Positions 1-64,000 of a stretch of 64,000 nt of DNA are shown here, in pieces. The notes beneath the pieces were generated by a model. It was not told the DNA's origin, did not search any database, and saw only the letters and a program-made list of their open reading frames with translations. The position numbers were made by a program, and so were the translations under genes. Source of the stretch: a plasmid; the sequence record NZ_CP118109.1. One strand, written 5' to 3'. The first letter of the stretch is position 1, and every line of letters begins with the position of its first letter.

Positions 1-304
1 GATTGAAGAGAAAAAATTTATTCAAGCATTGATCGAGGAAAGGAATCAAAATCTCCAACAAATTGCTGAACTTCAAAATCAAATTAGTACGATGAACGAT
101 ACAATTAACGAGATGAGTTCAAAGAAAAACAAGAATGGCGATATAGAGCAGAAAGCAAAAAATATATATCAAAGCCTTCTTTTTATTGTTGATAATTTCG
201 TTGATCAGCCAGCCCATACTATGTTTTTACAGAAAACGGAGTTCCGTAAAGACATTGGCGAAAGAGTTAAGGAGCTGTTCTTACTAGCTGTCCGCAAGGA
301 GTAA
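1..304 (+). CDS. hypothetical coiled-coil protein, 5' partial (frame open to window start)
   Basis: ORF track 29..304; frame stays open upstream to position 2; Q/E/K-rich. Confidence 0.45.
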   Translation, partial: IEEKKFIQALIEERNQNLQQIAELQNQISTMNDTINEMSSKKNKNGDIEQKAKNIYQSLLFIVDNFVDQPAHTMFLQKTEFRKDIGERVKELFLLAVRKE

Positions 305-305
305 C

Positions 306-335
306 AGGCCGCCTTACGCCGGCAGGGGCTTTTTG
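306..335 (+). terminator. rho-independent terminator
   Basis: imperfect GC hairpin ggccgcc-ttac-gccggc followed by ggggcttttt; paralogous to hairpin at 15021. Confidence 0.5.
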
Positions 336-360
336 AAAATTGAATAAGGAGGTGCACCCA

Positions 361-1728
361 GTGTCTGCATTTTACCCAGATAATTTTAAGTCAGAATTGA
401 AAGAGAAAGCTGATATTGTCCAAGTCATCAGTCAGTTTACAACACTTACTCCTATGGGAAGTAATGTATTTGGGATATGCCCATTTCACAACGATCATTC
501 ACCTTCGATGCAAATTCGTCCAGATACTCAGACGTTTTATTGTCATGCTTGCGGAGCTGGATCGAAAAACCATAGTACGGTACAAGCATCCGATGTTTAT
601 GGCTTTTTAAAAGGCATCTTAAATGTGAATATGGGCGGTGCGATCGAATGGCTCTCCAGTTTTCTGAATATTCCATTGCCGCCGATGAATCCCGAAGAAG
701 CAAAAAGAGAAAATATTAGATCTCAGTGGGTGCAATATTGTGAAGAATCTGGCAGGCGGTTTCATGACCGCTTGCTAGAGAGCACTGAAGGACTTAATTA
801 TCTATACAATCGGGGTTTCGATATTAATGATATCAAACTTTGGAATTTAGGATTAGGCGATGACCAAGTTTATGATTTTCGGAATACCAAGGATCGCATT
901 GTCTTTTCACTTTATGATTATTGGGGAAATCTGGTCAGTTTTACGGGTCGAGTGCTGCTTCCTGATAATGTTCTCAAAGCAAAAAATGATCAACTTAAAT
1001 CTGATAATAAGCCGACTATTGTTAAATACTTAGATCGAATCGGCCTTAAGAAAGACGATGCAAATTATGCTAATCACCCTTATCCTGAGTTTGTAAAAGG
1101 CGATCATCTATATGGTATTCACATTGCTAAAGATTTTATACGCAGATTCGGTGTTGCTATTATTGTTGAAGGTTGGACTGATATAATTAAGCTTCATAAA
1201 TACGGGGCGCAGCATGCCGTTGCTACAATGGGCGTGGCGCTTACATTAAATCAGGTCAAGTTATTAAAACGGGCAGGAGCAAAGAGTGCGATAATCATGC
1301 GTGATGGTGATCCTGCAGGTGAAGCTGCCATACAGCGTGATTCTAAAATATTAAAAGAAAATGGTATTGAGCCACTCGTCCTTGCGCTCTCTCCAGGACT
1401 TGATCCTTGCACTGTTTGCGATAACTTCAATATGGTGGATGATTCATTTGCTCGTTTTATTGAGCGTTATACCATGCAACTAAATCAGTATCGGCTTAAA
1501 CGGATCTATCAAGAAACGCATGAAGATATCGTTTATCATCAGTCAAGAATAAGTGGCTTGCAGAATGAGCGTATGCGTAAAGTAATTGAAGTCCTTAGCA
1601 GTATAGAGAATCCTGTTGAAAAGGATATCTATGTCCGTCAAGCATCTGAATTGTTTGGCGTAAACTATGAATCTATCCAGGCACATGTTTCGCATTATCA
1701 GGAGAAAGGTGTGTTCATGGTCAGATGA
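361..1728 (+). CDS. dnaG: DNA primase, DnaG family
   Basis: CHC2 zinc finger CPFHNDHSPSM...YCHACGAGS plus TOPRIM IVEGWTDIIKLHKYG; RBS aataaggagg precedes GTG at 361 (track start 340 is alternative). Confidence 0.85.
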   Translation: MSAFYPDNFKSELKEKADIVQVISQFTTLTPMGSNVFGICPFHNDHSPSMQIRPDTQTFYCHACGAGSKNHSTVQASDVYGFLKGILNVNMGGAIEWLSSFLNIPLPPMNPEEAKRENIRSQWVQYCEESGRRFHDRLLESTEGLNYLYNRGFDINDIKLWNLGLGDDQVYDFRNTKDRIVFSLYDYWGNLVSFTGRVLLPDNVLKAKNDQLKSDNKPTIVKYLDRIGLKKDDANYANHPYPEFVKGDHLYGIHIAKDFIRRFGVAIIVEGWTDIIKLHKYGAQHAVATMGVALTLNQVKLLKRAGAKSAIIMRDGDPAGEAAIQRDSKILKENGIEPLVLALSPGLDPCTVCDNFNMVDDSFARFIERYTMQLNQYRLKRIYQETHEDIVYHQSRISGLQNERMRKVIEVLSSIENPVEKDIYVRQASELFGVNYESIQAHVSHYQEKGVFMVR

Positions 1729-2114
1729 GCATAAAGATTGAAAGATATCTAATGCATTGCAAAGACTGCAATAATAAATTCTGGGCGCTTAAAGATATGA
1801 AAAACAATCTGCCAGATGACTGCATATATTGTGGAGCTAAGAATAGTAGGAATCCAAATATAGAGCCACATACTATTGATTTTATATCGCTCGATTCTGA
1901 TCTCTATGAGATTGACATTGATCAGGAAACTGGAATACCATTCATGAAGCACCACGAGCAAATACTTCGGAGTGCTGAAATCTTAGCAAATCTTTCTCAG
2001 AATTACGGCCAAGTTATTGATGGTTTTAGAGTAAGAGAATGTATTATTGCAATTCGAGAAGAACTAAGAAATCTTAATGGAAAATCCGAAAATATAATTG
2101 CAGGGGAGAAATGA
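1725..2114 (+). CDS. Zn-ribbon protein (CxxC...CxxC)
   Basis: ATGA overlap with primase stop; HCKDC...CIYCG. Confidence 0.5.
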   Translation: MSIKIERYLMHCKDCNNKFWALKDMKNNLPDDCIYCGAKNSRNPNIEPHTIDFISLDSDLYEIDIDQETGIPFMKHHEQILRSAEILANLSQNYGQVIDGFRVRECIIAIREELRNLNGKSENIIAGEK

Positions 2115-2347
2115 TTATGGCTGTGACTTTGGCTCAGCTTCATGTAATGAAGCCAGGAACCGTATTACAAAAAGGTAAAAGAAAACGCATATATCTTGGC
2201 ATGCAAGGAATCATGGTCTTTTACAAAAGGCCATCTTCCAAACAACTGCACGGTGAACATATTGGCCATTTCCGAAAATGGCTTTTAGATGCTGAAATTT
2301 TGCCGACCGAAAATGCATCAAAAACCGATCTTAATATTTCTTTGTAA
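2111..2347 (+). CDS. hypothetical protein
   Basis: ATGA-coupled ORF. Confidence 0.35.
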   Translation: MIMAVTLAQLHVMKPGTVLQKGKRKRIYLGMQGIMVFYKRPSSKQLHGEHIGHFRKWLLDAEILPTENASKTDLNISL

Positions 2348-2388
2348 CACATTACTTTTTCATAATATAATAATGAGGTGTAGCACAT

Positions 2389-3066
2389 ATGGATTTGAAT
2401 GCATTGATCAATCAGCAGTTAGTAAATCTACAGGAAGAAGGATATATTGAAACTGTCGTAAAGGAGCAGCTAAAAAGCACAATTAAATCGGTTATCGAAA
2501 ACTCCCTGCGCTCCTACAGTAATTTTGGCAAGGAATTAGAAAAACAAGTAGAAGAATCGCTTAATGTTAATCTTAAGTCTCTCGACGTGCCATCATATAA
2601 TCATGTCGTTCTCAATATGATCAAACAGGAGATTGATCGTTCTATCCATGAAGTTGGTTCTGCTAAATTAAAGGAGCAGCTTGAAGACATGCTTGGAACC
2701 GGCAAGAATGAGTATAAGCTATCCGAATTGATTCAAGAAATGGTTGAATTTGAAATGGAACTTGGAGAGCTTGAATATGATGAAGTTGCTGAGATTTCAG
2801 TTCATGTAAAAGAGACCGGCGCAGGGCTTACTTGGATCTATTTAGATCCCAATCCAGATAAGGAAGCATACGAATGCAAGTACCGAATATATCTGGATGA
2901 TAATGTTGTAACTAGCGCTATGCTTGGTGAGAAGAGTTTTGATAATAGCGTTATTCTAGGTGGTCTTTACGGTCTTGAAGAAACGATCTTCAAAATGTTT
3001 ATTCACGGTTCCAGACTCATCATTGATGAGTATACGACAGAGTTCTCAAATCCCTCTTTCGATTAA
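2389..3066 (+). CDS. hypothetical protein
   Basis: RBS aatgaggtg; 225 aa ORF. Confidence 0.55.
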   Translation: MDLNALINQQLVNLQEEGYIETVVKEQLKSTIKSVIENSLRSYSNFGKELEKQVEESLNVNLKSLDVPSYNHVVLNMIKQEIDRSIHEVGSAKLKEQLEDMLGTGKNEYKLSELIQEMVEFEMELGELEYDEVAEISVHVKETGAGLTWIYLDPNPDKEAYECKYRIYLDDNVVTSAMLGEKSFDNSVILGGLYGLEETIFKMFIHGSRLIIDEYTTEFSNPSFD

Positions 3067-3079
3067 AGGAGTTTTTTCG

Positions 3080-3427
3080 TTGTACGACAAAGTAGATTGC
3101 CCATATTGTGGCAGAAAAAACGATATGCGTGATGCTCTTACTGAAGGGCTGTCTGATGACAACACTACCGATTGGGAGTGCGAGCATTGCGGACAAGAGT
3201 TCACGGTTCATGTTGACTTTATTCCAACTTTCACTGCGTCTAAAATTATCATTGTAGAATGTGATCTCTGCAAATTTGAAACTAGCGACATTAAGAATAA
3301 GGATAATGTCTGGCCTTTCCCCGAAGCATTATTAAAACTGGGAAAGAACTTTTGCCATTCTTGTTGGCTTAAATACATGGGTAAGGAGATGGATACTAAA
3401 TATGGAACTAACAGAGACTCAACGTAA
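3080..3427 (+). CDS. Zn-ribbon protein
   Basis: TTG start 8 nt after aaaggag; CPYCG...CEHCG; track ORF 2960..3427 is over-extended upstream. Confidence 0.5.
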   Translation: MYDKVDCPYCGRKNDMRDALTEGLSDDNTTDWECEHCGQEFTVHVDFIPTFTASKIIIVECDLCKFETSDIKNKDNVWPFPEALLKLGKNFCHSCWLKYMGKEMDTKYGTNRDST

Positions 3428-3644
3428 TCAAATGAAACATGCTCTTGGGTTGAATTATCATGAACATGAAACACGGAATTATTTCTTTACTCGTGCGAAC
3501 AACGCAGACTGGAACGATCTTGTTGATAAAGGCTATGCCAATAAGCGTCCAGGTTGGGATGATGAAGATGCTTATTTCTCAGTGACTGATGAAGGGCGCA
3601 AAGCGCTCGGATTGCCTGAGAAAAGAACAGAGGATGCTCAATAA
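3402..3644 (+). CDS. hypothetical protein
   Basis: ORF with RBS ggtaaggag. Confidence 0.45.
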   Translation: MELTETQRNQMKHALGLNYHEHETRNYFFTRANNADWNDLVDKGYANKRPGWDDEDAYFSVTDEGRKALGLPEKRTEDAQ

Positions 3645-3720
3645 AAAGGAGTTTATATGAAAACATTACATCCTCACATATGATCCCCTTACGCTTGTAA
3701 GGATTGCTCTCGAAAGTCAT

Positions 3721-4215
3721 GTGGAGAACAATATACAAGGGAAATTCTATAAGGCTAAGCAATTTGCCTGCTATGATTTTTTGAACAAAATGGATGACCA
3801 AACTTTGGAAGTCATATTGCTGAAATTTATGGAGAACGAAGGTTTAGAGGTCATCACATTAGAGAATTGGAAAAAAGATGCGCGCTTAATATTCGATGTA
3901 ATTTTCCAAAGAGAAGATTATAAGAATTTAGAAATTAATTTTAAAAAAAGAGGATATGGTTCAACCGGTTTAGGTGTTTACGATAAGCAGGCCAATAAGT
4001 TTTATGACTGCACATGGACAAATCACTTTCCAACTATAATGACGATAGTTGAATCTGAATACCCTGATAAATTCCCTGCCTTGCGTGAATTTTACGCAAT
4101 GCCAAGTATTGACCAACATGAGAATTATACAAGGGAAGAAATTGAACGATTTGTTATGGAAAACTTCGAACTCATCGGACAAACAAAACAACTAGATGAT
4201 TATTTAAAGGATTGA
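3721..4215 (+). CDS. hypothetical protein
   Basis: 164 aa ORF; start uncertain (no clear RBS). Confidence 0.45.
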   Translation: MENNIQGKFYKAKQFACYDFLNKMDDQTLEVILLKFMENEGLEVITLENWKKDARLIFDVIFQREDYKNLEINFKKRGYGSTGLGVYDKQANKFYDCTWTNHFPTIMTIVESEYPDKFPALREFYAMPSIDQHENYTREEIERFVMENFELIGQTKQLDDYLKD

Positions 4216-4247
4216 GGCTGCCTACCTCTTTCCTCTGGGGGAGATAT

Positions 4248-4412
4248 AAACCTTGTTTATACTAATAGAATTAGATCGGGATTGGACAGTAGGTCTTGAC
4301 TGGTACAAGCACAGTAAAGGTGTACGATTAGGCTATTTCGCCATACACATCGTTTTTGTAAAGCATTCTGAATTTGTAAATAGATTAGCCAAGCACTATG
4401 CAGAGGAGCGAT
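4248..4412 (+). CDS. small hypothetical protein (TTG start)
   Basis: 54-codon ORF filling the gap; RBS ctgggggagat 9 nt upstream. Confidence 0.25.
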
Positions 4413-4417
4413 AACAG

Positions 4418-4675
4418 ATGAGCCAAGAGGGGCAAGTGATTAAACATTTAGTTGAACAAATGAAGGCACTTAATGCAGATAATGCACACACGCAGCTTCA
4501 AAACATTGAACAGACTCAAGGACTGACTGTTGTTATATCTATTTATGACAATTTAAAGCCGGCACACGAAGTATTGGATGAATTATATGAATGGGCGGAA
4601 GAAAACAACGAAGAAGTAAAGGAACTCATTGAGCAACTGGAGCAAGATATGAGTTGGAACGCTGAGACGGATTGA
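4418..4675 (+). CDS. hypothetical acidic protein
   Basis: RBS gaggagcga; 85 aa. Confidence 0.5.
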   Translation: MSQEGQVIKHLVEQMKALNADNAHTQLQNIEQTQGLTVVISIYDNLKPAHEVLDELYEWAEENNEEVKELIEQLEQDMSWNAETD

Positions 4676-4711
4676 GGCCATCAGTCTCTTTCCCTGGGAG
4701 GGGAGAACACA

Positions 4712-4876
4712 TTGAAGAATTTTGACATATACGAGTATTTAGCTGACTTTGTTAGTGATGGGAAATCAAAAGACGGAGATGAAATTCTTATAAACATTGA
4801 TGGTCGGAAGATATGTGTAGTTACTCCTCAATTTAAGGAAGAAGAAATCAGTTTCAAGATTGTAAAACGGTATTAG
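4712..4876 (+). CDS. small hypothetical protein (TTG start)
   Basis: strong RBS gggaggggagaa; 54 codons; below track cutoff. Confidence 0.3.
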   Translation: MKNFDIYEYLADFVSDGKSKDGDEILINIDGRKICVVTPQFKEEEISFKIVKRY

Positions 4877-4999
4877 GGAGGGGAGAACAACAGATGATTA
4901 AAAATCAGCGAGTTGTAGTTGAGTACTTAACCAATACCGGACATGACTTTTTTAATAAAGAAACAAAGGAAAAACGAAAGTATGGTGGAAAGGTAGACT

Positions 5000-5332
5000 A
5001 TGAGTAAACAAGAGCACCTTATATCAGCAGATAAGCTGAAGGAATGGTTTTTAAATAATGACAAAGCTGAACCTTTTATGGAATCTGAGTATTCTGGTGA
5101 TGCATTCGTAGACCTTTGCGCAGCAATTGATTCAGGATTGCTCAATCCTGATCCAGTACCCACCATTAAGCCGGGAGATAAGGTGCGATACCACGGATGG
5201 CAATACAATCTATCTAATGTTGCAACAGTAGATCATTTGATAGAGAGAAATGGCACATATGCAACCATAATACATGACGAAGCACCTTATATTGTTCCAC
5301 TTGAACATTTGGAGGTAGTAAAGGATGAATGA
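5000..5332 (+). CDS. hypothetical protein
   Basis: ORF track; RBS ggtggaaaggtag. Confidence 0.5.
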   Translation: MSKQEHLISADKLKEWFLNNDKAEPFMESEYSGDAFVDLCAAIDSGLLNPDPVPTIKPGDKVRYHGWQYNLSNVATVDHLIERNGTYATIIHDEAPYIVPLEHLEVVKDE

Positions 5333-5552
5333 AGAAGTAGAAACAATCGGTGATTACCTTGAGCGAATGATTACAGAAGGTTACATTGACAAAGACTGTC
5401 GCCCGATAAAGTGTCACATCTGTGAAAGCACTGATATAGAAGGACGTAATTATATGTACGAAGATTTCGCGCTTATCATTGAATATGAAATGTTCTGCAA
5501 GCCTTGCAATGTATCAATTGGGCGATGGTCTTATGGAAACTGGGAGGCGTAA
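5325..5552 (+). CDS. hypothetical Cys-containing protein
   Basis: ORF track, overlapping start. Confidence 0.45.
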   Translation: MNEEVETIGDYLERMITEGYIDKDCRPIKCHICESTDIEGRNYMYEDFALIIEYEMFCKPCNVSIGRWSYGNWEA

Positions 5553-5555
5553 AAA

Positions 5556-5792
5556 TTGAGTAAAGAGAAAAAACTCTTATATAGGGTATATGGTCAAAGC
5601 AATAACACTACAGCAAAGGTGTCAGTTGATAAAGAGATGACACTTGAAGAATGCAAAAGCGCTGCTGCTAATGAAGTCTTTAAAACCACATATCACCAAT
5701 TAGACAAACTTGTTGCTCTGCCAATTGGAACTAAAGATGATTATGATCGAGGAATTATTCTTTTCTGTCCAAGGTGCGGGGGAACCTGTTGA
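5556..5792 (+). CDS. hypothetical protein
   Basis: ORF track. Confidence 0.45.
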   Translation: MSKEKKLLYRVYGQSNNTTAKVSVDKEMTLEECKSAAANEVFKTTYHQLDKLVALPIGTKDDYDRGIILFCPRCGGTC

Positions 5793-5860
5793 GGATATGG
5801 GTGCTTCGGAAGCGAATTTTGATTGCTACCAATGTGATGCCAGTATTTATGTAGATATAA

Positions 5861-6115
5861 GTGTATCCCAGGAGGAGGAGTATGAATGACTTTCTCTTAT
5901 TTTATAACAGCATAAGTCATAATTTTTCCTGGACGCTTGATATTTACCACTCAAGCATAGTGGGCTGGATTATAACCATTGGCTATAAACCTGCACATGA
6001 AATGCATGGCCAAAATGTAATTCATGTTCAGGATGATTGCGATATGCAGCTCTGCTTTGCGAAAGCGCAGATTGCGCTTAAAGAGTGGCTTTGTGAAAAT
6101 AATGGCGGCTATTAA
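5861..6115 (+). CDS. hypothetical protein
   Basis: strong RBS ccaggaggaggag. Confidence 0.5.
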   Translation: MYPRRRSMNDFLLFYNSISHNFSWTLDIYHSSIVGWIITIGYKPAHEMHGQNVIHVQDDCDMQLCFAKAQIALKEWLCENNGGY

Positions 6116-6127
6116 GGGCGGTGAATT

Positions 6128-6370
6128 ATGAAAGACAAGGACGAAGTGTGCGAAGATCACGGCCGGCTTCGTTGTGATATATGCGCCTATGTTGAAGAAT
6201 TAAGAGAGCGTGCTGAAAAAGCAGAGCGTAAAGAGGAGAAGCTTAAAGAGGCGATAGGGCATGCTATTTCTCAATACCCTCAGTTCGATTCTAGTGCTAT
6301 TTATGGGATAATGATGCACGATTACTTGGTATCTATTATGGCCATTCTATATCCCGAAAATAAGGAGTGA
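6128..6370 (+). CDS. hypothetical protein
   Basis: ORF track; RBS gggcggtga. Confidence 0.5.
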   Translation: MKDKDEVCEDHGRLRCDICAYVEELRERAEKAERKEEKLKEAIGHAISQYPQFDSSAIYGIMMHDYLVSIMAILYPENKE

Positions 6371-6378
6371 ATTATATA

Positions 6379-7050
6379 GTGGCATACAATAACGGCAACG
6401 GAGGAAAACGCTCCAGCTTTGATCCATCTAAATATGAGACTGTTAAACGAAGAAAAGAACGCTTACGTATTGATTATCCCAATTCCATCATTTATCCAAT
6501 GCAAATATCTGGCGTTAACTATGCTAATCATTATGTAGTCTATATTTCCTTAATCTGGCTGGATAAGGAAAAGCGCATCCTTTCACCCGAAGCGGTTACT
6601 GCAGTAACAGAACTATGTAAGTCCGTTACTCCGGATAACGCAGCGATCGTTGCTTCAAGTATTGGTCTGCTCTTAGGTGCAGATTCTATCGGCTATTCTC
6701 TTTCTATCGCCGGTGGTCGCCAAGCGGATCAATATGCTTGGGTAGAAAACTGTGAAGAGTCGGCTAGTGGCCGTGCTTTAGATAATCTTGGCTATCACAG
6801 CGGCAGCGCAAGCCAAGAGGAAATGCAAAAAGTAATTGAGACAGAAAATATAGCAAAAAGACGCATTGATATTGAGAGTCAAATCACGTTTTATTTGCAA
6901 CAAATGTACAATATGGATATCAATGTCCAGAATGTCTTTAACCAATGTGCGAGCGCAGTAGGCCACAGCTTTAATTATCTAACCGAATTGGACATTGATG
7001 AATTGCAAACTGTTCATAAAATCGTTAAGAGCGCCATGCCAGCGGCATAA
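6379..7050 (+). CDS. hypothetical protein
   Basis: GTG start 12 nt after aaggag; the track start at 6367 abuts the RBS. Confidence 0.5.
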   Translation: MAYNNGNGGKRSSFDPSKYETVKRRKERLRIDYPNSIIYPMQISGVNYANHYVVYISLIWLDKEKRILSPEAVTAVTELCKSVTPDNAAIVASSIGLLLGADSIGYSLSIAGGRQADQYAWVENCEESASGRALDNLGYHSGSASQEEMQKVIETENIAKRRIDIESQITFYLQQMYNMDINVQNVFNQCASAVGHSFNYLTELDIDELQTVHKIVKSAMPAA

Positions 7051-7137
7051 TTCGACACAATTCGTATATCCTATATCATATGAAATATTGACCTCAGCCT
7101 CATGCTTATTTATAATCATGACTGAGGAGGTGTACAT

Positions 7138-7650
7138 ATGGGTGCACAAGATTTAATGAGAGCGGCCGCGAACGCAAGTGGGCAGAGCCGGCTTCAGCCG
7201 CAAAAACCGAAAATGGGAACTGCAGCAGCTCAGCCACCAACACCTGAGCCAGAACAAGAAGAAAGCAATATTCGAGAGGATATTATTGAAACTGCCCAAT
7301 CTCAGGTTGCAGCAACACGACAGACTGAACAGAGGGTAGTTCGTCCACGTCTTCCTAGGCAAGAGACAAGCACTGCCAAGCATCGGTTTGTTAAGCGTCC
7401 AGAGCTGCCTGACGATCTCTATCGTGAAGTTCCTTCAACCAGCAGTTATCAAATCTATAATAAAGATATTGATAAATTTATTAAAAATTTTTCATCGGAA
7501 AATTCTCAATATCGTGGTGGGGCTAAAATCACCCCTTCTATGCTGATAGAAGCTGTTCTAGATTTCACTTTTTACGATATGGATATCCGACCGGATGGCT
7601 ATATTGATCTCGAAGAGCTACGTGAACATATGCGCAGCAAATTGAAGTAA
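7138..7650 (+). CDS. hypothetical protein
   Basis: RBS gaggaggtg. Confidence 0.55.
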   Translation: MGAQDLMRAAANASGQSRLQPQKPKMGTAAAQPPTPEPEQEESNIREDIIETAQSQVAATRQTEQRVVRPRLPRQETSTAKHRFVKRPELPDDLYREVPSTSSYQIYNKDIDKFIKNFSSENSQYRGGAKITPSMLIEAVLDFTFYDMDIRPDGYIDLEELREHMRSKLK

Positions 7651-7664
7651 AACATTGCATAATG

Positions 7665-7704
7665 TAAGACGTTACATTTTTCTGCCTGTAACGTCTTTTA
7701 TTAT
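7665..7704 (+). terminator. rho-independent terminator overlapping a variant of the recurrent palindrome
   Basis: stem taagacgttaca / tgtaacgtctt followed by ttattat. Confidence 0.6.
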
Positions 7705-7753
7705 GCTCAAAACATGCTATAATAGCTTATGTTACTGAATGGAGGCCCATACT

Positions 7754-8218
7754 ATGGAGCTTATGAAAGCTTATTTATATAATCAATTCCCTTTTCAAAC
7801 TACGGACATTTCTGCAAGAACGATTTCAAACCTGCTGACTTGCAATTGGTTTGAGGATGATCGAAAATCGGCAGCTTATACAATATTGCATCGAAGACTG
7901 TTAATCAGTTCACAGTGGTACAAGATTACATTACGCTTTAAAAAAGAAGGTCCTGAATTATTGTCATTAGATACGCCTGCCCCTTTTATGGTTGTTCTCA
8001 GTGAAGTGAAAGAGGCAGACAATAAAAATTCTCGTTTTGTAGATAAGCAGGTTTATCATTCTAAAACTGTTGGCACTGTATCAGGATACCTTGAGAAAGG
8101 TATACCTGCAGAGCTAATTGATGCAATGATTGAAGAGTTCAGGATCAGTGTGCAATACGGCATTCCTATGGTTGAAATCGCTTCTGCTAATAGTAAACTT
8201 TCAGAAATACCATTTTGA
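7754..8218 (+). CDS. hypothetical protein starting MELMKAY
   Basis: GGAGG 7 nt upstream of the second ATG; MELMxxY N-terminus. Confidence 0.5.
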   Translation: MELMKAYLYNQFPFQTTDISARTISNLLTCNWFEDDRKSAAYTILHRRLLISSQWYKITLRFKKEGPELLSLDTPAPFMVVLSEVKEADNKNSRFVDKQVYHSKTVGTVSGYLEKGIPAELIDAMIEEFRISVQYGIPMVEIASANSKLSEIPF

Positions 8219-8232
8219 GGAGGAGATTGATT

Positions 8233-9495
8233 ATGAGTTTTCCATCACAAATTAACGCTGCCTTGTCTGGACATACGGCAAGGCGTTTACATAGTTTTCT
8301 TGAGTTCCCTGAAGGCAAGTCAATTACTGCCCTTGATTTTAAAGCTTTTAATGGCAAGACATTAGATGAATTAACTTACTTTGCGAGTGAACGCTACCTA
8401 TATGGCGCCGAAGCAAGTGAGTATATGGCGAAGGAAGCCAGTACTTTCTTTGAAAGAGTTGCCCTTTCTCATTACAAGAGAGAGATGAAGATAAGTAATG
8501 ATGCTTTTTCGCTAGCAGTTGTTGATCCTTATATTCACCCGCAATTCATTGAAGATATCTTTATGTCCTATGATCCTTTTCAAATCCCTGACTTTGAGGC
8601 TGAGATACGGCAGCAACAACAATCGCTTCAATCTACTGCAGATAATTATCTCGATCTGAATCAGCTTGAAATGACGGAGGAAGAAGTTGAAAAGCGCAAA
8701 GTAGATATGGAAGAGCGGATTCAGAAAGCAATCGAAGATAGAAACATTGCATATCGTAAGGCATTACGTGAACAAGAGAAACGTACTTCTGCCTTGCGTG
8801 ATGATAAGCTCCTTTTAACGAATGCTGCTCGTTATTTAAAGCCTGGCGGCATTCTTATCATGCTTACTCCGAAGGAATTTATTGATGCACATATTTCATT
8901 TAAGTTGGCCAACGCCTTTGAAGATATTCAAATTTTCCGCCTGGATGATAGCGAATATGAGAAGCACAGAAAGTGCGTTATTATCGCTAAGAAACGCCTA
9001 AGAACAGAGAAGCAAGATACGCTCCCTTACGAGATCATGCAGACGAAATACAAGCCTTACAAGGATATTCCGGTTATCTCTGTACAAGAGAAACCTCTAT
9101 ATAAAGTTCCTGAAGGAAAGAAAGAAGATGTAGTCAGCTTCCGGATCGGACCGATTACACCAGAAGAAGTTCAACAAGTCATGAGAAAGTCTATGCTCGT
9201 CGAAAACTATGCTGTTCAGCATGGAATAACCCTGGATAATATCACACCAAAACCACCCACGCAGCTGCATAAAGGACATGTATCATTAACCCTTGCAAGT
9301 GGACTGCTAAACGGATATATCGGCACTGGTGCGGATCGCCACTTGGTTAAAGGATCGGTTGTCAAAAAGAATAGTGAGTTTACTGAAGAGGAAGAAACGG
9401 ATCGCGGAACTGAGATTAAGACCGTAGATCGTGAATACTTCCATATCGGAATCAAATATTTAGATCGGCACGGTGATTTTCACAAATTATTATAG
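8233..9495 (+). CDS. methyltransferase-like protein (LKPGG motif, catalytic motifs not recognisable)
   Basis: ARYLKPGGILIMLTPKEF resembles the post-motif-IV segment of SAM methyltransferases; VVDPY is a possible degenerate motif I; RBS gaggagga. Confidence 0.45.
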   Translation: MSFPSQINAALSGHTARRLHSFLEFPEGKSITALDFKAFNGKTLDELTYFASERYLYGAEASEYMAKEASTFFERVALSHYKREMKISNDAFSLAVVDPYIHPQFIEDIFMSYDPFQIPDFEAEIRQQQQSLQSTADNYLDLNQLEMTEEEVEKRKVDMEERIQKAIEDRNIAYRKALREQEKRTSALRDDKLLLTNAARYLKPGGILIMLTPKEFIDAHISFKLANAFEDIQIFRLDDSEYEKHRKCVIIAKKRLRTEKQDTLPYEIMQTKYKPYKDIPVISVQEKPLYKVPEGKKEDVVSFRIGPITPEEVQQVMRKSMLVENYAVQHGITLDNITPKPPTQLHKGHVSLTLASGLLNGYIGTGADRHLVKGSVVKKNSEFTEEEETDRGTEIKTVDREYFHIGIKYLDRHGDFHKLL

Positions 9496-9506
9496 GAGGT
9501 TGTGTC

Positions 9507-12500
9507 ATGGCCACAAGAGTATCGGACAAACTCTTTGAACTCGTCCTGCATAATAAAGGTCGTGGACCTAGAATCAGTACTTTTATTGATTTGATCGTCC
9601 TCGAAAGAATAGGTAGAAGCGCCAATAATATGTATTTGGTTAATACCATGAATGCAGGACCGAAACAAACACTTTTAGCTTATGAGATGAATGAGCATAA
9701 AAGCGGAACGATCTCTCCATTAGGTGAAGGGGTAAGCCGGGATGAAATCATGAACGTCTTTGTTCCAGAGAAAGACTTTTATGACTCATCGGAGCAAAAG
9801 ATTGATGATATCGTTAACACTCTTTATGTAGCAAAAGCTGCCAAGAATGATATCAAGAAGAAGGAAATGCGCATTTTAGAAAACAAGCAACGCGTTGAAT
9901 CAGGCATACAGCCACTAGGGCCACATCCTGAACTTATCTTAGCTTGGGATGGCGATATCTTCTCAGAAGTGTATCGAGTACTGAATGATCGATATAATAC
10001 GCCAATGCTTCCTGAATGGAAGGAAGAGATCGTGCAGGCTTGTTATGATCATGGTCTCCTGACTAACCTTGAAGTAAAGAGCTATGGTAAGGATTATGAT
10101 CTTGAAGCTGCTTTGCTTCGAATCACTGAAGAGAACCTGGAAGCCATTATTTCAGAAGGTATTCGGTCTTATTCCATGCCATTCGCTATTCTGGACGATG
10201 GTCCAACTGAAGAAGAATCTGTACTCAAGAACTGCACGACGTTGGATGTGTATCTCGAGAACTTTGCAGGAGAGCTTGGCCAGCGGATTCAGGAAAACTC
10301 TGTATTGCGCTTTGATCCTACAAAGGAAGAGCATCATCGTTCTTTATATCATGCGAATCTTCATGCAAACACCAAAGGTGTTACCGGATTGTTCCCGCCA
10401 CAAGCAGATGTCGTTATGGGCTGTGCTAATACGATCAAAGACGATGAGGATGACTACGTATTTGTCGTCGGTGAGATGGGATCTGGTAAATCACCAATGG
10501 GCGCCCTAATTCCTTATGTTACTCATGCTATTCGATCAGGCATGGAGAAACCTAAGCCTTATCGTGCACTCGTATTTGTGCCAGCAATAATGGTCGAAAA
10601 ATGGAAGCGGGAGATAGAGGAGCGTATTCCTGATGTGAAAGTATATCAAATCAATAACTGGCGGGATGTACATCGCTTAAGAAATATGCCGTATCGCCCG
10701 ACAGAGATCGAATACTATGTCATGAGTTCTGATGCAGCAAAGCAGACATATCCGATTGAACCGGTTATGGATTTCCGCAAAGGATATGTCAAAAATCATG
10801 ACTATGAAGAAGTCATTGCACAAAAGAGAGCGGGTAAGAAAATCCGCATTCGTATGACCAAAGAAAATTCCTTTAGAAATGGTGCAGCGATAACACGAAC
10901 TGCTATTGGCCCTGAAGCTATGTATTGTCCTCAATGCGGACAGCCGATTAAGAAGACGAAAGAGAAGTACTCTGATGAGCATTACTTCCAGCTTCGCCGC
11001 GGTAAAGACAAATGGGCTTGGAATCAAAACCGTGAAAACTACCGCTGTCGCAATAAAGTCTCAAAAGATGCTCTTCCTAAGCATCAGCGTCTTAAGGGCG
11101 ATTCTCCTGATCAAGAGTGCGGCTTTATTTTTTGGAGTGCTAAGAAGCTCCCTGCTCGCTCTCTCGAGAGAAAGGTATCTCCTGCATGGTATCTGAATAA
11201 ACATCTTCGTCGTGGATTCTTTGAATACTTGATCGCAGATGAGGTTCATGAATACAAGAGTGGAGACTCGGATCGTGCGAATGCCTTCGGTCAGTTGATC
11301 AATCATACAAATAAGCAGATTTTGCTGACAGGTACACTTCTCGGTGGTATGGCAAGAGATATCTTCTATCTTCTGGCTAGACTGGACGCGAAGAAGCTGA
11401 AATTGGAAGGTATTACGTATGATGATGAAAGCCGCTTCGTTGAGAACTATGGCGTATACGAACGTTCTATGACAGAGTTCACCGATGATCGTAAGGGCAA
11501 GAAGAGAAAGAAGCAGTTGCCTGGCGTTTCGCCACTTGTATTCCCGCGCTTCTTAATGAGTAACTGTGCCTTTATCGAGCTGGGTGACCTAGGCTATGCA
11601 CTGCCGCCGTATCGTGAGATTCCAATGTTCATCGAGATGGAAGACGAGCATCGCAGAATGTATGACGAGTTGGAAGAAAACATCATGGATGCGATGGGGC
11701 AAGGCGGGATGAAGCATCTTTCCTCGTATATCACAAAGCTCTATCAGTATGCAGATATGCCATTCAAACACGAGCCGATCACATATCTTGATGAGCATGA
11801 CAAGGTTAAGGAGCTATGTCAGCCGTATAATTTCCCTGAAGATTACACTCCAAGTAAATATTATGCGCTCCAGAGCCTTCTGGAGGAGCAGATCGAGGAA
11901 CGCGGCCGTAAAGTACTTGTCTATGGACGTTTTACTGGCGGAGATAATGGAGTCGATACGTGGCTGTATGAGCGGCTTAAACAGGATGGCTATAATGTTG
12001 GTATCCTACGTTCATCTGGAACCTATGATGGAATGAAGATGCCGAAGCAAGAGGATCGGGAAACCTGGCTGCGTAAGAATATGGAACGCTATGATTGGGA
12101 TGTTCTTGTAACCAACTCTCGTCTGGTCGCTGTTGGTCTTGATCTGCTTATGTTCCCTCATATTCATTTCTATCAAATGGATTACAGTGCTTATAACTAT
12201 ATGCAGGCTTCACGCCGATCTTGGCGGATTAAACAGACTGAGGAAGTTGAAGTTAGTACGTCGGTCTATCGCAATACAATCCAGGCAGATGTGCTAGAAA
12301 GCATTGCGAAGAAGATTGATGCGGCAATGGCTCTGCAAGGCAAGTTCTCTGAAGAGGGTCTTCGTGCAATGGCAGACTCTGGCGATGGCATCAATGCACT
12401 GGCTAAGAAGCTTATGAGTGAAGGAAGACTGGATAATATCAATTCCATTGAAGATCGATGGAAGCGAATCAATGCTTCCTATGAGCAGCTGCAGAACAGC

Positions 12501-12752
12501 TCCTATGAGGGTTATGACTCTTATGAAATGAATCCACTTGGTATTGATAAAGTGCGTGAGATTCAGAAAGGCCTTGTTAATAAGATGCGTATTGATGTGG
12601 CTTCCGGCAAGATTACTCAGAACGATCTAAACAGTTATATGGATCATATCGAAGAAATCTTCCGTGTCGTTGAGGATGTGCGTGAGTATAACAAAGGGCT
12701 TCGTAAGAACGATAGAATCGTGGAAGGACAAGGCGCTTTTGCCTTCTTTTAA
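9507..12752 (+). CDS. SF2 (DEAH/SNF2-like) helicase with internal Zn-ribbon insert
   Basis: GEMGSGKS P-loop, LIADEVHEYK motif II, LTGTLL motif III, QASRRSWR motif VI; CPQCG...CRNK insert. Confidence 0.75.
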   Translation: MATRVSDKLFELVLHNKGRGPRISTFIDLIVLERIGRSANNMYLVNTMNAGPKQTLLAYEMNEHKSGTISPLGEGVSRDEIMNVFVPEKDFYDSSEQKIDDIVNTLYVAKAAKNDIKKKEMRILENKQRVESGIQPLGPHPELILAWDGDIFSEVYRVLNDRYNTPMLPEWKEEIVQACYDHGLLTNLEVKSYGKDYDLEAALLRITEENLEAIISEGIRSYSMPFAILDDGPTEEESVLKNCTTLDVYLENFAGELGQRIQENSVLRFDPTKEEHHRSLYHANLHANTKGVTGLFPPQADVVMGCANTIKDDEDDYVFVVGEMGSGKSPMGALIPYVTHAIRSGMEKPKPYRALVFVPAIMVEKWKREIEERIPDVKVYQINNWRDVHRLRNMPYRPTEIEYYVMSSDAAKQTYPIEPVMDFRKGYVKNHDYEEVIAQKRAGKKIRIRMTKENSFRNGAAITRTAIGPEAMYCPQCGQPIKKTKEKYSDEHYFQLRRGKDKWAWNQNRENYRCRNKVSKDALPKHQRLKGDSPDQECGFIFWSAKKLPARSLERKVSPAWYLNKHLRRGFFEYLIADEVHEYKSGDSDRANAFGQLINHTNKQILLTGTLLGGMARDIFYLLARLDAKKLKLEGITYDDESRFVENYGVYERSMTEFTDDRKGKKRKKQLPGVSPLVFPRFLMSNCAFIELGDLGYALPPYREIPMFIEMEDEHRRMYDELEENIMDAMGQGGMKHLSSYITKLYQYADMPFKHEPITYLDEHDKVKELCQPYNFPEDYTPSKYYALQSLLEEQIEERGRKVLVYGRFTGGDNGVDTWLYERLKQDGYNVGILRSSGTYDGMKMPKQEDRETWLRKNMERYDWDVLVTNSRLVAVGLDLLMFPHIHFYQMDYSAYNYMQASRRSWRIKQTEEVEVSTSVYRNTIQADVLESIAKKIDAAMALQGKFSEEGLRAMADSGDGINALAKKLMSEGRLDNINSIEDRWKRINASYEQLQNSSYEGYDSYEMNPLGIDKVREIQKGLVNKMRIDVASGKITQNDLNSYMDHIEEIFRVVEDVREYNKGLRKNDRIVEGQGAFAFF

Positions 12753-12755
12753 TCT

Positions 12756-12914
12756 ATGGACCTAATGCAACATTATCTTGAAAAGAAATACTTGATCGGT
12801 GAAGCATGGATGTGCCGCCTTCGATGTTATGAATGCGGCAGGTCCTACCATTACTTTGAGTATATTAAAAAATATTGCTGTTTTTCATGCTATTCAAAAT
12901 ATGCTGCTGTATAG
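12756..12914 (+). CDS. Cys-rich micro-protein starting MDLMQHY (52 aa, 8 Cys)
   Basis: ORF below track cutoff immediately after the helicase stop; CxxC x3 pattern. Confidence 0.3.
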   Translation: MDLMQHYLEKKYLIGEAWMCRLRCYECGRSYHYFEYIKKYCCFSCYSKYAAV

Positions 12915-12940
12915 CTAGCAAGCAAAAGGAGAGATATTCT

Positions 12941-13414
12941 ATGTCGGCTGTAAAGATTCCAGAGGGAGCAATACGCTGCTCCGTTTACGAAGCATTTCGT
13001 GCAATGCGAGAAGAAGGAAAAACGATAGTCGCTGTATTGCAAGATGAAGACAATATTAACTACGCTGCTCACTGTTTCTATCCGTGGGAGATCGACAATG
13101 AACGAGGATACAGGTGCTCATTTTCTGAATTATCTGAGTACATTGAAAAAGGTAAATGGCATGTGCTTCAGGAGAAGAGCGCAGCTCCAGACGAGCGCAT
13201 CTATGATCAAGATTATATTAACGTTTATCTTGTCGGAGGCATTGTGGATGGTGTTTCGAAATTTGATACAGAGAAGGAGGCTATGGAAGACATTCGTGAG
13301 CGATATTCTCAAGATCCTTTTGATCCTGACGAAGATGATGCCACAGTATGGAAGCGAGAGCCCGATGGCTCCTATGAGGTCATCCATAATGAAGACGCGG
13401 TGGAGATAGCATAA
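12941..13414 (+). CDS. hypothetical acidic protein
   Basis: RBS aaaggagag; track ORF 12875 is over-extended. Confidence 0.55.
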   Translation: MSAVKIPEGAIRCSVYEAFRAMREEGKTIVAVLQDEDNINYAAHCFYPWEIDNERGYRCSFSELSEYIEKGKWHVLQEKSAAPDERIYDQDYINVYLVGGIVDGVSKFDTEKEAMEDIRERYSQDPFDPDEDDATVWKREPDGSYEVIHNEDAVEIA

Positions 13415-13416
13415 AT

Positions 13417-13551
13417 ATGGAAGCCGTTTTAGTAAAGAAATGTTTTCACTGCGATGATGAGATCTCCAGCAATAAACATAAAAACTTTTGCTCGGATTCT
13501 TGCAAATATTTGTATGCTGGCAATGAAGATGGGGAGGAGAGAGAGTGCTGA
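13417..13551 (+). CDS. small Cys-rich protein (44 aa)
   Basis: CFHCDD...CSDSC; below track cutoff. Confidence 0.3.
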   Translation: MEAVLVKKCFHCDDEISSNKHKNFCSDSCKYLYAGNEDGEEREC

Positions 13552-13778
13552 TGCAGATCAAGGCAAAAAGATGGATCAGAGAGAGATTTAAACCTTGGAT
13601 AAACAAGAATAAGGGGTCTGTGGAAATATGGTTTACAGCCAACAATAAAGCACACGCCCTTGCATTTGAGTGTGCCAAGCCTATATTTTGGTTTCCGAGG
13701 ATAGATAGGAGGCCAAGACTCATCCGATTCGGCTTTCTACTGTTTTCAATAATATATTACAAAAGAACAATCGAATAA
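13551..13778 (+). CDS. hypothetical basic protein
   Basis: RBS ggaggagag before ATG at 13551. Confidence 0.4.
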   Translation: MQIKAKRWIRERFKPWINKNKGSVEIWFTANNKAHALAFECAKPIFWFPRIDRRPRLIRFGFLLFSIIYYKRTIE

Positions 13779-13791
13779 GGGGGAATCTTGG

Positions 13792-14685
13792 ATGGCAAAA
13801 GCCAAGAAGCGCCAGGACCTGTATCAAATGGATCGTTTTCTTCCGGAGCAGCTCATAAAAGTGCAGTCTAGCATTCAAAGCTATGCTTCAGCGGTAAACG
13901 GTCTTCCAATGAATCATTCGGAGGTATTTGAGAAGAGGGGGTGGCTTTTGCCATTCCTATTCTCCTTCGATGATTTGCTTTGGGGTAGATGGAACTACTG
14001 GCATGAGATATTGCAGAAGAAAACGATCGAAGGCAGTGGGCCAATTCCTCAGATTGAATGGAAAGACCGAGGCAGAGAAGGTGTCGAAGAGACTCAAAAG
14101 ATGCTGCGCACTTGTCTCGATCATCACGAATCAACGATTGATCACTTTGCAGATTGGCTGATGTGGGGTCTAGCGGCTTCACCGGAAGACCAAAAGCTCA
14201 ATATATCACCAGAGCTGAATGAGCATTACTATAGAAAGTTTGATATTTTTTTAGTTCAAAATTATCCGACCGATTACTTGTCTCAGACGCTCTCAGAAGA
14301 AACTGGAAAAGGTTATAAGTCTGGATTGGGCTACTTCCCTACACCATTTAATATAACTTGCATGATGACCAAAATGACCATGGGTGGAGATCCCGAAGAG
14401 GAAAAGCGCCAGACTGTATACGATGGCTGTGTAGGCTGCGGAGCTACCATACTTCCAGCATCTAATCATACTCTTCGAATGTTCGCCCAAGATATCAGCC
14501 AGATTGCTGTTAAGCTCTGCAAGATTCAAATGTATTGGTATGCTCCATGGTATGCTTTCCATCCACAATGGCTTAAGGGCTTTGAGCAAAGCAAAACAAT
14601 TTCTCTTGTTCCTGCATCACCTGGTAAGAAGATTCTCGAAGGACAACTTGCATTTGATTTAGACTGGGCAACCACGCCCGTATAA
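13792..14685 (+). CDS. hypothetical protein
   Basis: RBS taagggggaa; 297 aa. Confidence 0.55.
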   Translation: MAKAKKRQDLYQMDRFLPEQLIKVQSSIQSYASAVNGLPMNHSEVFEKRGWLLPFLFSFDDLLWGRWNYWHEILQKKTIEGSGPIPQIEWKDRGREGVEETQKMLRTCLDHHESTIDHFADWLMWGLAASPEDQKLNISPELNEHYYRKFDIFLVQNYPTDYLSQTLSEETGKGYKSGLGYFPTPFNITCMMTKMTMGGDPEEEKRQTVYDGCVGCGATILPASNHTLRMFAQDISQIAVKLCKIQMYWYAPWYAFHPQWLKGFEQSKTISLVPASPGKKILEGQLAFDLDWATTPV

Positions 14686-14713
14686 AAAACTAACTTATTG
14701 GAGGAATTTTATT

Positions 14714-15019
14714 ATGCATAACCCTGAATTGGTAGTCCAAAAACTAGAAAAACAATCGGTGATTTCTCAAGATCAACTACAAAATCTAATTGATACATTT
14801 CCATATAACCAAAACGAAGGCTTTGTTCCATTTGCTGCTGCGTCTGATGACTTCTCTCTGTTTGGTTTTATGCGTAGTGAAATTGCAATGAGCGAGCGCG
14901 TTAACGAAGGCATGCTTTCAGCTTTTCAAGAAATGGTTCTACAAGAGGGAGCGAAACTTCCCGCAGGAGCCATTAAGCATATTTCTCCATTTGGCATTCT
15001 AACAAACATCATTGGGTGA
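14714..15019 (+). CDS. hypothetical protein
   Basis: RBS ttggaggaa. Confidence 0.5.
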   Translation: MHNPELVVQKLEKQSVISQDQLQNLIDTFPYNQNEGFVPFAAASDDFSLFGFMRSEIAMSERVNEGMLSAFQEMVLQEGAKLPAGAIKHISPFGILTNIIG

Positions 15020-15020
15020 C

Positions 15021-15049
15021 GGCCGTCTTACGACGGCGAGGGCTTTTTG
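15021..15049 (+). terminator. rho-independent terminator
   Basis: ggccgtc-ttac-gacggc then gagggcttttt. Confidence 0.65.
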
Positions 15050-15064
15050 GAAATGAGGTGCTTT

Positions 15065-15298
15065 ATGGATAAGAATTACTATTTCCGTTTTATATATAAA
15101 TCAAAGAATTATAGATGGGGGATCTACCTTCACACTCTTTCATATTGGAAGATAAAAAGAAAAGAGATAGATCCGATTCCTCTATTTCGATTGAATGTTG
15201 TTCGTCCTTATAAATATTCGGACGACTCCAATCAGTTTATCGCTATTGGCACCTATATATTTCCCTTTGTTATTCGTAAACTCAAAATGAAAAAATAG
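15065..15298 (+). CDS. hypothetical basic/aromatic small protein
   Basis: RBS gaggtg; low-complexity composition. Confidence 0.3.
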   Translation: MDKNYYFRFIYKSKNYRWGIYLHTLSYWKIKRKEIDPIPLFRLNVVRPYKYSDDSNQFIAIGTYIFPFVIRKLKMKK

Positions 15299-15311
15299 TG
15301 GAGGCGTAGAA

Positions 15312-16652
15312 ATGACTATGACACTTGAACATGATATTGATTTAGATAAGAAGGTTGACCTGCAGCTGGCTGATGATGCGAATAAGGTAAGAAAGATAAC
15401 AATTAAGACTGCTGAGCTATTAAAAGCAGTGAGACGAGCTGTATCCATTGTTAACCATAATCATTCAACTCTTGTATTGCAAAATATATTCTTTGCTACT
15501 ACAGATAACGGAATTATTTTACGAGCTGTAAACGACAGCTTTTCTGTAGAAACAACAATCGATCCGGCACATTGCGTGATTGAAGATGATCCGAGATCTG
15601 TTTTGTTTCCAGCTAAGCGTCTTTTAGATATTGTCAGTAAAATGAGCGGAAAGAATACGACGATCTTTATTCGGGATAATTTCATTCGAATCAAGTCAGG
15701 TCGAGCTAATATGGATATTGGAGTCCAGGATGCAGACGAGTTCCCAAAACTGCCTCAGATCAAGAAAGGAAACACTTTCGAAATCGCTGCTGATGCATTG
15801 CTTGATATGTACACTCGTACAGTATTTGCAACCTCTAAGCTTGAAAGCATGCCTGTTTTGCAGGGCGTACTACATGACATTGAAGATCAAAGATTCCGCT
15901 GTATTGCAACGGATCGTCATCGTTTTGCGCAGGTCTATCATCCGACAACTATTGAGTGTGAGCCAATGCGTGTCAGCGTTCCTGCAATAACAATCAATGA
16001 AGTTATGAAGCATCTGAAAGAAAAGAAGGCTGATACGATCAAGGTTACAGTCAAAGACACTCGTGTAGTATACGATATGAACGATACTGTCCTTTACTCC
16101 CAGGTATTAGAAGGCACATATCCGGATACAAATCGAATCATCCCTACTGGAGCTAAGGCTACTGTGACAGTTCCTAATTCAGAGTTCCTAGGCGCAGTGA
16201 AGCGGGCAGCTATCTTTTTGGATGATTCTAATTCTTCTAAAATAACAATCATGATTGATGGCGAAAAGAACCAGATGCGCATTCAATCACTGGATAGTGA
16301 TGAAGGCACAATGTTAGAAGATATGGTAACACTAAAAGGAGAGGGCGGGTTTGCTTCATCCACGATGAATGGTCGTTATCTGCTTGAGTCCCTAAGCAGG
16401 ATTGGTGGCACTGCTCATGTTGAGATTAAGATGACATCAACAATGCCTTTTCTCTTAAGAGAAGCTAATGCTCTTGAAGGTAATGTAAATGTCGTTGTGC
16501 CTGTTAAGCATAGACTTGATAGCTCGAAATCTATCGAAAACTTTACGTCAAATTATAACGAAGAAGAAGCTGATCCTTTTGCTGGTCGTGCAGAGGAATA
16601 CGCTGAGCAGCAAGCTTCTGAGGCTACTGAAAGCCAAGAAGGAGCAGCTTAA
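15312..16652 (+). CDS. dnaN: DNA polymerase III beta subunit (sliding clamp) with acidic C-terminal tail
   Basis: ATDRHRFA (ATDGHRLA motif), RYLLESL; RBS gtggaggcg. Confidence 0.8.
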   Translation: MTMTLEHDIDLDKKVDLQLADDANKVRKITIKTAELLKAVRRAVSIVNHNHSTLVLQNIFFATTDNGIILRAVNDSFSVETTIDPAHCVIEDDPRSVLFPAKRLLDIVSKMSGKNTTIFIRDNFIRIKSGRANMDIGVQDADEFPKLPQIKKGNTFEIAADALLDMYTRTVFATSKLESMPVLQGVLHDIEDQRFRCIATDRHRFAQVYHPTTIECEPMRVSVPAITINEVMKHLKEKKADTIKVTVKDTRVVYDMNDTVLYSQVLEGTYPDTNRIIPTGAKATVTVPNSEFLGAVKRAAIFLDDSNSSKITIMIDGEKNQMRIQSLDSDEGTMLEDMVTLKGEGGFASSTMNGRYLLESLSRIGGTAHVEIKMTSTMPFLLREANALEGNVNVVVPVKHRLDSSKSIENFTSNYNEEEADPFAGRAEEYAEQQASEATESQEGAA

Positions 16653-16674
16653 TCAATTTATCTTAAAATAACGC

Positions 16675-16702
16675 TTGATTTTAGCTTGTAACGTGTTATA
16701 AT
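16675..16702 (+). promoter_or_regulatory. sigma-A-type promoter TTGATT-16-TATAAT
   Basis: consensus-like hexamers; palindrome motif lies just downstream. Confidence 0.5.
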
Positions 16703-16705
16703 TCA

Positions 16706-16722
16706 AAATGTAATGCGTTACA
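16706..16722. promoter_or_regulatory. copy of recurrent palindrome AAATGTAATGCGTTACA
   Basis: direct read; embedded in a larger inverted repeat cttgtaacg...cgttacaag. Confidence 0.6.
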
Positions 16723-16750
16723 AGCTCATGCTAATAGGGGGCTAATAACG

Positions 16751-16969
16751 ATGACAGCAATGACAGTTGAAGATATGTATGCAATGAAACCAGTAGGCAG
16801 TGTGATTCCTTTCTTTAATTTCACCGGATATAAATCAGGTGATTCTGTGCAGGTGGCTGACGGCGCTTATGACTACGACAACAAGGTGTATGTCGTAGAA
16901 GGAAGCCGAATACAGCATATCTGGCATAATGAAGAGAATCAAATGGCATTTGAATTTGAAGGGATTTGA
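16751..16969 (+). CDS. hypothetical protein
   Basis: RBS aggggggct. Confidence 0.5.
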   Translation: MTAMTVEDMYAMKPVGSVIPFFNFTGYKSGDSVQVADGAYDYDNKVYVVEGSRIQHIWHNEENQMAFEFEGI

Positions 16970-16974
16970 AGTAC

Positions 16975-17208
16975 ATGAACTTCGACGTTCAGCGTTCAAT
17001 ATTTGCAACAAATGCATTCGCTTCAGAATTTCCGGAACAGCATACTCAGCTCTGGAAAGAGTTTGAAGAAAAGGTTCCACAGGTAAATCGGATTGGCTAT
17101 TATGGCGCAGATAATGTGGCTTATATAGGCTGGCTCCGTAGCACGAAGAATGCACTCTTTAATTCATTTTTGCAATCCAATATTGCAACAAAGCATTTTG
17201 ATGCATGA
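16975..17208 (+). CDS. hypothetical protein
   Basis: ATG with gaaggga RBS; track start 16966 is alternative. Confidence 0.45.
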   Translation: MNFDVQRSIFATNAFASEFPEQHTQLWKEFEEKVPQVNRIGYYGADNVAYIGWLRSTKNALFNSFLQSNIATKHFDA

Positions 17209-18790
17209 TATAAGAATGTGGTGGCGGAAGAGAGACGCTTAGGTCTAAGGCAGATACGACTCGGTGAGCCCCGGCGCAATTCTCAGAGAGGCGGACTAGA
17301 AACCGCGCTGTAGAAACGTAGAGCCGGATTAGGGCCGTGGGAACCTGTAAGGGGAAGTCAGTTAGGCTGCTACCCGTGATGATGAAATGCTGCTATGCAA
17401 GGGAGAATGGCCCTTGCCCACATTCTTGCTCTCATTCAGCGCACAAGAGTACTGTCCCCCCGGTCTTGAGGACAGCGGCTTGCAACTGAAACCGGTAAAG
17501 GAGCCGACCTTGTGCGTTGAATGAGGGTCTTTTATTCACCCTTTTTTTCCCCTCATCTAAGAACTATAAAGGGTAGGTTATCTGATTTAGCCGTAGGAAG
17601 TCTGGAGTTATTCGTTAGTAGGTTTGTAGGCGCTGCAGAGCCGATCACTGAGGACGGTAGCCTGGATGGACTATTCAAAAATCAGACGACAGTATGCAAA
17701 AACTGACGTTACACAACAGCCAGGACCGAACCTGCAAAAAAGGCGATGAAGAGAGGCAAAAGATGGGCCCTCCGCGACAACCTAGGGGTGTGATGAGGGT
17801 TGTCATGATCATACTGGATGTGAGTCTGCCATGATAGCTTAATTGGGAAAGCGCATGACTGAGAATCATGAGATGCGGTTCAATTCCGATGTGGTGGCAT
17901 TCTAGTATGATTCACTTATGTAGGCGCACTGATGATCTTGTCCGGTTCCGCAAGCCACGCTGATGCGGGTAGACTGGTCTTGTATCGAATCTGAGAGAGT
18001 AAATAGTGGATTAGAAACGGGCGGCTTAAATGACCGGCAACGCGTGGCTTGCCGGCATCATAAGCTGGAGTGTTTCGGCTCCGTTTGCATCCCTTGCTTT
18101 GCGACAGCAGTTAGTCACACGAAACGCAGAACCCTTAGTGACTTTCAGTGCGCTACATAGATTTGTCCGGAATAGCTTAACGGTAGAGCGCTCGTATAAA
18201 CCCATACGAGAGATCAGAGGTTCGATTCCCGTTTCCGGCTTCTGCATTTAGCATACAAGTAAAGACCGTAGATCAGCCAGAGACCTCTGTATTATTTACT
18301 TGAAAAGGTGCGTTGTGTACGAAACTTTTCAAGTAAACAATATAGGCAAGTAGCGAAAGCTATTATAAGTCCAATTGTTTTCTGGTGCATGGATGCTTAA
18401 ATGGGATCAGGTGCAACAAGTGCCAATGGCAGGGTAGAAGACTCGAATCGGTTGCTTTAAGTTTCCGTTTATCGGATCGGATGGATGCTTGAACAGTAAT
18501 GTTCTTGATCGTGAAAAACACCTTTCATCCTATATGCTTAAAGACCTGCAGCTTGTATGTTAAATGGAGAAAGTTTGTGGGGCGGATTAAGTCTCAATGG
18601 ATTGGACGAGGGCGAAGCTTACTATTAATTTCAGGTAGGATCTTCAGGCATCGAGCAGTTGGGTGTCTGAAGACTATCTTTAAATCCTATATGCCGAAAG
18701 GCCAAGGCTTAATGACCCTAACGAAAACTTTCCGAGACTCACAGGTGATCTGCAGTCGGGTAAGCGGTAAAGACCGGCGTACATAATATA
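17209..18790 (+). ncRNA. about 1.6 kb ORF-free, GC-elevated, structure-rich region: candidate large non-coding RNA(s) with tRNA-like fragments
   Basis: only short both-strand overlapping ORFs without RBS; many GC hairpins; internal intrinsic terminator at 17523; tRNA-like D-arm TAGCTTAACGGTAGAGCG and GGTTCGATTCC T-loop near 18170-18245. Confidence 0.5.
17523..17551 (+). terminator. intrinsic terminator inside the non-coding region (likely 3' end of a roughly 330-nt RNA)
   Basis: gggtg-cttttattc-caccc followed by TTTTTTT, nested in atgaggg/ccctcat stem. Confidence 0.55.
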
Positions 18791-18803
18791 AAGGAGGCTT
18801 CCT

Positions 18804-19109
18804 ATGAATATCCCTGAAATTAGGCTCCGTAATGGAAAATTAGCTACATATAAATCATCCAGGCAAACGCGGATTCCTGATATGGGTATTAACGAATTAA
18901 CGGAAGTCCATAGTTTTCGTATCCCTTGCCCAGTATGTGATTACAATGAAGATAATATTGCCGTTTCACAAGACGGCATTGTCTTTCTAAATAGCCAGAT
19001 TGTCTGCCGGTTCTGTGGAGTATTTTTCCGTCCGGTAATAGATCCTGCATTCATAAAAGAGCAGCGGCTTGTCCGCTCGACTATATCCCAAAATGAAGCC
19101 GCCAAATAA
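18804..19109 (+). CDS. Zn-ribbon protein
   Basis: strong RBS aaaggaggc; CPVCD...CRFCG. Confidence 0.55.
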   Translation: MNIPEIRLRNGKLATYKSSRQTRIPDMGINELTEVHSFRIPCPVCDYNEDNIAVSQDGIVFLNSQIVCRFCGVFFRPVIDPAFIKEQRLVRSTISQNEAAK

Positions 19110-19125
19110 GCCGGCTTTTTATTAT

Positions 19126-19374
19126 GTTGAAGGAGATGAATTAATGGATCTTTTTGATTTTGCCGATCAGCAGGAAGAAAAAGAGGAAGTTTACTTACCA
19201 GTAGAAGGAGATCGTGTTTTTATCCCCTCTATTGAGCAGAATGGAGTAGTAGATTATATAGATCAAAAGACTCTCTTTGTTGATGAATATTTTCCGAATC
19301 AAGTAATATTAGATGTTCCTTATGATTACTCAGCACTAATTCGCACTAATTTGAGAGATATTAAAAAAGAATAA
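19126..19374 (+). CDS. hypothetical acidic protein
   Basis: ATG after ggagatgaa; the track start at 19069 sits inside the upstream gene. Confidence 0.4.
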   Translation, partial: VEGDELMDLFDFADQQEEKEEVYLPVEGDRVFIPSIEQNGVVDYIDQKTLFVDEYFPNQVILDVPYDYSALIRTNLRDIKKE

Positions 19375-19436
19375 CTTGCCATTTTTGCAAAAAAGTTTTA
19401 TTCTAACTGTTGAGAATTGTCGAGGGGAGAATAGAA

Positions 19437-20270
19437 ATGATTAATAATATTGATGCCAGTGACTTAGACTCTCTCATAAGTCAGCTAAAAAACACTTTTT
19501 CATTTGGTGACTGGGATAAGATTATACTTTTAGCTGAAAAACTTATAGAGAAAACTAATGTTATTAATAATATAACGAAGATGACTGGTGTTAATTTTAA
19601 TCAAGCAGAGAGAAGCCTGGTTTATTATTATGGCTTCGCATATATGGCTATTGGATCAGCTTACGAACATAAGTGTGATTTCTCTAGGGCCAGAGAATGG
19701 GCTCTTAAATATAGGGACTGGTCTTCTGTTTCATCGCCAACTTCTGAGGATATCAGATGGATGAATCATTGGACTAAATTGTCTGAAATTAATGTGATTG
19801 TTGTCGATCTCCTTATGGGAAAAAATGAAGCTCTTGATCAAATTGCTGATTATATATTGGAGCATCCTGAAGATGCCCTAGCCGGATTAATCACAATGCT
19901 CGATGCTGCAAACAAAAATGATATAAATATTGATCATGTCCTTGCTCGTATTCCAGATGATTTCTGGCAGAACGATAAAAGCACAGGTGTTGTCAACATG
20001 TCTTATCAGTATAGATTTTTTCGCCAACTATCCCTTTACAAACAAAAATGTAATGAGTTACATTTTTGTTTAGAAAATCTCTTGCGCGCTTTATCATTAG
20101 CTGATAAAATGAAAAACGTAGATGACTTTAAGGAATGTATTCAAGTTTTTGAATCTCTTAAAGATCACGCCGACAAGCGTCAAGAGAAAAAATATAACCG
20201 GATAGTAAAGGGAGCGATTAGGCATGAAAAAGTTGTTTCTATCAGCATTGCTAACATTAGGGATTCTTAG
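19437..20270 (+). CDS. alpha-helical TPR-like receptor candidate (RRNPP/Rap-like)
   Basis: RBS gaggggagaatagaa; helical repeats such as YYYGFAYMAIGSAYEH...AREWALKY; 3' end overlaps a secreted pre-peptide gene. Confidence 0.5.
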   Translation: MINNIDASDLDSLISQLKNTFSFGDWDKIILLAEKLIEKTNVINNITKMTGVNFNQAERSLVYYYGFAYMAIGSAYEHKCDFSRAREWALKYRDWSSVSSPTSEDIRWMNHWTKLSEINVIVVDLLMGKNEALDQIADYILEHPEDALAGLITMLDAANKNDINIDHVLARIPDDFWQNDKSTGVVNMSYQYRFFRQLSLYKQKCNELHFCLENLLRALSLADKMKNVDDFKECIQVFESLKDHADKRQEKKYNRIVKGAIRHEKVVSISIANIRDS

Positions 20271-20376
20271 CGTAACAGCAGGCGCTGTGAGCGCATCGGA
20301 CGTAACTAAGCCTGTGGTTGTATCTAACCAAGAGGATGCAGTTATTACTACTATGACCTTTGGTTGGGGTTCTTAA
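20224..20376 (+). CDS. secreted pre-peptide (signal peptide plus short pro-region), Phr/PapR-like
   Basis: RBS agggagcg 7 nt before ATG; MKKLFLSALLTLGILSVTAGAVSA signal then SDVTKPVVVSNQEDAVITTMTFGWGS; overlaps the receptor gene out of frame. Confidence 0.5.
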   Translation: MKKLFLSALLTLGILSVTAGAVSASDVTKPVVVSNQEDAVITTMTFGWGS

Positions 20377-20400
20377 TTCAAACCACATATTCTATATAAA

Positions 20401-20437
20401 AAGAGCTGATCGTTTATTGTTCGGCTCTTTTTTATTT
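20401..20437 (+). terminator. rho-independent terminator
   Basis: aagagc-N17-gctctt then ttttattt. Confidence 0.55.
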
Positions 20438-20474
20438 CATATTGGAATGCATTACATATAAGGAGGTTTTGTAG

Positions 20475-20702
20475 TTGAGTGATAAGAGATACATCCTATT
20501 TACAAGAGAAGGTAGTAGTGAGGTTCGTGCAGACGATACCCAGAAGCGTTATTTCGATCCGCCAGGAAGAGATCATATTATTTTTGGATTTGATAATCAG
20601 AAAGCTATGGCTAGAAAGGCTAATGAACTCCTACGAGATGGTTGCACATTGCTTACCCGCGGAGGAAGAGAGCAGCTGAGGATTTTTAAATCCTATATAT
20701 AA
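20475..20702 (+). CDS. hypothetical protein (TTG start)
   Basis: RBS taaggaggt; half-site of the palindrome motif upstream (ggaatgcattacat). Confidence 0.45.
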   Translation: MSDKRYILFTREGSSEVRADDTQKRYFDPPGRDHIIFGFDNQKAMARKANELLRDGCTLLTRGGREQLRIFKSYI

Positions 20703-20907
20703 CCAATTCATTTGATATGCCTTCCTTATCATGATAAAATATCCCTAGTATTGGAGTGTATGCCTAGCGCTTCAAACTTGTCATCACAATACGCCATATT
20801 GTTTTTGACAATTGATGTTTATGGATGTCTCAGATCGGTTGAGTCAACAGTTTCGCTATAGGCTGTTCGACATACGAGCTGAGGATCATGATTTGACATC
20901 AGCATAT

Positions 20908-20936
20908 AACCCATCTTTTATGATGGGTTTTTGCTT
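20908..20936 (+). terminator. rho-independent terminator
   Basis: aacccatc-ttttat-gatgggtt then tttgctttg. Confidence 0.55.
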
Positions 20937-20956
20937 TGTAAGGAGGGAATATCAAA

Positions 20957-21268
20957 ATGGTTCCAAAATCACCTTTTATTTTGGAAATGTGTCAAGACAT
21001 AGCCCGACACATGCGGGCAAAAGGTGTTTGGCCAGATTGCTCAGCTGAAGATATACACAAATCTGCTGATGTTTATGAGCAGATCCCTTCGTGGTGGTAC
21101 GATGCCCTTGCCTACTTTAATGAAAGGGATTATTATTACACTTTAGATGATGTCCAGAGCCCACAGGAAGGCCAATACGTTTCTGTACGAAAGCCAGGAT
21201 ACATAGATGGATATCAGTATAGAAATGGCAAATGGGTAGAAACTGGAGGCTTTAGCACTTATTCATAA
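20957..21268 (+). CDS. hypothetical protein
   Basis: RBS gtaaggaggg. Confidence 0.5.
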   Translation: MVPKSPFILEMCQDIARHMRAKGVWPDCSAEDIHKSADVYEQIPSWWYDALAYFNERDYYYTLDDVQSPQEGQYVSVRKPGYIDGYQYRNGKWVETGGFSTYS

Positions 21269-21280
21269 TAAGAGAGGAAT

Positions 21281-21619
21281 TTGCAAATGTATTTCTATAG
21301 TGAATCTCATGAAACTAATTACAAAGAAATGCTCAAGAGGTATCCTACAGCATTAAAGGATGCGGAATATAAATTAGGCTGCTATATCGTAGCTCATCCT
21401 GAAATTTATCTTGCCGCATCTGAGCAAGATTGGCCAGATATTTTCGATGATTGGACTGAGAAGTCATTCTCAAGAGGAGGACGACTGCTCATTGATCTCG
21501 GCATGCACCTCTTCGGGGGCGGACATACTGAGCTTAATCTAACAGATGCCATTAACACATGGGATGATAAGAATTACAAAGTGTTTTTACAAGCAGTTGA
21601 TATTCGAAGAAATGGTTAA
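21281..21619 (+). CDS. hypothetical protein
   Basis: RBS agagaggaa. Confidence 0.5.
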   Translation: MQMYFYSESHETNYKEMLKRYPTALKDAEYKLGCYIVAHPEIYLAASEQDWPDIFDDWTEKSFSRGGRLLIDLGMHLFGGGHTELNLTDAINTWDDKNYKVFLQAVDIRRNG

Positions 21620-21648
21620 GTCGCCTAATATGGCGGCTTTTCTTTTTC
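21618..21648 (+). terminator. putative terminator
   Basis: tcgcc-taatat-ggcgg then cttttctttttcc. Confidence 0.4.
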
Positions 21649-21740
21649 CCATATTTTACGTGTTACTATGAAAATATTAGTAACATTAGTTCAAAATACC
21701 TGCTATAATGAAAAGCGGAAAATTAAGAGGAGGAAGAAAG

Positions 21741-22517
21741 ATGGAAGACTTTAGTGCTATTTTATTGTTTGTTTCACTCATTGCTATGGTCGCATTTTTA
21801 GTTTTATCAGTGGTTTCTAAGATTAAGAAAGATGGCAAAGCTAAGCGGAAGCTAATGTATGCGGGTGGATCTTTCGTCGTAATGATCGCATCTTTTATTA
21901 TGTTTGGTAGCGTGACTTCTGGCACGACTACAACCGCTGATCCTGCTCCTGCTGTTGAGCAACCAAAGGCTGAAACAGTAAAGCTTTCACCTGAAGAAGA
22001 AGCGGCCATAAAGGAAGAAGCAGAGGCAGCTGCGAAGGCTAAAGCAGAGGAAGAGGCTAAAGCGAAAGCTGAAGCTGAGGAAAAGGCAAAGGCTGAAGCA
22101 GAAGCTAAAGCAAAGGAAGAAGCTGAAGCAAAGGCTAAAGCAGAAGCGGAAGCTAAGGCTGCAGCTGAGGCGGCGGCTCAAGCAGAGGCTGATAAGAAAG
22201 CAAATGCTCAAACAATTGAATATCCGCATCTTTCAAAGAATCCTGACCGTTACGCAGGGGAGTATGTTACATACACCGGCGAAATTGTTCAAATATTAGA
22301 GAGCGGCGAGTTTACTAATATCAGACTTGCTGTAACTCAGGATGAATGGGGATATAACTACAACGACCTCATCTTCATTGAATACGAGGGATTAACTGAC
22401 TTTGTTGATGGTGATGTTGTAACGGTCTATGGTGAGATCTACGGGGCTTATTCGTACACATCACAGGCAGGTTGGGAGATCACCCTGCCTGGTCTAGTAG
22501 CTGACACTGTAGAATAA
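21741..22517 (+). CDS. membrane-anchored protein with long E/A/K-repeat helix and C-terminal globular domain
   Basis: RBS aagaggaggaagaaag; N-terminal TM; EAKAKAEAEAKAKEEAEAKAKAEAEAKAAAEAAAQAEA. Confidence 0.55.
   Translation: MEDFSAILLFVSLIAMVAFLVLSVVSKIKKDGKAKRKLMYAGGSFVVMIASFIMFGSVTSGTTTTADPAPAVEQPKAETVKLSPEEEAAIKEEAEAAAKAKAEEEAKAKAEAEEKAKAEAEAKAKEEAEAKAKAEAEAKAAAEAAAQAEADKKANAQTIEYPHLSKNPDRYAGEYVTYTGEIVQILESGEFTNIRLAVTQDEWGYNYNDLIFIEYEGLTDFVDGDVVTVYGEIYGAYSYTSQAGWEITLPGLVADTVE
22015..22200 (+). repeat. tandem 9-12 bp GCTGAAGCA/GAAGCTAAA-type repeats encoding the EAKA tract
   Basis: direct read. Confidence 0.7.
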
Positions 22518-22542
22518 AATGATAAAGAAACTCCCTCCAAGG

Positions 22543-22570
22543 AAGCCGTCCGATCGGGCGGCTTTTTTAT
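22543..22570 (+). terminator. rho-independent terminator
   Basis: gccgtcc-gatc-gggcggc then ttttttat. Confidence 0.65.
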
Positions 22571-22571
22571 A

Positions 22572-22599
22572 TTTATATTGCACTAAAATATGGTATAAT
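22572..22599 (+). promoter_or_regulatory. promoter TTTATA-16-TGgTATAAT (extended -10)
   Basis: direct read upstream of 22692 gene. Confidence 0.5.
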
Positions 22600-22691
22600 T
22601 AAAAATGCATCAAAATACTGACAGGTATTATCATGGTGAGGGCCGCCTTTGTGCGGCTTTTCCCATGTATATCATCATATGGGGGATTCCT

Positions 22692-23738
22692 ATGTCAAAT
22701 AAGGTATATAATGACTCATTGTATAACGAGGATGTGAAATTAAAGTTCCTAGAGTTAATGAAAAAGAATGGTTGTTCTGAAAATACATTAGTTACATATA
22801 AGCGAGTTTTTCTACGCGCATCTGGATTAGAAAAAAGATTTAAGACGGATCTGTATGATTTTACATTCGAATATATAGAAAAACTCTTAATCAAGATGAA
22901 TCATACAACATTAAACTCCGCAATAAGCAGCATTAGCATCATAAGAAGTTACATTGATTGGGCGATACAGAACAAGTACAGAAAGGTGCCTTTAAGCCCA
23001 CTGGACGTATTCACTACGAAGGAATTGGCCCAGCGATACAAGAACAAACGAGTAAGAGTATATTTTACACATGCTGAAGTGCAAAAGTTTGCAGATAGCG
23101 CTGTGAATGCGCAGGATAAGGCTCTCATTTGGGCAATGTTTCATGGTATATGTGGAAATGGGATGGCAGAACTAAGGAATCTTACGTTGTATGATATTGA
23201 TCAGCATAACTATAAATTGACTCTTAAGGACGATGATTCAGAGAGAGTTATTGAACTCATCTCAGATGAACAAAAAAAATTGATCGACCACCTTCTTAAA
23301 GCCCATGAGCAAACTCATTATCTAAAGGGAAACGGAAAGTCTGTTGCTAAAAACCCTATCGGTTTCTTAGCAAAAAATAACCATGTATTTAGGCCTATGA
23401 TTCGTGGAGACAGTTCTACTGCTTCTTATCATGTTTTAAGAAATAGACTTGTAGATATATCAAAAATCAACGAAGAGCCGCAACTAACTTCCCCTATTTC
23501 GTTAAGATATAGTGGGATGCTTTATATGGCTTATTGTGAATATCAAAAGCATGGGGCGTTGAGTCTTGAGTCCATAAAGAGAATTTCAGATTTCTATGCT
23601 ATCAGTAAAGTAACTGATTCCAAATATGACAACTTCTTTATTCGAAGAGAATTTTTAACCGAAGAAACGATCATAAAGGAATATCTCTCTGGAGACGAAG
23701 GAGAAGAAGACTATGGAGTTGATGCAAAGATATTTTGA
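22692..23738 (+). CDS. tyrosine-recombinase/integrase-like protein (tentative)
   Basis: N-terminal SAM-like segment TLNSAISSISIIRSYIDWAI; C-terminal SYHVLRNRLV (HxLR-like) and downstream Tyr; motifs weak. Confidence 0.4.
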   Translation: MSNKVYNDSLYNEDVKLKFLELMKKNGCSENTLVTYKRVFLRASGLEKRFKTDLYDFTFEYIEKLLIKMNHTTLNSAISSISIIRSYIDWAIQNKYRKVPLSPLDVFTTKELAQRYKNKRVRVYFTHAEVQKFADSAVNAQDKALIWAMFHGICGNGMAELRNLTLYDIDQHNYKLTLKDDDSERVIELISDEQKKLIDHLLKAHEQTHYLKGNGKSVAKNPIGFLAKNNHVFRPMIRGDSSTASYHVLRNRLVDISKINEEPQLTSPISLRYSGMLYMAYCEYQKHGALSLESIKRISDFYAISKVTDSKYDNFFIRREFLTEETIIKEYLSGDEGEEDYGVDAKIF

Positions 23739-24006
23739 TAATCTTTATCCCAAGGTTCAGGTTATATCAAATCGATTCAAGTGTACCCTAGATTATCACA
23801 CGATAAAAAGATGGCTAAATGCTAATGTTCCAAGACAGTTTACTCATAAGTATGGGGGCTATACTTATACCACAACAGGTCTTGGCAAAGAGATTGTTGC
23901 TAAGGTTGTATGTGAAGGAAAGATTAACGGCGATGCAGTTTACTGTGCTATCGTTTTTCATAATTCGATTCGCATATATCTAAAGCAGGGGTTAAATTAT
24001 TTGTGA
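23713..24006 (+). CDS. hypothetical protein starting MELMQRY
   Basis: overlapping start; MELMxxY N-terminus. Confidence 0.45.
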   Translation: MELMQRYFDNLYPKVQVISNRFKCTLDYHTIKRWLNANVPRQFTHKYGGYTYTTTGLGKEIVAKVVCEGKINGDAVYCAIVFHNSIRIYLKQGLNYL

Positions 24007-24011
24007 TTGGA

Positions 24012-24203
24012 TTATTCTCTTAATTCAACACGGCCATCATTATATATGTTCATTCGCAGTAGCCGGCCATCACGAACTCTGTAATTGTACACGCAGTATT
24101 CATAGTTGAGACCGGATCGACCAAAATATATAAGCTCACCATATTTTTCATAATACTTTACAGCTTCGTCCAGTGAGTCAAATTGTGGCAACGGCTTATT
24201 CAT
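24012..24203 (-). CDS. hypothetical protein (convergent)
   Basis: RBS gaggtgg before second ATG. Confidence 0.4.
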   Translation of the reverse strand: MNKPLPQFDSLDEAVKYYEKYGELIYFGRSGLNYEYCVYNYRVRDGRLLRMNIYNDGRVELRE

Positions 24204-24278
24204 ACAAACCACCTCGATACAAGTATAACATATGTAATATAATGCAATTCTTGAATTACAGCAGGAGGAAGATAATAA

Positions 24279-24569
24279 ATGAGCATGCAGAAAAAGTTAG
24301 AGGCAGCAAGACTAGAAGGATATAAGGCAGGGTTTGAAGCTGGTCTTAAAGACAGTGCTTCGCAGAAGGAAATTCAGACATCTTTTCTGAATGGTATCAA
24401 AGTGGGGGCAGATGCTGCAAATGAAGCATGGTCCTCAGCCGTTCAAAATGCCCCAGGCGTAGGTCCAAAAACCATGAAAAAGATATACGATCAAGCCGAG
24501 AAGGAGCATAAAGAACGAAAAGTGGAGCGTGAAATGCTTGCAAAGTCTTCCGTAGCCAAAGGTGCATAG
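24279..24569 (+). CDS. hypothetical protein
   Basis: RBS caggaggaag. Confidence 0.5.
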   Translation: MSMQKKLEAARLEGYKAGFEAGLKDSASQKEIQTSFLNGIKVGADAANEAWSSAVQNAPGVGPKTMKKIYDQAEKEHKERKVEREMLAKSSVAKGA

Positions 24570-24581
24570 GTTGCTTTGCAA

Positions 24582-24660
24582 TGACATAAAGTTGCCTACT
24601 CGGCTAGAGAATTGACATAAAGTTACCCACCAGACTGGAGAGTGACATAAAGTTACCTAC
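24582..24660 (+). repeat. three direct iteron-like repeats TGACATAAAGTTRCCYAC at about 30-31 bp spacing
   Basis: copies at 24582, 24613, 24643. Confidence 0.8.
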
Positions 24661-24675
24661 CAGAAGCTGCCTAGG

Positions 24676-24716
24676 CCGCCGGTAAACTAGCTCAAGTTTA
24701 CTCGGCGGTTTTTTTG
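24676..24716 (+). terminator. rho-independent terminator
   Basis: ccgccggtaaac-N8-gtttactcggcgg then ttttttt. Confidence 0.65.
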
Positions 24717-24755
24717 GTAATACTATCTTCATAATAGTTCTTGGAGGAAACACAC

Positions 24756-24845
24756 TTGAAGGAAGATGCTAAGATCGTATTCAGTATTATTGCATTAGGT
24801 TTTTTCATCATTGCATTAGTCATACTAGTATTATACTGGGCCTAA
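24756..24845 (+). CDS. 29-aa hydrophobic membrane peptide (TTG start)
   Basis: RBS ttggaggaaa; sequence KEDAKIVFSIIALGFFIIALVILVLYWA. Confidence 0.25.
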   Translation: MKEDAKIVFSIIALGFFIIALVILVLYWA

Positions 24846-24927
24846 GAGGGCCGATTTCTCATCCTCAGACATTTAGTCAAAATTCAGATTTTGTGCACAT
24901 GTCTAACATAAAATACTTTATGTAAAC

Positions 24928-24949
24928 CAAAAAGCCGCCTATTGGCGGT
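24928..24949 (-). terminator. secondary terminator downstream of hag
   Basis: A-run then gccgcc-tatt-ggcggt on + strand. Confidence 0.4.
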
Positions 24950-25003
24950 TTCCTGGACCCAATGAACCAATGATTATTATCACCAATAAAATGTTTTTCA
25001 TAC

Positions 25004-25044
25004 ATAAAAGCCGCCCTATACAGGACGGCCTTGTTTTTGCTTTT
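25004..25044. terminator. bidirectional terminator at hag 3' end
   Basis: aaaa-gccgccc-tataca-ggacggc-cttgtttttgctttt. Confidence 0.6.
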
Positions 25045-25048
25045 AATA

Positions 25049-26092
25049 TTAACGAAGCAATTGAAGAACTGCTTGTGGTTGTTGGTTTGCTTGAGCCAAC
25101 ATTGCTTGAGCTGCTTGGGAAAGAATCGAGTTCTTAGTTTGCTCAACCATTTCTTTCGCCATGTCAACGTCACGAATACGGGATTCAGATGCTGTCAGGT
25201 TCTCTGCTGTTGTACCCAGGTTATTTACTGTGTGCTCCAAACGGTTTTGTACGGAACCCAATTTAGAACGCTCAGCAGATACGCTCTCGATCGCTGCGTT
25301 AATTGTAGTGATTGCTGTATCAGCGTCTTCTTGGTTAGAAATGTTGATACCAGCGTTTACTTTTGCTTCATCAGCATATGCTTCGTCAACTTTGACAACC
25401 ATTTTGTCGCCATCGTAGTAACCAGCTACAACAACATCATCTTCGGTTGCCTTTCTAGTTGTACCATTACCACTGCCATCGTCAATGTCGTCTCCGACAT
25501 TAACTGCTTCTTTAAAAGTAAGTGTAGTTGTTCCGGCAGTCAAAGTTGCAGTAGTGCCATCGTTATCAGATGTGTACTCTGTGCTTACTTTCAGCGCTTC
25601 AGCGCCCATGTCACTAATTGAAAGACTAATGCTTTGACCTGCATTTGCTCCGATTTGGAATGTAACATTTTCAGCAGAACCATTGATCAGCTTTTTCGTA
25701 TTGAACTCAGTGTCTGTAGAGATACGAGTCAATTCTTCAGCTAATTGGTTTACTTCTTTTTGAAGCTCTGCGCGGTCGGAATCCGTGTTTGTGTCAGATG
25801 CTGATTGAACTGCCAGCTCACGCATACGTTGCAGGATAGAATGAGATTCATTCAATGCACCTTCAGCTGTCTGGATCAGTGAGATACCATCTTGAGCGTT
25901 ACGAGAAGCTTGCTCAAGACCGCGGATTTGTCCACGCATTTTTTCGGAGATTGCAAGACCCGCTGCGTCATCACCAGCACGGTTGATGCGAAGACCGGAA
26001 GACAATTTCTCCATGTTTTTTCCTTGTGCAGAGTTAGCTGCGCCCAGGCTGCGTTGAGTGTTAATCGCCGCAATGTTGTGATTGATAATCAT
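25049..26092 (-). CDS. hag: flagellin
   Basis: N-terminal [17 protein letters not shown]...[30 protein letters not shown] and C-terminal flagellin helices; RBS GGAGG. Confidence 0.9.
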
Positions 26093-26109
26093 TTTTAACC
26101 TACCTCCAT

Positions 26110-26131
26110 GTAGTTACGTCAAGGAGAGTCC
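26110..26131 (-). promoter_or_regulatory. hag leader hairpin with GGA in loop (CsrA-binding-site-like) next to the GGAGG Shine-Dalgarno
   Basis: minus-strand caaggaga-aaggac-tctccttg; architecture matches B. subtilis hag leader BS1/BS2. Confidence 0.45.
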
Positions 26132-26150
26132 TTTCTCCTTGCGTTAAGAT

Positions 26151-26348
26151 TTAGAGCGGCAGTCCATTTTGTCTGCAGAGCTCTTTTTGTTCGTCTGACA
26201 AGATCTCTTCCCTGAGTATCTTAACGTCATTCGGAGCAGTTATTTCTAACTTTGGATTGCCGTAATCATCGACCTTCACTTTAATATGTATGGAATTGCC
26301 GATAATGATCGACTCACCCGCTCTTCTGTTGACTGTTAATTTTCCCAT
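26151..26348 (-). CDS. csrA: carbon storage regulator CsrA
   Basis: MGKLTVNRRAGESIIIGNSIHIKVKVDDYGNPKLEITAPNDVKILREEI; track ORF over-extended upstream. Confidence 0.75.
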   Translation of the reverse strand: MGKLTVNRRAGESIIIGNSIHIKVKVDDYGNPKLEITAPNDVKILREEILSDEQKELCRQNGLPL

Positions 26349-26382
26349 GCCGACTACCAACTTCCCTATTGTGATAGTTATT

Positions 26383-26409
26383 TTATCGGCGGGATCCGGA
26401 AATAGTTTA
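26383..26409 (-). promoter_or_regulatory. sigma-D (sigma-28) type promoter TAAA-N15-GCCGATAA driving csrA-hag
   Basis: minus-strand tggtaTAAActatttccggatcccGCCGATAAaa, close to B. subtilis sigma-D consensus TAAA-N15-GCCGATAT. Confidence 0.6.
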
Positions 26410-26445
26410 TACCATTTTAAAAAAATTTTATTGGAGCTGATAAAT

Positions 26446-26790
26446 ATGAAATATAACCCTACTCTACTCAACGTTTTTAATCTTAATAAATTTGATCCTC
26501 GTGAGTTAACGTATAGCGAAAAAATGCTGGTCGAGGAATATCTTGGCGAAATCTTAGAGGAACAATATTCCGGAGACATCCAAGAAATTATCCATTATCA
26601 AGATAAACGCATTACATTTAGCGAGGATTCTGAAGGCTTCAAACTGCCCCTAGCAAACGATCTACCACTTGAATATAACCTATGGAATATAAATAGTTTA
26701 TTCGCCTATGGAGAGGCTGATATGGAGCTTGTGGCGGTCTTAGAGAATCCCGAAAATACAATGAATCAGGTGATGGTTAGTATGTATTAA
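26446..26790 (+). CDS. hypothetical protein
   Basis: ATG with ggag 8 nt upstream; track ORF 26290 is over-extended. Confidence 0.5.
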   Translation: MKYNPTLLNVFNLNKFDPRELTYSEKMLVEEYLGEILEEQYSGDIQEIIHYQDKRITFSEDSEGFKLPLANDLPLEYNLWNINSLFAYGEADMELVAVLENPENTMNQVMVSMY

Positions 26791-26841
26791 TTATCTATTT
26801 ATTGGTATAATTTAATTAGAACATCGAGGTGATTTTGCTAA

Positions 26842-27102
26842 ATGAAAATAATATCTATCTATCTGGCGATAGGTTCCATTATCGCTTTTCTATTTTTAAT
26901 GTCTCTATACGGCTTTAGTTGGTACACCCAAAGAAATGAGCCTGATGATTTTGAAGAGGAGCTGGAAAGAGAGCAGCTGCAAGGATCGTGGGATAAAGCA
27001 TCAAGAGAATTTGGCGGAGACATGCGTACTGTATTCTTGATGTTCGTTACGATCTGTCTGGCTTGGCCAGGTTTTATTATTTATGCTTTCAAGAAAGACT
27101 GA
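26842..27102 (+). CDS. small membrane protein (two TM segments)
   Basis: RBS atcgaggtga. Confidence 0.5.
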   Translation: MKIISIYLAIGSIIAFLFLMSLYGFSWYTQRNEPDDFEEELEREQLQGSWDKASREFGGDMRTVFLMFVTICLAWPGFIIYAFKKD

Positions 27103-27130
27103 ACATCGTATTGCAGGAGTGTAAAGAAAA

Positions 27131-27367
27131 TTGAAACAGATTGAAGAATGCTTTGACCGGTATTTTGATAATATGTCACCGCTCAAAAAGAAATGGCAAA
27201 TCGTCGATGCGCCAGGAAATAGTCTATGGCTTTTTCATTACCACCATCTTATTCTTGTCTTTAATAAGACCACTAGAGAGATTATTCATGAGTGGGCGGA
27301 AACATCTGCTGATAAGCGCGGTTTGAGAGCTGCAAAAGAATATCTTACAAGACGTTATGATCTGTAG
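27131..27367 (+). CDS. hypothetical protein (TTG start)
   Basis: ORF track. Confidence 0.35.
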   Translation: MKQIEECFDRYFDNMSPLKKKWQIVDAPGNSLWLFHYHHLILVFNKTTREIIHEWAETSADKRGLRAAKEYLTRRYDL

Positions 27368-27481
27368 TATAGTATAGCAACGAGGAACGCTTGTATGCTT
27401 AGGCGCTGTCTCCGATTTTGATGTTTCATTATTGGAATCATGGGGTAATATATTCTTTTACATTCATCACGAGGTGAGGAC

Positions 27482-28009
27482 ATGATTGGCCTGCTTAGAC
27501 AGCGACCTGCGTTAATTGTTGGATTTATTGTAAATAGCGATACCCACATTGAAGCTGTACGTAATTTATTTCCTGTCGAGTACCATAAAAGGATGATCTT
27601 TCTTTCGCTAAGCGCGCTTGATCTAACCGATAATATGAAGCGTTATGTAACCATGCTAGGCAATCTTACTCATCATTTAATTATTTGCCTAGATCCTGGC
27701 CAAATCGCTGATGCTCTTACTCCTGTATTTAAGGAGTGGGTGCCTTCTGCCGAAGAAGTTGTTCTCAACGTTCCTTTGCTCGAATGCGAAAAAGAATATT
27801 TGGGTCTTCAAATTTTTGAAGCATACCGTTTTTCTGTTTGTGAGAAGAAACGTGCTAAAGAATTAATACCCTGCATAAATTGTACCAAGATGACCTATAT
27901 TATCGACTCTAGCTGGAATGTGCCTTTATGTAGTGATGCATGCTTTGAAGAATGGGAATCGAATCATGCGAAGAAGCTGCGCTCAAAACGCCATAAGCAA
28001 AAATTATAA
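27482..28009 (+). CDS. hypothetical protein with C-terminal Cys cluster
   Basis: RBS cacgaggtgagg. Confidence 0.55.
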   Translation: MIGLLRQRPALIVGFIVNSDTHIEAVRNLFPVEYHKRMIFLSLSALDLTDNMKRYVTMLGNLTHHLIICLDPGQIADALTPVFKEWVPSAEEVVLNVPLLECEKEYLGLQIFEAYRFSVCEKKRAKELIPCINCTKMTYIIDSSWNVPLCSDACFEEWESNHAKKLRSKRHKQKL

Positions 28010-28159
28010 TATCTAAGCGGATGATTGGATGTTTTCAGTTGTCCGCTTCTTTGTTTTTCGATTTTTATCTACCTTCTTCCCTCTCATTTTTACCGCCTCC
28101 GTTTGATAGTTTCTACTCTTTTTATACCCTATTTGCTAGGACGAACACAAGTCTTTTGT

Positions 28160-28470
28160 CGATTCACTTATCCACAGCTCTGCCTATTATTTATATATGG
28201 TGGAGAAAAGATTTTATTAAAGAAAGTACTTCTTTGCGTTAAATTTTTTAACCCCCCTCTTTAAAATTTTTAACGTAATAGCCTTTCGTTAAAATTTTTA
28301 ACGTAATGTTTTTGCCTAAAATCGTTACGTTAAAAATTTTAACATAAGGGTTATCCACAGATCGATCTACTACGTTAAAATTTTTAACGTAATGAGCTTC
28401 AACTCTCAAATTCGTTACGTTAAAAATTTTAACGTAAGAGATAACCACAAAATCTGTGGATAACTTTTCA
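28160..28470. other. oriC-like replication origin: three perfect DnaA boxes plus AT-rich palindromic repeat array
   Basis: TTATCCACA at 28168 and 28351, TGTGGATAA at 28455, degenerate ATAACCACA at 28441; sits next to initiator-like gene. Confidence 0.6.
28245..28436. repeat. five to six copies of 23-bp AT-rich palindrome TTACGTTAAAAATTTTAACGTAA
   Basis: copies near 28261, 28288, 28325, 28371, 28414; each is self-complementary. Confidence 0.8.
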
Positions 28471-28475
28471 ATAAA

Positions 28476-28510
28476 AAAAGCAGAAGGATGTCTCCCTCTG
28501 CTCTCTTTTT
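28476..28510. terminator. bidirectional terminator
   Basis: aaaaaaa-gcagaagg-atgtct-ccctctgc-tctcttttt. Confidence 0.5.
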
Positions 28511-29501
28511 ACAAAAATTTTTCTGCTGTAGTAACACAAATAATTGCATCATTATTGTTGGTCAAATCTCTAAAGATGTTAAGAATTTGCTTCGAATGAT
28601 AATTATCAATCCATTCTGCAGCGAATGGCGCAGGCGCAAGCACCACCAGTTTGTTATCTTCGAAGAACCCAAAAGTCTCTTTAAACCATGTGCCAAATGT
28701 AACGGCGCTTATAGATCGTTTCAAGATATCTTCGATCTCACTCCATAAGTGAATGTCTTGAGGTGTTCGATTCAGGAACAGCTCTTCACGTTTTTTGTTG
28801 ATCCTTACTTCCAACGGAGCGGTGACTTCAATTGATCCAGGTGTTCTAGCTCTCCCCTTCTCATGCAGCTTCTTAATCTCGTCTTCATGATCATTATTCT
28901 CTGGGAGCATAACCTCGTTAGACTCAAAAAGTTTTTCCATAAAGCGATTATGTTGAAGGAGTAGCCACTCAGGCAGCTGCTTCAGCTCTGCCTCACTTAA
29001 GAAAGGAACGGTCTGTCTTACTTTCACTCGAGTGCTATCATTCATTCCCTTTTTCTTTTTACTCTCTGCCCAGAACCGCATAACAAAACCGTAGTCTTCA
29101 AGTTTACTTAGGTATTTAATCAGTGTAACACGACTGATCCCCATCATTTCTGCCATGTGTTCTTGTGACATATGAGGGATTGATTCGTTGAATGAAAGGC
29201 TCAGATAATTTATGTAGGTCATGGTAGCTTCTGGCCCAAGAAAGTATTGCCAAAATTTAATCAGATAATTGTGAACGGTGGTTTTGTTGCCTGGTGTGTA
29301 AGGCAGTGAAAGACCCAAGTTCTCGAGCGAATAACTAGTGACATCTTTTTCAGTGTAATAGATCTTCCTCGTCTCCTCGACCATTTCCTCAATGCTCTCC
29401 CCGTTAACTTTTCTTTTTCGCGGCACCTTATTTCCCGTCTTTTCATAGCGGAAATAATGTATGTCATTCGTGCTGTCGCCCATCTTCAAAGACCTCCTCA
29501 A
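28509..29501 (-). CDS. replication-initiator/organizer-like protein with central HTH
   Basis: MAEMMGISRVTLIKYLSKLEDYGFV helix-turn-helix; adjacent to DnaA-box origin. Confidence 0.5.
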   Translation of the reverse strand: MRRSLKMGDSTNDIHYFRYEKTGNKVPRKRKVNGESIEEMVEETRKIYYTEKDVTSYSLENLGLSLPYTPGNKTTVHNYLIKFWQYFLGPEATMTYINYLSLSFNESIPHMSQEHMAEMMGISRVTLIKYLSKLEDYGFVMRFWAESKKKKGMNDSTRVKVRQTVPFLSEAELKQLPEWLLLQHNRFMEKLFESNEVMLPENNDHEDEIKKLHEKGRARTPGSIEVTAPLEVRINKKREELFLNRTPQDIHLWSEIEDILKRSISAVTFGTWFKETFGFFEDNKLVVLAPAPFAAEWIDNYHSKQILNIFRDLTNNNDAIICVTTAEKFL

Positions 29502-29507
29502 GTAATT

Positions 29508-29536
29508 GACAGGAATAGGAGGCTCCGATATACTAG
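29508..29536 (+). promoter_or_regulatory. promoter TTGACA-17-TATACT
   Basis: direct read. Confidence 0.5.
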
Positions 29537-29733
29537 ACCTAACGTAAAAATCATATTCCTCTATATCTCTCTGATGATTCTCTCAATTTTCAAGGAGCCA
29601 TGACACTAAAGTCTAGGTATAGCAGGAACCTTTAAGCCACCTGACCACGGGTGGCTTTTTCCTTTTATTGATATTAACATACATTCTTAGACTTTGGAAA
29701 CTCCCCCAGTACTTTTATCACCAAGGTATGATT

Positions 29734-29762
29734 TGACAACGACTTGACACTAAAAGTTTGGT
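29734..29762 (+). promoter_or_regulatory. promoter TTGACA-17-TATACT (tandem TTGACA)
   Basis: direct read upstream of 29804. Confidence 0.5.
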
Positions 29763-29803
29763 ATAATATACTAAACCCAACAAATGGATGTTGGGTGGTC
29801 ATT

Positions 29804-30352
29804 ATGAAATATGTCAAAGGCTTAGACGAAAAATACTACGGAGAGATGATCGTAGAGATCGACCAAAAGTTCCAGGCGCTCCATGCAAAATTGAATCTGT
29901 ATTGCCCTGGGCTGCATTTAATGCCCACGCCGGTTACTGTAGAGGGTGTTCAATATCCTTATCCTCTTGCAGCACAAATACGAGAGATCTATCTCTATAT
30001 GATCGGTCAAAGAGAAATGCCGCAAGACATAGTAAGCATGCTAGAAAGTATCTGCTCTCTAATTTGGGAGAACAACTTTCTGAATGAAACATTCTTTACT
30101 ATCGACTGGCTAAAGTGGGAAAAAACCTTGATCGGAAGGTTTGTAAGATGCACCTACATAAGAATTACACTAGATGCTGGCGAACCGATCACAGCAAAAC
30201 AATTGGCGCTTATGACTGGCCTTACACCGGCTGGTATAGTAAAAGCCATAAATACCAAGAGGCTTCATGGGCGGAAGATCAAGAGCGAATGGTCTATTCC
30301 AGCGGAAGATGCCACCACTTTTATTTGGAAGCACGTCAATACATCAAGATAG
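29804..30352 (+). CDS. HTH DNA-binding protein
   Basis: RBS gggtgg; ITAKQLALMTGLTPAGIVKAINTKRL; track start 29744 is over-extended. Confidence 0.5.
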   Translation: MKYVKGLDEKYYGEMIVEIDQKFQALHAKLNLYCPGLHLMPTPVTVEGVQYPYPLAAQIREIYLYMIGQREMPQDIVSMLESICSLIWENNFLNETFFTIDWLKWEKTLIGRFVRCTYIRITLDAGEPITAKQLALMTGLTPAGIVKAINTKRLHGRKIKSEWSIPAEDATTFIWKHVNTSR

Positions 30353-30365
30353 GGGATTGAGCTGC

Positions 30366-30518
30366 ATGTACATTGTAACCTGGGTTGAAAATGATCAAGT
30401 CCAAGATAGAGGATTCAAAACTCCTTCAGAGCGAGATACTTTTATTAGCAATCTTAAAGAAGAAGGCATTGAATCTGATTGGTACTCTGACGAAGAAGCC
30501 AAGGAGGAAAATCGTTAA
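30366..30518 (+). CDS. small acidic protein
   Basis: RBS aggggattgag. Confidence 0.35.
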   Translation: MYIVTWVENDQVQDRGFKTPSERDTFISNLKEEGIESDWYSDEEAKEENR

Positions 30519-30790
30519 TGAATGATATGGTAGTTCAAATGGAGATTGCTGACTTAACCGATCACACAGATTTGCAAAAGCAAATCATCATTGAACGACT
30601 ACAGACTGACACGAATTTGCGAGACGATCAGTACAATGTAATAGGAAGAATAATTCTGCCTTATCTTGATGGTGACAAGTTAAAGGCTACCGTAAAAGTG
30701 CACTCATCTTCTATTATCACTAGGTCAATAGCAGAGGCTTGCAAAAATATATCATCTGAAATACGAAATATGAAATTTAATCTGCACTAA
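30518..30790 (+). CDS. hypothetical protein
   Basis: ATGA overlap; RBS aaggagg. Confidence 0.5.
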   Translation: MNDMVVQMEIADLTDHTDLQKQIIIERLQTDTNLRDDQYNVIGRIILPYLDGDKLKATVKVHSSSIITRSIAEACKNISSEIRNMKFNLH

Positions 30791-30820
30791 AAAAACCTGC
30801 CAACACGGCAGGCTTTTTTA
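30789..30820 (+). terminator. rho-independent terminator
   Basis: cctgcc-aacac-ggcagg then ctttttta. Confidence 0.65.
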
Positions 30821-30897
30821 TAGGGAAAATAAGTCAAAGAGAGAAAAATCAAGGAGCAGGAAAAAAGGTCATTTGTTCCTATAGCTAGTATATAATG

Positions 30898-30916
30898 AAA
30901 TGTAATGCATTACAAT
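30898..30916. promoter_or_regulatory. orphan copy of palindrome AAATGTAATGCATTACAAT flanked by TATAAT boxes on both strands
   Basis: lies between convergent terminators; possible promoter for an sRNA or a 42-codon ORF. Confidence 0.5.
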
Positions 30917-31054
30917 ACATATAATTATTTCAGTGTATGAAAAATTCATAATAGAAAGACATCCAATGTTAAAAGAAGCAATCATGCCACATTCTACCTC
31001 TCGGCGTCAAACCTTTTTTAGCTGCCCCTCTCCCTTTGCCGCCTATCGGCGGAA

Positions 31055-31078
31055 GAAAAAAACCACCATTGCTGGTGG
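31055..31078 (-). terminator. terminator for tmk operon
   Basis: A-run then ccacca-ttgc-tggtgg on + strand. Confidence 0.5.
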
Positions 31079-31085
31079 CTTAGTA

Positions 31086-31703
31086 TTATAGGATGTCCTC
31101 GTCTTTAAGTCTTGCGATGACTTCCTTCTTAATTTCTTCATGAACATCCTCGATCGGCGCATTTCCATCTATAATTGGATGATCTTTTCTTCTGAAGATT
31201 CGATAGGCAAAGCTAACTTGATGAAGCAAATTAAGATCAGATTCATAACGATCATTAACACCGCCATTATGCTTTCCTTTTCGCTCCATGCTGAGCTCTG
31301 GTGGAATTTCAATAACAATATCCATATCTGGCTTACGTAAAAGCTCCTGAAGCTTTTCGCACCAATCATATGGCATTTCATTCACTATGCCATAAACAAA
31401 TTGACTTAGAGTATAGCGATCTAGGATTAGTACATCTACACCGGCAGCTTCTAGTTCATTGAAGTATTCTTGTTGAGCATGCTTATCGGCTGCCATGATC
31501 AGCTCGATAGTAGCTTGGCTAACAGGGTATTCCTTACGAAGCCATTTTGCGATGAGCTCTCCGGTTGGCGTATCATACCGATGAAACTCACTCTGCTCTA
31601 CCTTGAGACCTTTCTCCCGCAATGCTTCAGTAAGCAGCTTTGCTTGAGTGGCTTTCCCACTCTTATCAAGTCCCTCAAGGGCTATGATGAACATTTTCTT
31701 CAT
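31086..31703 (-). CDS. tmk: thymidylate (dTMP) kinase
   Basis: P-loop IALEGLDKSGKATQ; size and layout of Tmk. Confidence 0.8.
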   Translation of the reverse strand: MKKMFIIALEGLDKSGKATQAKLLTEALREKGLKVEQSEFHRYDTPTGELIAKWLRKEYPVSQATIELIMAADKHAQQEYFNELEAAGVDVLILDRYTLSQFVYGIVNEMPYDWCEKLQELLRKPDMDIVIEIPPELSMERKGKHNGGVNDRYESDLNLLHQVSFAYRIFRRKDHPIIDGNAPIEDVHEEIKKEVIARLKDEDIL

Positions 31704-31709
31704 ATCACT

Positions 31710-31940
31710 CTACCCTTTCATCTCTTCTGTCTTTTCTATAACGAGCTGCAGTATTTCTGCCTGGACAGCGAGTGCAGCATTCATCATTTCCCTAATGTTT
31801 AATTCTTTGTCTTCTGATATCTTACGGATCTCTTCGAACATCAAGTCAGCTGCTTCAGCTGAGTTTTCCTTTTCTTTGTCCGTAAGCATGCTTTGCAGGA
31901 TTCCTAGAAACCCTTTCGATTGGTTAAGAAACTCTTCCAT
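31710..31940 (-). CDS. hypothetical acidic helical protein
   Basis: RBS cggaggaaag. Confidence 0.5.
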   Translation of the reverse strand: MEEFLNQSKGFLGILQSMLTDKEKENSAEAADLMFEEIRKISEDKELNIREMMNAALAVQAEILQLVIEKTEEMKG

Positions 31941-32119
31941 GTTTTTCTTTCCTCCGTTAACTCATCCATGTCTTCATTCAGATCGGCAATATCTACCAAG
32001 ATGCAATATAAGGCAAAACCGAAAGCCCACATCGGATCGATGAAGTGGTAAACGGCAATAAATATGCCAACCATGATTAAAATTCGAATGCGATTGATCA
32101 ACGTTTTGCTAATCTCCAT
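31904..32119 (-). CDS. small membrane protein
   Basis: RBS ggagtt; hydrophobic core. Confidence 0.45.
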   Translation of the reverse strand: MEISKTLINRIRILIMVGIFIAVYHFIDPMWAFGFALYCILVDIADLNEDMDELTEERKTWKSFLTNRKGF

Positions 32120-32173
32120 ACTGATAACTCCTTCTTCAGCGGCTGGGCAGATGACAGCAACCTCTCTCAGAGG

Positions 32174-32449
32174 TTACTTTCTATTTTTCTTTCTTGATGC
32201 TTTAGCATGAGCAGACTGCTTCTTGCTCTTATCTTTTTTCTTCTTCTCAGCTGCACGACGATTCTCAACATCTTCAATGCCATTAAACTTGCGCCATGCT
32301 TTTGCAATTGATCGCCTTTCTTCCCTGGTCTCGGCAACCAACATTTCATCGATTTCCTTTGGATAGCCCCATTCGTTATATTCGTCCTGAGTATTTTCCG
32401 GCTCACCAAAGGCAAAACGTGTAAGCTCCCTTGAATCGCGTGTATCCAT
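32174..32449 (-). CDS. hypothetical protein with basic C-terminal tail
   Basis: RBS gggggaga. Confidence 0.5.
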   Translation of the reverse strand: MDTRDSRELTRFAFGEPENTQDEYNEWGYPKEIDEMLVAETREERRSIAKAWRKFNGIEDVENRRAAEKKKKDKSKKQSAHAKASRKKNRK

Positions 32450-32469
32450 CCCCTGTATCTCCCCCTGTG

Positions 32470-32769
32470 CTAATTTGGCCTATGGAATCGAAGAATCTTC
32501 TCCGTGCTCCAGTCTTCAAACAGATCCACCCCTGCTTCACCAAGGGTCAATGAAAGGTCGATCAATGCATCGAGGTCATCCTCCGATCGGTGATGTTTAA
32601 TCTGGTTCCAAGAGAAGCTATCAGATATTCCATCATCAAATCGGACGAGATATCTCATCTTCTCATTTGAAGCTTCATAGATCGTACCGATCATCCCTTC
32701 AAGTGGATGCAATGGACAAACGACAGCAACAATGTCCCTAGGCTCGTAATGAACAAAGTCCTTCTTCAT
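32470..32769 (-). CDS. hypothetical protein
   Basis: ATG after gaggtga; track start is upstream GTG. Confidence 0.5.
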   Translation of the reverse strand: MKKDFVHYEPRDIVAVVCPLHPLEGMIGTIYEASNEKMRYLVRFDDGISDSFSWNQIKHHRSEDDLDALIDLSLTLGEAGVDLFEDWSTEKILRFHRPN

Positions 32770-32862
32770 CAGGCTCACCTCACAGTGTCCTGCTACTTTC
32801 TTTTTAGGCTGCCTTTCTTCTTCCCTGGAATAAGGATAGCCGTGCCAGTGGTCATAGCCATG

Positions 32863-33858
32863 CTATTCACCAAAAACAAATTTAACTTGTGATATAGATT
32901 GGCTCCACTGAGCAATCATGCCGATCGCAGCTGCAACATCTCTGGAAGGCGCATAAGCCACACCATTTTCAACAATCGTATTATCAAGTACGACTTCGTT
33001 TATTGATGCTTTCTTTGTTTTGTTATCAAATCCAACAGACTTACCGGCAACAATAGATACAGCTTTCACCGGAACATATGAAGTGCCTTTGTTAATAAAT
33101 CCAGGTGTTGAGAGAGGTCGAAGAGACCCATTTTCTTTTTCTACTACAACAGTTGCTGGTGGGTATTTAGATGCCTCTTCTTCTTTCTTAGAAGTAGAGA
33201 TACCACCTACTGCCGTATTCTCAATAAATGTAACACCAAGATATTCGCATATAGCTTGGGCTACTTCTTTACCGGTTTCGCGTCGGTAGTTATCATCAAT
33301 GAGCAACTTTGCTTCTTCGAGGTTATCCATGAAGCCGCATTCGATTAGGACGGAAGCCATATGCTCGTGAGTCTCACGAAGAACTTGATAGCTGTTCGAT
33401 TTAACGCCACGACTGGATTGTTTCGTTCCCATCAACAGATGCTTTTGCATGATATTTGCAAGCTTGATGCTGTCAGATCCAGCGCCTGTTTGATAATAAG
33501 TCTCTACCCCTTTAGCGCTATTCCATTTGCCATTATTAGCATTAGCATGAACGCTTACGAATACATCTGCTTTAGCATTGCGTGCAATCCAAGAACGTGT
33601 AGCCAGCGGAACATCGCCATCACCTGCAGCTGACTCAATAACTTTGATACCACAGCGCTCCAGATGATCCTTTGCATACTTCACAACAGCGCGATTAAAT
33701 TCGTTCTCATGCATGAAGTTGCCCGTTTCGCTCTTCATCCCGCTTCCTGCAGGGAAGATCGGTGTGCGCTTGCCAATTGTCTGCATACCGTGGCCATCAT
33801 CTAGGACAACCACATATTGTTTCAAGGCAGCTGCAATAAATTCGCTTTTGCTCAACAT
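32863..33858 (-). CDS. N-acetylmuramoyl-L-alanine amidase (Amidase_3-type) with C-terminal binding domain
   Basis: VVLDDGHG...ADVFVSVHANA amidase motifs; RBS ggagtgagg. Confidence 0.8.
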   Translation of the reverse strand: MLSKSEFIAAALKQYVVVLDDGHGMQTIGKRTPIFPAGSGMKSETGNFMHENEFNRAVVKYAKDHLERCGIKVIESAAGDGDVPLATRSWIARNAKADVFVSVHANANNGKWNSAKGVETYYQTGAGSDSIKLANIMQKHLLMGTKQSSRGVKSNSYQVLRETHEHMASVLIECGFMDNLEEAKLLIDDNYRRETGKEVAQAICEYLGVTFIENTAVGGISTSKKEEEASKYPPATVVVEKENGSLRPLSTPGFINKGTSYVPVKAVSIVAGKSVGFDNKTKKASINEVVLDNTIVENGVAYAPSRDVAAAIGMIAQWSQSISQVKFVFGE

Positions 33859-33880
33859 TGAGCCTCACTCCTTTTTAGTT

Positions 33881-33900
33881 ATAATGTAATGCATTACATT
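33881..33900. promoter_or_regulatory. palindrome TAATGTAATGCATTACATTT between a TATAAT box and the amidase RBS
   Basis: direct read. Confidence 0.6.
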
Positions 33901-33940
33901 TTTGATTATACTACTTATTTATCATAAATTCGACATGTCA

Positions 33941-34393
33941 TTATACTTTTGTCTCAATATGAACTGCCTCAAGGTCGGTATAAATGGATCCATCAAAGAC
34001 GAGCGTGCCAACAATGATTCCTCTTATGAAATGCTGCTTAGTAAGTATTTCAATGGAGGTTCTATCTTGCCACTCTATAAATTTTCTCATATCTTTTAAA
34101 TTGCTAAATGTAAAAGGTATGCTTGCGATTACTCTTGAAGTTGTGAATGCACTCGAAGGACGCAAGTGCATATCAAACGAGCCAGTCGTATTTGAATATA
34201 TGTGATCATTAAGTTTCTCGATCTTTACAGAAGTAGCATAGCCTTTAATAATTTCATCCGTCATTGGATTATAAATAAGCGCCATGTTTTCTTCATGCCA
34301 ATGCTTTTCACTTTCAGGAACATTCAGCTTCATAGAGAATAGCCATTTATATACATCCAGATCTCTTTTTAGATAAGTGCTCATCAATTCCAT
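33941..34393 (-). CDS. hypothetical protein
   Basis: ORF track. Confidence 0.5.
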   Translation of the reverse strand: MELMSTYLKRDLDVYKWLFSMKLNVPESEKHWHEENMALIYNPMTDEIIKGYATSVKIEKLNDHIYSNTTGSFDMHLRPSSAFTTSRVIASIPFTFSNLKDMRKFIEWQDRTSIEILTKQHFIRGIIVGTLVFDGSIYTDLEAVHIETKV

Positions 34394-34737
34394 TATTCGT
34401 ATTCCTTACAATTGAATGTGAGCAGCCAGCTACCGTCCATTTGCCGGCCAAGCCTATGATAGACAATTTGATATGCCCGCTCTCCCCCGCCTATGAATTT
34501 CATCATCAAAACACGCATGCGATCTTCCCATCCATCCATAGATGGATCGTCTTTAAGTTCTTCCATGACCCACTCTTCAATAATGACTTTGCCCTGTGTT
34601 ACATCTGAATAGTCCGGATGGGGCCTAAACTCCTCTAATCGTGACACCGTCAGAGATACGGTTTGCTTCCTTTTATTTACTATCCAGAGCATAAAGCTCT
34701 CGACAGTTTGATCTAAATAGACTTCCATGAGATTCAC
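34393..34737 (-). CDS. hypothetical protein
   Basis: ATGA-type overlap with downstream gene. Confidence 0.5.
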   Translation of the reverse strand: MNLMEVYLDQTVESFMLWIVNKRKQTVSLTVSRLEEFRPHPDYSDVTQGKVIIEEWVMEELKDDPSMDGWEDRMRVLMMKFIGGGERAYQIVYHRLGRQMDGSWLLTFNCKEYE

Positions 34738-34755
34738 AGATGACTCCTCCTCTTA

Positions 34756-37700
34756 TTAGCTAAATTCCACCTGGAACTGATTCATTATTTCCTCTTCCGA
34801 TTGTTCGGCATGATCCATGTACGTAATTTTATCTACGATGAGATCTGAACCGCTTCGTTTGCCGACGACTTTAATCTTGCGTCCGATAATGAAGTCATCT
34901 GCATTCTTGCTCCATATCTTATTGAAGATGACTAGACTCAATTCATCCTCTGCCGTCTCTATCTTCGCCTTACCTGTTACCTTGCCGCTACTCTTGGCTG
35001 TGAAAGGCTTAGACTCTATAATGTAGCCGGTGAACGTGATATTCTCTCTGCCATCTTCAATGCTATCCCACCGAGAACGAATGCTTACATTTGTGCCGAG
35101 CATTTCACGCTCATAGGCGATAATGTCCTTCTTCGTTGTTTTGGATGGCATATGTTCAAACTCTTCGCCGCGGTATTCGAAATATCTGCGCAATAAGAGA
35201 TTGCGGTTGTCGGATATTGTATCGAAACTTCCGGACTTAATGAGATTGGATGTTTTTGTTTTATTGAGTTTCATTGTTCTATTGGCCAATAAGAAATCAT
35301 CAAATTCTTTGAATGGTCGGCATTCCGTAATGACATCAAGATCTTTGCTGCTGACTCCTGCGATACTTGCAAGGCCATACAAAATCTTACCAAGACCTTC
35401 TTCGCCCTCTTGAGCATTGATTGGTGTCCAGCTGTCGTTAGAGTAGTTGATATCTGGTGGCAGGATGCTGATTCCCATTTCTTCGCATTCTTTCATGTAT
35501 GCAACGTTACGGGGAACACCATCTTTCAGCTTGCCCTCTGAGATTGTCATGAGCGCAGCCATAAACTCTGTTGGATAGTAAGCCTTCAGATAAGCTGTCA
35601 TAACAGAGAGTACTGCGTAGCAAGCGCTATGCGCATAGTTGAAGCAGTAGTCACCGAACTTGATCCAGTCTTCTTTGATTTTAAGAAGTGTTGCCTCGTC
35701 ATATCCAAGGGAAATAGCTCCTGGAATGTTAAGTGGCTCTTTGCCTTTAGCGATTAGCTCAGCATCTTTTTCAGCGCTGCCATAGATCATGTAGTTGATC
35801 CATTCTTCCATTAGTGCGTGATTCTTTTTCGAGATGGCTTTACGCAGGATATCAGATTGACCGGTAGTGAATCCTCCAAGAATCATGGAAGCTTTCATGA
35901 TCTGCTCTTGGTAGACCCAAATACCATAGGTCTTTCCAAGAACCGGCTCTAAGCTATCGAACGGATAAGTAACTCTCTCTTGTCCTTTCTTTCTTCGGAT
36001 ATAAGAGGGAATAAGGTCGAGTGGTCCTGGTCTGCCTAACGCTACGATAACGGAAATATCCTCTACATTTGAAGGCTCCATGTCTTTGATGATTCCGCGG
36101 AATAGATCAGACTCGCACTGGAAGATTCCTGAGAGATTCAGCTTATTATAAATTTCTTCATAAATCTTCGGATCATTAAAGTTAATTGTATTCAGATCAA
36201 GCTCCATAATCCCTGCATTCTGCTTCGTCTTCTTGATCAGGTCGAGGGTAGACAGCTTAAGAATGTCGAATTTAACTAGGAACTTTTCGATCCACTCCAT
36301 ATCGTATTGAGTTGTCGTAAGTCCTTCCTTATCCAGTCGAAGAGGTACGGTGTTCGTAAGCGGCTTAGGTGAAAGAACGATGCCTCCAGCATGCACTCCT
36401 GCACTTCTGACGTGCCCCTCAAGTGCTTTGGCAGCTTGCCACCATTCAGGATATCTATCTGCATACATCCGAGTTTCAGGTGATATCTGATAAGCACCAT
36501 CCACTTCTTTTCCGTTTTTATTAATATACTTGTCTAATGTAATGCCTGGCGTTTCGGGAATAGACTTCGCAAACCGGTCTTGATCCTGCGCACCGTATCC
36601 AAGTGCCTTACCAACTGCACGAATAACCGATCTACCTGCAAGAGTTCCATAGGTGCCAATCTGAGCTACGTTAAGATCACCGTATTTCTGCTTCATGTAT
36701 TCCTGTACAGCTCTAGCGCCTTCATAGGAGAAGTCTACGTCGATATCTGGATAGCCTGCGCGTTCTGGATTCAGGAAGCGCTCAAACATTAGATCCCATT
36801 TAATCGGATCGATCGTTGTAATGCCAATAACGAAAGCAACGAGTGAACCGGCAGCGGATCCCCTTCCAGGTCCTACTTCGAATCCATTTTCCTTCGCCCA
36901 GTTAATATAGTCAGATACAATCAGAAAGTAATCAGCAAATCCAAGTGGATTAATAACACTCAGCTCATATTGAAGCTGTTGACTGTATTGCTCCAGATCA
37001 ATCGGCGTCTTTAATGCGTAGGTGAACAGCCGGTTCCATGCCAGCTTCTCTAGCTGCTCTTCCGCTGTATCATTCTCATCAACAATGTATTTAGGGAACA
37101 AAGGATCTTTGGGCAAGTCTACATCGACCAACTCTGCAATTCTGAGCGTATTTTCAATGGCTTCATCATCGTTAATAATCTCACGAATCTCATCCTCTGA
37201 TTTCATCCAGAACTCATGAGCGTATACCAAGCGATCATTATCATGAATACATTTATTCATACTGGATGCAACTAGAATATCGTGGATGTCACGGTCGTCT
37301 TTATTGGCATAGTGAACATCTGTTGTTACGATTTTCGGCGTGTTTGTTTCCAGAGCCAGCTGGTCAATGATTTCATTAAGCCTGATTTGCTCTGGGATGC
37401 GCGTTGCCTGCTTCTCCAAATAAAATGAGTGAAACGTCTCTTTGCACTCCTGTATGAATGAGCGACACTCTGCCAGATCACCAGCAAGGGCAAAGCGAGC
37501 AAGGTAACTACCAAGACAAGCAGAGGTAGCAATAATGTGCTTGCCAAGACCACGATCACGAATAAAGGCAAGATCGGTACGAGGATTACTATAAAAACCG
37601 CTGATATGAGCATCTGAAATAATTTCATATAAGTCCTCCAATCCTTGTTGGTTAGTGGCCATCAGGACAATATGAAAGTTATCATGCTTGATTAGTTCAT

Positions 37701-38211
37701 AGAACTCTTTCCGGAAGTCTTCAAGCGCATCGTCTGGCGAAAACCCTACAACGAGTGGTTTCTCTTCTTCCATCATGCCGAAACCAAACAAGTCTAATTC
37801 TTCTTCTGATCCACTAGCCATAGACTTAAGATCTTCACGCATGATGTAGTCCTTTAGCAGCTCCCGAGCTTCAAGCATAAAGTTATCAGGATTGTTTCTC
37901 ACTGCTTTCCGAAATGCCTTCCAAGCCTTGTCCTTGATGCCGTATTTCTCTAAAAAAATAGCTTTTGAAGCTTTATGGAAATCACTTTTAAGGTGGCGAT
38001 TCTTCGTCATATAAGCTTCGCAGCCTGGGATCGGTTTGATCCCTTCCTCTTTGCATGCCGTTATAAAATCGGGAATAGCCCCGCAAACGCCGTGATCCGT
38101 AATGGCGAGCGCGGAGCTACCGATTTCCTTTGCACGCTTGACGAGGTCTTTTACGGTAGAAAGACCATCAAGCTCTGAGTATTCACAGTGTACATGTAAA
38201 TGATTGATCAT
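34756..38211 (-). CDS. dnaE: DNA polymerase III alpha subunit (DnaE-type, N-terminal PHP domain)
   Basis: PHP HVHCEYSELDG...ITDHG; GFEVGPGRGSAAGSLVAFVIGIT; RBS aaggagag. Confidence 0.9.
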   Translation of the reverse strand: MINHLHVHCEYSELDGLSTVKDLVKRAKEIGSSALAITDHGVCGAIPDFITACKEEGIKPIPGCEAYMTKNRHLKSDFHKASKAIFLEKYGIKDKAWKAFRKAVRNNPDNFMLEARELLKDYIMREDLKSMASGSEEELDLFGFGMMEEEKPLVVGFSPDDALEDFRKEFYELIKHDNFHIVLMATNQQGLEDLYEIISDAHISGFYSNPRTDLAFIRDRGLGKHIIATSACLGSYLARFALAGDLAECRSFIQECKETFHSFYLEKQATRIPEQIRLNEIIDQLALETNTPKIVTTDVHYANKDDRDIHDILVASSMNKCIHDNDRLVYAHEFWMKSEDEIREIINDDEAIENTLRIAELVDVDLPKDPLFPKYIVDENDTAEEQLEKLAWNRLFTYALKTPIDLEQYSQQLQYELSVINPLGFADYFLIVSDYINWAKENGFEVGPGRGSAAGSLVAFVIGITTIDPIKWDLMFERFLNPERAGYPDIDVDFSYEGARAVQEYMKQKYGDLNVAQIGTYGTLAGRSVIRAVGKALGYGAQDQDRFAKSIPETPGITLDKYINKNGKEVDGAYQISPETRMYADRYPEWWQAAKALEGHVRSAGVHAGGIVLSPKPLTNTVPLRLDKEGLTTTQYDMEWIEKFLVKFDILKLSTLDLIKKTKQNAGIMELDLNTINFNDPKIYEEIYNKLNLSGIFQCESDLFRGIIKDMEPSNVEDISVIVALGRPGPLDLIPSYIRRKKGQERVTYPFDSLEPVLGKTYGIWVYQEQIMKASMILGGFTTGQSDILRKAISKKNHALMEEWINYMIYGSAEKDAELIAKGKEPLNIPGAISLGYDEATLLKIKEDWIKFGDYCFNYAHSACYAVLSVMTAYLKAYYPTEFMAALMTISEGKLKDGVPRNVAYMKECEEMGISILPPDINYSNDSWTPINAQEGEEGLGKILYGLASIAGVSSKDLDVITECRPFKEFDDFLLANRTMKLNKTKTSNLIKSGSFDTISDNRNLLLRRYFEYRGEEFEHMPSKTTKKDIIAYEREMLGTNVSIRSRWDSIEDGRENITFTGYIIESKPFTAKSSGKVTGKAKIETAEDELSLVIFNKIWSKNADDFIIGRKIKVVGKRSGSDLIVDKITYMDHAEQSEEEIMNQFQVEFS

Positions 38212-38233
38212 AGATGACTCGCTCTCCTTGCGA

Positions 38234-38530
38234 TTAATCTTTCGACTGGCCTTCCCCGATCACGTCGAGCGATGAAATAATTGGCCCAAATCTTCCATCT
38301 GCGCGCTTTACAACAGTAGTTGGAGCTACAGGCGATCCAATAACAACCATGCCTCCTACGCCGCTAGTTAGAATGATGGAGCGTGTTTTTCTTCCTTGTG
38401 TCATGTCCACATAGCGCCCATCGTCTTTAGCTTGAGTCATCATGCGACGTATTGGTGAGCTGTCTGGACGACTGATTGAAATGATCTTGCTTTCTTCAAT
38501 GAAATTTCCAAAACCGATATCGATGTACAT
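38234..38530 (-). CDS. remA: RemA/YlzA (DUF370) family DNA-binding regulator
   Basis: IDIGFGNFI, SRPDSSPIRR, GRKTRSII, EGQ: matches RemA hallmark segments. Confidence 0.65.
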   Translation of the reverse strand: MYIDIGFGNFIEESKIISISRPDSSPIRRMMTQAKDDGRYVDMTQGRKTRSIILTSGVGGMVVIGSPVAPTTVVKRADGRFGPIISSLDVIGEGQSKD

Positions 38531-38533
38531 AAG

Positions 38534-39397
38534 TTAATCCACCTTTGAGAAAGTTATATTTTTCTCAGCTACTTCGCGCACAAGATCTCCATTTGTGTCG
38601 CCGGTGATTACGTCGGGGATAGGTCTGCCTTCTTTTATAGCAGCTCTGATATTTTCGACATCCTTATAAGCTTCGCTGCCGAAGTTAAACGGATTAGGAT
38701 TACGGATACTACCATCATTCTTGGCACTATCTGAGTGGCAGTAGATATTAAAAGGGCAATCTTTGCACTTATAATTGCTCGGCGTATATCCTTTTTCAAG
38801 CGGAGGGAGCATTCTGTCTTTGGCCAGCTGTATACATTCGTTTGCTTTTTGCTCTAGCTTCTTGCCGTATACAGGGTCGTAATTCATGTGGTATTCCCAA
38901 ACGTCTTGTGTATCCTTCTCTTCAACGAAAATGATTCCTTTGTGGATGCCAGATAAATGCATGTAAAACGTAAGCTGCGCTTTATGTTCAGCCTTTGGTT
39001 TATTGTTTTCTTTCATCCACTTAAAGCTATGACTGAATGCGCTCTTTAGTTCCACCAAGAACTTTTCCCCAAAGGGATTTAGAAAGCTTGGAATACTGAT
39101 AAGCGCATCCGTATGTCCGCTGATATCGTCCCGCTCTAACTTCATTTCTGCCTGAACGAGGACTCCCATATCAGCGAACAATTTCTCGTAACGGTGATGC
39201 ATGCTATGACCATTTTCGAAGATTCGGATGAGCTGCGGATCAGTTTCTGGCTTCGGAACCATAAGCATATCGAATACGATTTTCCGCTTACACATGCCGA
39301 TCGTAGAAGGATGAAGCTTTCTCATCGGCCTTGTTTCATTGGCTAGTTTCTTTTTTTGATGTCGTTCGATATAGGTTTGAAGCAATCCCGCCATCAT
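38534..39397 (-). CDS. Cas4/RecB-like PD-(D/E)xK nuclease with Cys cluster
   Basis: GHTDALI, FLVELK (ExK), QLTFYMH, CKDCPFNIYC. Confidence 0.55.
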   Translation of the reverse strand: MMAGLLQTYIERHQKKKLANETRPMRKLHPSTIGMCKRKIVFDMLMVPKPETDPQLIRIFENGHSMHHRYEKLFADMGVLVQAEMKLERDDISGHTDALISIPSFLNPFGEKFLVELKSAFSHSFKWMKENNKPKAEHKAQLTFYMHLSGIHKGIIFVEEKDTQDVWEYHMNYDPVYGKKLEQKANECIQLAKDRMLPPLEKGYTPSNYKCKDCPFNIYCHSDSAKNDGSIRNPNPFNFGSEAYKDVENIRAAIKEGRPIPDVITGDTNGDLVREVAEKNITFSKVD

Positions 39398-39412
39398 CCG
39401 ACCCCCTCCATG

Positions 39413-39432
39413 AAATGTAATGCGTTACATTT
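39413..39432. promoter_or_regulatory. palindrome AAATGTAATGCGTTACATTT between TTTATAAT and RBS
   Basis: direct read. Confidence 0.6.
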
Positions 39433-39482
39433 CAATTATAAACGAGATAATAGAAGGAATCAAGAGAAAAACGGAGATAAAC

Positions 39483-39731
39483 TTAATTATCTCCGCTTAC
39501 TGCCTCTTCATCTTCGGTTGTGAGATCTGAATACATTTCTCGGTTGCATAAGACAATTTGATTAAAGAACTTACTGGGTACAATTAGATTTCCTGCAACA
39601 ACATAGTTATCTCGTTCAGTGATTTCTTTCAGTCTTAGTTCCAATGGAAAATGATTTAAGTTGTTCGAACAATCCAAGGTGGCAACTCCAGCAATCATAG
39701 TGTTCTCGTTAAAGTTCATCATCGTAGACAT
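39483..39731 (-). CDS. hypothetical protein
   Basis: ORF track. Confidence 0.4.
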   Translation of the reverse strand: MSTMMNFNENTMIAGVATLDCSNNLNHFPLELRLKEITERDNYVVAGNLIVPSKFFNQIVLCNREMYSDLTTEDEEAVSGDN

Positions 39732-40498
39732 TTTATTTCTCCCTTTACACGTTTTTCGCGGAAGCTATCAGCGATTCGTTTTCGAATGCGATAAACAGAT
39801 CGATGATGGAGCCCGTTAATTCGAGCAATCTCTCTATCTGTCATGCCTTCATCGTAAGCCTTAAGAAGAATAAATCTTTCGCTATAACTCAGTTCTTTGA
39901 ACAAATCGCTACCTACTATGCCGTTCAACCACAGAATATTGTCCAGTTCAGTATACTCATCAACCTCCATATTTAGAGGCTCATAATAATACTTGTTTTC
40001 TATGATGCTGTCTATGGCTCGATCGTCATTTATGTAGCGGTCATCTTTGTAAGAGTACTGTTCTTCTTCCATACTCTCGAACATCTTATTATCCACAAAC
40101 CGCTTTACTCGGTATCTAAACACACTGTATACATATCGGCTAAAGCCGAATCCCATTTCTTTATAGGAGTGCGCACATTCTAACAATACGATTAGCAGCT
40201 CATGCTCAATCTCCGCTATATCATAGACGGAGAAAGTGTCTCGAATGTTCTTGATGACATCATAAACCTTCTCGATCGTTTCGCTTTTGCATCCTCCAGC
40301 TTTACAAAGATCATTGATGATTTCAGCTTCCCGAATGAAGCAGGATAAAAATCGCTTAGAATCATAGCTTTTAAAATCCATTTCTCCGTAGACGAGAAGC
40401 CTGCTGTATCTTCGTATCATCTTGTGATATCTTCTCATCAGAGGATTGGCATCGCCTTCTTCAAGATAACTATGAAGCGGATCGTGTTGCTTCTTCAT
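39719..40498 (-). CDS. sigma-70-family sigma-factor-like protein (region 4 HTH)
   Basis: MTDREIARINGLHHRSVYRIRKRI; RBS gaggaagg. Confidence 0.5.
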   Translation of the reverse strand: MKKQHDPLHSYLEEGDANPLMRRYHKMIRRYSRLLVYGEMDFKSYDSKRFLSCFIREAEIINDLCKAGGCKSETIEKVYDVIKNIRDTFSVYDIAEIEHELLIVLLECAHSYKEMGFGFSRYVYSVFRYRVKRFVDNKMFESMEEEQYSYKDDRYINDDRAIDSIIENKYYYEPLNMEVDEYTELDNILWLNGIVGSDLFKELSYSERFILLKAYDEGMTDREIARINGLHHRSVYRIRKRIADSFREKRVKGEIKCLR

Positions 40499-41054
40499 AT
40501 TCCTTCCTCACGTCCTCCAGATCAATCTCGTCAGCTTTCCGAAAGATCCGAAGCTCGAAGTAAGGCTGAATGCCGGAATCTTTTTCTAAATAGTGAAAAT
40601 CTTTTACTCTTGGCAGGGCATAGTGGTCGTTCTTGTAAATGACGCCTTCTAAAGCATCCATCATTAGCTTGAAGACATTATGAGTATCACGTTTCTTCTC
40701 ATCTGGAAAGTAGGCTGTAAGTTCAAGCACGACTTTATCTTTTGTCGTCATTTTCCAATCATTTTTTAAGCTCCAGGCGTAAGCCAAAGCGTGCCATTTT
40801 TCAAATAGATCTTCTGCCGGCTTCGTCAGCTTCTTGCCGCCTCTGCCCGTATTTTCATAGATATGGTTAACGGAAGGGTAGAAACCAGGGTCTCCAAGTG
40901 CCTCTACATGGGTGTAAACTTTCTTCACTGGCTTTAGCTTGCCCTTGCCGTTTAACTCCTTTTTAATCTTCCATCTTCCAGTGACGGGGTCCTTTTCTTT
41001 CTCATAAGACTTATAGCTCCCGAACATCATCATCGGCAGGATAAGTGTTTCCAT
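40470..41054 (-). CDS. rusA: RusA-family Holliday junction resolvase
   Basis: PSVNHIY and DTHNVFKLMMDALEGVIYKNDH; RBS aaggaga. Confidence 0.65.
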   Translation of the reverse strand: METLILPMMMFGSYKSYEKEKDPVTGRWKIKKELNGKGKLKPVKKVYTHVEALGDPGFYPSVNHIYENTGRGGKKLTKPAEDLFEKWHALAYAWSLKNDWKMTTKDKVVLELTAYFPDEKKRDTHNVFKLMMDALEGVIYKNDHYALPRVKDFHYLEKDSGIQPYFELRIFRKADEIDLEDVRKEYEEATRSAS

Positions 41055-41067
41055 GATCGGTATCTCC

Positions 41068-41322
41068 TTAGTAGTAAATAATGCGAATATCGAAGTCGTC
41101 GTGGATCAATACTAATGGCTTGATAATCTGAAGCACCTTTATATGACCCTCGGACTCCCTCATTGATAAAGGAAGTAACACTTTGTCGTATTGCTTACCC
41201 CTCATTGCTTCTTTCGTGAGACTATCGAATCCGATCACATCTATATGACTTAGCTTGGTTACTGTTTTAACACAGGAGGTTTCGCCCTCTATGATCATTA
41301 AGATGTCTGTATTTTTAGCCAT
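41068..41322 (-). CDS. hypothetical protein
   Basis: ORF track. Confidence 0.45.
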   Translation of the reverse strand: MAKNTDILMIIEGETSCVKTVTKLSHIDVIGFDSLTKEAMRGKQYDKVLLPLSMRESEGHIKVLQIIKPLVLIHDDFDIRIIYY

Positions 41323-41696
41323 TATTTATTCACCTTTATTGCCATCGTGGGAATGTGCATACATGTGATAATTAATGCTTCACCAATGAAGCGTCCTTCA
41401 CTATCGTATCGCTTGTTGTAATTAAGATCACGGCCAGTAAATTTTTCTGGATCAAGTCCGTATTCTTGCTTTACATACTTCAAGACTGTCGCCTCTAAGA
41501 TAGCGTCACGAGTAATATTCACCTGATCTTTCATTCGGAGCTCGTCCCATTCAGCTTCTTCCTCGTCAGCGATCTTATTCATAACAGCGCAGAACTCATC
41601 GAAGGTTAGTCTGCAGGTGCGGCCAAGTTCATCAAACTGCTCCGGCTCCAAGATAAAGTCAATGTTCGTGACTCCTTGTTCGGACTTTTTTGACAT
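41322..41696 (-). CDS. hypothetical acidic protein (start uncertain; track extends to 41786)
   Basis: internal ATG 14 nt after stop of the upstream small ORF. Confidence 0.4.
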   Translation of the reverse strand: MSKKSEQGVTNIDFILEPEQFDELGRTCRLTFDEFCAVMNKIADEEEAEWDELRMKDQVNITRDAILEATVLKYVKQEYGLDPEKFTGRDLNYNKRYDSEGRFIGEALIITCMHIPTMAIKVNK

Positions 41697-41709
41697 CTTT
41701 ACAAGTTTC

Positions 41710-41880
41710 TCATCTTCCTTGCTCTCCGTCTGCTGGCTTTCCACTGCCCAATTCCTTTTCGGACCGATCCTCATTCTCTTTGACATCTCCTTTCTTAGGT
41801 GCTAAATCTTCCGTGAATACACCACGACCTAGGTCTTCAATAATACGATATCCTCCCATGTTTTCACCACCATTCTCCAT
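41710..41880 (-). CDS. small protein MENGGENMGGYRIIEDLGRG... (57 aa)
   Basis: first ORF after palindrome/promoter; overlaps the track ORF 41322..41786 in another frame. Confidence 0.3.
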   Translation of the reverse strand: MENGGENMGGYRIIEDLGRGVFTEDLAPKKGDVKENEDRSEKELGSGKPADGEQGR

Positions 41881-41907
41881 TATAGTCTCTATATCTCTTG
41901 TTTACTT

Positions 41908-41936
41908 AAAATGTAATGCGTTACGTTTTACATTAT
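41908..41936. promoter_or_regulatory. palindrome variant AAATGTAATGCGTTACG+TTTTACATT downstream of TGTTATAAT
   Basis: direct read. Confidence 0.55.
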
Positions 41937-41952
41937 AACACAATTTCTGCAT

Positions 41953-41978
41953 AAAAAAAGAGGGGATTTCACCCCTCC
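41953..41978 (-). terminator. terminator after protease gene
   Basis: A-run then gagggg-atttca-cccctc. Confidence 0.6.
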
Positions 41979-41980
41979 TA

Positions 41981-42874
41981 TTAGCCGATTAATTTTTCGA
42001 GATCGATAAGCCCATCGCCAGTATAAATGTCTCTGCCTGGAATACTTAAATCCTCACAGGATTCTTCTAGCTTTGCATGAACTTCTTCTAGCGTGGGCTC
42101 TACTCCTTGCCCTCTGCAGAAGCTAATATACAGTGCAATACATCCAGAGATAATAGGCGCTGCCATGCTGGTGCCGGATAGCTTCGCATAACCTCCATCT
42201 TTATACGTAGAGAAGATGTCTACACCAGGAGCCATGACTTCATTCTTGATGCCATAGTTACTGAATGGAGCTCTCTCTTTCCCTGGAGACATTGCAGATA
42301 CAGCGATTACTTCGTCATACATGGCTGGCCAACATACACCTGTATTTTCATTGCCTGTAGCAGCAACAACTATAATACCTGCGGCAGCCGCTTCTTTAAT
42401 GGCTTTGTGTAATTCCAGAGGCGGCTCGCTTGCACAGCCGAGACTCATGTTGATGATATCTACATTTTGCTCAATTGCCCACCGCAAGCCATTGATAATG
42501 GATTGAAAGTTGCCTCCTCCATTGTCTCCAAGGACTTTTGCGACATACAGCTCTGCATCAGGTGCGATCCCCACAACTCCTATTCCGTTGTCTGCCGCTC
42601 CAATGATGCCAGCAACATGTGTTCCATGCCCTTGTTTGTCTTCAGGTCCATACGGAGAGCGAGTGAAGTCTGCATAGACTTTCAAGTTCGGCTGCAGGTC
42701 TGGATGATCACGATCCACGCCCGTATCAAGGACAGCCACTTTGACTCCTTTACCGGTTGTGGTATTCCATACATCGGGTGCATTTACGGCTTCAATACCC
42801 CAATCAATAATGTCATCGCGCATCTCTGCGCCATGGGTTTGGACGATTTTATAGTCCGCCTGGGTGTCACTCAT
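41981..42874 (-). CDS. subtilisin-like serine protease (peptidase S8)
   Basis: catalytic D (VAVLDTGVD), H (HGTHVAGII), S (GTSMAAPIISG). Confidence 0.85.
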   Translation of the reverse strand: MSDTQADYKIVQTHGAEMRDDIIDWGIEAVNAPDVWNTTTGKGVKVAVLDTGVDRDHPDLQPNLKVYADFTRSPYGPEDKQGHGTHVAGIIGAADNGIGVVGIAPDAELYVAKVLGDNGGGNFQSIINGLRWAIEQNVDIINMSLGCASEPPLELHKAIKEAAAAGIIVVAATGNENTGVCWPAMYDEVIAVSAMSPGKERAPFSNYGIKNEVMAPGVDIFSTYKDGGYAKLSGTSMAAPIISGCIALYISFCRGQGVEPTLEEVHAKLEESCEDLSIPGRDIYTGDGLIDLEKLIG

Positions 42875-42915
42875 AGTTTCCTCCTATGTTTTCACCCTGT
42901 ATCCTATCTTCTATA

Positions 42916-42934
42916 ATTGTAACACGTTACATTT
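42916..42934. promoter_or_regulatory. palindrome variant ATTGTAACACGTTACATTTT
   Basis: direct read upstream of protease gene. Confidence 0.5.
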
Positions 42935-43302
42935 TACTTTTCAGTAGTTTGTGAAAAATCTATAAAGAGGTCTTGTTCTTTGATTTGATCCATATAAGCC
43001 TGGAGTTCTTCATCGGTAACAGCTATATATACTCCACATGATCGGTCGGTGATACTGCATTTTCTTCTTTCTTCAACTCTTACTCTTCCGGACATTGTCA
43101 TTTCTGTTAGTCTCGGATGAACCAGATTGCGATCCCATCCTTTTAAGAGGTCGGCCTCGTACATTTTAGCTGCAATTTCGTTAGCTGTTAAGCCATCTTC
43201 ATATTGAAGAAGAAAGCTATGTATGATGTTCTGACGAGTTGCTACATCCTGTTTAACCAGATCGAAAGACTCTTTGCGGGTGCTGCTTGTTATTGTTGAC
43301 AT
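42934..43302 (-). CDS. winged-helix DNA-binding protein (candidate regulator)
   Basis: LTANEIAAKMYE...VHPRLTEM pattern. Confidence 0.45.
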   Translation of the reverse strand: MSTITSSTRKESFDLVKQDVATRQNIIHSFLLQYEDGLTANEIAAKMYEADLLKGWDRNLVHPRLTEMTMSGRVRVEERRKCSITDRSCGVYIAVTDEELQAYMDQIKEQDLFIDFSQTTEK

Positions 43303-43317
43303 GTTAATTCGCTCCTT

Positions 43318-43812
43318 TTATGAGTTTAGAAATGCATTTATGACTGACGATAATATCAATAAAGATCCTGTAACTATTGCCATTCGCCATAATCGGTCTT
43401 CTTTCTTTTTTGTGGCTTCCCTTGTCTTTGCAGCTTTTTCTAAGTCAGCAAGTGCCTTGGCTGCTAATTCTTCTCTTTCTTGCGCCCGTCGCATGGTATC
43501 TTCGAGCCTTCTATCTTCGAGTATTCTCTCAGCTTCTCGATTATAATCTACAATGTCGGAACCTCCGGAACGACGCTGCTCTTCTTCCAGTAGATCTTGC
43601 CAGTTGCGTATTTCTTCCGGTATATACGTAACACTTCCAGGATCCTGAAGAATAGTCGCAGGCCGTATGGATATTCGCTCCATCTCTTCTCTCGCATCAA
43701 CCGGCACTGGTATATTCCAACCTATAATCTGCCCAGTGCCTTTGTGTCCTCTTAAATATATATCTTTAATTTCATCCCTTACCTTTTGCTGGTAGTTTGA
43801 CAATAGCTCCAT
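43318..43812 (-). CDS. hypothetical protein starting MELLSNY with C-terminal TM
   Basis: RBS ggggag. Confidence 0.5.
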   Translation of the reverse strand: MELLSNYQQKVRDEIKDIYLRGHKGTGQIIGWNIPVPVDAREEMERISIRPATILQDPGSVTYIPEEIRNWQDLLEEEQRRSGGSDIVDYNREAERILEDRRLEDTMRRAQEREELAAKALADLEKAAKTREATKKKEDRLWRMAIVTGSLLILSSVINAFLNS

Positions 43813-43816
43813 ATGA

Positions 43817-44083
43817 TTACTCCCCCAAATTCTGAACAATAAACGAAATGATAACGAGTATGCCGATCCCTACCATTGTCCATCCAAATCTCCGAAACGC
43901 CTTATCCACTTCTGGCCACCCGCATGTATTTACTTTCTTCGTTCCTCTGCCTCGCGGACGTACTCCTTCATGCACAATAGTACCCTTTGGCCGATCCATG
44001 CCTAGCGTTCTTGGTGTAGACGCAGGAACCTTTATCACATTCCTATGACGATCTTGATATCTTTTCATCATCTCCATGGGCAT
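43817..44083 (-). CDS. small protein with C-terminal TM
   Basis: ORF track. Confidence 0.45.
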   Translation of the reverse strand: MPMEMMKRYQDRHRNVIKVPASTPRTLGMDRPKGTIVHEGVRPRGRGTKKVNTCGWPEVDKAFRRFGWTMVGIGILVIISFIVQNLGE

Positions 44084-44452
44084 TTACCATTGAACCGCAT
44101 ATCTTGGAGTAACGCCTTTTTTGTTATAGTGATTAAGTGCATTACTGCTCATGACTCCTGTTAAATCCCCTTTCGTCTTGGAAGATACATAACGAACAGA
44201 GTGAGTGATTTCTGGCGATGAAGTATCTATTATTACTTGGATATGATCGATAAGCGCTGCTTTTTTCAGTTCACCATGAAGTTCTTCTAACATATTTGTA
44301 ATCCTATATACTCTTTTTTTACCATGCTCATTAATTTCCACAAATTGATTCAAAATGTTATCGACTATAGTCTTTGCCAAGTTTAATTTTACTTCGTTGC
44401 TAGTTAATTCAGCTTCAAAGCCATTTATATAATATTTTTTCATCAATTCCAT
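44084..44452 (-). CDS. hypothetical protein starting MELMKKY (paralog of next gene)
   Basis: shared KGDLTGVM motif and terminal W. Confidence 0.5.
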   Translation of the reverse strand: MELMKKYYINGFEAELTSNEVKLNLAKTIVDNILNQFVEINEHGKKRVYRITNMLEELHGELKKAALIDHIQVIIDTSSPEITHSVRYVSSKTKGDLTGVMSSNALNHYNKKGVTPRYAVQW

Positions 44453-44458
44453 GAGGCT

Positions 44459-44821
44459 CTACCACCTAATCCCATGAATTGGAATTATCCCTTCTTCTTT
44501 GTAACGCTCAATATCATGCTCATTCATCACGCCTGTTAAATCTCCCGCTTTTTTGGAACGCATATATCGTAATTGACAGTTAGTACAAGTCTTATTTATT
44601 ACGACGCGGACATGATAGGCAAGATCAGCAACAAGCAGCTTATCATATATTTCTTTTTCCATAGCCCTTGGGTCACTTACAGAGGGAGTTCTGTAGCGAT
44701 CCATTACGAGATGACTTTTCAATACATCTGAAACGATGTTTCCGGCTAACCTCATTATCTGGTCGTTTGTTTTTTCTTCTGCCTCGCTAATATTTAGCCT
44801 ATATCTTCTCATTAATTCCAT
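44459..44821 (-). CDS. hypothetical protein starting MELMRRY (paralog of previous)
   Basis: shared motifs; TAATG overlap. Confidence 0.5.
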   Translation of the reverse strand: MELMRRYRLNISEAEEKTNDQIMRLAGNIVSDVLKSHLVMDRYRTPSVSDPRAMEKEIYDKLLVADLAYHVRVVINKTCTNCQLRYMRSKKAGDLTGVMNEHDIERYKEEGIIPIHGIRW

Positions 44822-45564
44822 TAGCGCCACTCCATGCAATATTTTTGAGTCGGGCAGCTATCACAGTGGAAGCCTTCCCGAGGGTAGTACCAGCCTTCGT
44901 CCATCGACTTCTTAAGCATTCGAGCTGACTTATACAGTCTTTGATAGTCTGCACGCTTCCGATCTACATAGATGGACTGAGAAGTCTTTAAATGGTGTAA
45001 TACATACGTATCTACTTCTTTTCTATACATTGAATGAAAAGCTAACGCCTGCAGCGTAATACCCATATCTGTTCGCTGATAAAACTCAGTTGGACGCTGT
45101 GCTCTGGTTTGAAAGTTTACAATCTCATGCTTACCTCCTGGTGTCTCTCTGATCACAGGAATACGGCCGACAATATGAAAGTCTGGATCAATCTTTAGTC
45201 GGAAGTCTACATTAACGCCCACAGTCTTATCCGGATTGTACTGTTGCTGTCGATGGAATAGTGCGAGCATACTGAAAGCCTCCAGTTCTTTCTTGCGCTG
45301 ACTCTGCTTCTGATCGAACTTGATCTTATAGATTTTATCCTTGTCATACCAAAGGCCGGTAAACTTATCCTTCAGCTGACTCAGTGTAAGAAATTTACCT
45401 TCATGAAGATTCACATAATAATAGCTGATCGTGGCTAGCATAACCTCACGAAGCCCTTTGCTCTCCTCTGTCTTCAAGCGAGGTAGCTTATCGATATTCG
45501 TAAACTTATATTGCAAAGGGCAGGTTTTGAAATCGTAGAGCTGTTCTATTGTAATTTCTGTCAT
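44821..45564 (-). CDS. second Cas4-like PD-(D/E)xK nuclease
   Basis: N-terminal Cys plus C-terminal CDSCPTQKYC cluster. Confidence 0.5.
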   Translation of the reverse strand: MTEITIEQLYDFKTCPLQYKFTNIDKLPRLKTEESKGLREVMLATISYYYVNLHEGKFLTLSQLKDKFTGLWYDKDKIYKIKFDQKQSQRKKELEAFSMLALFHRQQQYNPDKTVGVNVDFRLKIDPDFHIVGRIPVIRETPGGKHEIVNFQTRAQRPTEFYQRTDMGITLQALAFHSMYRKEVDTYVLHHLKTSQSIYVDRKRADYQRLYKSARMLKKSMDEGWYYPREGFHCDSCPTQKYCMEWR

Positions 45565-45866
45565 AGTATCAACCTTTCTACCTCTACTACATTACCTTCC
45601 CAATCCCTGACGTCCCAAATTATATTTGCGCTATTGTTCTGTCCTAATACGACCATGACGTCAAAGTAAAGCTTATCATCCATAAGACCATACAGTCTTT
45701 CTCTTGCTCTCTTTGATATCTCTTTACCCATGATCTGCAAGTTTTCGGGAGTCAACATAAGATATTGCATGTCTATAAACGTTTCATTGGCGATTTCAAA
45801 AACCATATTTCTGATCCCCATATAGTCATAGACGTGACTCTTTAAATACGGGCGGAATAGCTCCAC
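45561..45866 (-). CDS. hypothetical protein starting (V)ELFRPY
   Basis: ORF track, GTG start. Confidence 0.45.
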   Translation of the reverse strand: MELFRPYLKSHVYDYMGIRNMVFEIANETFIDMQYLMLTPENLQIMGKEISKRARERLYGLMDDKLYFDVMVVLGQNNSANIIWDVRDWEGNVVEVERLIL

Positions 45867-46158
45867 GCAGGTTTCCCCCTCTTAATTCTTCAAGTGTTCT
45901 TTGCACTTCGCCCGTTAATCTTGCTCTATTTAGTTCATTGTTCGGCATGCCTACATAAGGAAGCTCAATAGCGTCACTCACTCTTCTGGTCAGACTTCTT
46001 TCAAGTTCAGCTCGAATCTCCTCTTCAAACATACTTTTTCCATATTCATAACTTCTTTTCATTCTTCCTTCGATGACACCGCTCGATCTAATTCTCTCCA
46101 ATATTTCCGAAGCAGTTGACTGCCTGAAACGTTTCCTGTATTCCTGCATTAACTCCAT
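45826..46158 (-). CDS. hypothetical protein starting MELMQEY
   Basis: RBS ggaggg; track ORF over-extended. Confidence 0.5.
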   Translation of the reverse strand: MELMQEYRKRFRQSTASEILERIRSSGVIEGRMKRSYEYGKSMFEEEIRAELERSLTRRVSDAIELPYVGMPNNELNRARLTGEVQRTLEELRGGNLRGAIPPVFKESRL

Positions 46159-46389
46159 AAGTAGCCCTCCTACGTTATTGATTCTGGCTTGCCTTCTCAA
46201 ATTTTTCTTGTCTGCTCTGAGCTGCTTTAAGGACGCAAACGGAAGATTCCATTTCTCTAATCCTTGCATTGATGTTATAGCTTGTTCTCATATGTCGATC
46301 TCTCATGCGGCGATATACGCTGATTCGCTCCTCAAGGCAGCGGATTGCATTTTCGTGAGCCATGCGGCCTCCTATGTACCAAGAGGAGC

Positions 46390-46839
46390 CTAAGCTCCCA
46401 CAAGGTTCTTTCTTGCTGTGTCATATTGACGGGCAATCGCTGCTGCGAGTTTATCATAAGGATCTTCCCATCCTTCTGGCTTCATTACTTTGCCGTCTTC
46501 TTTGTAATGAGGCTTGCCGTCTGGCCACAATTTGCTCATGTTTGCATGCTGAACGACATCCATGAGTTCTTGAGGTTTTACACCCAGCTCTACCAGTGTA
46601 CCGATAGCAAAGTAGATCACGTCAATCATAGCGTCAGCTTGATCGACAACAGTTTTAGCATCCAAAAATTCTTGTACTTCTTCATTAACCCAATTCATGC
46701 GCTTTGCCGCGCGTTCCGCATTCATGAGTGTTGGCAGCTCACTTACCGGATGATTAAATGCTTCCTGGAAAGCTTTCACCTGATCGTAAGCGTAGTCTAG
46801 CCCCTTGCCTTCATATTGATATGGTTGCATTAATTCCAT
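46390..46839 (-). CDS. MazG-like nucleotide pyrophosphohydrolase (tentative), starts MELMQPY
   Basis: EExxE...D acidic motif pattern. Confidence 0.4.
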   Translation of the reverse strand: MELMQPYQYEGKGLDYAYDQVKAFQEAFNHPVSELPTLMNAERAAKRMNWVNEEVQEFLDAKTVVDQADAMIDVIYFAIGTLVELGVKPQELMDVVQHANMSKLWPDGKPHYKEDGKVMKPEGWEDPYDKLAAAIARQYDTARKNLVGA

Positions 46840-46866
46840 GCTGTATATCCTCTTTTCTATATATTT

Positions 46867-47907
46867 TTATAGATCATCGAAGCCGTTATCGTCACTGGTT
46901 TTTCCGTAGTTACGAGACTTGGTTTCGAAGAAGTCAGATTTAGTAGCGTTCAATGCTTCATCAGAGAATGGCTTGATCCAAGGCATGCAGTTTACATCAA
47001 CGCCTTCGTAAGCTTTCTCCAGACCGAGCATCTTCAGACGGCGGTTGGCCATGTATTTGATATAGTCAGACAGCTCTTCAAGATCGATGCCGCGGACTTC
47101 TTTTAGTGTGTAGTAGGCCCAGTTAGTTTCCAGCTGTACAGCACGATCAATAGTGTCGTAGGCATACTGAATGTTCTCAGGCGTGTTCAGCTCAGGGAAG
47201 TCTGCAAGCAGCTGCTTGAATACCTCTGCGAAGAAGTAGCAGTGCTGATTTTCATCCCGTTGGATATATGAGATCATCTGGCTAGTGCCGATCATCTTTT
47301 GGTCTCGAGCCAGGTTATAGAAGAATGCAAATGTACTGTAGAAGAAGATACCTTCAAGGATCAGGTCAGCCACCATGGCCTTGAAGAAGGTTTGTGGCGT
47401 CTGCTCATCACGGAACTCTTGGTAGATTTCTGAGATAAATGTATTGCGCTCCAACAGAACCGGATCATGCTTCCAATATTCAAAGATTTCTCGCTGCTCC
47501 TGCTCAGAAACCAAGGACGACAGTACATAGGAGTAGGACTGATTATGAACAACTTCCTGCTGTCCGATAATGGCCGAGATTGCTTCTAGTGAAGAGTCCG
47601 TAAAGTAACGCTTTACATCGCCGACAAACATGGTCTGCATGGAATCCAAGACTGCCAAGAGGCCGATATTGATCTTGAATGTACGCTGCTCTTCTGCATC
47701 CAGAAGCGGGAATTGCTGAGCATCCTTACTCATTGGGATTTCATCAGCGATCCAATGATTCAATAGCAGAACCTTGTAGAGCTTGTACATATGCGGCATG
47801 CGGATATCGTTCCAGTTGAGAATCCCTGAGTTCTCGCCTTCGATAATCCGAGTTGATTTATTTGGTGCTTCTGTATTGAAGATTTTTTGCATTTTCATCT
47901 TATTCAC
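46867..47907 (-). CDS. nrdF: ribonucleotide reductase class Ib small subunit
   Basis: ferritin-like RNR beta fold; operon with nrdE and nrdI. Confidence 0.85.
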   Translation of the reverse strand: MNKMKMQKIFNTEAPNKSTRIIEGENSGILNWNDIRMPHMYKLYKVLLLNHWIADEIPMSKDAQQFPLLDAEEQRTFKINIGLLAVLDSMQTMFVGDVKRYFTDSSLEAISAIIGQQEVVHNQSYSYVLSSLVSEQEQREIFEYWKHDPVLLERNTFISEIYQEFRDEQTPQTFFKAMVADLILEGIFFYSTFAFFYNLARDQKMIGTSQMISYIQRDENQHCYFFAEVFKQLLADFPELNTPENIQYAYDTIDRAVQLETNWAYYTLKEVRGIDLEELSDYIKYMANRRLKMLGLEKAYEGVDVNCMPWIKPFSDEALNATKSDFFETKSRNYGKTSDDNGFDDL

Positions 47908-48133
47908 TCTTCTTTCTCATTTTCTTTTCCCTGTAATAATCCGTTATAAATTGAACGAATAGCTTTTTGACTTTAAACATGATTAATATTGCACTAAACG
48001 TGTGGTCCCAAGCCCAAATCATGAACCATATCAGCAGACCCAAGGTTGTAAGGCCACCAAGGATAAAGGTGGCCCATACATACCAGATCAAGATTTCGCT
48101 TGATGGATCTATCATGAAGCGCAGTTCTCGCAT
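47900..48133 (-). CDS. small membrane protein inserted between nrdE and nrdF
   Basis: overlaps both neighbours; hydrophobic. Confidence 0.3.
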   Translation of the reverse strand: MRELRFMIDPSSEILIWYVWATFILGGLTTLGLLIWFMIWAWDHTFSAILIMFKVKKLFVQFITDYYREKKMRKKSE

Positions 48134-50445
48134 TCTTCAATTGTCAATGCGCGGCTGCGGAGATAGTAGCTCGTCTTGATTCCGTTCTCCCAAACAGCCA
48201 TATGCAAATCCAAAAGATCACTTGCTTTGATGTCTGGAGTTACATAAAGGTTGAAGCTTTGAGCCTGGTCAATATGTCTCGATCGAGCACCGGCCATCTT
48301 AATGCTAGCGTGTTGATCAATCAAGAACGCAGTCTTGTAATACCAAAGTGTATCGTTATTCAGATCCGGAGCAGGATTGGCCACTTTATACGTTGTCTTT
48401 TCTTCATAAGAAACAAGTTCGTAAATCGGATCAATGGTTGCTGTAGAGCCGGCAATAATGGATGTGGTACCATTTGGCGCTATTGCTATCAGGTTCGCAT
48501 TGCGGATACCGTATTTACGGATCTCACCGGCAAGCTCCGCCCACTCAGTGCTGTTGTATCCTCGATCGGTAAAGTAGTTCCCGTTTTGCCATTCGCTGCC
48601 TTCAAACTTCGGATAGGCTCCTTTTTCTTTGGCCAAATCCATACTTGTCTTAATCGCAAGGAAGTTGATTTTCTCATAGAGCTTGTCGTTATAATCAACA
48701 GCAGCATCGGATTCCCATCGAATCTTCAGCAGGGCAAGTAAGTGATGAAGACCAAATGTTCCTAGACCAACGGCACGATACTGGTTGTTTGTGTGCTGTG
48801 CCTGAAGCACTTCGATGTTGTTGATGTCGATAACGTTATCTAGCATCCGAATTTGGATTGGAACAAGGCGTTCTAGCACATTGTCCGGAACCGCTCTGGA
48901 TAGATTAATTGAGTTCAGGTTACATACAACAAAGTCACCTGGAATTTTAGTAATGATGATCCGTGTTTCTCCATCCTTAGTTACAAGCTCTTCGGACTCA
49001 ACTACTGTTGGAGATTGGTTTTGCATGATCTCTGTACAGAGGTTTGAAGAATATATCATGCCGTGAGCTTTATTCGGATTCGTCCGGTTTACTGTATCAC
49101 GGTAGAACATGAACGGCGTGCCTGTCTCAAGCTGGGACTTCATAATGCGCTTCATAACATCAATAGCTTGAACAGTAATACGTGGCAGCAGTGGGTTTGC
49201 TACAGCTTCAGCATATTTCTCACGGAACGCTCCGCTTCCAAGCTTCTCATCATAGAAGTCTTCTAAGCCCAATTTGCGCCCCTTCTCATCTGTCCAACCC
49301 ATAATACTCTTCACTTCGTGAGGGCAGAACAGGTGCCATTCTTCGCGCTCACGAACAGCTTCCATGAATAGATCCGGCAGACATACGGCGTGGAAGATGT
49401 CATGCGCTCTCATACGCTCGTCACCGTTGTTCAATTTAAGATCCAAGAAGGACAGAATATCTTTATGGAAAACATCCAGATAGACAGCTACAGCGCCTTT
49501 ACGAGTGCCAAGCTGGTCAACGCTGACTGCCGTATTGTTCAGCTGGCGGATCCAAGGGATAACGCCGGAACTTGTATTCTTGTGCCCGCGGATATCGGAG
49601 CCTCTGGAACGTACTTTTCCAAGGTATACACCGATACCGCCACCCATTTTGCTGAGACGTGCTACATCGGTATTGGAATCAAAGATACCTTCAAGAGAGT
49701 CGTCAACCGTATCAATGAAGCAGCTGGACAGCTGTCCGCCAGAAGCTTTACCTGCATTAGATAAAGTCGGTGTAGCCACTGTCATGTATAGGTTGCTCAT
49801 AGCCCAGTAAGATTCTTTAACTAGCTCGATTCGCTTCTCTGCAGGCTCCTGGTGCATCAAGAACATAGAAATAATCATATAGCGCTCTTGCGGCAGCTCC
49901 ATTACCTTACCGTCATAATCGCTAGTCAAGTAGCGTTCATTGAGTGTCATGAGGCCAATGTAGTCGAACAGCAGATCTCTTTCTGGAGCGATAGTAGCTT
50001 CAAGCTCTTCGATTTCTTCTTTGGTGTAAGCTTCTAATAGTTCTTTTCTGAATAGCTTCTTCTCGACCAATGTCGTGATCAAGCTGTAGAAGGATCCATA
50101 AGGCTTATCTGTATATGATTTATAATTACGATTGAAAGCTGCCTTTTTATATAAGGATGTTAAAAAGGAACGAGCAGCCGCAAACTTCCAATTCGGTTCT
50201 TCTTTCGAAATCAATTCCAATGCAGACATAGTAAATGCATTTGTAATCTCATCGGCGGTTACTTCTTTGTATCTAAGCTTAGATAATACGCCACGAATTA
50301 AGCGTTGAATATTCAGGGGTTCTCCCTGCGAATCTTTTAAGTCTGCCATGATGCGTTCTGCGAATGCTTGGATTCGGTTAACGTCAAATGCCAGTTCTCT
50401 ATTATTGGGCTTTGTAACCTTTAGCGGTGTTGCGCTCAATTTCAT
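48112..50445 (-). CDS. nrdE: ribonucleotide reductase class Ib large subunit
   Basis: 777 aa; ATP-cone-less N-terminus; between nrdI and nrdF. Confidence 0.9.
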   Translation of the reverse strand: MKLSATPLKVTKPNNRELAFDVNRIQAFAERIMADLKDSQGEPLNIQRLIRGVLSKLRYKEVTADEITNAFTMSALELISKEEPNWKFAAARSFLTSLYKKAAFNRNYKSYTDKPYGSFYSLITTLVEKKLFRKELLEAYTKEEIEELEATIAPERDLLFDYIGLMTLNERYLTSDYDGKVMELPQERYMIISMFLMHQEPAEKRIELVKESYWAMSNLYMTVATPTLSNAGKASGGQLSSCFIDTVDDSLEGIFDSNTDVARLSKMGGGIGVYLGKVRSRGSDIRGHKNTSSGVIPWIRQLNNTAVSVDQLGTRKGAVAVYLDVFHKDILSFLDLKLNNGDERMRAHDIFHAVCLPDLFMEAVREREEWHLFCPHEVKSIMGWTDEKGRKLGLEDFYDEKLGSGAFREKYAEAVANPLLPRITVQAIDVMKRIMKSQLETGTPFMFYRDTVNRTNPNKAHGMIYSSNLCTEIMQNQSPTVVESEELVTKDGETRIIITKIPGDFVVCNLNSINLSRAVPDNVLERLVPIQIRMLDNVIDINNIEVLQAQHTNNQYRAVGLGTFGLHHLLALLKIRWESDAAVDYNDKLYEKINFLAIKTSMDLAKEKGAYPKFEGSEWQNGNYFTDRGYNSTEWAELAGEIRKYGIRNANLIAIAPNGTTSIIAGSTATIDPIYELVSYEEKTTYKVANPAPDLNNDTLWYYKTAFLIDQHASIKMAGARSRHIDQAQSFNLYVTPDIKASDLLDLHMAVWENGIKTSYYLRSRALTIEECENCAS

Positions 50446-50743
50446 TCACCTCTTTTATAAATTTCTCAACAGAATCTGATGAGATATATGGAACAGCCTG
50501 GCTCAATTCATGAAGTTCTTCCCTGCTGTATCGGCCGATAATGCTGCACCCAACCATAAGATTATGGTTATGTATAAGAAAGTCAGATACTTCTTCGGGC
50601 ATTTTACCTGTTTCTTCGGTGCTTGTAATCAGCACATAGGGCTGCTGCATTCGAAGCGCAGGGCCGATCCTTACGGCATGCATTCCCGTTTTCTTAACGA
50701 AACTCTCTGCTTTGCCAGATAAAGAATAATAACTCAATAACAT
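50402..50743 (-). CDS. nrdI: NrdI flavodoxin-like protein
   Basis: MLLSYYSLSGKAESFVKK flavodoxin start; RBS ggaagg. Confidence 0.75.
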   Translation of the reverse strand: MLLSYYSLSGKAESFVKKTGMHAVRIGPALRMQQPYVLITSTEETGKMPEEVSDFLIHNHNLMVGCSIIGRYSREELHELSQAVPYISSDSVEKFIKEVNEIERNTAKGYKAQ

Positions 50744-50755
50744 GTGAAACCTTCC

Positions 50756-50777
50756 TTTTTGTAACGCATTACATTTA
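50756..50777. promoter_or_regulatory. palindrome TTTTTGTAACGCATTACATTTA upstream of nrd operon
   Basis: direct read. Confidence 0.55.
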
Positions 50778-50880
50778 TCGTGCAATAGTTATTGTATTCT
50801 ATATTTCTCTTCATTTAAAGTCTTGACATTCGAAAAACCCCAACATGTAGTGCTGAGGTCTTCCGAAATATACAAGGTTT

Positions 50881-51258
50881 CTACTTTTTCACAAGCTGTT
50901 CAAGGTATTCTCCTTCAGCATCACAAACTTCTCTGATTTGTTCCATTGCTACGGTTGATCCAATCGACCGCAGCTTCTTAAACACAAATAGATCACGTTC
51001 CTCTTCATTATAGACAGGATCGCCTTCTCCATCCTCGGGAGCATTTCTGACAAGTCCTTCAGTCAACTGAATCATTTCAATCTTAAGTACTTTTCCATCC
51101 ACGGAATGGTTGAATACCTCCAAGGCGCGAGTCAGGTACCCACCATAAAAATGATTGCTGAAAGTTTCTTCAGTAAGGGCGCCGATCTCATCGTACATTT
51201 CATCCATGTTCTTGATTTTCTTTAGATTACCCAAGTATTCTTCTAACACTGATTTCAT
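50881..51258 (-). CDS. hypothetical acidic protein
   Basis: ORF track. Confidence 0.5.
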   Translation of the reverse strand: MKSVLEEYLGNLKKIKNMDEMYDEIGALTEETFSNHFYGGYLTRALEVFNHSVDGKVLKIEMIQLTEGLVRNAPEDGEGDPVYNEEERDLFVFKKLRSIGSTVAMEQIREVCDAEGEYLEQLVKK

Positions 51259-51279
51259 CTAAACAACCTCGCTCTCTAC

Positions 51280-51759
51280 TTATTGGTATAGGTTTGCTAC
51301 AAAGATTCCGTCTTCATCAGTCGGACGAATGACATATCGCTTTGCTTCTGCCCCTTTTTCATTTATCCATTTCACAAGTCCAGCACTGAAGCATTTAAAA
51401 CCGCTACCTTTGTTGTTACCTTTTATAGCTCTAAGACGCATGCCGTCTTCTGATTTTCTTAGTACGATTTGACGAGGGCTGCCTCTGAATCCAATCTGAA
51501 CCTTGTCACCTTCTTTAATCCCTAGAAGTGCGCCAGCCTCTTTATTAATATGGATTCCTCCAGATTTTTGAAAACCAATGCTTGGATCTTTGACATTGAT
51601 ACTATTGGAATACCACTCAACTTCTTTGCTCGGAATATCGCTCATCTTGATACCATACCTTTCCGCTTCTTCGGGCGTCACTTGCCTAGTCTGCAATCCT
51701 TGCTGAAAAGGGAGTTTACCTGGATCGCTCGGATTTTTCCGCGGCCTGCCTCTTGTCAT
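51280..51759 (-). CDS. hypothetical protein with GRPRK N-terminus
   Basis: ORF track. Confidence 0.5.
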   Translation of the reverse strand: MTRGRPRKNPSDPGKLPFQQGLQTRQVTPEEAERYGIKMSDIPSKEVEWYSNSINVKDPSIGFQKSGGIHINKEAGALLGIKEGDKVQIGFRGSPRQIVLRKSEDGMRLRAIKGNNKGSGFKCFSAGLVKWINEKGAEAKRYVIRPTDEDGIFVANLYQ

Positions 51760-51764
51760 AGTGA

Positions 51765-51881
51765 TTATTCCTCCTCTTCTTCCTCTTCAATATCCTCTTC
51801 ACGCTTCTGACAGTCTGGACAGAAGCTCTCATTGCAGCAGGGACAGCTAACAAAAAAAGACATGCAATCTTTGCAATACAT
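51765..51881 (-). CDS. Cys-rich micro-protein (38 aa, 8 Cys, acidic tail)
   Basis: RBS gaaaggtga; CKDC...CPCC...CPDC; below track cutoff. Confidence 0.35.
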   Translation of the reverse strand: MYCKDCMSFFVSCPCCNESFCPDCQKREEDIEEEEEEE

Positions 51882-52127
51882 ATTCATTCACCTTTCTTAA
51901 AATGTAATACATTTCATTTAGGTAATATTATGAAGGAAGGTGGTCTTCCAGTATGTTGAGTATTTGTTCGGCGTACTTACTACTCCATCTTTTTGGATAA
52001 AAATAGTCATACATCTCTTTAATTTCTCTATTGGAAAGAGTTAGCTGATAAAAGGGTTTATCAAGCCCTTCTTTCTGAACGATTTTTACGTCCAACTGCC
52101 CGCCTCCTCAGAAAAAAATCGCTTAAA

Positions 52128-52165
52128 ACTAAAACTGCGTAAAATCTTAATTATACGCAGTTTTT
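52128..52165. terminator. bidirectional terminator
   Basis: aaaactgcgta-N13-tacgcagtttt. Confidence 0.6.
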
Positions 52166-52457
52166 ATAGTTCGCTAAACGGCGTGACGTTCGTTATATGA
52201 ATTTTTCCATCTGAATCTATACGCTGTTCCAATGATATGTTTTCCAATCGACTACCTGGATAGACTATTGGAAACCTCTCATCTTTGGTCTTCACAGCGA
52301 ACCCGATGCAATCTGCATAGTATAAGCTTTCTGCGTGGCTTACTTGGACCTGCACACCCAACTTCTCACTTAAGATGTGAGATAGCAATTCGCGAGAGAT
52401 GGGGATTACCCCGCCTCGTGTTATCGGCAGGCTCTCTTTTCTCTTCTTTTCTCCCAT
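52164..52457 (-). CDS. hypothetical protein
   Basis: RBS aaggaagagg. Confidence 0.45.
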   Translation of the reverse strand: MGEKKRKESLPITRGGVIPISRELLSHILSEKLGVQVQVSHAESLYYADCIGFAVKTKDERFPIVYPGSRLENISLEQRIDSDGKIHITNVTPFSEL

Positions 52458-52473
52458 ATATACCTCTTCCTTT

Positions 52474-52638
52474 ACCCCCAGATTTCTTTGAGACGAGCCG
52501 CAACTAATAGCAAATAAACAATCGTGAAAGCTAAAAAGACCCATTGAATTTTTAAATTGCGCTTACGGCTATCCCCATAAAAATGTGCACTAAGACTTAA
52601 AATTAAAATATTGACTGCAAGCATAATGTGATCCATTT
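52474..52638 (-). CDS. small membrane protein (54 aa)
   Basis: RBS aaggagc; stop overlaps next RBS. Confidence 0.35.
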
Positions 52639-52651
52639 AATTAATTGCTCC

Positions 52652-52975
52652 TTAATATGGCGTTTGCTTGGTTGCATACCAGTCTGAGGCAAACAAATCC
52701 GCCTGAGCAGGAAGCCAGCCTGGCTGCCATTCATCCGTTTCGCCATTAAAAAATGCGATATACGGCTGCGAATTAAGAGGCGTATTTACACCAATATGTT
52801 TTGCTGTGCGATCGTTAACCTTCAAAAATGTACTAGCTGTACTAAAAGGCGGCAGATAAAGAGAAGGCATCATTACAATGAAGCTGCCAGGTGCCCAAGA
52901 ATCGCGTCTTAACTTTTCTTCTTTCTCTAAGAGCTCAAGTGCATGTCCGAATTTCATTTCTTCCCCTGCTTTCAT
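52652..52975 (-). CDS. hypothetical protein
   Basis: ORF track. Confidence 0.5.
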   Translation of the reverse strand: MKAGEEMKFGHALELLEKEEKLRRDSWAPGSFIVMMPSLYLPPFSTASTFLKVNDRTAKHIGVNTPLNSQPYIAFFNGETDEWQPGWLPAQADLFASDWYATKQTPY

Positions 52976-52982
52976 TTAAACT

Positions 52983-53312
52983 TTACTTGATTTCTTTTTC
53001 GTATTGCGGATGACTGCTTCTGTAATGATCTATGAAGATGCTATCTGCAATTTGTATTGCATCCTTGACTGAATCCATCATTCGTCTCGTATCATGATCC
53101 TGCGGCATCTTTTTTAAGATGATTAAAGCATTCGCTAATTGATCAACCACGTTTTTATGAGCAATCGTAAAGTCAAAAGTATATTTTTCTATCAGCCCTT
53201 TTATTTCTTCGCTATTGTCATCAGCATCAACTTCCAAGATGACTTTGCCAGTTTCCACTTCGATTAGAGAGATGCGATCAACTACTTTTTTTGCTACAAC
53301 ATTTTTGTCCAT
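52983..53312 (-). CDS. hypothetical protein
   Basis: ORF track. Confidence 0.5.
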   Translation of the reverse strand: MDKNVVAKKVVDRISLIEVETGKVILEVDADDNSEEIKGLIEKYTFDFTIAHKNVVDQLANALIILKKMPQDHDTRRMMDSVKDAIQIADSIFIDHYRSSHPQYEKEIK

Positions 53313-53326
53313 TTAAATACAGCTCC

Positions 53327-53842
53327 TCAGTCTTTAAATTCAATGAAATTGAAGCGTGCAACCTTGTTGGCCATTGCCAATAAAAAAGCGGAATTTGTTG
53401 GCTTTGGTTCCAGCAACGGGGACGGAGATTGATCGGCCTCATGGCTTTCGACCATGCCAAGAATGGCATCAAAGATATTAGTCTGAAGATCTTTTTTCAG
53501 AGGTGCAAGGAAGGTGCGGACCATAACCGGATGAATACGACGATACGCATCGCCAGTTTCATTGAAGCACAGATCCTGAAGTAAAGCTCCTGCACGGAAT
53601 GCATCGGCTAGGCCTCGAATCTTGGACTCTTCCCCCAAGAAACCCATAAGTATGCGGTATACGTTCTTTGTATAAGTAACGAGCTCCTCATCATTGTAGA
53701 AGCTTTCTGGCGCCATAGATAATGCATTCTGAGTAAAACTTTGAATCTCAGGATCGTTAAATTGCTCCAATTCCTCTTTAAAAATAAGTACGGCTGGCTT
53801 TACTTCTGACATGTTAGCGTCCTCCTTGATTTTCGCTTGCAC
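53327..53842 (-). CDS. hypothetical protein
   Basis: ORF track. Confidence 0.5.
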   Translation of the reverse strand: MQAKIKEDANMSEVKPAVLIFKEELEQFNDPEIQSFTQNALSMAPESFYNDEELVTYTKNVYRILMGFLGEESKIRGLADAFRAGALLQDLCFNETGDAYRRIHPVMVRTFLAPLKKDLQTNIFDAILGMVESHEADQSPSPLLEPKPTNSAFLLAMANKVARFNFIEFKD

Positions 53843-54035
53843 ATTTTACATGGCAATGATTTTTAATTTCCCAATCCAAATTTCTTCTCCAAGCTCCATT
53901 ATTTCCTCCTGGAGAATTGCTGCTTGGGGTTTTTACATTCATTCCGCAAAAGCGACAGTACACAGGTTGCTCAACGCTTTGATAAGATTGCTGGATCATA
54001 ATCTGCTCAAAGCTCATAGGGCTATTCTTTTTCAC
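53814..54035 (-). CDS. Zn-ribbon small protein
   Basis: CRFCG...CHVKC. Confidence 0.4.
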   Translation of the reverse strand: MKKNSPMSFEQIMIQQSYQSVEQPVYCRFCGMNVKTPSSNSPGGNNGAWRRNLDWEIKNHCHVKCASENQGGR

Positions 54036-54195
54036 TAGGTCTTACCTCTGGCTCTTCAAGTTTCGGTGGCCTGATATATCTGCGATCGAATAGAATAATC
54101 GCGTTCCTAAGAGGACCCTCAGCATCATGAAGCCCCGAAATTGCGAGCATCTATGAGCAGTTGAATATAATCCATGTGTTCTTTTACTGTTAGAT

Positions 54196-54789
54196 TCATT
54201 TTGCGTTAACCTCCTTTAAAGAGAAGACGCCTAAATGGTCAGCATCTTTCAGGATGAATTTGCCTTGGGATTCGTTATTAACGAAGTACTCAAGCTTCTG
54301 CCCGATGAATGGGATCATCGTTGATGTATCAGCATCCGACTCTTCTTCGCTGCGTAAAATAACTTTGCCACCAGGCAAGATAATCTTGTGCACCCCGCTG
54401 TGGCCATCCTCGCAATGCACATCAAATAATTTGAAGTCAGTTCCATCCAAATCAACACGCTGCCTGCGGATCATCATGTTCAGAATCTTCTCGTTATGCT
54501 TTTCTGTATTGCAAATGGAGCCCTCTTCAAAGAGGATACAGCTGCGGCATTCGGAGTCAGAAGAATTGAAGTTTCTGCATTTAAAGCACAGCGGGCATTC
54601 GTGGAAACGAATGCACTCGCCGTACACTTGATGTCTTGGCATATTCAGCGGATCTTCTTTGGATAGTACCTTCCCTTTCGGTGCCTTAAAGCTTTCCTGC
54701 TTCATCATGCCAGCTTTGTATTGTTCCAGCATCTCTCTGCGATCGCTCTCTGTAAGGCCGCCTTGATAGGCTTTCTCCATAAAATCCAT
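54196..54789 (-). CDS. Cys-rich protein
   Basis: CIRFHECPLCFKCRNF...CRSC. Confidence 0.5.
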   Translation of the reverse strand: MDFMEKAYQGGLTESDRREMLEQYKAGMMKQESFKAPKGKVLSKEDPLNMPRHQVYGECIRFHECPLCFKCRNFNSSDSECRSCILFEEGSICNTEKHNEKILNMMIRRQRVDLDGTDFKLFDVHCEDGHSGVHKIILPGGKVILRSEEESDADTSTMIPFIGQKLEYFVNNESQGKFILKDADHLGVFSLKEVNAK

Positions 54790-54804
54790 GAACTTAAATC
54801 CCCT

Positions 54805-55170
54805 TTATTCTTCGTTTTCTACAACAGGCTCTTCCGGATCTTCAACACCTAGGCGGAGCATGTCGTTTAGAGACAACATTGTTTTTTGGCTGGCTACATT
54901 AGGATCTTTTTCGATGGCTTTTTCAGCTTCATCGACTTTTTGCTCTAGCCAAACTCCTTCATTCATTTTGTCTTCAATGATCTCCCTAAGCTGCTTCAGC
55001 TTCATAGGGCGTTCGTCATCTTTATTCTTCTGAGGTGGATTAGAAGCCATATCTTTGTTTAAATCGTTGTACTCTTTTTGCAGCTTACGAGTCTCCATAT
55101 CCAGATCCGTAATCTTGTCTTTCATGATTGTCATAAGCTCTTCGGTTGTAAAATGTTTACCAATTAACAT
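54805..55170 (-). CDS. coiled-coil protein
   Basis: ORF track. Confidence 0.5.
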   Translation of the reverse strand: MLIGKHFTTEELMTIMKDKITDLDMETRKLQKEYNDLNKDMASNPPQKNKDDERPMKLKQLREIIEDKMNEGVWLEQKVDEAEKAIEKDPNVASQKTMLSLNDMLRLGVEDPEEPVVENEE

Positions 55171-55181
55171 TGTGATTCTCC

Positions 55182-56933
55182 TTATTTGTAGAATTTAATG
55201 ACCAGGTTATCGAGGTAAACCGGAATACGATTTCCCCATTCAATTTGGGGATCATCCAATGTAAAAGTAACAGGCTCACTGGATGGAGATACGATAGATC
55301 CTGATTTTGCTGTAACCTGAATGCTGTATTCTTTGTCCTCAATCAGATTAGAAAGAATCGCCTCATTAACTCCTTCCACTTCTATCCCAAGGAATACTCC
55401 ACGGTTATAAATACGGAAGGTAGCATCTGGACCATCATAAGTCCATGTGAGCTTGACGGTGTTATCCTCTTGGATAATTGCCTGCAGGTCGCTTGGAGCC
55501 GGAAGTGACTCTTCTAGCGCCTGATACATTTCAACTTCATGAATGATCCAGGATTGATCCACCATGCGCGCTTCCCAAGCTTCCCCGGTATCAGGGAAGC
55601 TGACGATCGGTGAGGCAGCTACTAAGCGCCAGTATCTTGCTATGGCATTGACGCTTAGATCGATAGATACAAGTGGCTGACTGTGGGTGCTGACAGATTC
55701 AACATAAGTCCATGTGTTGCCATCTTCAGATGTTTCGATATCTATAAGGTCTACCCCACAATCCTCTGACTGCTTAAATGTAATGTTCCGCAGTCCGGTT
55801 GGCACCTTTAGATCAAAACCAATCCATGCCAGACCGTCTACGTTACCGGCTTGCACTGATCCCCAAGCTGTAGTTTCATTGTTATCAATTGCATTCTTGG
55901 CATCCCATTCACCAGCAATGCCAAGTCGATCCCCGCCGCTGAACACTTCAGATCCTTCAGTTAGATCGATATCTGTCGCAGCTGCCATCGTTTTAAATGC
56001 CATAGCGTTAATTTCGGCTTCCTGTGCAATCAGGTTGACGAACTGAATTGTTTGGCCGGCATTGTAATCCACGATAAATTGCTTGTTAAAATAAGTGATC
56101 GTGAGCTTGCCAGTGCCGTTGCCGGAGATTGTAAGCTTCGATGCAGGAACAAATGCATTATTATAATAGAACAAATCTGGAGTAAGTCTTGTTTCCAGAG
56201 GGATCTTAATAGCATTGTTGTAATCATCCCCTTCGTTCACATACACCATGTTCTCTTTTTGGAAGTCAAAGCGACCGACGCCATCAATATTTATCCAGAA
56301 GATTGAATTTCCTTTAGGAACTACATTGCGCGGAGCAATGTTCATCTCAACAGAGAAAGCAGTATAAGCATCGATTTCCTGCGGGAGGATCTGTTCGAAT
56401 CCTTTCAACTGATACATTAAGCGCTGACTATTATATTCAGCCGTTTCGGAGCTAAAGCCAATCGGGTACTCAGGTGTAGCAAACGTTGTATACACAAGCG
56501 TTTGTGTGAGCACTGGCGGCTGATACTCCTGTTCAAGGACGGCCAAGTTGTTTGCTTTCAGCTCTGCCTTATAGCTTGGAGTATCATGGTAAATGTCTTC
56601 TCCTAATGGGTTGGCAGCAGCCGTCTTACTAATTAGCCCTACAATCACATCTTGAGAGGCATTCTTATTGTTTTTCACATGGAAGACCCATTTGTTTTGC
56701 TCAGCAATTCGGATGCGCTGCAGATCAACGTCATGACTTGAATTACCGGCAGGAAATACGAAAGTGCCTGTCTTTGATTCTGTTCGAGCTTGTGTGTTAT
56801 CAATGAACTCAGTTACACGAGCAATAAAGACTAATTCAATGTCTCCATTATTTCTAGCTCGATAGCTTTGGACTTCGAATGAGTAATCAATGCGGTGTGA
56901 CTTTTCTTCATTAAAGAAGTAAGAGTATCTCAA
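55182..56933 (-). CDS. large protein with F5/8 type C (discoidin) and fibronectin type III domains
   Basis: NAIDNNETTAWGS...WIGFDL; FN3-like PAPSDLQ...TWTYDG. Confidence 0.55.
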   Translation of the reverse strand: MRYSYFFNEEKSHRIDYSFEVQSYRARNNGDIELVFIARVTEFIDNTQARTESKTGTFVFPAGNSSHDVDLQRIRIAEQNKWVFHVKNNKNASQDVIVGLISKTAAANPLGEDIYHDTPSYKAELKANNLAVLEQEYQPPVLTQTLVYTTFATPEYPIGFSSETAEYNSQRLMYQLKGFEQILPQEIDAYTAFSVEMNIAPRNVVPKGNSIFWINIDGVGRFDFQKENMVYVNEGDDYNNAIKIPLETRLTPDLFYYNNAFVPASKLTISGNGTGKLTITYFNKQFIVDYNAGQTIQFVNLIAQEAEINAMAFKTMAAATDIDLTEGSEVFSGGDRLGIAGEWDAKNAIDNNETTAWGSVQAGNVDGLAWIGFDLKVPTGLRNITFKQSEDCGVDLIDIETSEDGNTWTYVESVSTHSQPLVSIDLSVNAIARYWRLVAASPIVSFPDTGEAWEARMVDQSWIIHEVEMYQALEESLPAPSDLQAIIQEDNTVKLTWTYDGPDATFRIYNRGVFLGIEVEGVNEAILSNLIEDKEYSIQVTAKSGSIVSPSSEPVTFTLDDPQIEWGNRIPVYLDNLVIKFYK

Positions 56934-57452
56934 TTAGTTCCCCTCCCGTATTAGGGTTATTTTTAGCTGAGAGCTGTCCTTCCAAGAGGTTAGGGATGTA
57001 CCGATAATAGATTCAACGCTGCCCCCTGGCTCGAATGTGAGCCCTTGTGATACTGGCTCAAATTCTACATTGTCTCGAAGGCCAAACAGGAGTGCAACAA
57101 AGCCTCCTTGTTCTATTTCGATTTCAGATAAAGCAACCATGTGAGCCTGGCTATCTTCTACCATTTCATGATTCCGCTCTTTCAAATGCTGCAAATACTT
57201 TTGAACGGTGAATTTCATGAGCTCCATACGGCTCAATCGGCTTGACGCTTTATCAGCCATCTCATCATTCTTCATAGCCCGCATGGTTTCCGCCTGATCA
57301 ACGACTTCCTCAGTTAGCTCGTCCAACTGCACCTCATAAAGCTTAATGGTTTCTTCTAGCCGAATCTTTTGGGAGATTTCTTCCTGTAGGTAAGTCCGGA
57401 GATAGTTCCGGTTCTGGTCTGGCGTGTTGGCCATGATCTTAATTTGATCCAA
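56934..57452 (-). CDS. hypothetical protein
   Basis: ORF track. Confidence 0.5.
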   Translation of the reverse strand: MDQIKIMANTPDQNRNYLRTYLQEEISQKIRLEETIKLYEVQLDELTEEVVDQAETMRAMKNDEMADKASSRLSRMELMKFTVQKYLQHLKERNHEMVEDSQAHMVALSEIEIEQGGFVALLFGLRDNVEFEPVSQGLTFEPGGSVESIIGTSLTSWKDSSQLKITLIREGN

Positions 57453-57464
57453 ATCAATTCCTCC

Positions 57465-58568
57465 TTAGTTTTGATAAATCTTAGAGGCGAATCGGCGCTG
57501 AGCTTCATCTTCCGCTTGGATAAACAGAGAGTAATCGGGAATAAAATTAAAGAACTTAGTACTCTTCATGGATGCGTGCTTATTCTTAGCGAACTTCACT
57601 TCCACGACAGGCATCTTCAAGTCTTCATCTTCATCGACCCAATAGATTTCAGCATTCTCTTCCTTGATGCCGACTTCGTTGTACATAAGGCAGACCATTG
57701 TTGCTTCATAACGAAGAGTGATTGTATCCTTCAGATCATCCTCTATCGGACGCTTGCCGTTCGTTTTACGCAAGTGAGCTGTACACATAACGACAACATC
57801 AAATCTTGTAGCCCAGCCTTTGATCGTTTTAGATACGTGAGCCGTCTTATCATCATTGTTGCTGAAGGTCTTGCTCTCTACTGTCAAGTCATTGAAGGAG
57901 TCAATTGCAATTACGATTCGAGTGCCTTCAGGCATCGTCATCTTAATATCCTTGATGTGCTCTTCAATGGCTTCAACGCTGGTCATATCATTGGAATCGA
58001 ACATGCCGAAGCGGTCTACTCTGCGATACAGGTTCTTGATTCCTTCATTACGCTTATTGATAATCTCTTCATCGTCTTCATACTTAGCTGGCGACTTTGC
58101 TTGGCCGATCGTGATTTGTTGATCGTTGGCAATATAGCGCGGCATAAGATCGTTATTGGCATCATCAAGCGAATGATACGAAACATAGACCTTTTCATTT
58201 CTCTCTGATATTCCTTTACATACTTGAAGCATGTAGGCGGATTTACCGACGTTTGGTGCAGCGGCAAATAAGATAAGCCCAGGCTGAGCCCCGCCTTCAA
58301 AGGCGTCATCGAATGATTGCAACCCTGAAATTAATCCCCCGTTTTTCCCTCTGGCCCATGAGTGAGCATCCATATTCATGATATTGCGGAGCATCTTTTC
58401 TTCGATTCTGTTTAACGGACGACCAAGTATTCCCTCGACATTTGTAACAATAACCTTTTTTCTCATTTCGGGCTCAAAGCCGAATGCATTTGGATCTTGC
58501 TGCATTTGTCTTTCAACTTGATGCATGATGTCCGTAAAACTAAATTGTCCTGGCTGTGTATTGCTCAT
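57465..58568 (-). CDS. DnaB-family replicative helicase (RecA-like C-terminal domain)
   Basis: LILFAAAPNVGKSAYMLQV Walker A in DnaB-C context; RBS ggaaggag; track ORF over-extended. Confidence 0.75.
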   Translation of the reverse strand: MSNTQPGQFSFTDIMHQVERQMQQDPNAFGFEPEMRKKVIVTNVEGILGRPLNRIEEKMLRNIMNMDAHSWARGKNGGLISGLQSFDDAFEGGAQPGLILFAAAPNVGKSAYMLQVCKGISERNEKVYVSYHSLDDANNDLMPRYIANDQQITIGQAKSPAKYEDDEEIINKRNEGIKNLYRRVDRFGMFDSNDMTSVEAIEEHIKDIKMTMPEGTRIVIAIDSFNDLTVESKTFSNNDDKTAHVSKTIKGWATRFDVVVMCTAHLRKTNGKRPIEDDLKDTITLRYEATMVCLMYNEVGIKEENAEIYWVDEDEDLKMPVVEVKFAKNKHASMKSTKFFNFIPDYSLFIQAEDEAQRRFASKIYQN

Positions 58569-58742
58569 AGCTGCTCCTTCCATACGGCTTATCTCTCTCC
58601 CGTGTAATACCTGCGAGTGTTCGTAAGCATTACACAGGGAGAGATCCCTGTGTGTTGTGTGTTGGGTGAAGTTGAGGTTCGAGCAGGGTCCTAAGCTGCC
58701 CCTTACAAGGTGCGTATAAAAACACAACCCTCTAAGGGACGC
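58569..58742. other. GC-rich structured intergenic element with about 20-bp imperfect hairpin and split palindrome half-sites
   Basis: atctctctcccgtgtaatac ... gtaagcattacacagggagagat; CA-rich tract. Confidence 0.4.
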
Positions 58743-59840
58743 TTAGGCCTTTTTCTCTTCCTCTGCTTTTTTATTCAACTCTTTATTAAAGAGAGGACAT
58801 TTATCTTTATCGCATACGCCGCTCAGTCTAGCAAAAGCTTCACAGCCGTATCGGTATTGTCCGTTATAAACTGAGTTCACAATAGTTTCGATATCTCTTC
58901 TGTTCAATCGAGGCATGCAGTTCTCTTCGCCCCATATGAGCATCCGCGCCATTGCTTCATCTCGTTCCATTCCTTGCTGCATATAGAAGCTGGTAAGTGC
59001 AGTCCCAGAGTTATTACGCTCGTCCACAGTTTCTTTAAATGTACGCTCAAGCATGGTCTGAATGCATGGCGGCAGAGTTTCTAGCTTGCGAATCTTCCCT
59101 TGGTATTCCTTTGCTTTTATATTCCGTTCGGTCCATTTTTGGATGTACCGATCAAGGGATAACTTAGCTCTATTTGATGTTACCAGTGGAGCAGGTTGAA
59201 GGAATCTCGGTTCTTTTGCCAGTTCCTTAATTTGTTCTAGTGTACAAGTGCGAAGCTCCTGCTGCGTTATGGGTATCTTATAATGACCACCCTTCTTATT
59301 GAAGGAGTTGACCATTCGAAACATGCGCTTATCATCGTATATTGCTGTATCCATTGTTCCAAACAGTGTGTACTTCGCGATATCAAGTGCAATCTCACGG
59401 TAGATTTGATTCAGGGATACGTGCGGATTTAGCCCAAGCACATGTCCGCTGACAGTCAAGTGAATCCCTTTGTGTCCCGAATAAAATACATTGATCTGAT
59501 CAGGCTCGATTGAAAGAATATGCTTAAGATAACGAAAGGCAATATGCACGTCATACTTTAATTTGGTGTAATCCTCTTCTGTCTCTAATGGCTTATCAAA
59601 GTCCAGATAAAGATCGCCCCATTTCAGAGCATCCCTTGCATTCAATACCCATTTCCCTTTTTCATTTTGAAAGAACTCAGGGTTAATGTATTGCATTACA
59701 GTCTCATAGACGCCTATGTTGTTGTAGTAATTCCGAAACTTGATGGTCTCGGAAGGATGCATATAATGCTTTCGTGTAAATGGAAACTTTTCCGAATTGG
59801 TGTCCGCTCCGCATTCCACAAAAAGCTGGAACTCATTCAC
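58743..59840 (-). CDS. archaeo-eukaryotic-type primase-polymerase (AEP/PrimPol) with C-terminal Cys motif
   Basis: LYLDFD (DxD), SGHKGIHL (SGxGxH), YDDKRMFRMVNSFN motif III. Confidence 0.7.
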   Translation of the reverse strand: MNEFQLFVECGADTNSEKFPFTRKHYMHPSETIKFRNYYNNIGVYETVMQYINPEFFQNEKGKWVLNARDALKWGDLYLDFDKPLETEEDYTKLKYDVHIAFRYLKHILSIEPDQINVFYSGHKGIHLTVSGHVLGLNPHVSLNQIYREIALDIAKYTLFGTMDTAIYDDKRMFRMVNSFNKKGGHYKIPITQQELRTCTLEQIKELAKEPRFLQPAPLVTSNRAKLSLDRYIQKWTERNIKAKEYQGKIRKLETLPPCIQTMLERTFKETVDERNNSGTALTSFYMQQGMERDEAMARMLIWGEENCMPRLNRRDIETIVNSVYNGQYRYGCEAFARLSGVCDKDKCPLFNKELNKKAEEEKKA

Positions 59841-60523
59841 TGTGCGATCACCTGTTTTCGAATCACTCGGTTAATCCCATGTATCTGATGAATATTCTTC
59901 TTTTGTGATATCGTCTCTCTAGCTTCATCTACATATTTCTCAATATCAAAAGCGTTTCGAAGAAGGCTCCGTTGCCAGCTTAAGCGAATGCGCTTTGCTT
60001 CATCGATGGCAAACAGGATTTCGTCCAGATCATAGATGCCGAGTAAGTAATTAAATTTTCCTTCATCCTGCTTAATCATATGAGGATTGCTCTGAATGTT
60101 CATCTTTTCATACCAGTACTCAAGCAGTTCTTCCATCGTAAAGCGTTTCTTCATCTCCAAGAAGAACGGCTCCACTTCTTGAATATATTTGCCGTCCGGT
60201 CCTTTACGCATCTTAGGCGCAGGAGAAGTTTCCCTCAGCCGGTTGTGATAGTAGAAGATATCCGGATTCATGATATTCTTCGGTGGTTTCTTTGTGGCGA
60301 AAATCTCTTCAAGCATATAAATTCGTTTGACCATATCCGGGTAATCTTGGGCAAACTTCTCGATCTCTGCTTGAATCTCTTCCAGCTCCCATCCATCCTT
60401 AACTAATTTCTGAATAGATGATATGTTAGTCCGGATACGAGAGTCGGCATTCTGTATCGGAATACCGACTATCGTGCATACGAACCATCCTGAGAGCTGA
60501 TAAATCAACCCATCTCGATTCAT
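59837..60523 (-). CDS. hypothetical protein
   Basis: ORF track. Confidence 0.5.
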   Translation of the reverse strand: MNRDGLIYQLSGWFVCTIVGIPIQNADSRIRTNISSIQKLVKDGWELEEIQAEIEKFAQDYPDMVKRIYMLEEIFATKKPPKNIMNPDIFYYHNRLRETSPAPKMRKGPDGKYIQEVEPFFLEMKKRFTMEELLEYWYEKMNIQSNPHMIKQDEGKFNYLLGIYDLDEILFAIDEAKRIRLSWQRSLLRNAFDIEKYVDEARETISQKKNIHQIHGINRVIRKQVIAQ

Positions 60524-61725
60524 TAGGCGGCAAACTTCTCCAAGAAGATATTAAATTCAGCTAAATTCCCCGGAGTTAAATCGCCTGGAACTGCATCCTC
60601 TTTCTTCAAGAACTCTCTGAGTAAAGGAAGCATGTCGTTATCGGTTTGTATATTGAGCCTTGCCTTGTGCTGATGTATCTTTTGTATCTCAACCTGATCC
60701 CATTGCGGCGGAATAGCACTTTGCTGCGGAGCACTCTGTGCCTCAGTTTGAACCGGCGCGCCAACTGGTTTAGCTTCAGCCTTGAATGCTTGCGGCGTTG
60801 CTTCCGCTTGAGGGGTCGCTTGGAACGACTGCTCTTTAGCAGCTTCTGGTTGCTTGTTCGGCAGATTGCGCTGATCCCAAGCAATGGCTTCTGGTGTGTT
60901 TGGCTCATGAGGATTAAATGGATATTGATCTTCATGAAGCTCTGGCGCTACATTAAAATTTCCGTTAGCCTCGTTATTTACATCTACAGCCCAGTTCGTT
61001 TGCTGTTGTGGTGCGCCCCACTGTCCGTTAAAGCCACCTTGCTGTTGTTGTGAAAACTGCTGCTGCTGTTCAGGCGTAGGTTGGAAATAAGCTTGCTGTT
61101 GCTGTTGTTGATACGGATCAGTATAAGGCTGTCCGAAGCTTTGCTGAGGCTGAGCATAAGTTTCTTGCGGCTGCTGGAACCCACCTTGCGGTTGGTGTTG
61201 GAATTGATACTGTCCGCTTTGCTGCATTTGATCATAAGCGTTTTGTTCCTCATCAGCATCCGTTTCGACTTTAATTTTGGAATAGATAGACTCGCCTACG
61301 CCAAAGAGTGATGCCGCTTTTACTAAGACATTAGAAGCAGCTGCCTTATAAGCACTGTCTTGATTATCCTTGCCGCCGACAGCAATTTTGCAACCATATT
61401 GCTCACGCTGGCCAAGTCCGGGAATGAACAGGAAGCCGCGAGCGTGATAAACATATCCATCAAAGGACCATGTCTTGGAATCCTTATCATACTTGTAGAC
61501 TTCTTCTCTCCAATTATCAATCAAGCCGAAGTCCCAATACGTATATCCTGACACAGCGTTATCTAAAATTTGGCGAACGGTGTTTACGCCCATATACTTA
61601 CTTGCAGGTTTCTTTCCGCTCCCCGGTTTGGTTTCTAGCCATTCGTCCTTACATTCCTTCAAAGACTCACGGATCTTTTTGATCTGATCCATGTCCGGAA
61701 GGTATTTCTCAATTGTAGGTCTCAT
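60523..61725 (-). CDS. Rad52/22-family single-strand annealing protein with long Q/P-rich C-terminal region
   Basis: SKYMGVNTVRQILDNAVSGYTYW and AYKAAASNVLVKAASLFGVGESIY resemble Rad52 N-domain; RBS caggaggc. Confidence 0.65.
   Translation of the reverse strand: MRPTIEKYLPDMDQIKKIRESLKECKDEWLETKPGSGKKPASKYMGVNTVRQILDNAVSGYTYWDFGLIDNWREEVYKYDKDSKTWSFDGYVYHARGFLFIPGLGQREQYGCKIAVGGKDNQDSAYKAAASNVLVKAASLFGVGESIYSKIKVETDADEEQNAYDQMQQSGQYQFQHQPQGGFQQPQETYAQPQQSFGQPYTDPYQQQQQQAYFQPTPEQQQQFSQQQQGGFNGQWGAPQQQTNWAVDVNNEANGNFNVAPELHEDQYPFNPHEPNTPEAIAWDQRNLPNKQPEAAKEQSFQATPQAEATPQAFKAEAKPVGAPVQTEAQSAPQQSAIPPQWDQVEIQKIHQHKARLNIQTDNDMLPLLREFLKKEDAVPGDLTPGNLAEFNIFLEKFAA
60950..61240 (-). repeat. CAG/CAA-rich low-complexity coding tract (poly-Q/P)
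   Basis: direct read. Confidence 0.7.
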
Positions 61726-61789
61726 AGACGCCTCCTGTATACTGACTGCTTTCTTATTATATTCTTCAACAGATGCCGAAGCAACACCT

Positions 61790-61809
61790 AAATGTAATGC
61801 GTTACATTT
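61790..61809. promoter_or_regulatory. palindrome AAATGTAATGCGTTACATTT upstream of SSAP operon
   Basis: direct read. Confidence 0.6.
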
Positions 61810-61850
61810 GTATGATAGCACGCTGAATTTTAGGAATCAAGAGAAAAATT

Positions 61851-61882
61851 GAAAAAACGCAAGATATCGAGAGATATCTTGC
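61851..61882 (-). terminator. terminator
   Basis: A-run then cgcaagatatc-gaga-gatatcttgcg. Confidence 0.6.
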
Positions 61883-61902
61883 GCTAGAAAGAGATAGAAG
61901 TA

Positions 61903-62181
61903 TTAAGCTTCTTTCTTTTTAAACGTGCCAACGAGATTATGGAAGCTGACAACAATATCGACAGTGCTTCCTGCAACTCTCAGAACGAACGACTCAGAGA
62001 CTTTAAGTGCGAACACTCCATTAACCTCTGCGTAGACTACTCTGACAGTATCAAGAACAGCCTGTTTCTTCTCTGCACCGTTGCCCTCTGTTTCGAAAAG
62101 AGCAACCAAGGTGAAGACCAATTGAACGACAGCCGGCGTAATTGCTAGATATTCAAGAGCTTTGCGAACGCTTGTTAACAT
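61903..62181 (-). CDS. small membrane protein
   Basis: ORF track; hydrophobic segments. Confidence 0.45.
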   Translation of the reverse strand: MLTSVRKALEYLAITPAVVQLVFTLVALFETEGNGAEKKQAVLDTVRVVYAEVNGVFALKVSESFVLRVAGSTVDIVVSFHNLVGTFKKKEA

Positions 62182-62192
62182 TTCGTTTCCCC

Positions 62193-62690
62193 CTATTTCT
62201 CTTCCGTATTTTTGGAAGATCGATTAGATTTATTTTCAATCTCAGATTGAACAAAGTTAATGATGCTGTTTGGAATCCACTTCTCCCATCCAGCTCGTAC
62301 AGAGTTAGCCGTTAAGCTGTTGAAGGTGTGGAAGATCAAGCCCGTCGTTACAAAATAGAAGATAACGCCTGGCGTGTTTAATACATAGTCAAGCATGTTG
62401 GCTGCTGCCGGAAAACAAAGTATGAATAAAGTCCTCAGTACGCCATTGATACCATATTCGGAAGAATAACTTCCATCTTTCTTGGAAGCGGCGATCCCAC
62501 TGATCCAGTCCATAAAGATAAAGAATGCATAGATGGCAATCATAAATTTCCGCTCTTCTCCGCCGCCGTATACGGTTTCTACGATCGACCCGAAAACTCC
62601 ACCTATTGTTGCCCATACTGCAGTAGATGAAGAAGCTATATTATCTAAGCTAAGTGTTTTTCCGAGCTCAAAGCGACTCATCGGTTTCAC
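62193..62690 (-). CDS. holin-like membrane protein (LL-H-type family)
   Basis: FIFMDWISGIAASKKDG motif and TM pattern. Confidence 0.5.
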   Translation of the reverse strand: MKPMSRFELGKTLSLDNIASSSTAVWATIGGVFGSIVETVYGGGEERKFMIAIYAFFIFMDWISGIAASKKDGSYSSEYGINGVLRTLFILCFPAAANMLDYVLNTPGVIFYFVTTGLIFHTFNSLTANSVRAGWEKWIPNSIINFVQSEIENKSNRSSKNTEEK

Positions 62691-62697
62691 CTCTTTC

Positions 62698-63936
62698 TCA
62701 TCGAGAATAATTAAGCCTTACCGCATGCAGGCATGGATTCACGCCGTTGTACATCAGCAGCTTTGTACGAACCCATATCCGCTCCGAAAACTGACCTGAC
62801 CATTCAGTATTCTTGAGGGGAGTAAGGAAGCCATCTGCTTCCTCTCTCAGTAATTCGTACTCAAAAACTCGTCCTTCCATAAGCTGATCCAAGTTGCGAT
62901 CAATACCAAATGCATCACGATTGAGAAAGACGTGTTCTACAGATTCAATGTTATAGATGCCTTCCATATCGAATGGTGTTAATATTGTGCCGCCGCCTGG
63001 TTCAAACATCGTCAAGTAAACGCCGATCTCTTGCGCTCCGAGAACGAATACCTTCTTACCGCCAATATCAAGGGGATTTTTTTGAACCAGCGTAATGCGA
63101 ATCTTCTGAACGGGAACGCCAGGGAAAAACCATTTCTTGCGAGGTGTATATTCGTTGCTGTTTACAGCGGCCATATCTGGTTGAATAAATCCCTGAATGG
63201 TATTCCAAGCGCTATTATAATGAATCTCCACATTCTTGACCTGAACGCCTCTTTCCGGATGTGGATGGATTTGCACCGTGTTGATGTTGAGATTGTTTAC
63301 TAGATGGCTAGGAAGTTCAATCTCAAGGATGACATCTTCTTGATCCGGACATTCAGCAATATTATATGTTACTGTTCTGTGCCAGTAAGACTCATTATCT
63401 CCGTTGAAGGCATTAAGCAGGTTATTGTCGATGACTTCACCCTTGGTATTTGTGCGACCTACTTGAACCTTCAGCTCCGTAGGAACCACCACAGTACCGG
63501 TCTTTTCATTGACCGTGTGTGTCTTTGGTATCTGATGAATCAGAGGAACAGTCGCATAGCGATAATTCAGGTCTACATCACAACGTAGGCTCGTCTCTCC
63601 GTTCTCTTGGGAGATGTTTGGGTAAACTGTCGTCATGTCTTGTACGAAGCCGGTCTTAAAGAAGATCGGATCGTAAGGCCCTGCTGATTCAATTCGATTC
63701 ATCTGTGCTTCTAACTCTACGGTCTTACGCTCAAGCATCATCGCATAGTTGTGTAGGGCTGTATTCGCTGCAAGGATGATCTGATGGGCTTCCGAAAGAT
63801 TCTGGATATTCAGATTGCTTTGACGATACAGCTCTACAAGCTCTAGGTATTTATTATCTTCGTTGTTATTGTAATCCGAGGAAGAAGTAGCTCCCCTAAA
63901 CTGGGCGCCTCCTGGTTTACTTGTAGGCATTCTCAT
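62698..63936 (-). CDS. protein with F5/8 type C-like domain
   Basis: NAFNGDNESYWH motif. Confidence 0.5.
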   Translation of the reverse strand: MRMPTSKPGGAQFRGATSSSDYNNNEDNKYLELVELYRQSNLNIQNLSEAHQIILAANTALHNYAMMLERKTVELEAQMNRIESAGPYDPIFFKTGFVQDMTTVYPNISQENGETSLRCDVDLNYRYATVPLIHQIPKTHTVNEKTGTVVVPTELKVQVGRTNTKGEVIDNNLLNAFNGDNESYWHRTVTYNIAECPDQEDVILEIELPSHLVNNLNINTVQIHPHPERGVQVKNVEIHYNSAWNTIQGFIQPDMAAVNSNEYTPRKKWFFPGVPVQKIRITLVQKNPLDIGGKKVFVLGAQEIGVYLTMFEPGGGTILTPFDMEGIYNIESVEHVFLNRDAFGIDRNLDQLMEGRVFEYELLREEADGFLTPLKNTEWSGQFSERIWVRTKLLMYNGVNPCLHAVRLNYSR

Positions 63937-64000
63937 AGCTCTGAAGTCTCCTCTCTAATTCAGACAGATGCTCATTCATCTGATTCATCCTTTTTGCCAC
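63917..64000 (-). CDS. coiled-coil protein, 5' partial (continues beyond window)
   Basis: open frame from window end to TAA overlapping next start. Confidence 0.4.
   Translation of the reverse strand: MAKRMNQMNEHLSELERRLQSYENAYK

Follow-up and report, generated by a model that had tools for sequence, protein, structure and literature searches.

We found that a gene for a small protein of the RemA/DUF370 family lies between a Cas4-like nuclease gene and dnaE in a 64,000-nt stretch of plasmid DNA (record NZ_CP118109.1; hereafter the window), and that this protein belongs to what appears to be an undescribed, discrete and element-specific RemA subfamily in which interface residues are altered. 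Its position directly 5' of dnaE, fixed across phage-plasmids of ~140-260 kb from at least four genera, and its location within a conserved promoter-operator regulon likewise appear to be undescribed. To our knowledge, RemA has been characterised as a chromosomal biofilm-matrix activator, and only in Bacillus. Because the element-borne gene holds its position 5' of the element's dnaE in all known relatives, a role on the element's own DNA is likelier than one at host biofilm genes, and we tentatively favour the possibility that the protein forms rings and serves as an architectural regulator on the element's DNA rather than as a dedicated switch for host matrix genes.

The open reading frame (38234..38530, minus strand, ATG start) is real, and its 98-aa product is a member of the RemA/DUF370 family far above chance, as an earlier note on this DNA had proposed from short motifs. 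The protein matches PF04025 of Pfam with E=9.1e-22 (77.4 bits, the cut-off being 26, over profile positions 2-72 of 73), RemA of Geobacillus thermodenitrificans (PDB 7bm2) with E=3.3e-15, and Bacillus RemA with 39% identity and E=2e-20 in BLASTP, the C-terminal EGQ included; the Bacillus comparison sequence is an exact match to the record "extracellular matrix/biofilm regulator RemA [Bacillus]". An AlphaFold model built from a 90-sequence alignment has a mean pLDDT of 85, with 10-residue block means of 92-97 over residues 1-70 and values below 50 at residues 81-90. The predicted strands (2-6, 9-12, 16-20, 40-42, 51-57 and 60-66) and helices (25-36 and 70-78) give the wedge-shaped beta-beta-alpha fold of six strands and two helices, and a Foldseek search of the PDB at E<=0.001 returned RemA entries only (E=6e-9, target-normalised TM 0.85-0.92, rmsd 1.3-1.8 A). 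The check that the note had suggested, alignment and structure prediction against RemA, thus yielded a significant match and a fold shared with RemA structures alone; the motifs that it had named are all present, as DIGFGNF, PDSSPIRR, GRKTR and IGEGQ, although EGQ is no hallmark of the family as a whole.

Membership in the family does not extend to the narrower models. The protein scores 70.4 bits with the RemA equivalog profile NF046064 of NCBIfam, under its cut-off of 140, and 82 with PRK04323, whose cut-off is 87. RemB (YaaB) of B. subtilis is a member of the same DUF370 superfamily, and a RemB orthologue was considered and ruled out by a score of 18.5 bits with NCBIfam NF046065, far under the cut-off of 40. 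No PADLOC defence-system model matches the protein, the Cas4 models matching the neighbouring gene only, and PHROGs holds no family for it or for two other phage-borne RemA-like proteins. An identical protein, WP_047913152.1 (TCA2_4617), is encoded on a 214,846-bp contig of Paenibacillus sp. TCA20 and is also on record for Paenibacillus urinalis. Its NCBI name is already "RemA family protein"; the family assignment being in public annotation, the bare observation is not new. On these elements, the database name RemA is a family label and no evidence of a biofilm function.

Among 5.8 billion proteins, a profile search recovered ~44 sequences at 111-151 bits, set off from cellular RemAs, which reach at most 88 bits. 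Many of the ~44 lie on contigs of 198-219 kb, and the carriers are phage-plasmids and jumbo-phage contigs of 140-260 kb from Bacillales, with hosts in at least four genera (Paenibacillus, Alicyclobacillus, Bacillus and Oceanobacillus). Neighbour joining of 95 sequences placed 43 of the 44 group members in one clade, with a bootstrap support of only 47%, so the group is defined mainly by a shared insertion, signature residues and the gap in profile score.

RemA is a small protein that assembles as a ring (8-mer, 16-mer) and wraps DNA on its outer face by means of a basic loop. Residues R50, R51 and R53 lie on the outer surface and bind DNA, and the substitutions R50A and R51A abolish both DNA binding and eps activation (PMC8481266). 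When 44 group members were compared with 46 cellular RemAs, this surface proved to be shared: G46-R47-K48-T49-R50 of the element-borne protein (codons at 38381..38395, minus strand) is the counterpart of the DNA-binding loop G49-R50-R51-T52-R53, with R47, K48 and R50 standing for R50, R51 and R53, so that the basic loop is kept. Positions 50-53 read K/R, K, T, R in 43-44 of the 44 group members and R, K, T, R in 44-46 of the 46 cellular proteins, and lysine at the middle position of the loop is the majority state among the latter (45/46). Residues P29, R32, D36 and D/E39 of helix alpha-1 serve back-to-back formation of the RemA 16-mer, and P29S and R32A are inactive (PMC8481266). The element-borne protein conserves P26, R29 and D36 in this helix, P29 being present in 44/44 group members and 46/46 cellular RemAs and R32 in 44/44 and 45/46, respectively; RemA D36 is replaced by Q33, and across the group by K, Q, H or E.

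The contact between adjacent subunits differs. In RemA, R18 forms a salt bridge to D59 of the adjacent subunit, and R18W changes 8-mers into 7-mers that still bind DNA but no longer activate in vivo (PMC8481266). The corresponding residues are K15 and S56 in the element-borne protein, and the inter-subunit salt bridge is not kept: position 18 is lysine in 38/44 group members as against 1/46 cellular RemAs (arginine in 45/46), and aspartate at position 59 occurs in 0/44 as against 44/46. A three-residue insertion in the hairpin turn is present in 44/44 group members and 0/46 cellular RemAs. It falls here in residues 56-62 (SGVGGMV; codons at 38345..38365, minus strand), a beta-hairpin turn in which D59 and H62 are lost; H62 is a histidine in 44/46 cellular RemAs, and in the group the position falls inside the insertion, with no histidine among the residues listed. 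The group is further marked by aspartate at the position of N7 (44/44 versus 0/46), by E or D at position 15 (40/44 versus 0/46) and by a median length of 103 aa versus 86 aa. Judged by these counts, the predicted DNA-contacting surface is conserved in the group and the ring-setting contact is re-wired. The C-terminal IGEGQ (residues 91-95; codons at 38246..38260, minus strand) ends the low-confidence tail of the model, and a [DG]EG motif is found in 16/48 group members versus 4/175 sampled family members outside the clade, Bacillus RemA being among the 4. How ring stoichiometry governs RemA activity is a question left by the structural study (PMC8481266), for which the interface variants of the group (K18, loss of D59, the hairpin insertion) would be natural probes.

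The Cas4-like PD-(D/E)XK exonuclease gene (38534..39397, minus strand; PHROG 1990 E=2e-33, PADLOC Cas4 E=2e-11) is the first gene of a transcription unit in which it is followed, after a 3-nt gap, by the RemA-like gene and, after a gap of 22 nt, by the gene for a DnaE-type DNA polymerase III alpha subunit with four Pfam domains (34756..38211, minus strand). The two neighbours and the setting in a phage-type replication module are therefore as the earlier note had described them, but it had put the RemA-like gene downstream of dnaE and upstream of the Cas4-like gene; with all three genes on the minus strand, the order is the reverse, the RemA-like gene lying 3' of the Cas4-like gene and 5' of dnaE. 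GC and GC3 of the RemA-like gene match those of the adjacent genes. A Shine-Dalgarno sequence, AAGGTGG (38539..38545, minus strand), lies 8 nt 5' of its start, within the last codons of the Cas4-like gene, a position that suggests translational coupling of the two. The sole intergenic gap 5' of the unit (39398-39482) contains, in order, a terminator-like hairpin of 12 pairs and a T-run (39469..39498, minus strand), which closes an upstream unit of a sigma-like gene and an 82-aa gene, a sigma-A-type promoter-like site, TTGATT-17-TATAAT (39435..39463, minus strand), and an operator-like perfect palindrome of 18 bp, AATGTAACGCATTACATT (39414..39431), 3 nt past the -10 hexamer. The sigma-like gene (39719..40498, minus strand; PHROG 351 E=1e-8) encodes a divergent sigma-70-like/HTH_23 protein and is located two to three genes 5' of the RemA-like gene in all relatives. 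Its product scores 28 bits with TIGR02937, under the cut-off of 43, and the orthologue from B. licheniformis carries a sigma-70 family annotation; the sequence is weakly indicative of a sigma identity.

The palindrome recurs. Sites of the 18-bp form AATGTAAYGCRTTACATT number ~13 in the window, with 23 strand matches at <=3 mismatches versus 0.12 expected; they lie at 7661, 16707, 20047, 30899, 33883, 39414, 41910, 42916, 50758, 51901 and 61791, and weaker ones at 47602 and 59685. The palindrome often stands 3-4 nt past a TATAAT-like -10 with a TTGATT -35, and one site lies directly 5' of the amidase/endolysin gene in the same position relative to a TATAAT-like hexamer, while the scan of the window placed no site near the csrA-hag genes. 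Its core, TGTAAYRYRTTACA, is kept at orthologous sites in relatives whose proteins share only 50-60% identity, and in a B. licheniformis plasmid that has no Cas4-like gene the core lies ~160 nt 5' of the RemA-like gene. The palindrome thus looks like a regulon-wide operator. From its distribution we infer that the Cas4-like/RemA-like/dnaE unit probably forms part of a regulon of the element's developmental genes under operator control and that csrA-hag is regulated separately. The assignment of these candidate operator promoters to the lytic cycle comes solely from the motif that they share with the endolysin gene, and expression of the replication genes during carriage is also conceivable in a plasmid-like prophage. 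Binding sites of RemA are poorly conserved; a crude scan of the window for 10-bp-periodic A/T tracts, as candidate RemA-type arrays, gave nothing convincing, and tandem-repeat finding detected no array close to the RemA-like gene.

The remainder of the window encodes primases, helicases, a sliding clamp, a class Ib ribonucleotide reductase, RusA, an S8 peptidase and an amidase endolysin, together with a virion structural protein (PHROG 19670, E=4e-105) that is distantly related to those of Moorella phage MTATph1, Bacillus phage 0305phi8-36 and vB_BauM_KLEB27-3. The nearest DnaE is that of MTATph1, at 39% identity; to judge from such matches, the element is a distant relative within the wider 0305phi8-36-like group. 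A megablast search of positions 34000-42000 against deposited phages returned no match. Among deposited plasmids, related elements of 140-260 kb come from Paenibacillus rhizovicinus (228,841 bp), three B. licheniformis (205-212 kb, of which NZ_CP035189 is recorded as circular and complete), B. paralicheniformis, B. halotolerans, two B. thuringiensis and B. cereus G9842; the other relatives are IMG/VR viral contigs of up to 229 kb. The mixture of phage and plasmid gene content, taken with these records, indicates that the window is part of a phage-plasmid or temperate jumbo phage of ~215 kb. A gene for an initiator-like protein with HTH and DnaA_N domains (28509..29501, minus strand) adjoins a repeat- and palindrome-rich stretch (28262-28449) with units of the CGTTAAAATTTTTAACG type near a strand switch, which is a candidate origin. 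A tyrosine recombinase gene at 22605..23738 (plus strand; Pfam MrpR_N_CB and MrpR_C_cat) is MrpR-like, as would suit the resolution of plasmid multimers and a plasmid-like way of life. Two tRNA genes (17828-17899 and 18166-18240, plus strand) are the sole Rfam matches in the window, and ARAGORN called the first only, as tRNA-Leu (GAG) at 17828-17899.

In every related locus read, drawn from metagenome, Logan, IMG/VR, GTDB and PLSDB records, the gene order is S8 peptidase, RusA, sigma-like/HTH, usually Cas4-like, RemA-like and DnaE, and at every one examined the RemA-like gene lies immediately 5' of dnaE with a gap of 12-23 nt. When loci were sought with the Cas4-like protein as the only query and without regard to RemA, all six of six proved to carry the RemA-like gene, and its adjacency to dnaE is kept in a B. 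licheniformis plasmid, B. thuringiensis p1 and Oceanobacillus, where no Cas4-like gene was detected. Relatives with a DnaE identity as low as 49% (L043) still have the gene. MTATph1, with 39%, has none, the stop of its Cas4-like gene coinciding with the start of DnaE; we conclude that the RemA-like gene was acquired once within the lineage and then kept. Identity among relatives is 39-61% for the RemA-like protein versus 48-84% for the Cas4-like protein and 49-79% for DnaE, so that it evolves faster than its neighbours, and dN/dS in the least saturated pairs is 0.21, 0.26 and 0.05; the gene is under purifying selection. Among the 2.9 million contigs of IMG/VR, 16 RemA-like loci were found, of which 12 belong to this family, 3 to a lineage of small phages and 1 to a divergent singleton. 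A tblastn search of 50,697 deposited phage records detected a homologue in no true phage. The single match, MT835883.1 (L008, "Bacteriophage sp."), was rejected as a bacterial contig with the order glmS-yicC-remA-gmk-rpoZ-priA-def-fmt, and a further candidate element from a genome scan (L021) was rejected as a cellular remA locus. Bacillus phage vB_BauM_KLEB27-3 has no RemA, and the neighbourhood of its dnaE differs.

One could envision the following mechanism, for which ring assembly, DNA wrapping, the timing of expression and the identity of the DNA target are what we infer for this protein. The RemA-like protein, the Cas4-like protein and DnaE would be co-transcribed from the operator-controlled sigma-A-type promoter; the RemA-like ring would wrap the element's DNA via its conserved basic loop, and this wrapping of upstream DNA would most probably activate the element's promoters, where the sigma-like factor might partner the RemA-like protein. 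A RemA-type wrapping ring as co-activator for the element's sigma factor would, if true, be as new as a viral capture of RemA-based host control. The selective maintenance of a discrete RemA subfamily at a fixed place in the replication operons of these elements suggests that mobile elements can enlist the RemA ring, as a DNA-architectural module of general use, for their own transcription or replication.

The alternative put forward in the earlier note is that the element encodes both motility-side and biofilm-side regulators of its host. The csrA-hag cassette that it had cited does exist: a flagellin gene with Flagellin_N and Flagellin_C domains (25049..26092, minus strand; Flagellin_N E=6e-47; 53% identity to B. 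subtilis Hag) is accompanied by an open reading frame with a CsrA domain in its C-terminal part (26151..26579, minus strand; E=1e-11), and a hag-csrA pair is annotated on five related Bacillus plasmids of ~200 kb. As for RemA, the regulator reading holds as homology in sequence and predicted fold, but a function at host matrix genes follows only from the family name. A host-directed mimic of RemA would bind host promoters of the eps/tapA type and drive carriers to biofilm in concert with the element's CsrA and flagellin. The DNA-binding loop and P29, R32 and D/E39 of helix alpha-1 are retained, the [DG]EG tail is common to Bacillus RemA and rare elsewhere in the family, the csrA-hag pair here and on the five plasmids indicates that such elements do carry genes of host physiology, and the deposition of relatives as plasmids, some of them circular and complete, makes long-term carriage plausible. 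We nevertheless regard this mimic as unlikely. The equivalog score is 70 bits against a cut-off of 140; the R18-D59 contact is gone and the hairpin carries an insertion, while in RemA R18W alone is enough to kill activation in vivo; the position in the replication operon is fixed over four host genera, which is not moron-like; the promoter-operator is common to the endolysin gene and not to csrA-hag; and a flagellin match is absent from at least two of eight RemA-bearing Bacillus plasmids. A broader form of the proposal, that Bacillales phage-plasmids of ~200 kb deploy CsrA, flagellin and a virus-specific RemA paralogue whose ring geometry has changed, and so reset the host's choice between motility and biofilm during carriage, strikes us as equally doubtful; if true, it would be the first case of a virus taking over the RemA node, and any action on host promoters would be a new viral route to biofilm control in soil and food Bacillales. 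The same positional and promoter arguments apply to a competitor or poison of host RemA, which would occupy its sites or co-assemble with it into rings of the wrong geometry, blocking matrix activation. An intact DNA-binding loop beside an altered ring interface does resemble R18W, which binds DNA, forms 7-mers and is inactive in vivo, but this is analogy only, and the interface changes could equally prevent mixing with host subunits; we consider such a poison very unlikely.

Replication or recombination itself might instead be served, the ring wrapping or remodelling the origin or intermediates and working physically with DnaE or the Cas4-like nuclease. The adjacency to dnaE is invariant, at gaps of 12-23 nt, even where the Cas4-like gene is missing; the start of the RemA-like gene overlaps or nearly abuts the preceding gene; and the gene was acquired within the lineage, MTATph1 having the Cas4-like/DnaE order with no gene between. 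However, the element has its own sliding clamp, primases, helicases and initiator-like protein, and adjacency of phage genes often reflects the timing of expression rather than a physical partnership. We also know of no RemA-family protein in replication, which counts against this explanation, and we judge it quite improbable. That the open reading frame is a non-functional passenger or an annotation artefact deserves almost no credence, since nothing beyond its small size speaks for it, whereas the strong ribosome-binding site, ~44 conserved orthologues, dN/dS well below 1 and a confident fold prediction speak against it.

Among known systems, the closest is RemA (YlzA) of B. subtilis and G. 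thermodenitrificans (7BM2; PMC8481266), with which the protein shares its Pfam family, its predicted fold, 39-44% identity, the basic loop, P29 and R32, and an EGQ-type C-terminal tail as in Bacillus RemA. It differs in its context, a phage-plasmid Cas4-like/dnaE operon versus chromosomal yicC-remA-gmk-rpoZ(-priA), which is the cellular arrangement seen in L008 and L021, and in the changes R18 to K and D36 to Q, the loss of D59 and H62, the three-residue hairpin insertion, a longer tail and a sub-equivalog score. A pair of neighbouring RemA subunits can be overlaid on a single LytTR domain, with their basic loops at equivalent DNA-contacting positions (PMC8481266). Loops equivalent to those of LytTR, the C-terminal domain of AgrA, are kept in the RemA-like protein; unlike AgrA, it has no receiver domain and no LytTR match at the sequence level, and Foldseek returned RemA entries only. 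The 0305phi8-36-like jumbo phages and MTATph1 share with the element the virion protein (22-29% identity) and DnaE (35-39%), and MTATph1 also the order of protease, resolvase, regulator, Cas4-like and DnaE, but no RemA-like protein is detectable in them, the RemA-bearing relatives being plasmid records and metagenomic contigs only. TF1 of phage SPO1 is an HU homologue, a phage-encoded copy of a host architectural protein. By analogy, a large phage of Bacillales would here keep a diverged small host protein that bends or wraps DNA among its early or middle genes; the folds are unrelated, and the likeness is conceptual. No paper on a RemA carried by a phage or plasmid turned up in a literature search, and a jumbo-phage survey mentions neither DUF370 nor LytTR, its matches to "RemA" being words such as "remain".

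RemA-like genes also occur in unrelated phages. An 85-aa form (Pfam 90 bits; L016:2212-2469 and L018:5962-6219) belongs to a lineage of 21-37 kb phages (L016-L018), in which it stands at the early/late boundary and is followed by genes for an HTH protein, an integrase-family protein and the small and large terminase subunits. The HTH protein has a weak, sub-threshold similarity to sigma region 4, and the pairing is faintly suggestive of the view that these proteins are promoter activators. A divergent 90-aa form in another phage lineage (L048:978-1250) has a degenerate basic loop (GRGVCS). In the global protein library, tandem RemA-like repeats, 2, 3 or 7 in a single polypeptide, are found in P0013, P0014, P0016, P0020, P0043 and others; P0013, of 531 aa and with 7 repeats, is a possible single-chain ring, although its single-sequence AlphaFold model has a pLDDT of 29.

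Several minor features of the related loci were observed. In L004 a gene for IS605 OrfB/TnpB (Cas12f-like) is found at 18644-19822, ~8 kb downstream of the RemA-like gene, and this region also has a guanylate kinase gene in L004, L005 and L031. On bacterial chromosomes gmk is a neighbour of remA, a resemblance that is probably a coincidence. Finally, dnaE is split into two open reading frames in several relatives (L002:10313-14952, L004:10342-13978, L020 and L026), with a LAGLIDADG-type reading frame between the halves in L002, and is uninterrupted in the window.
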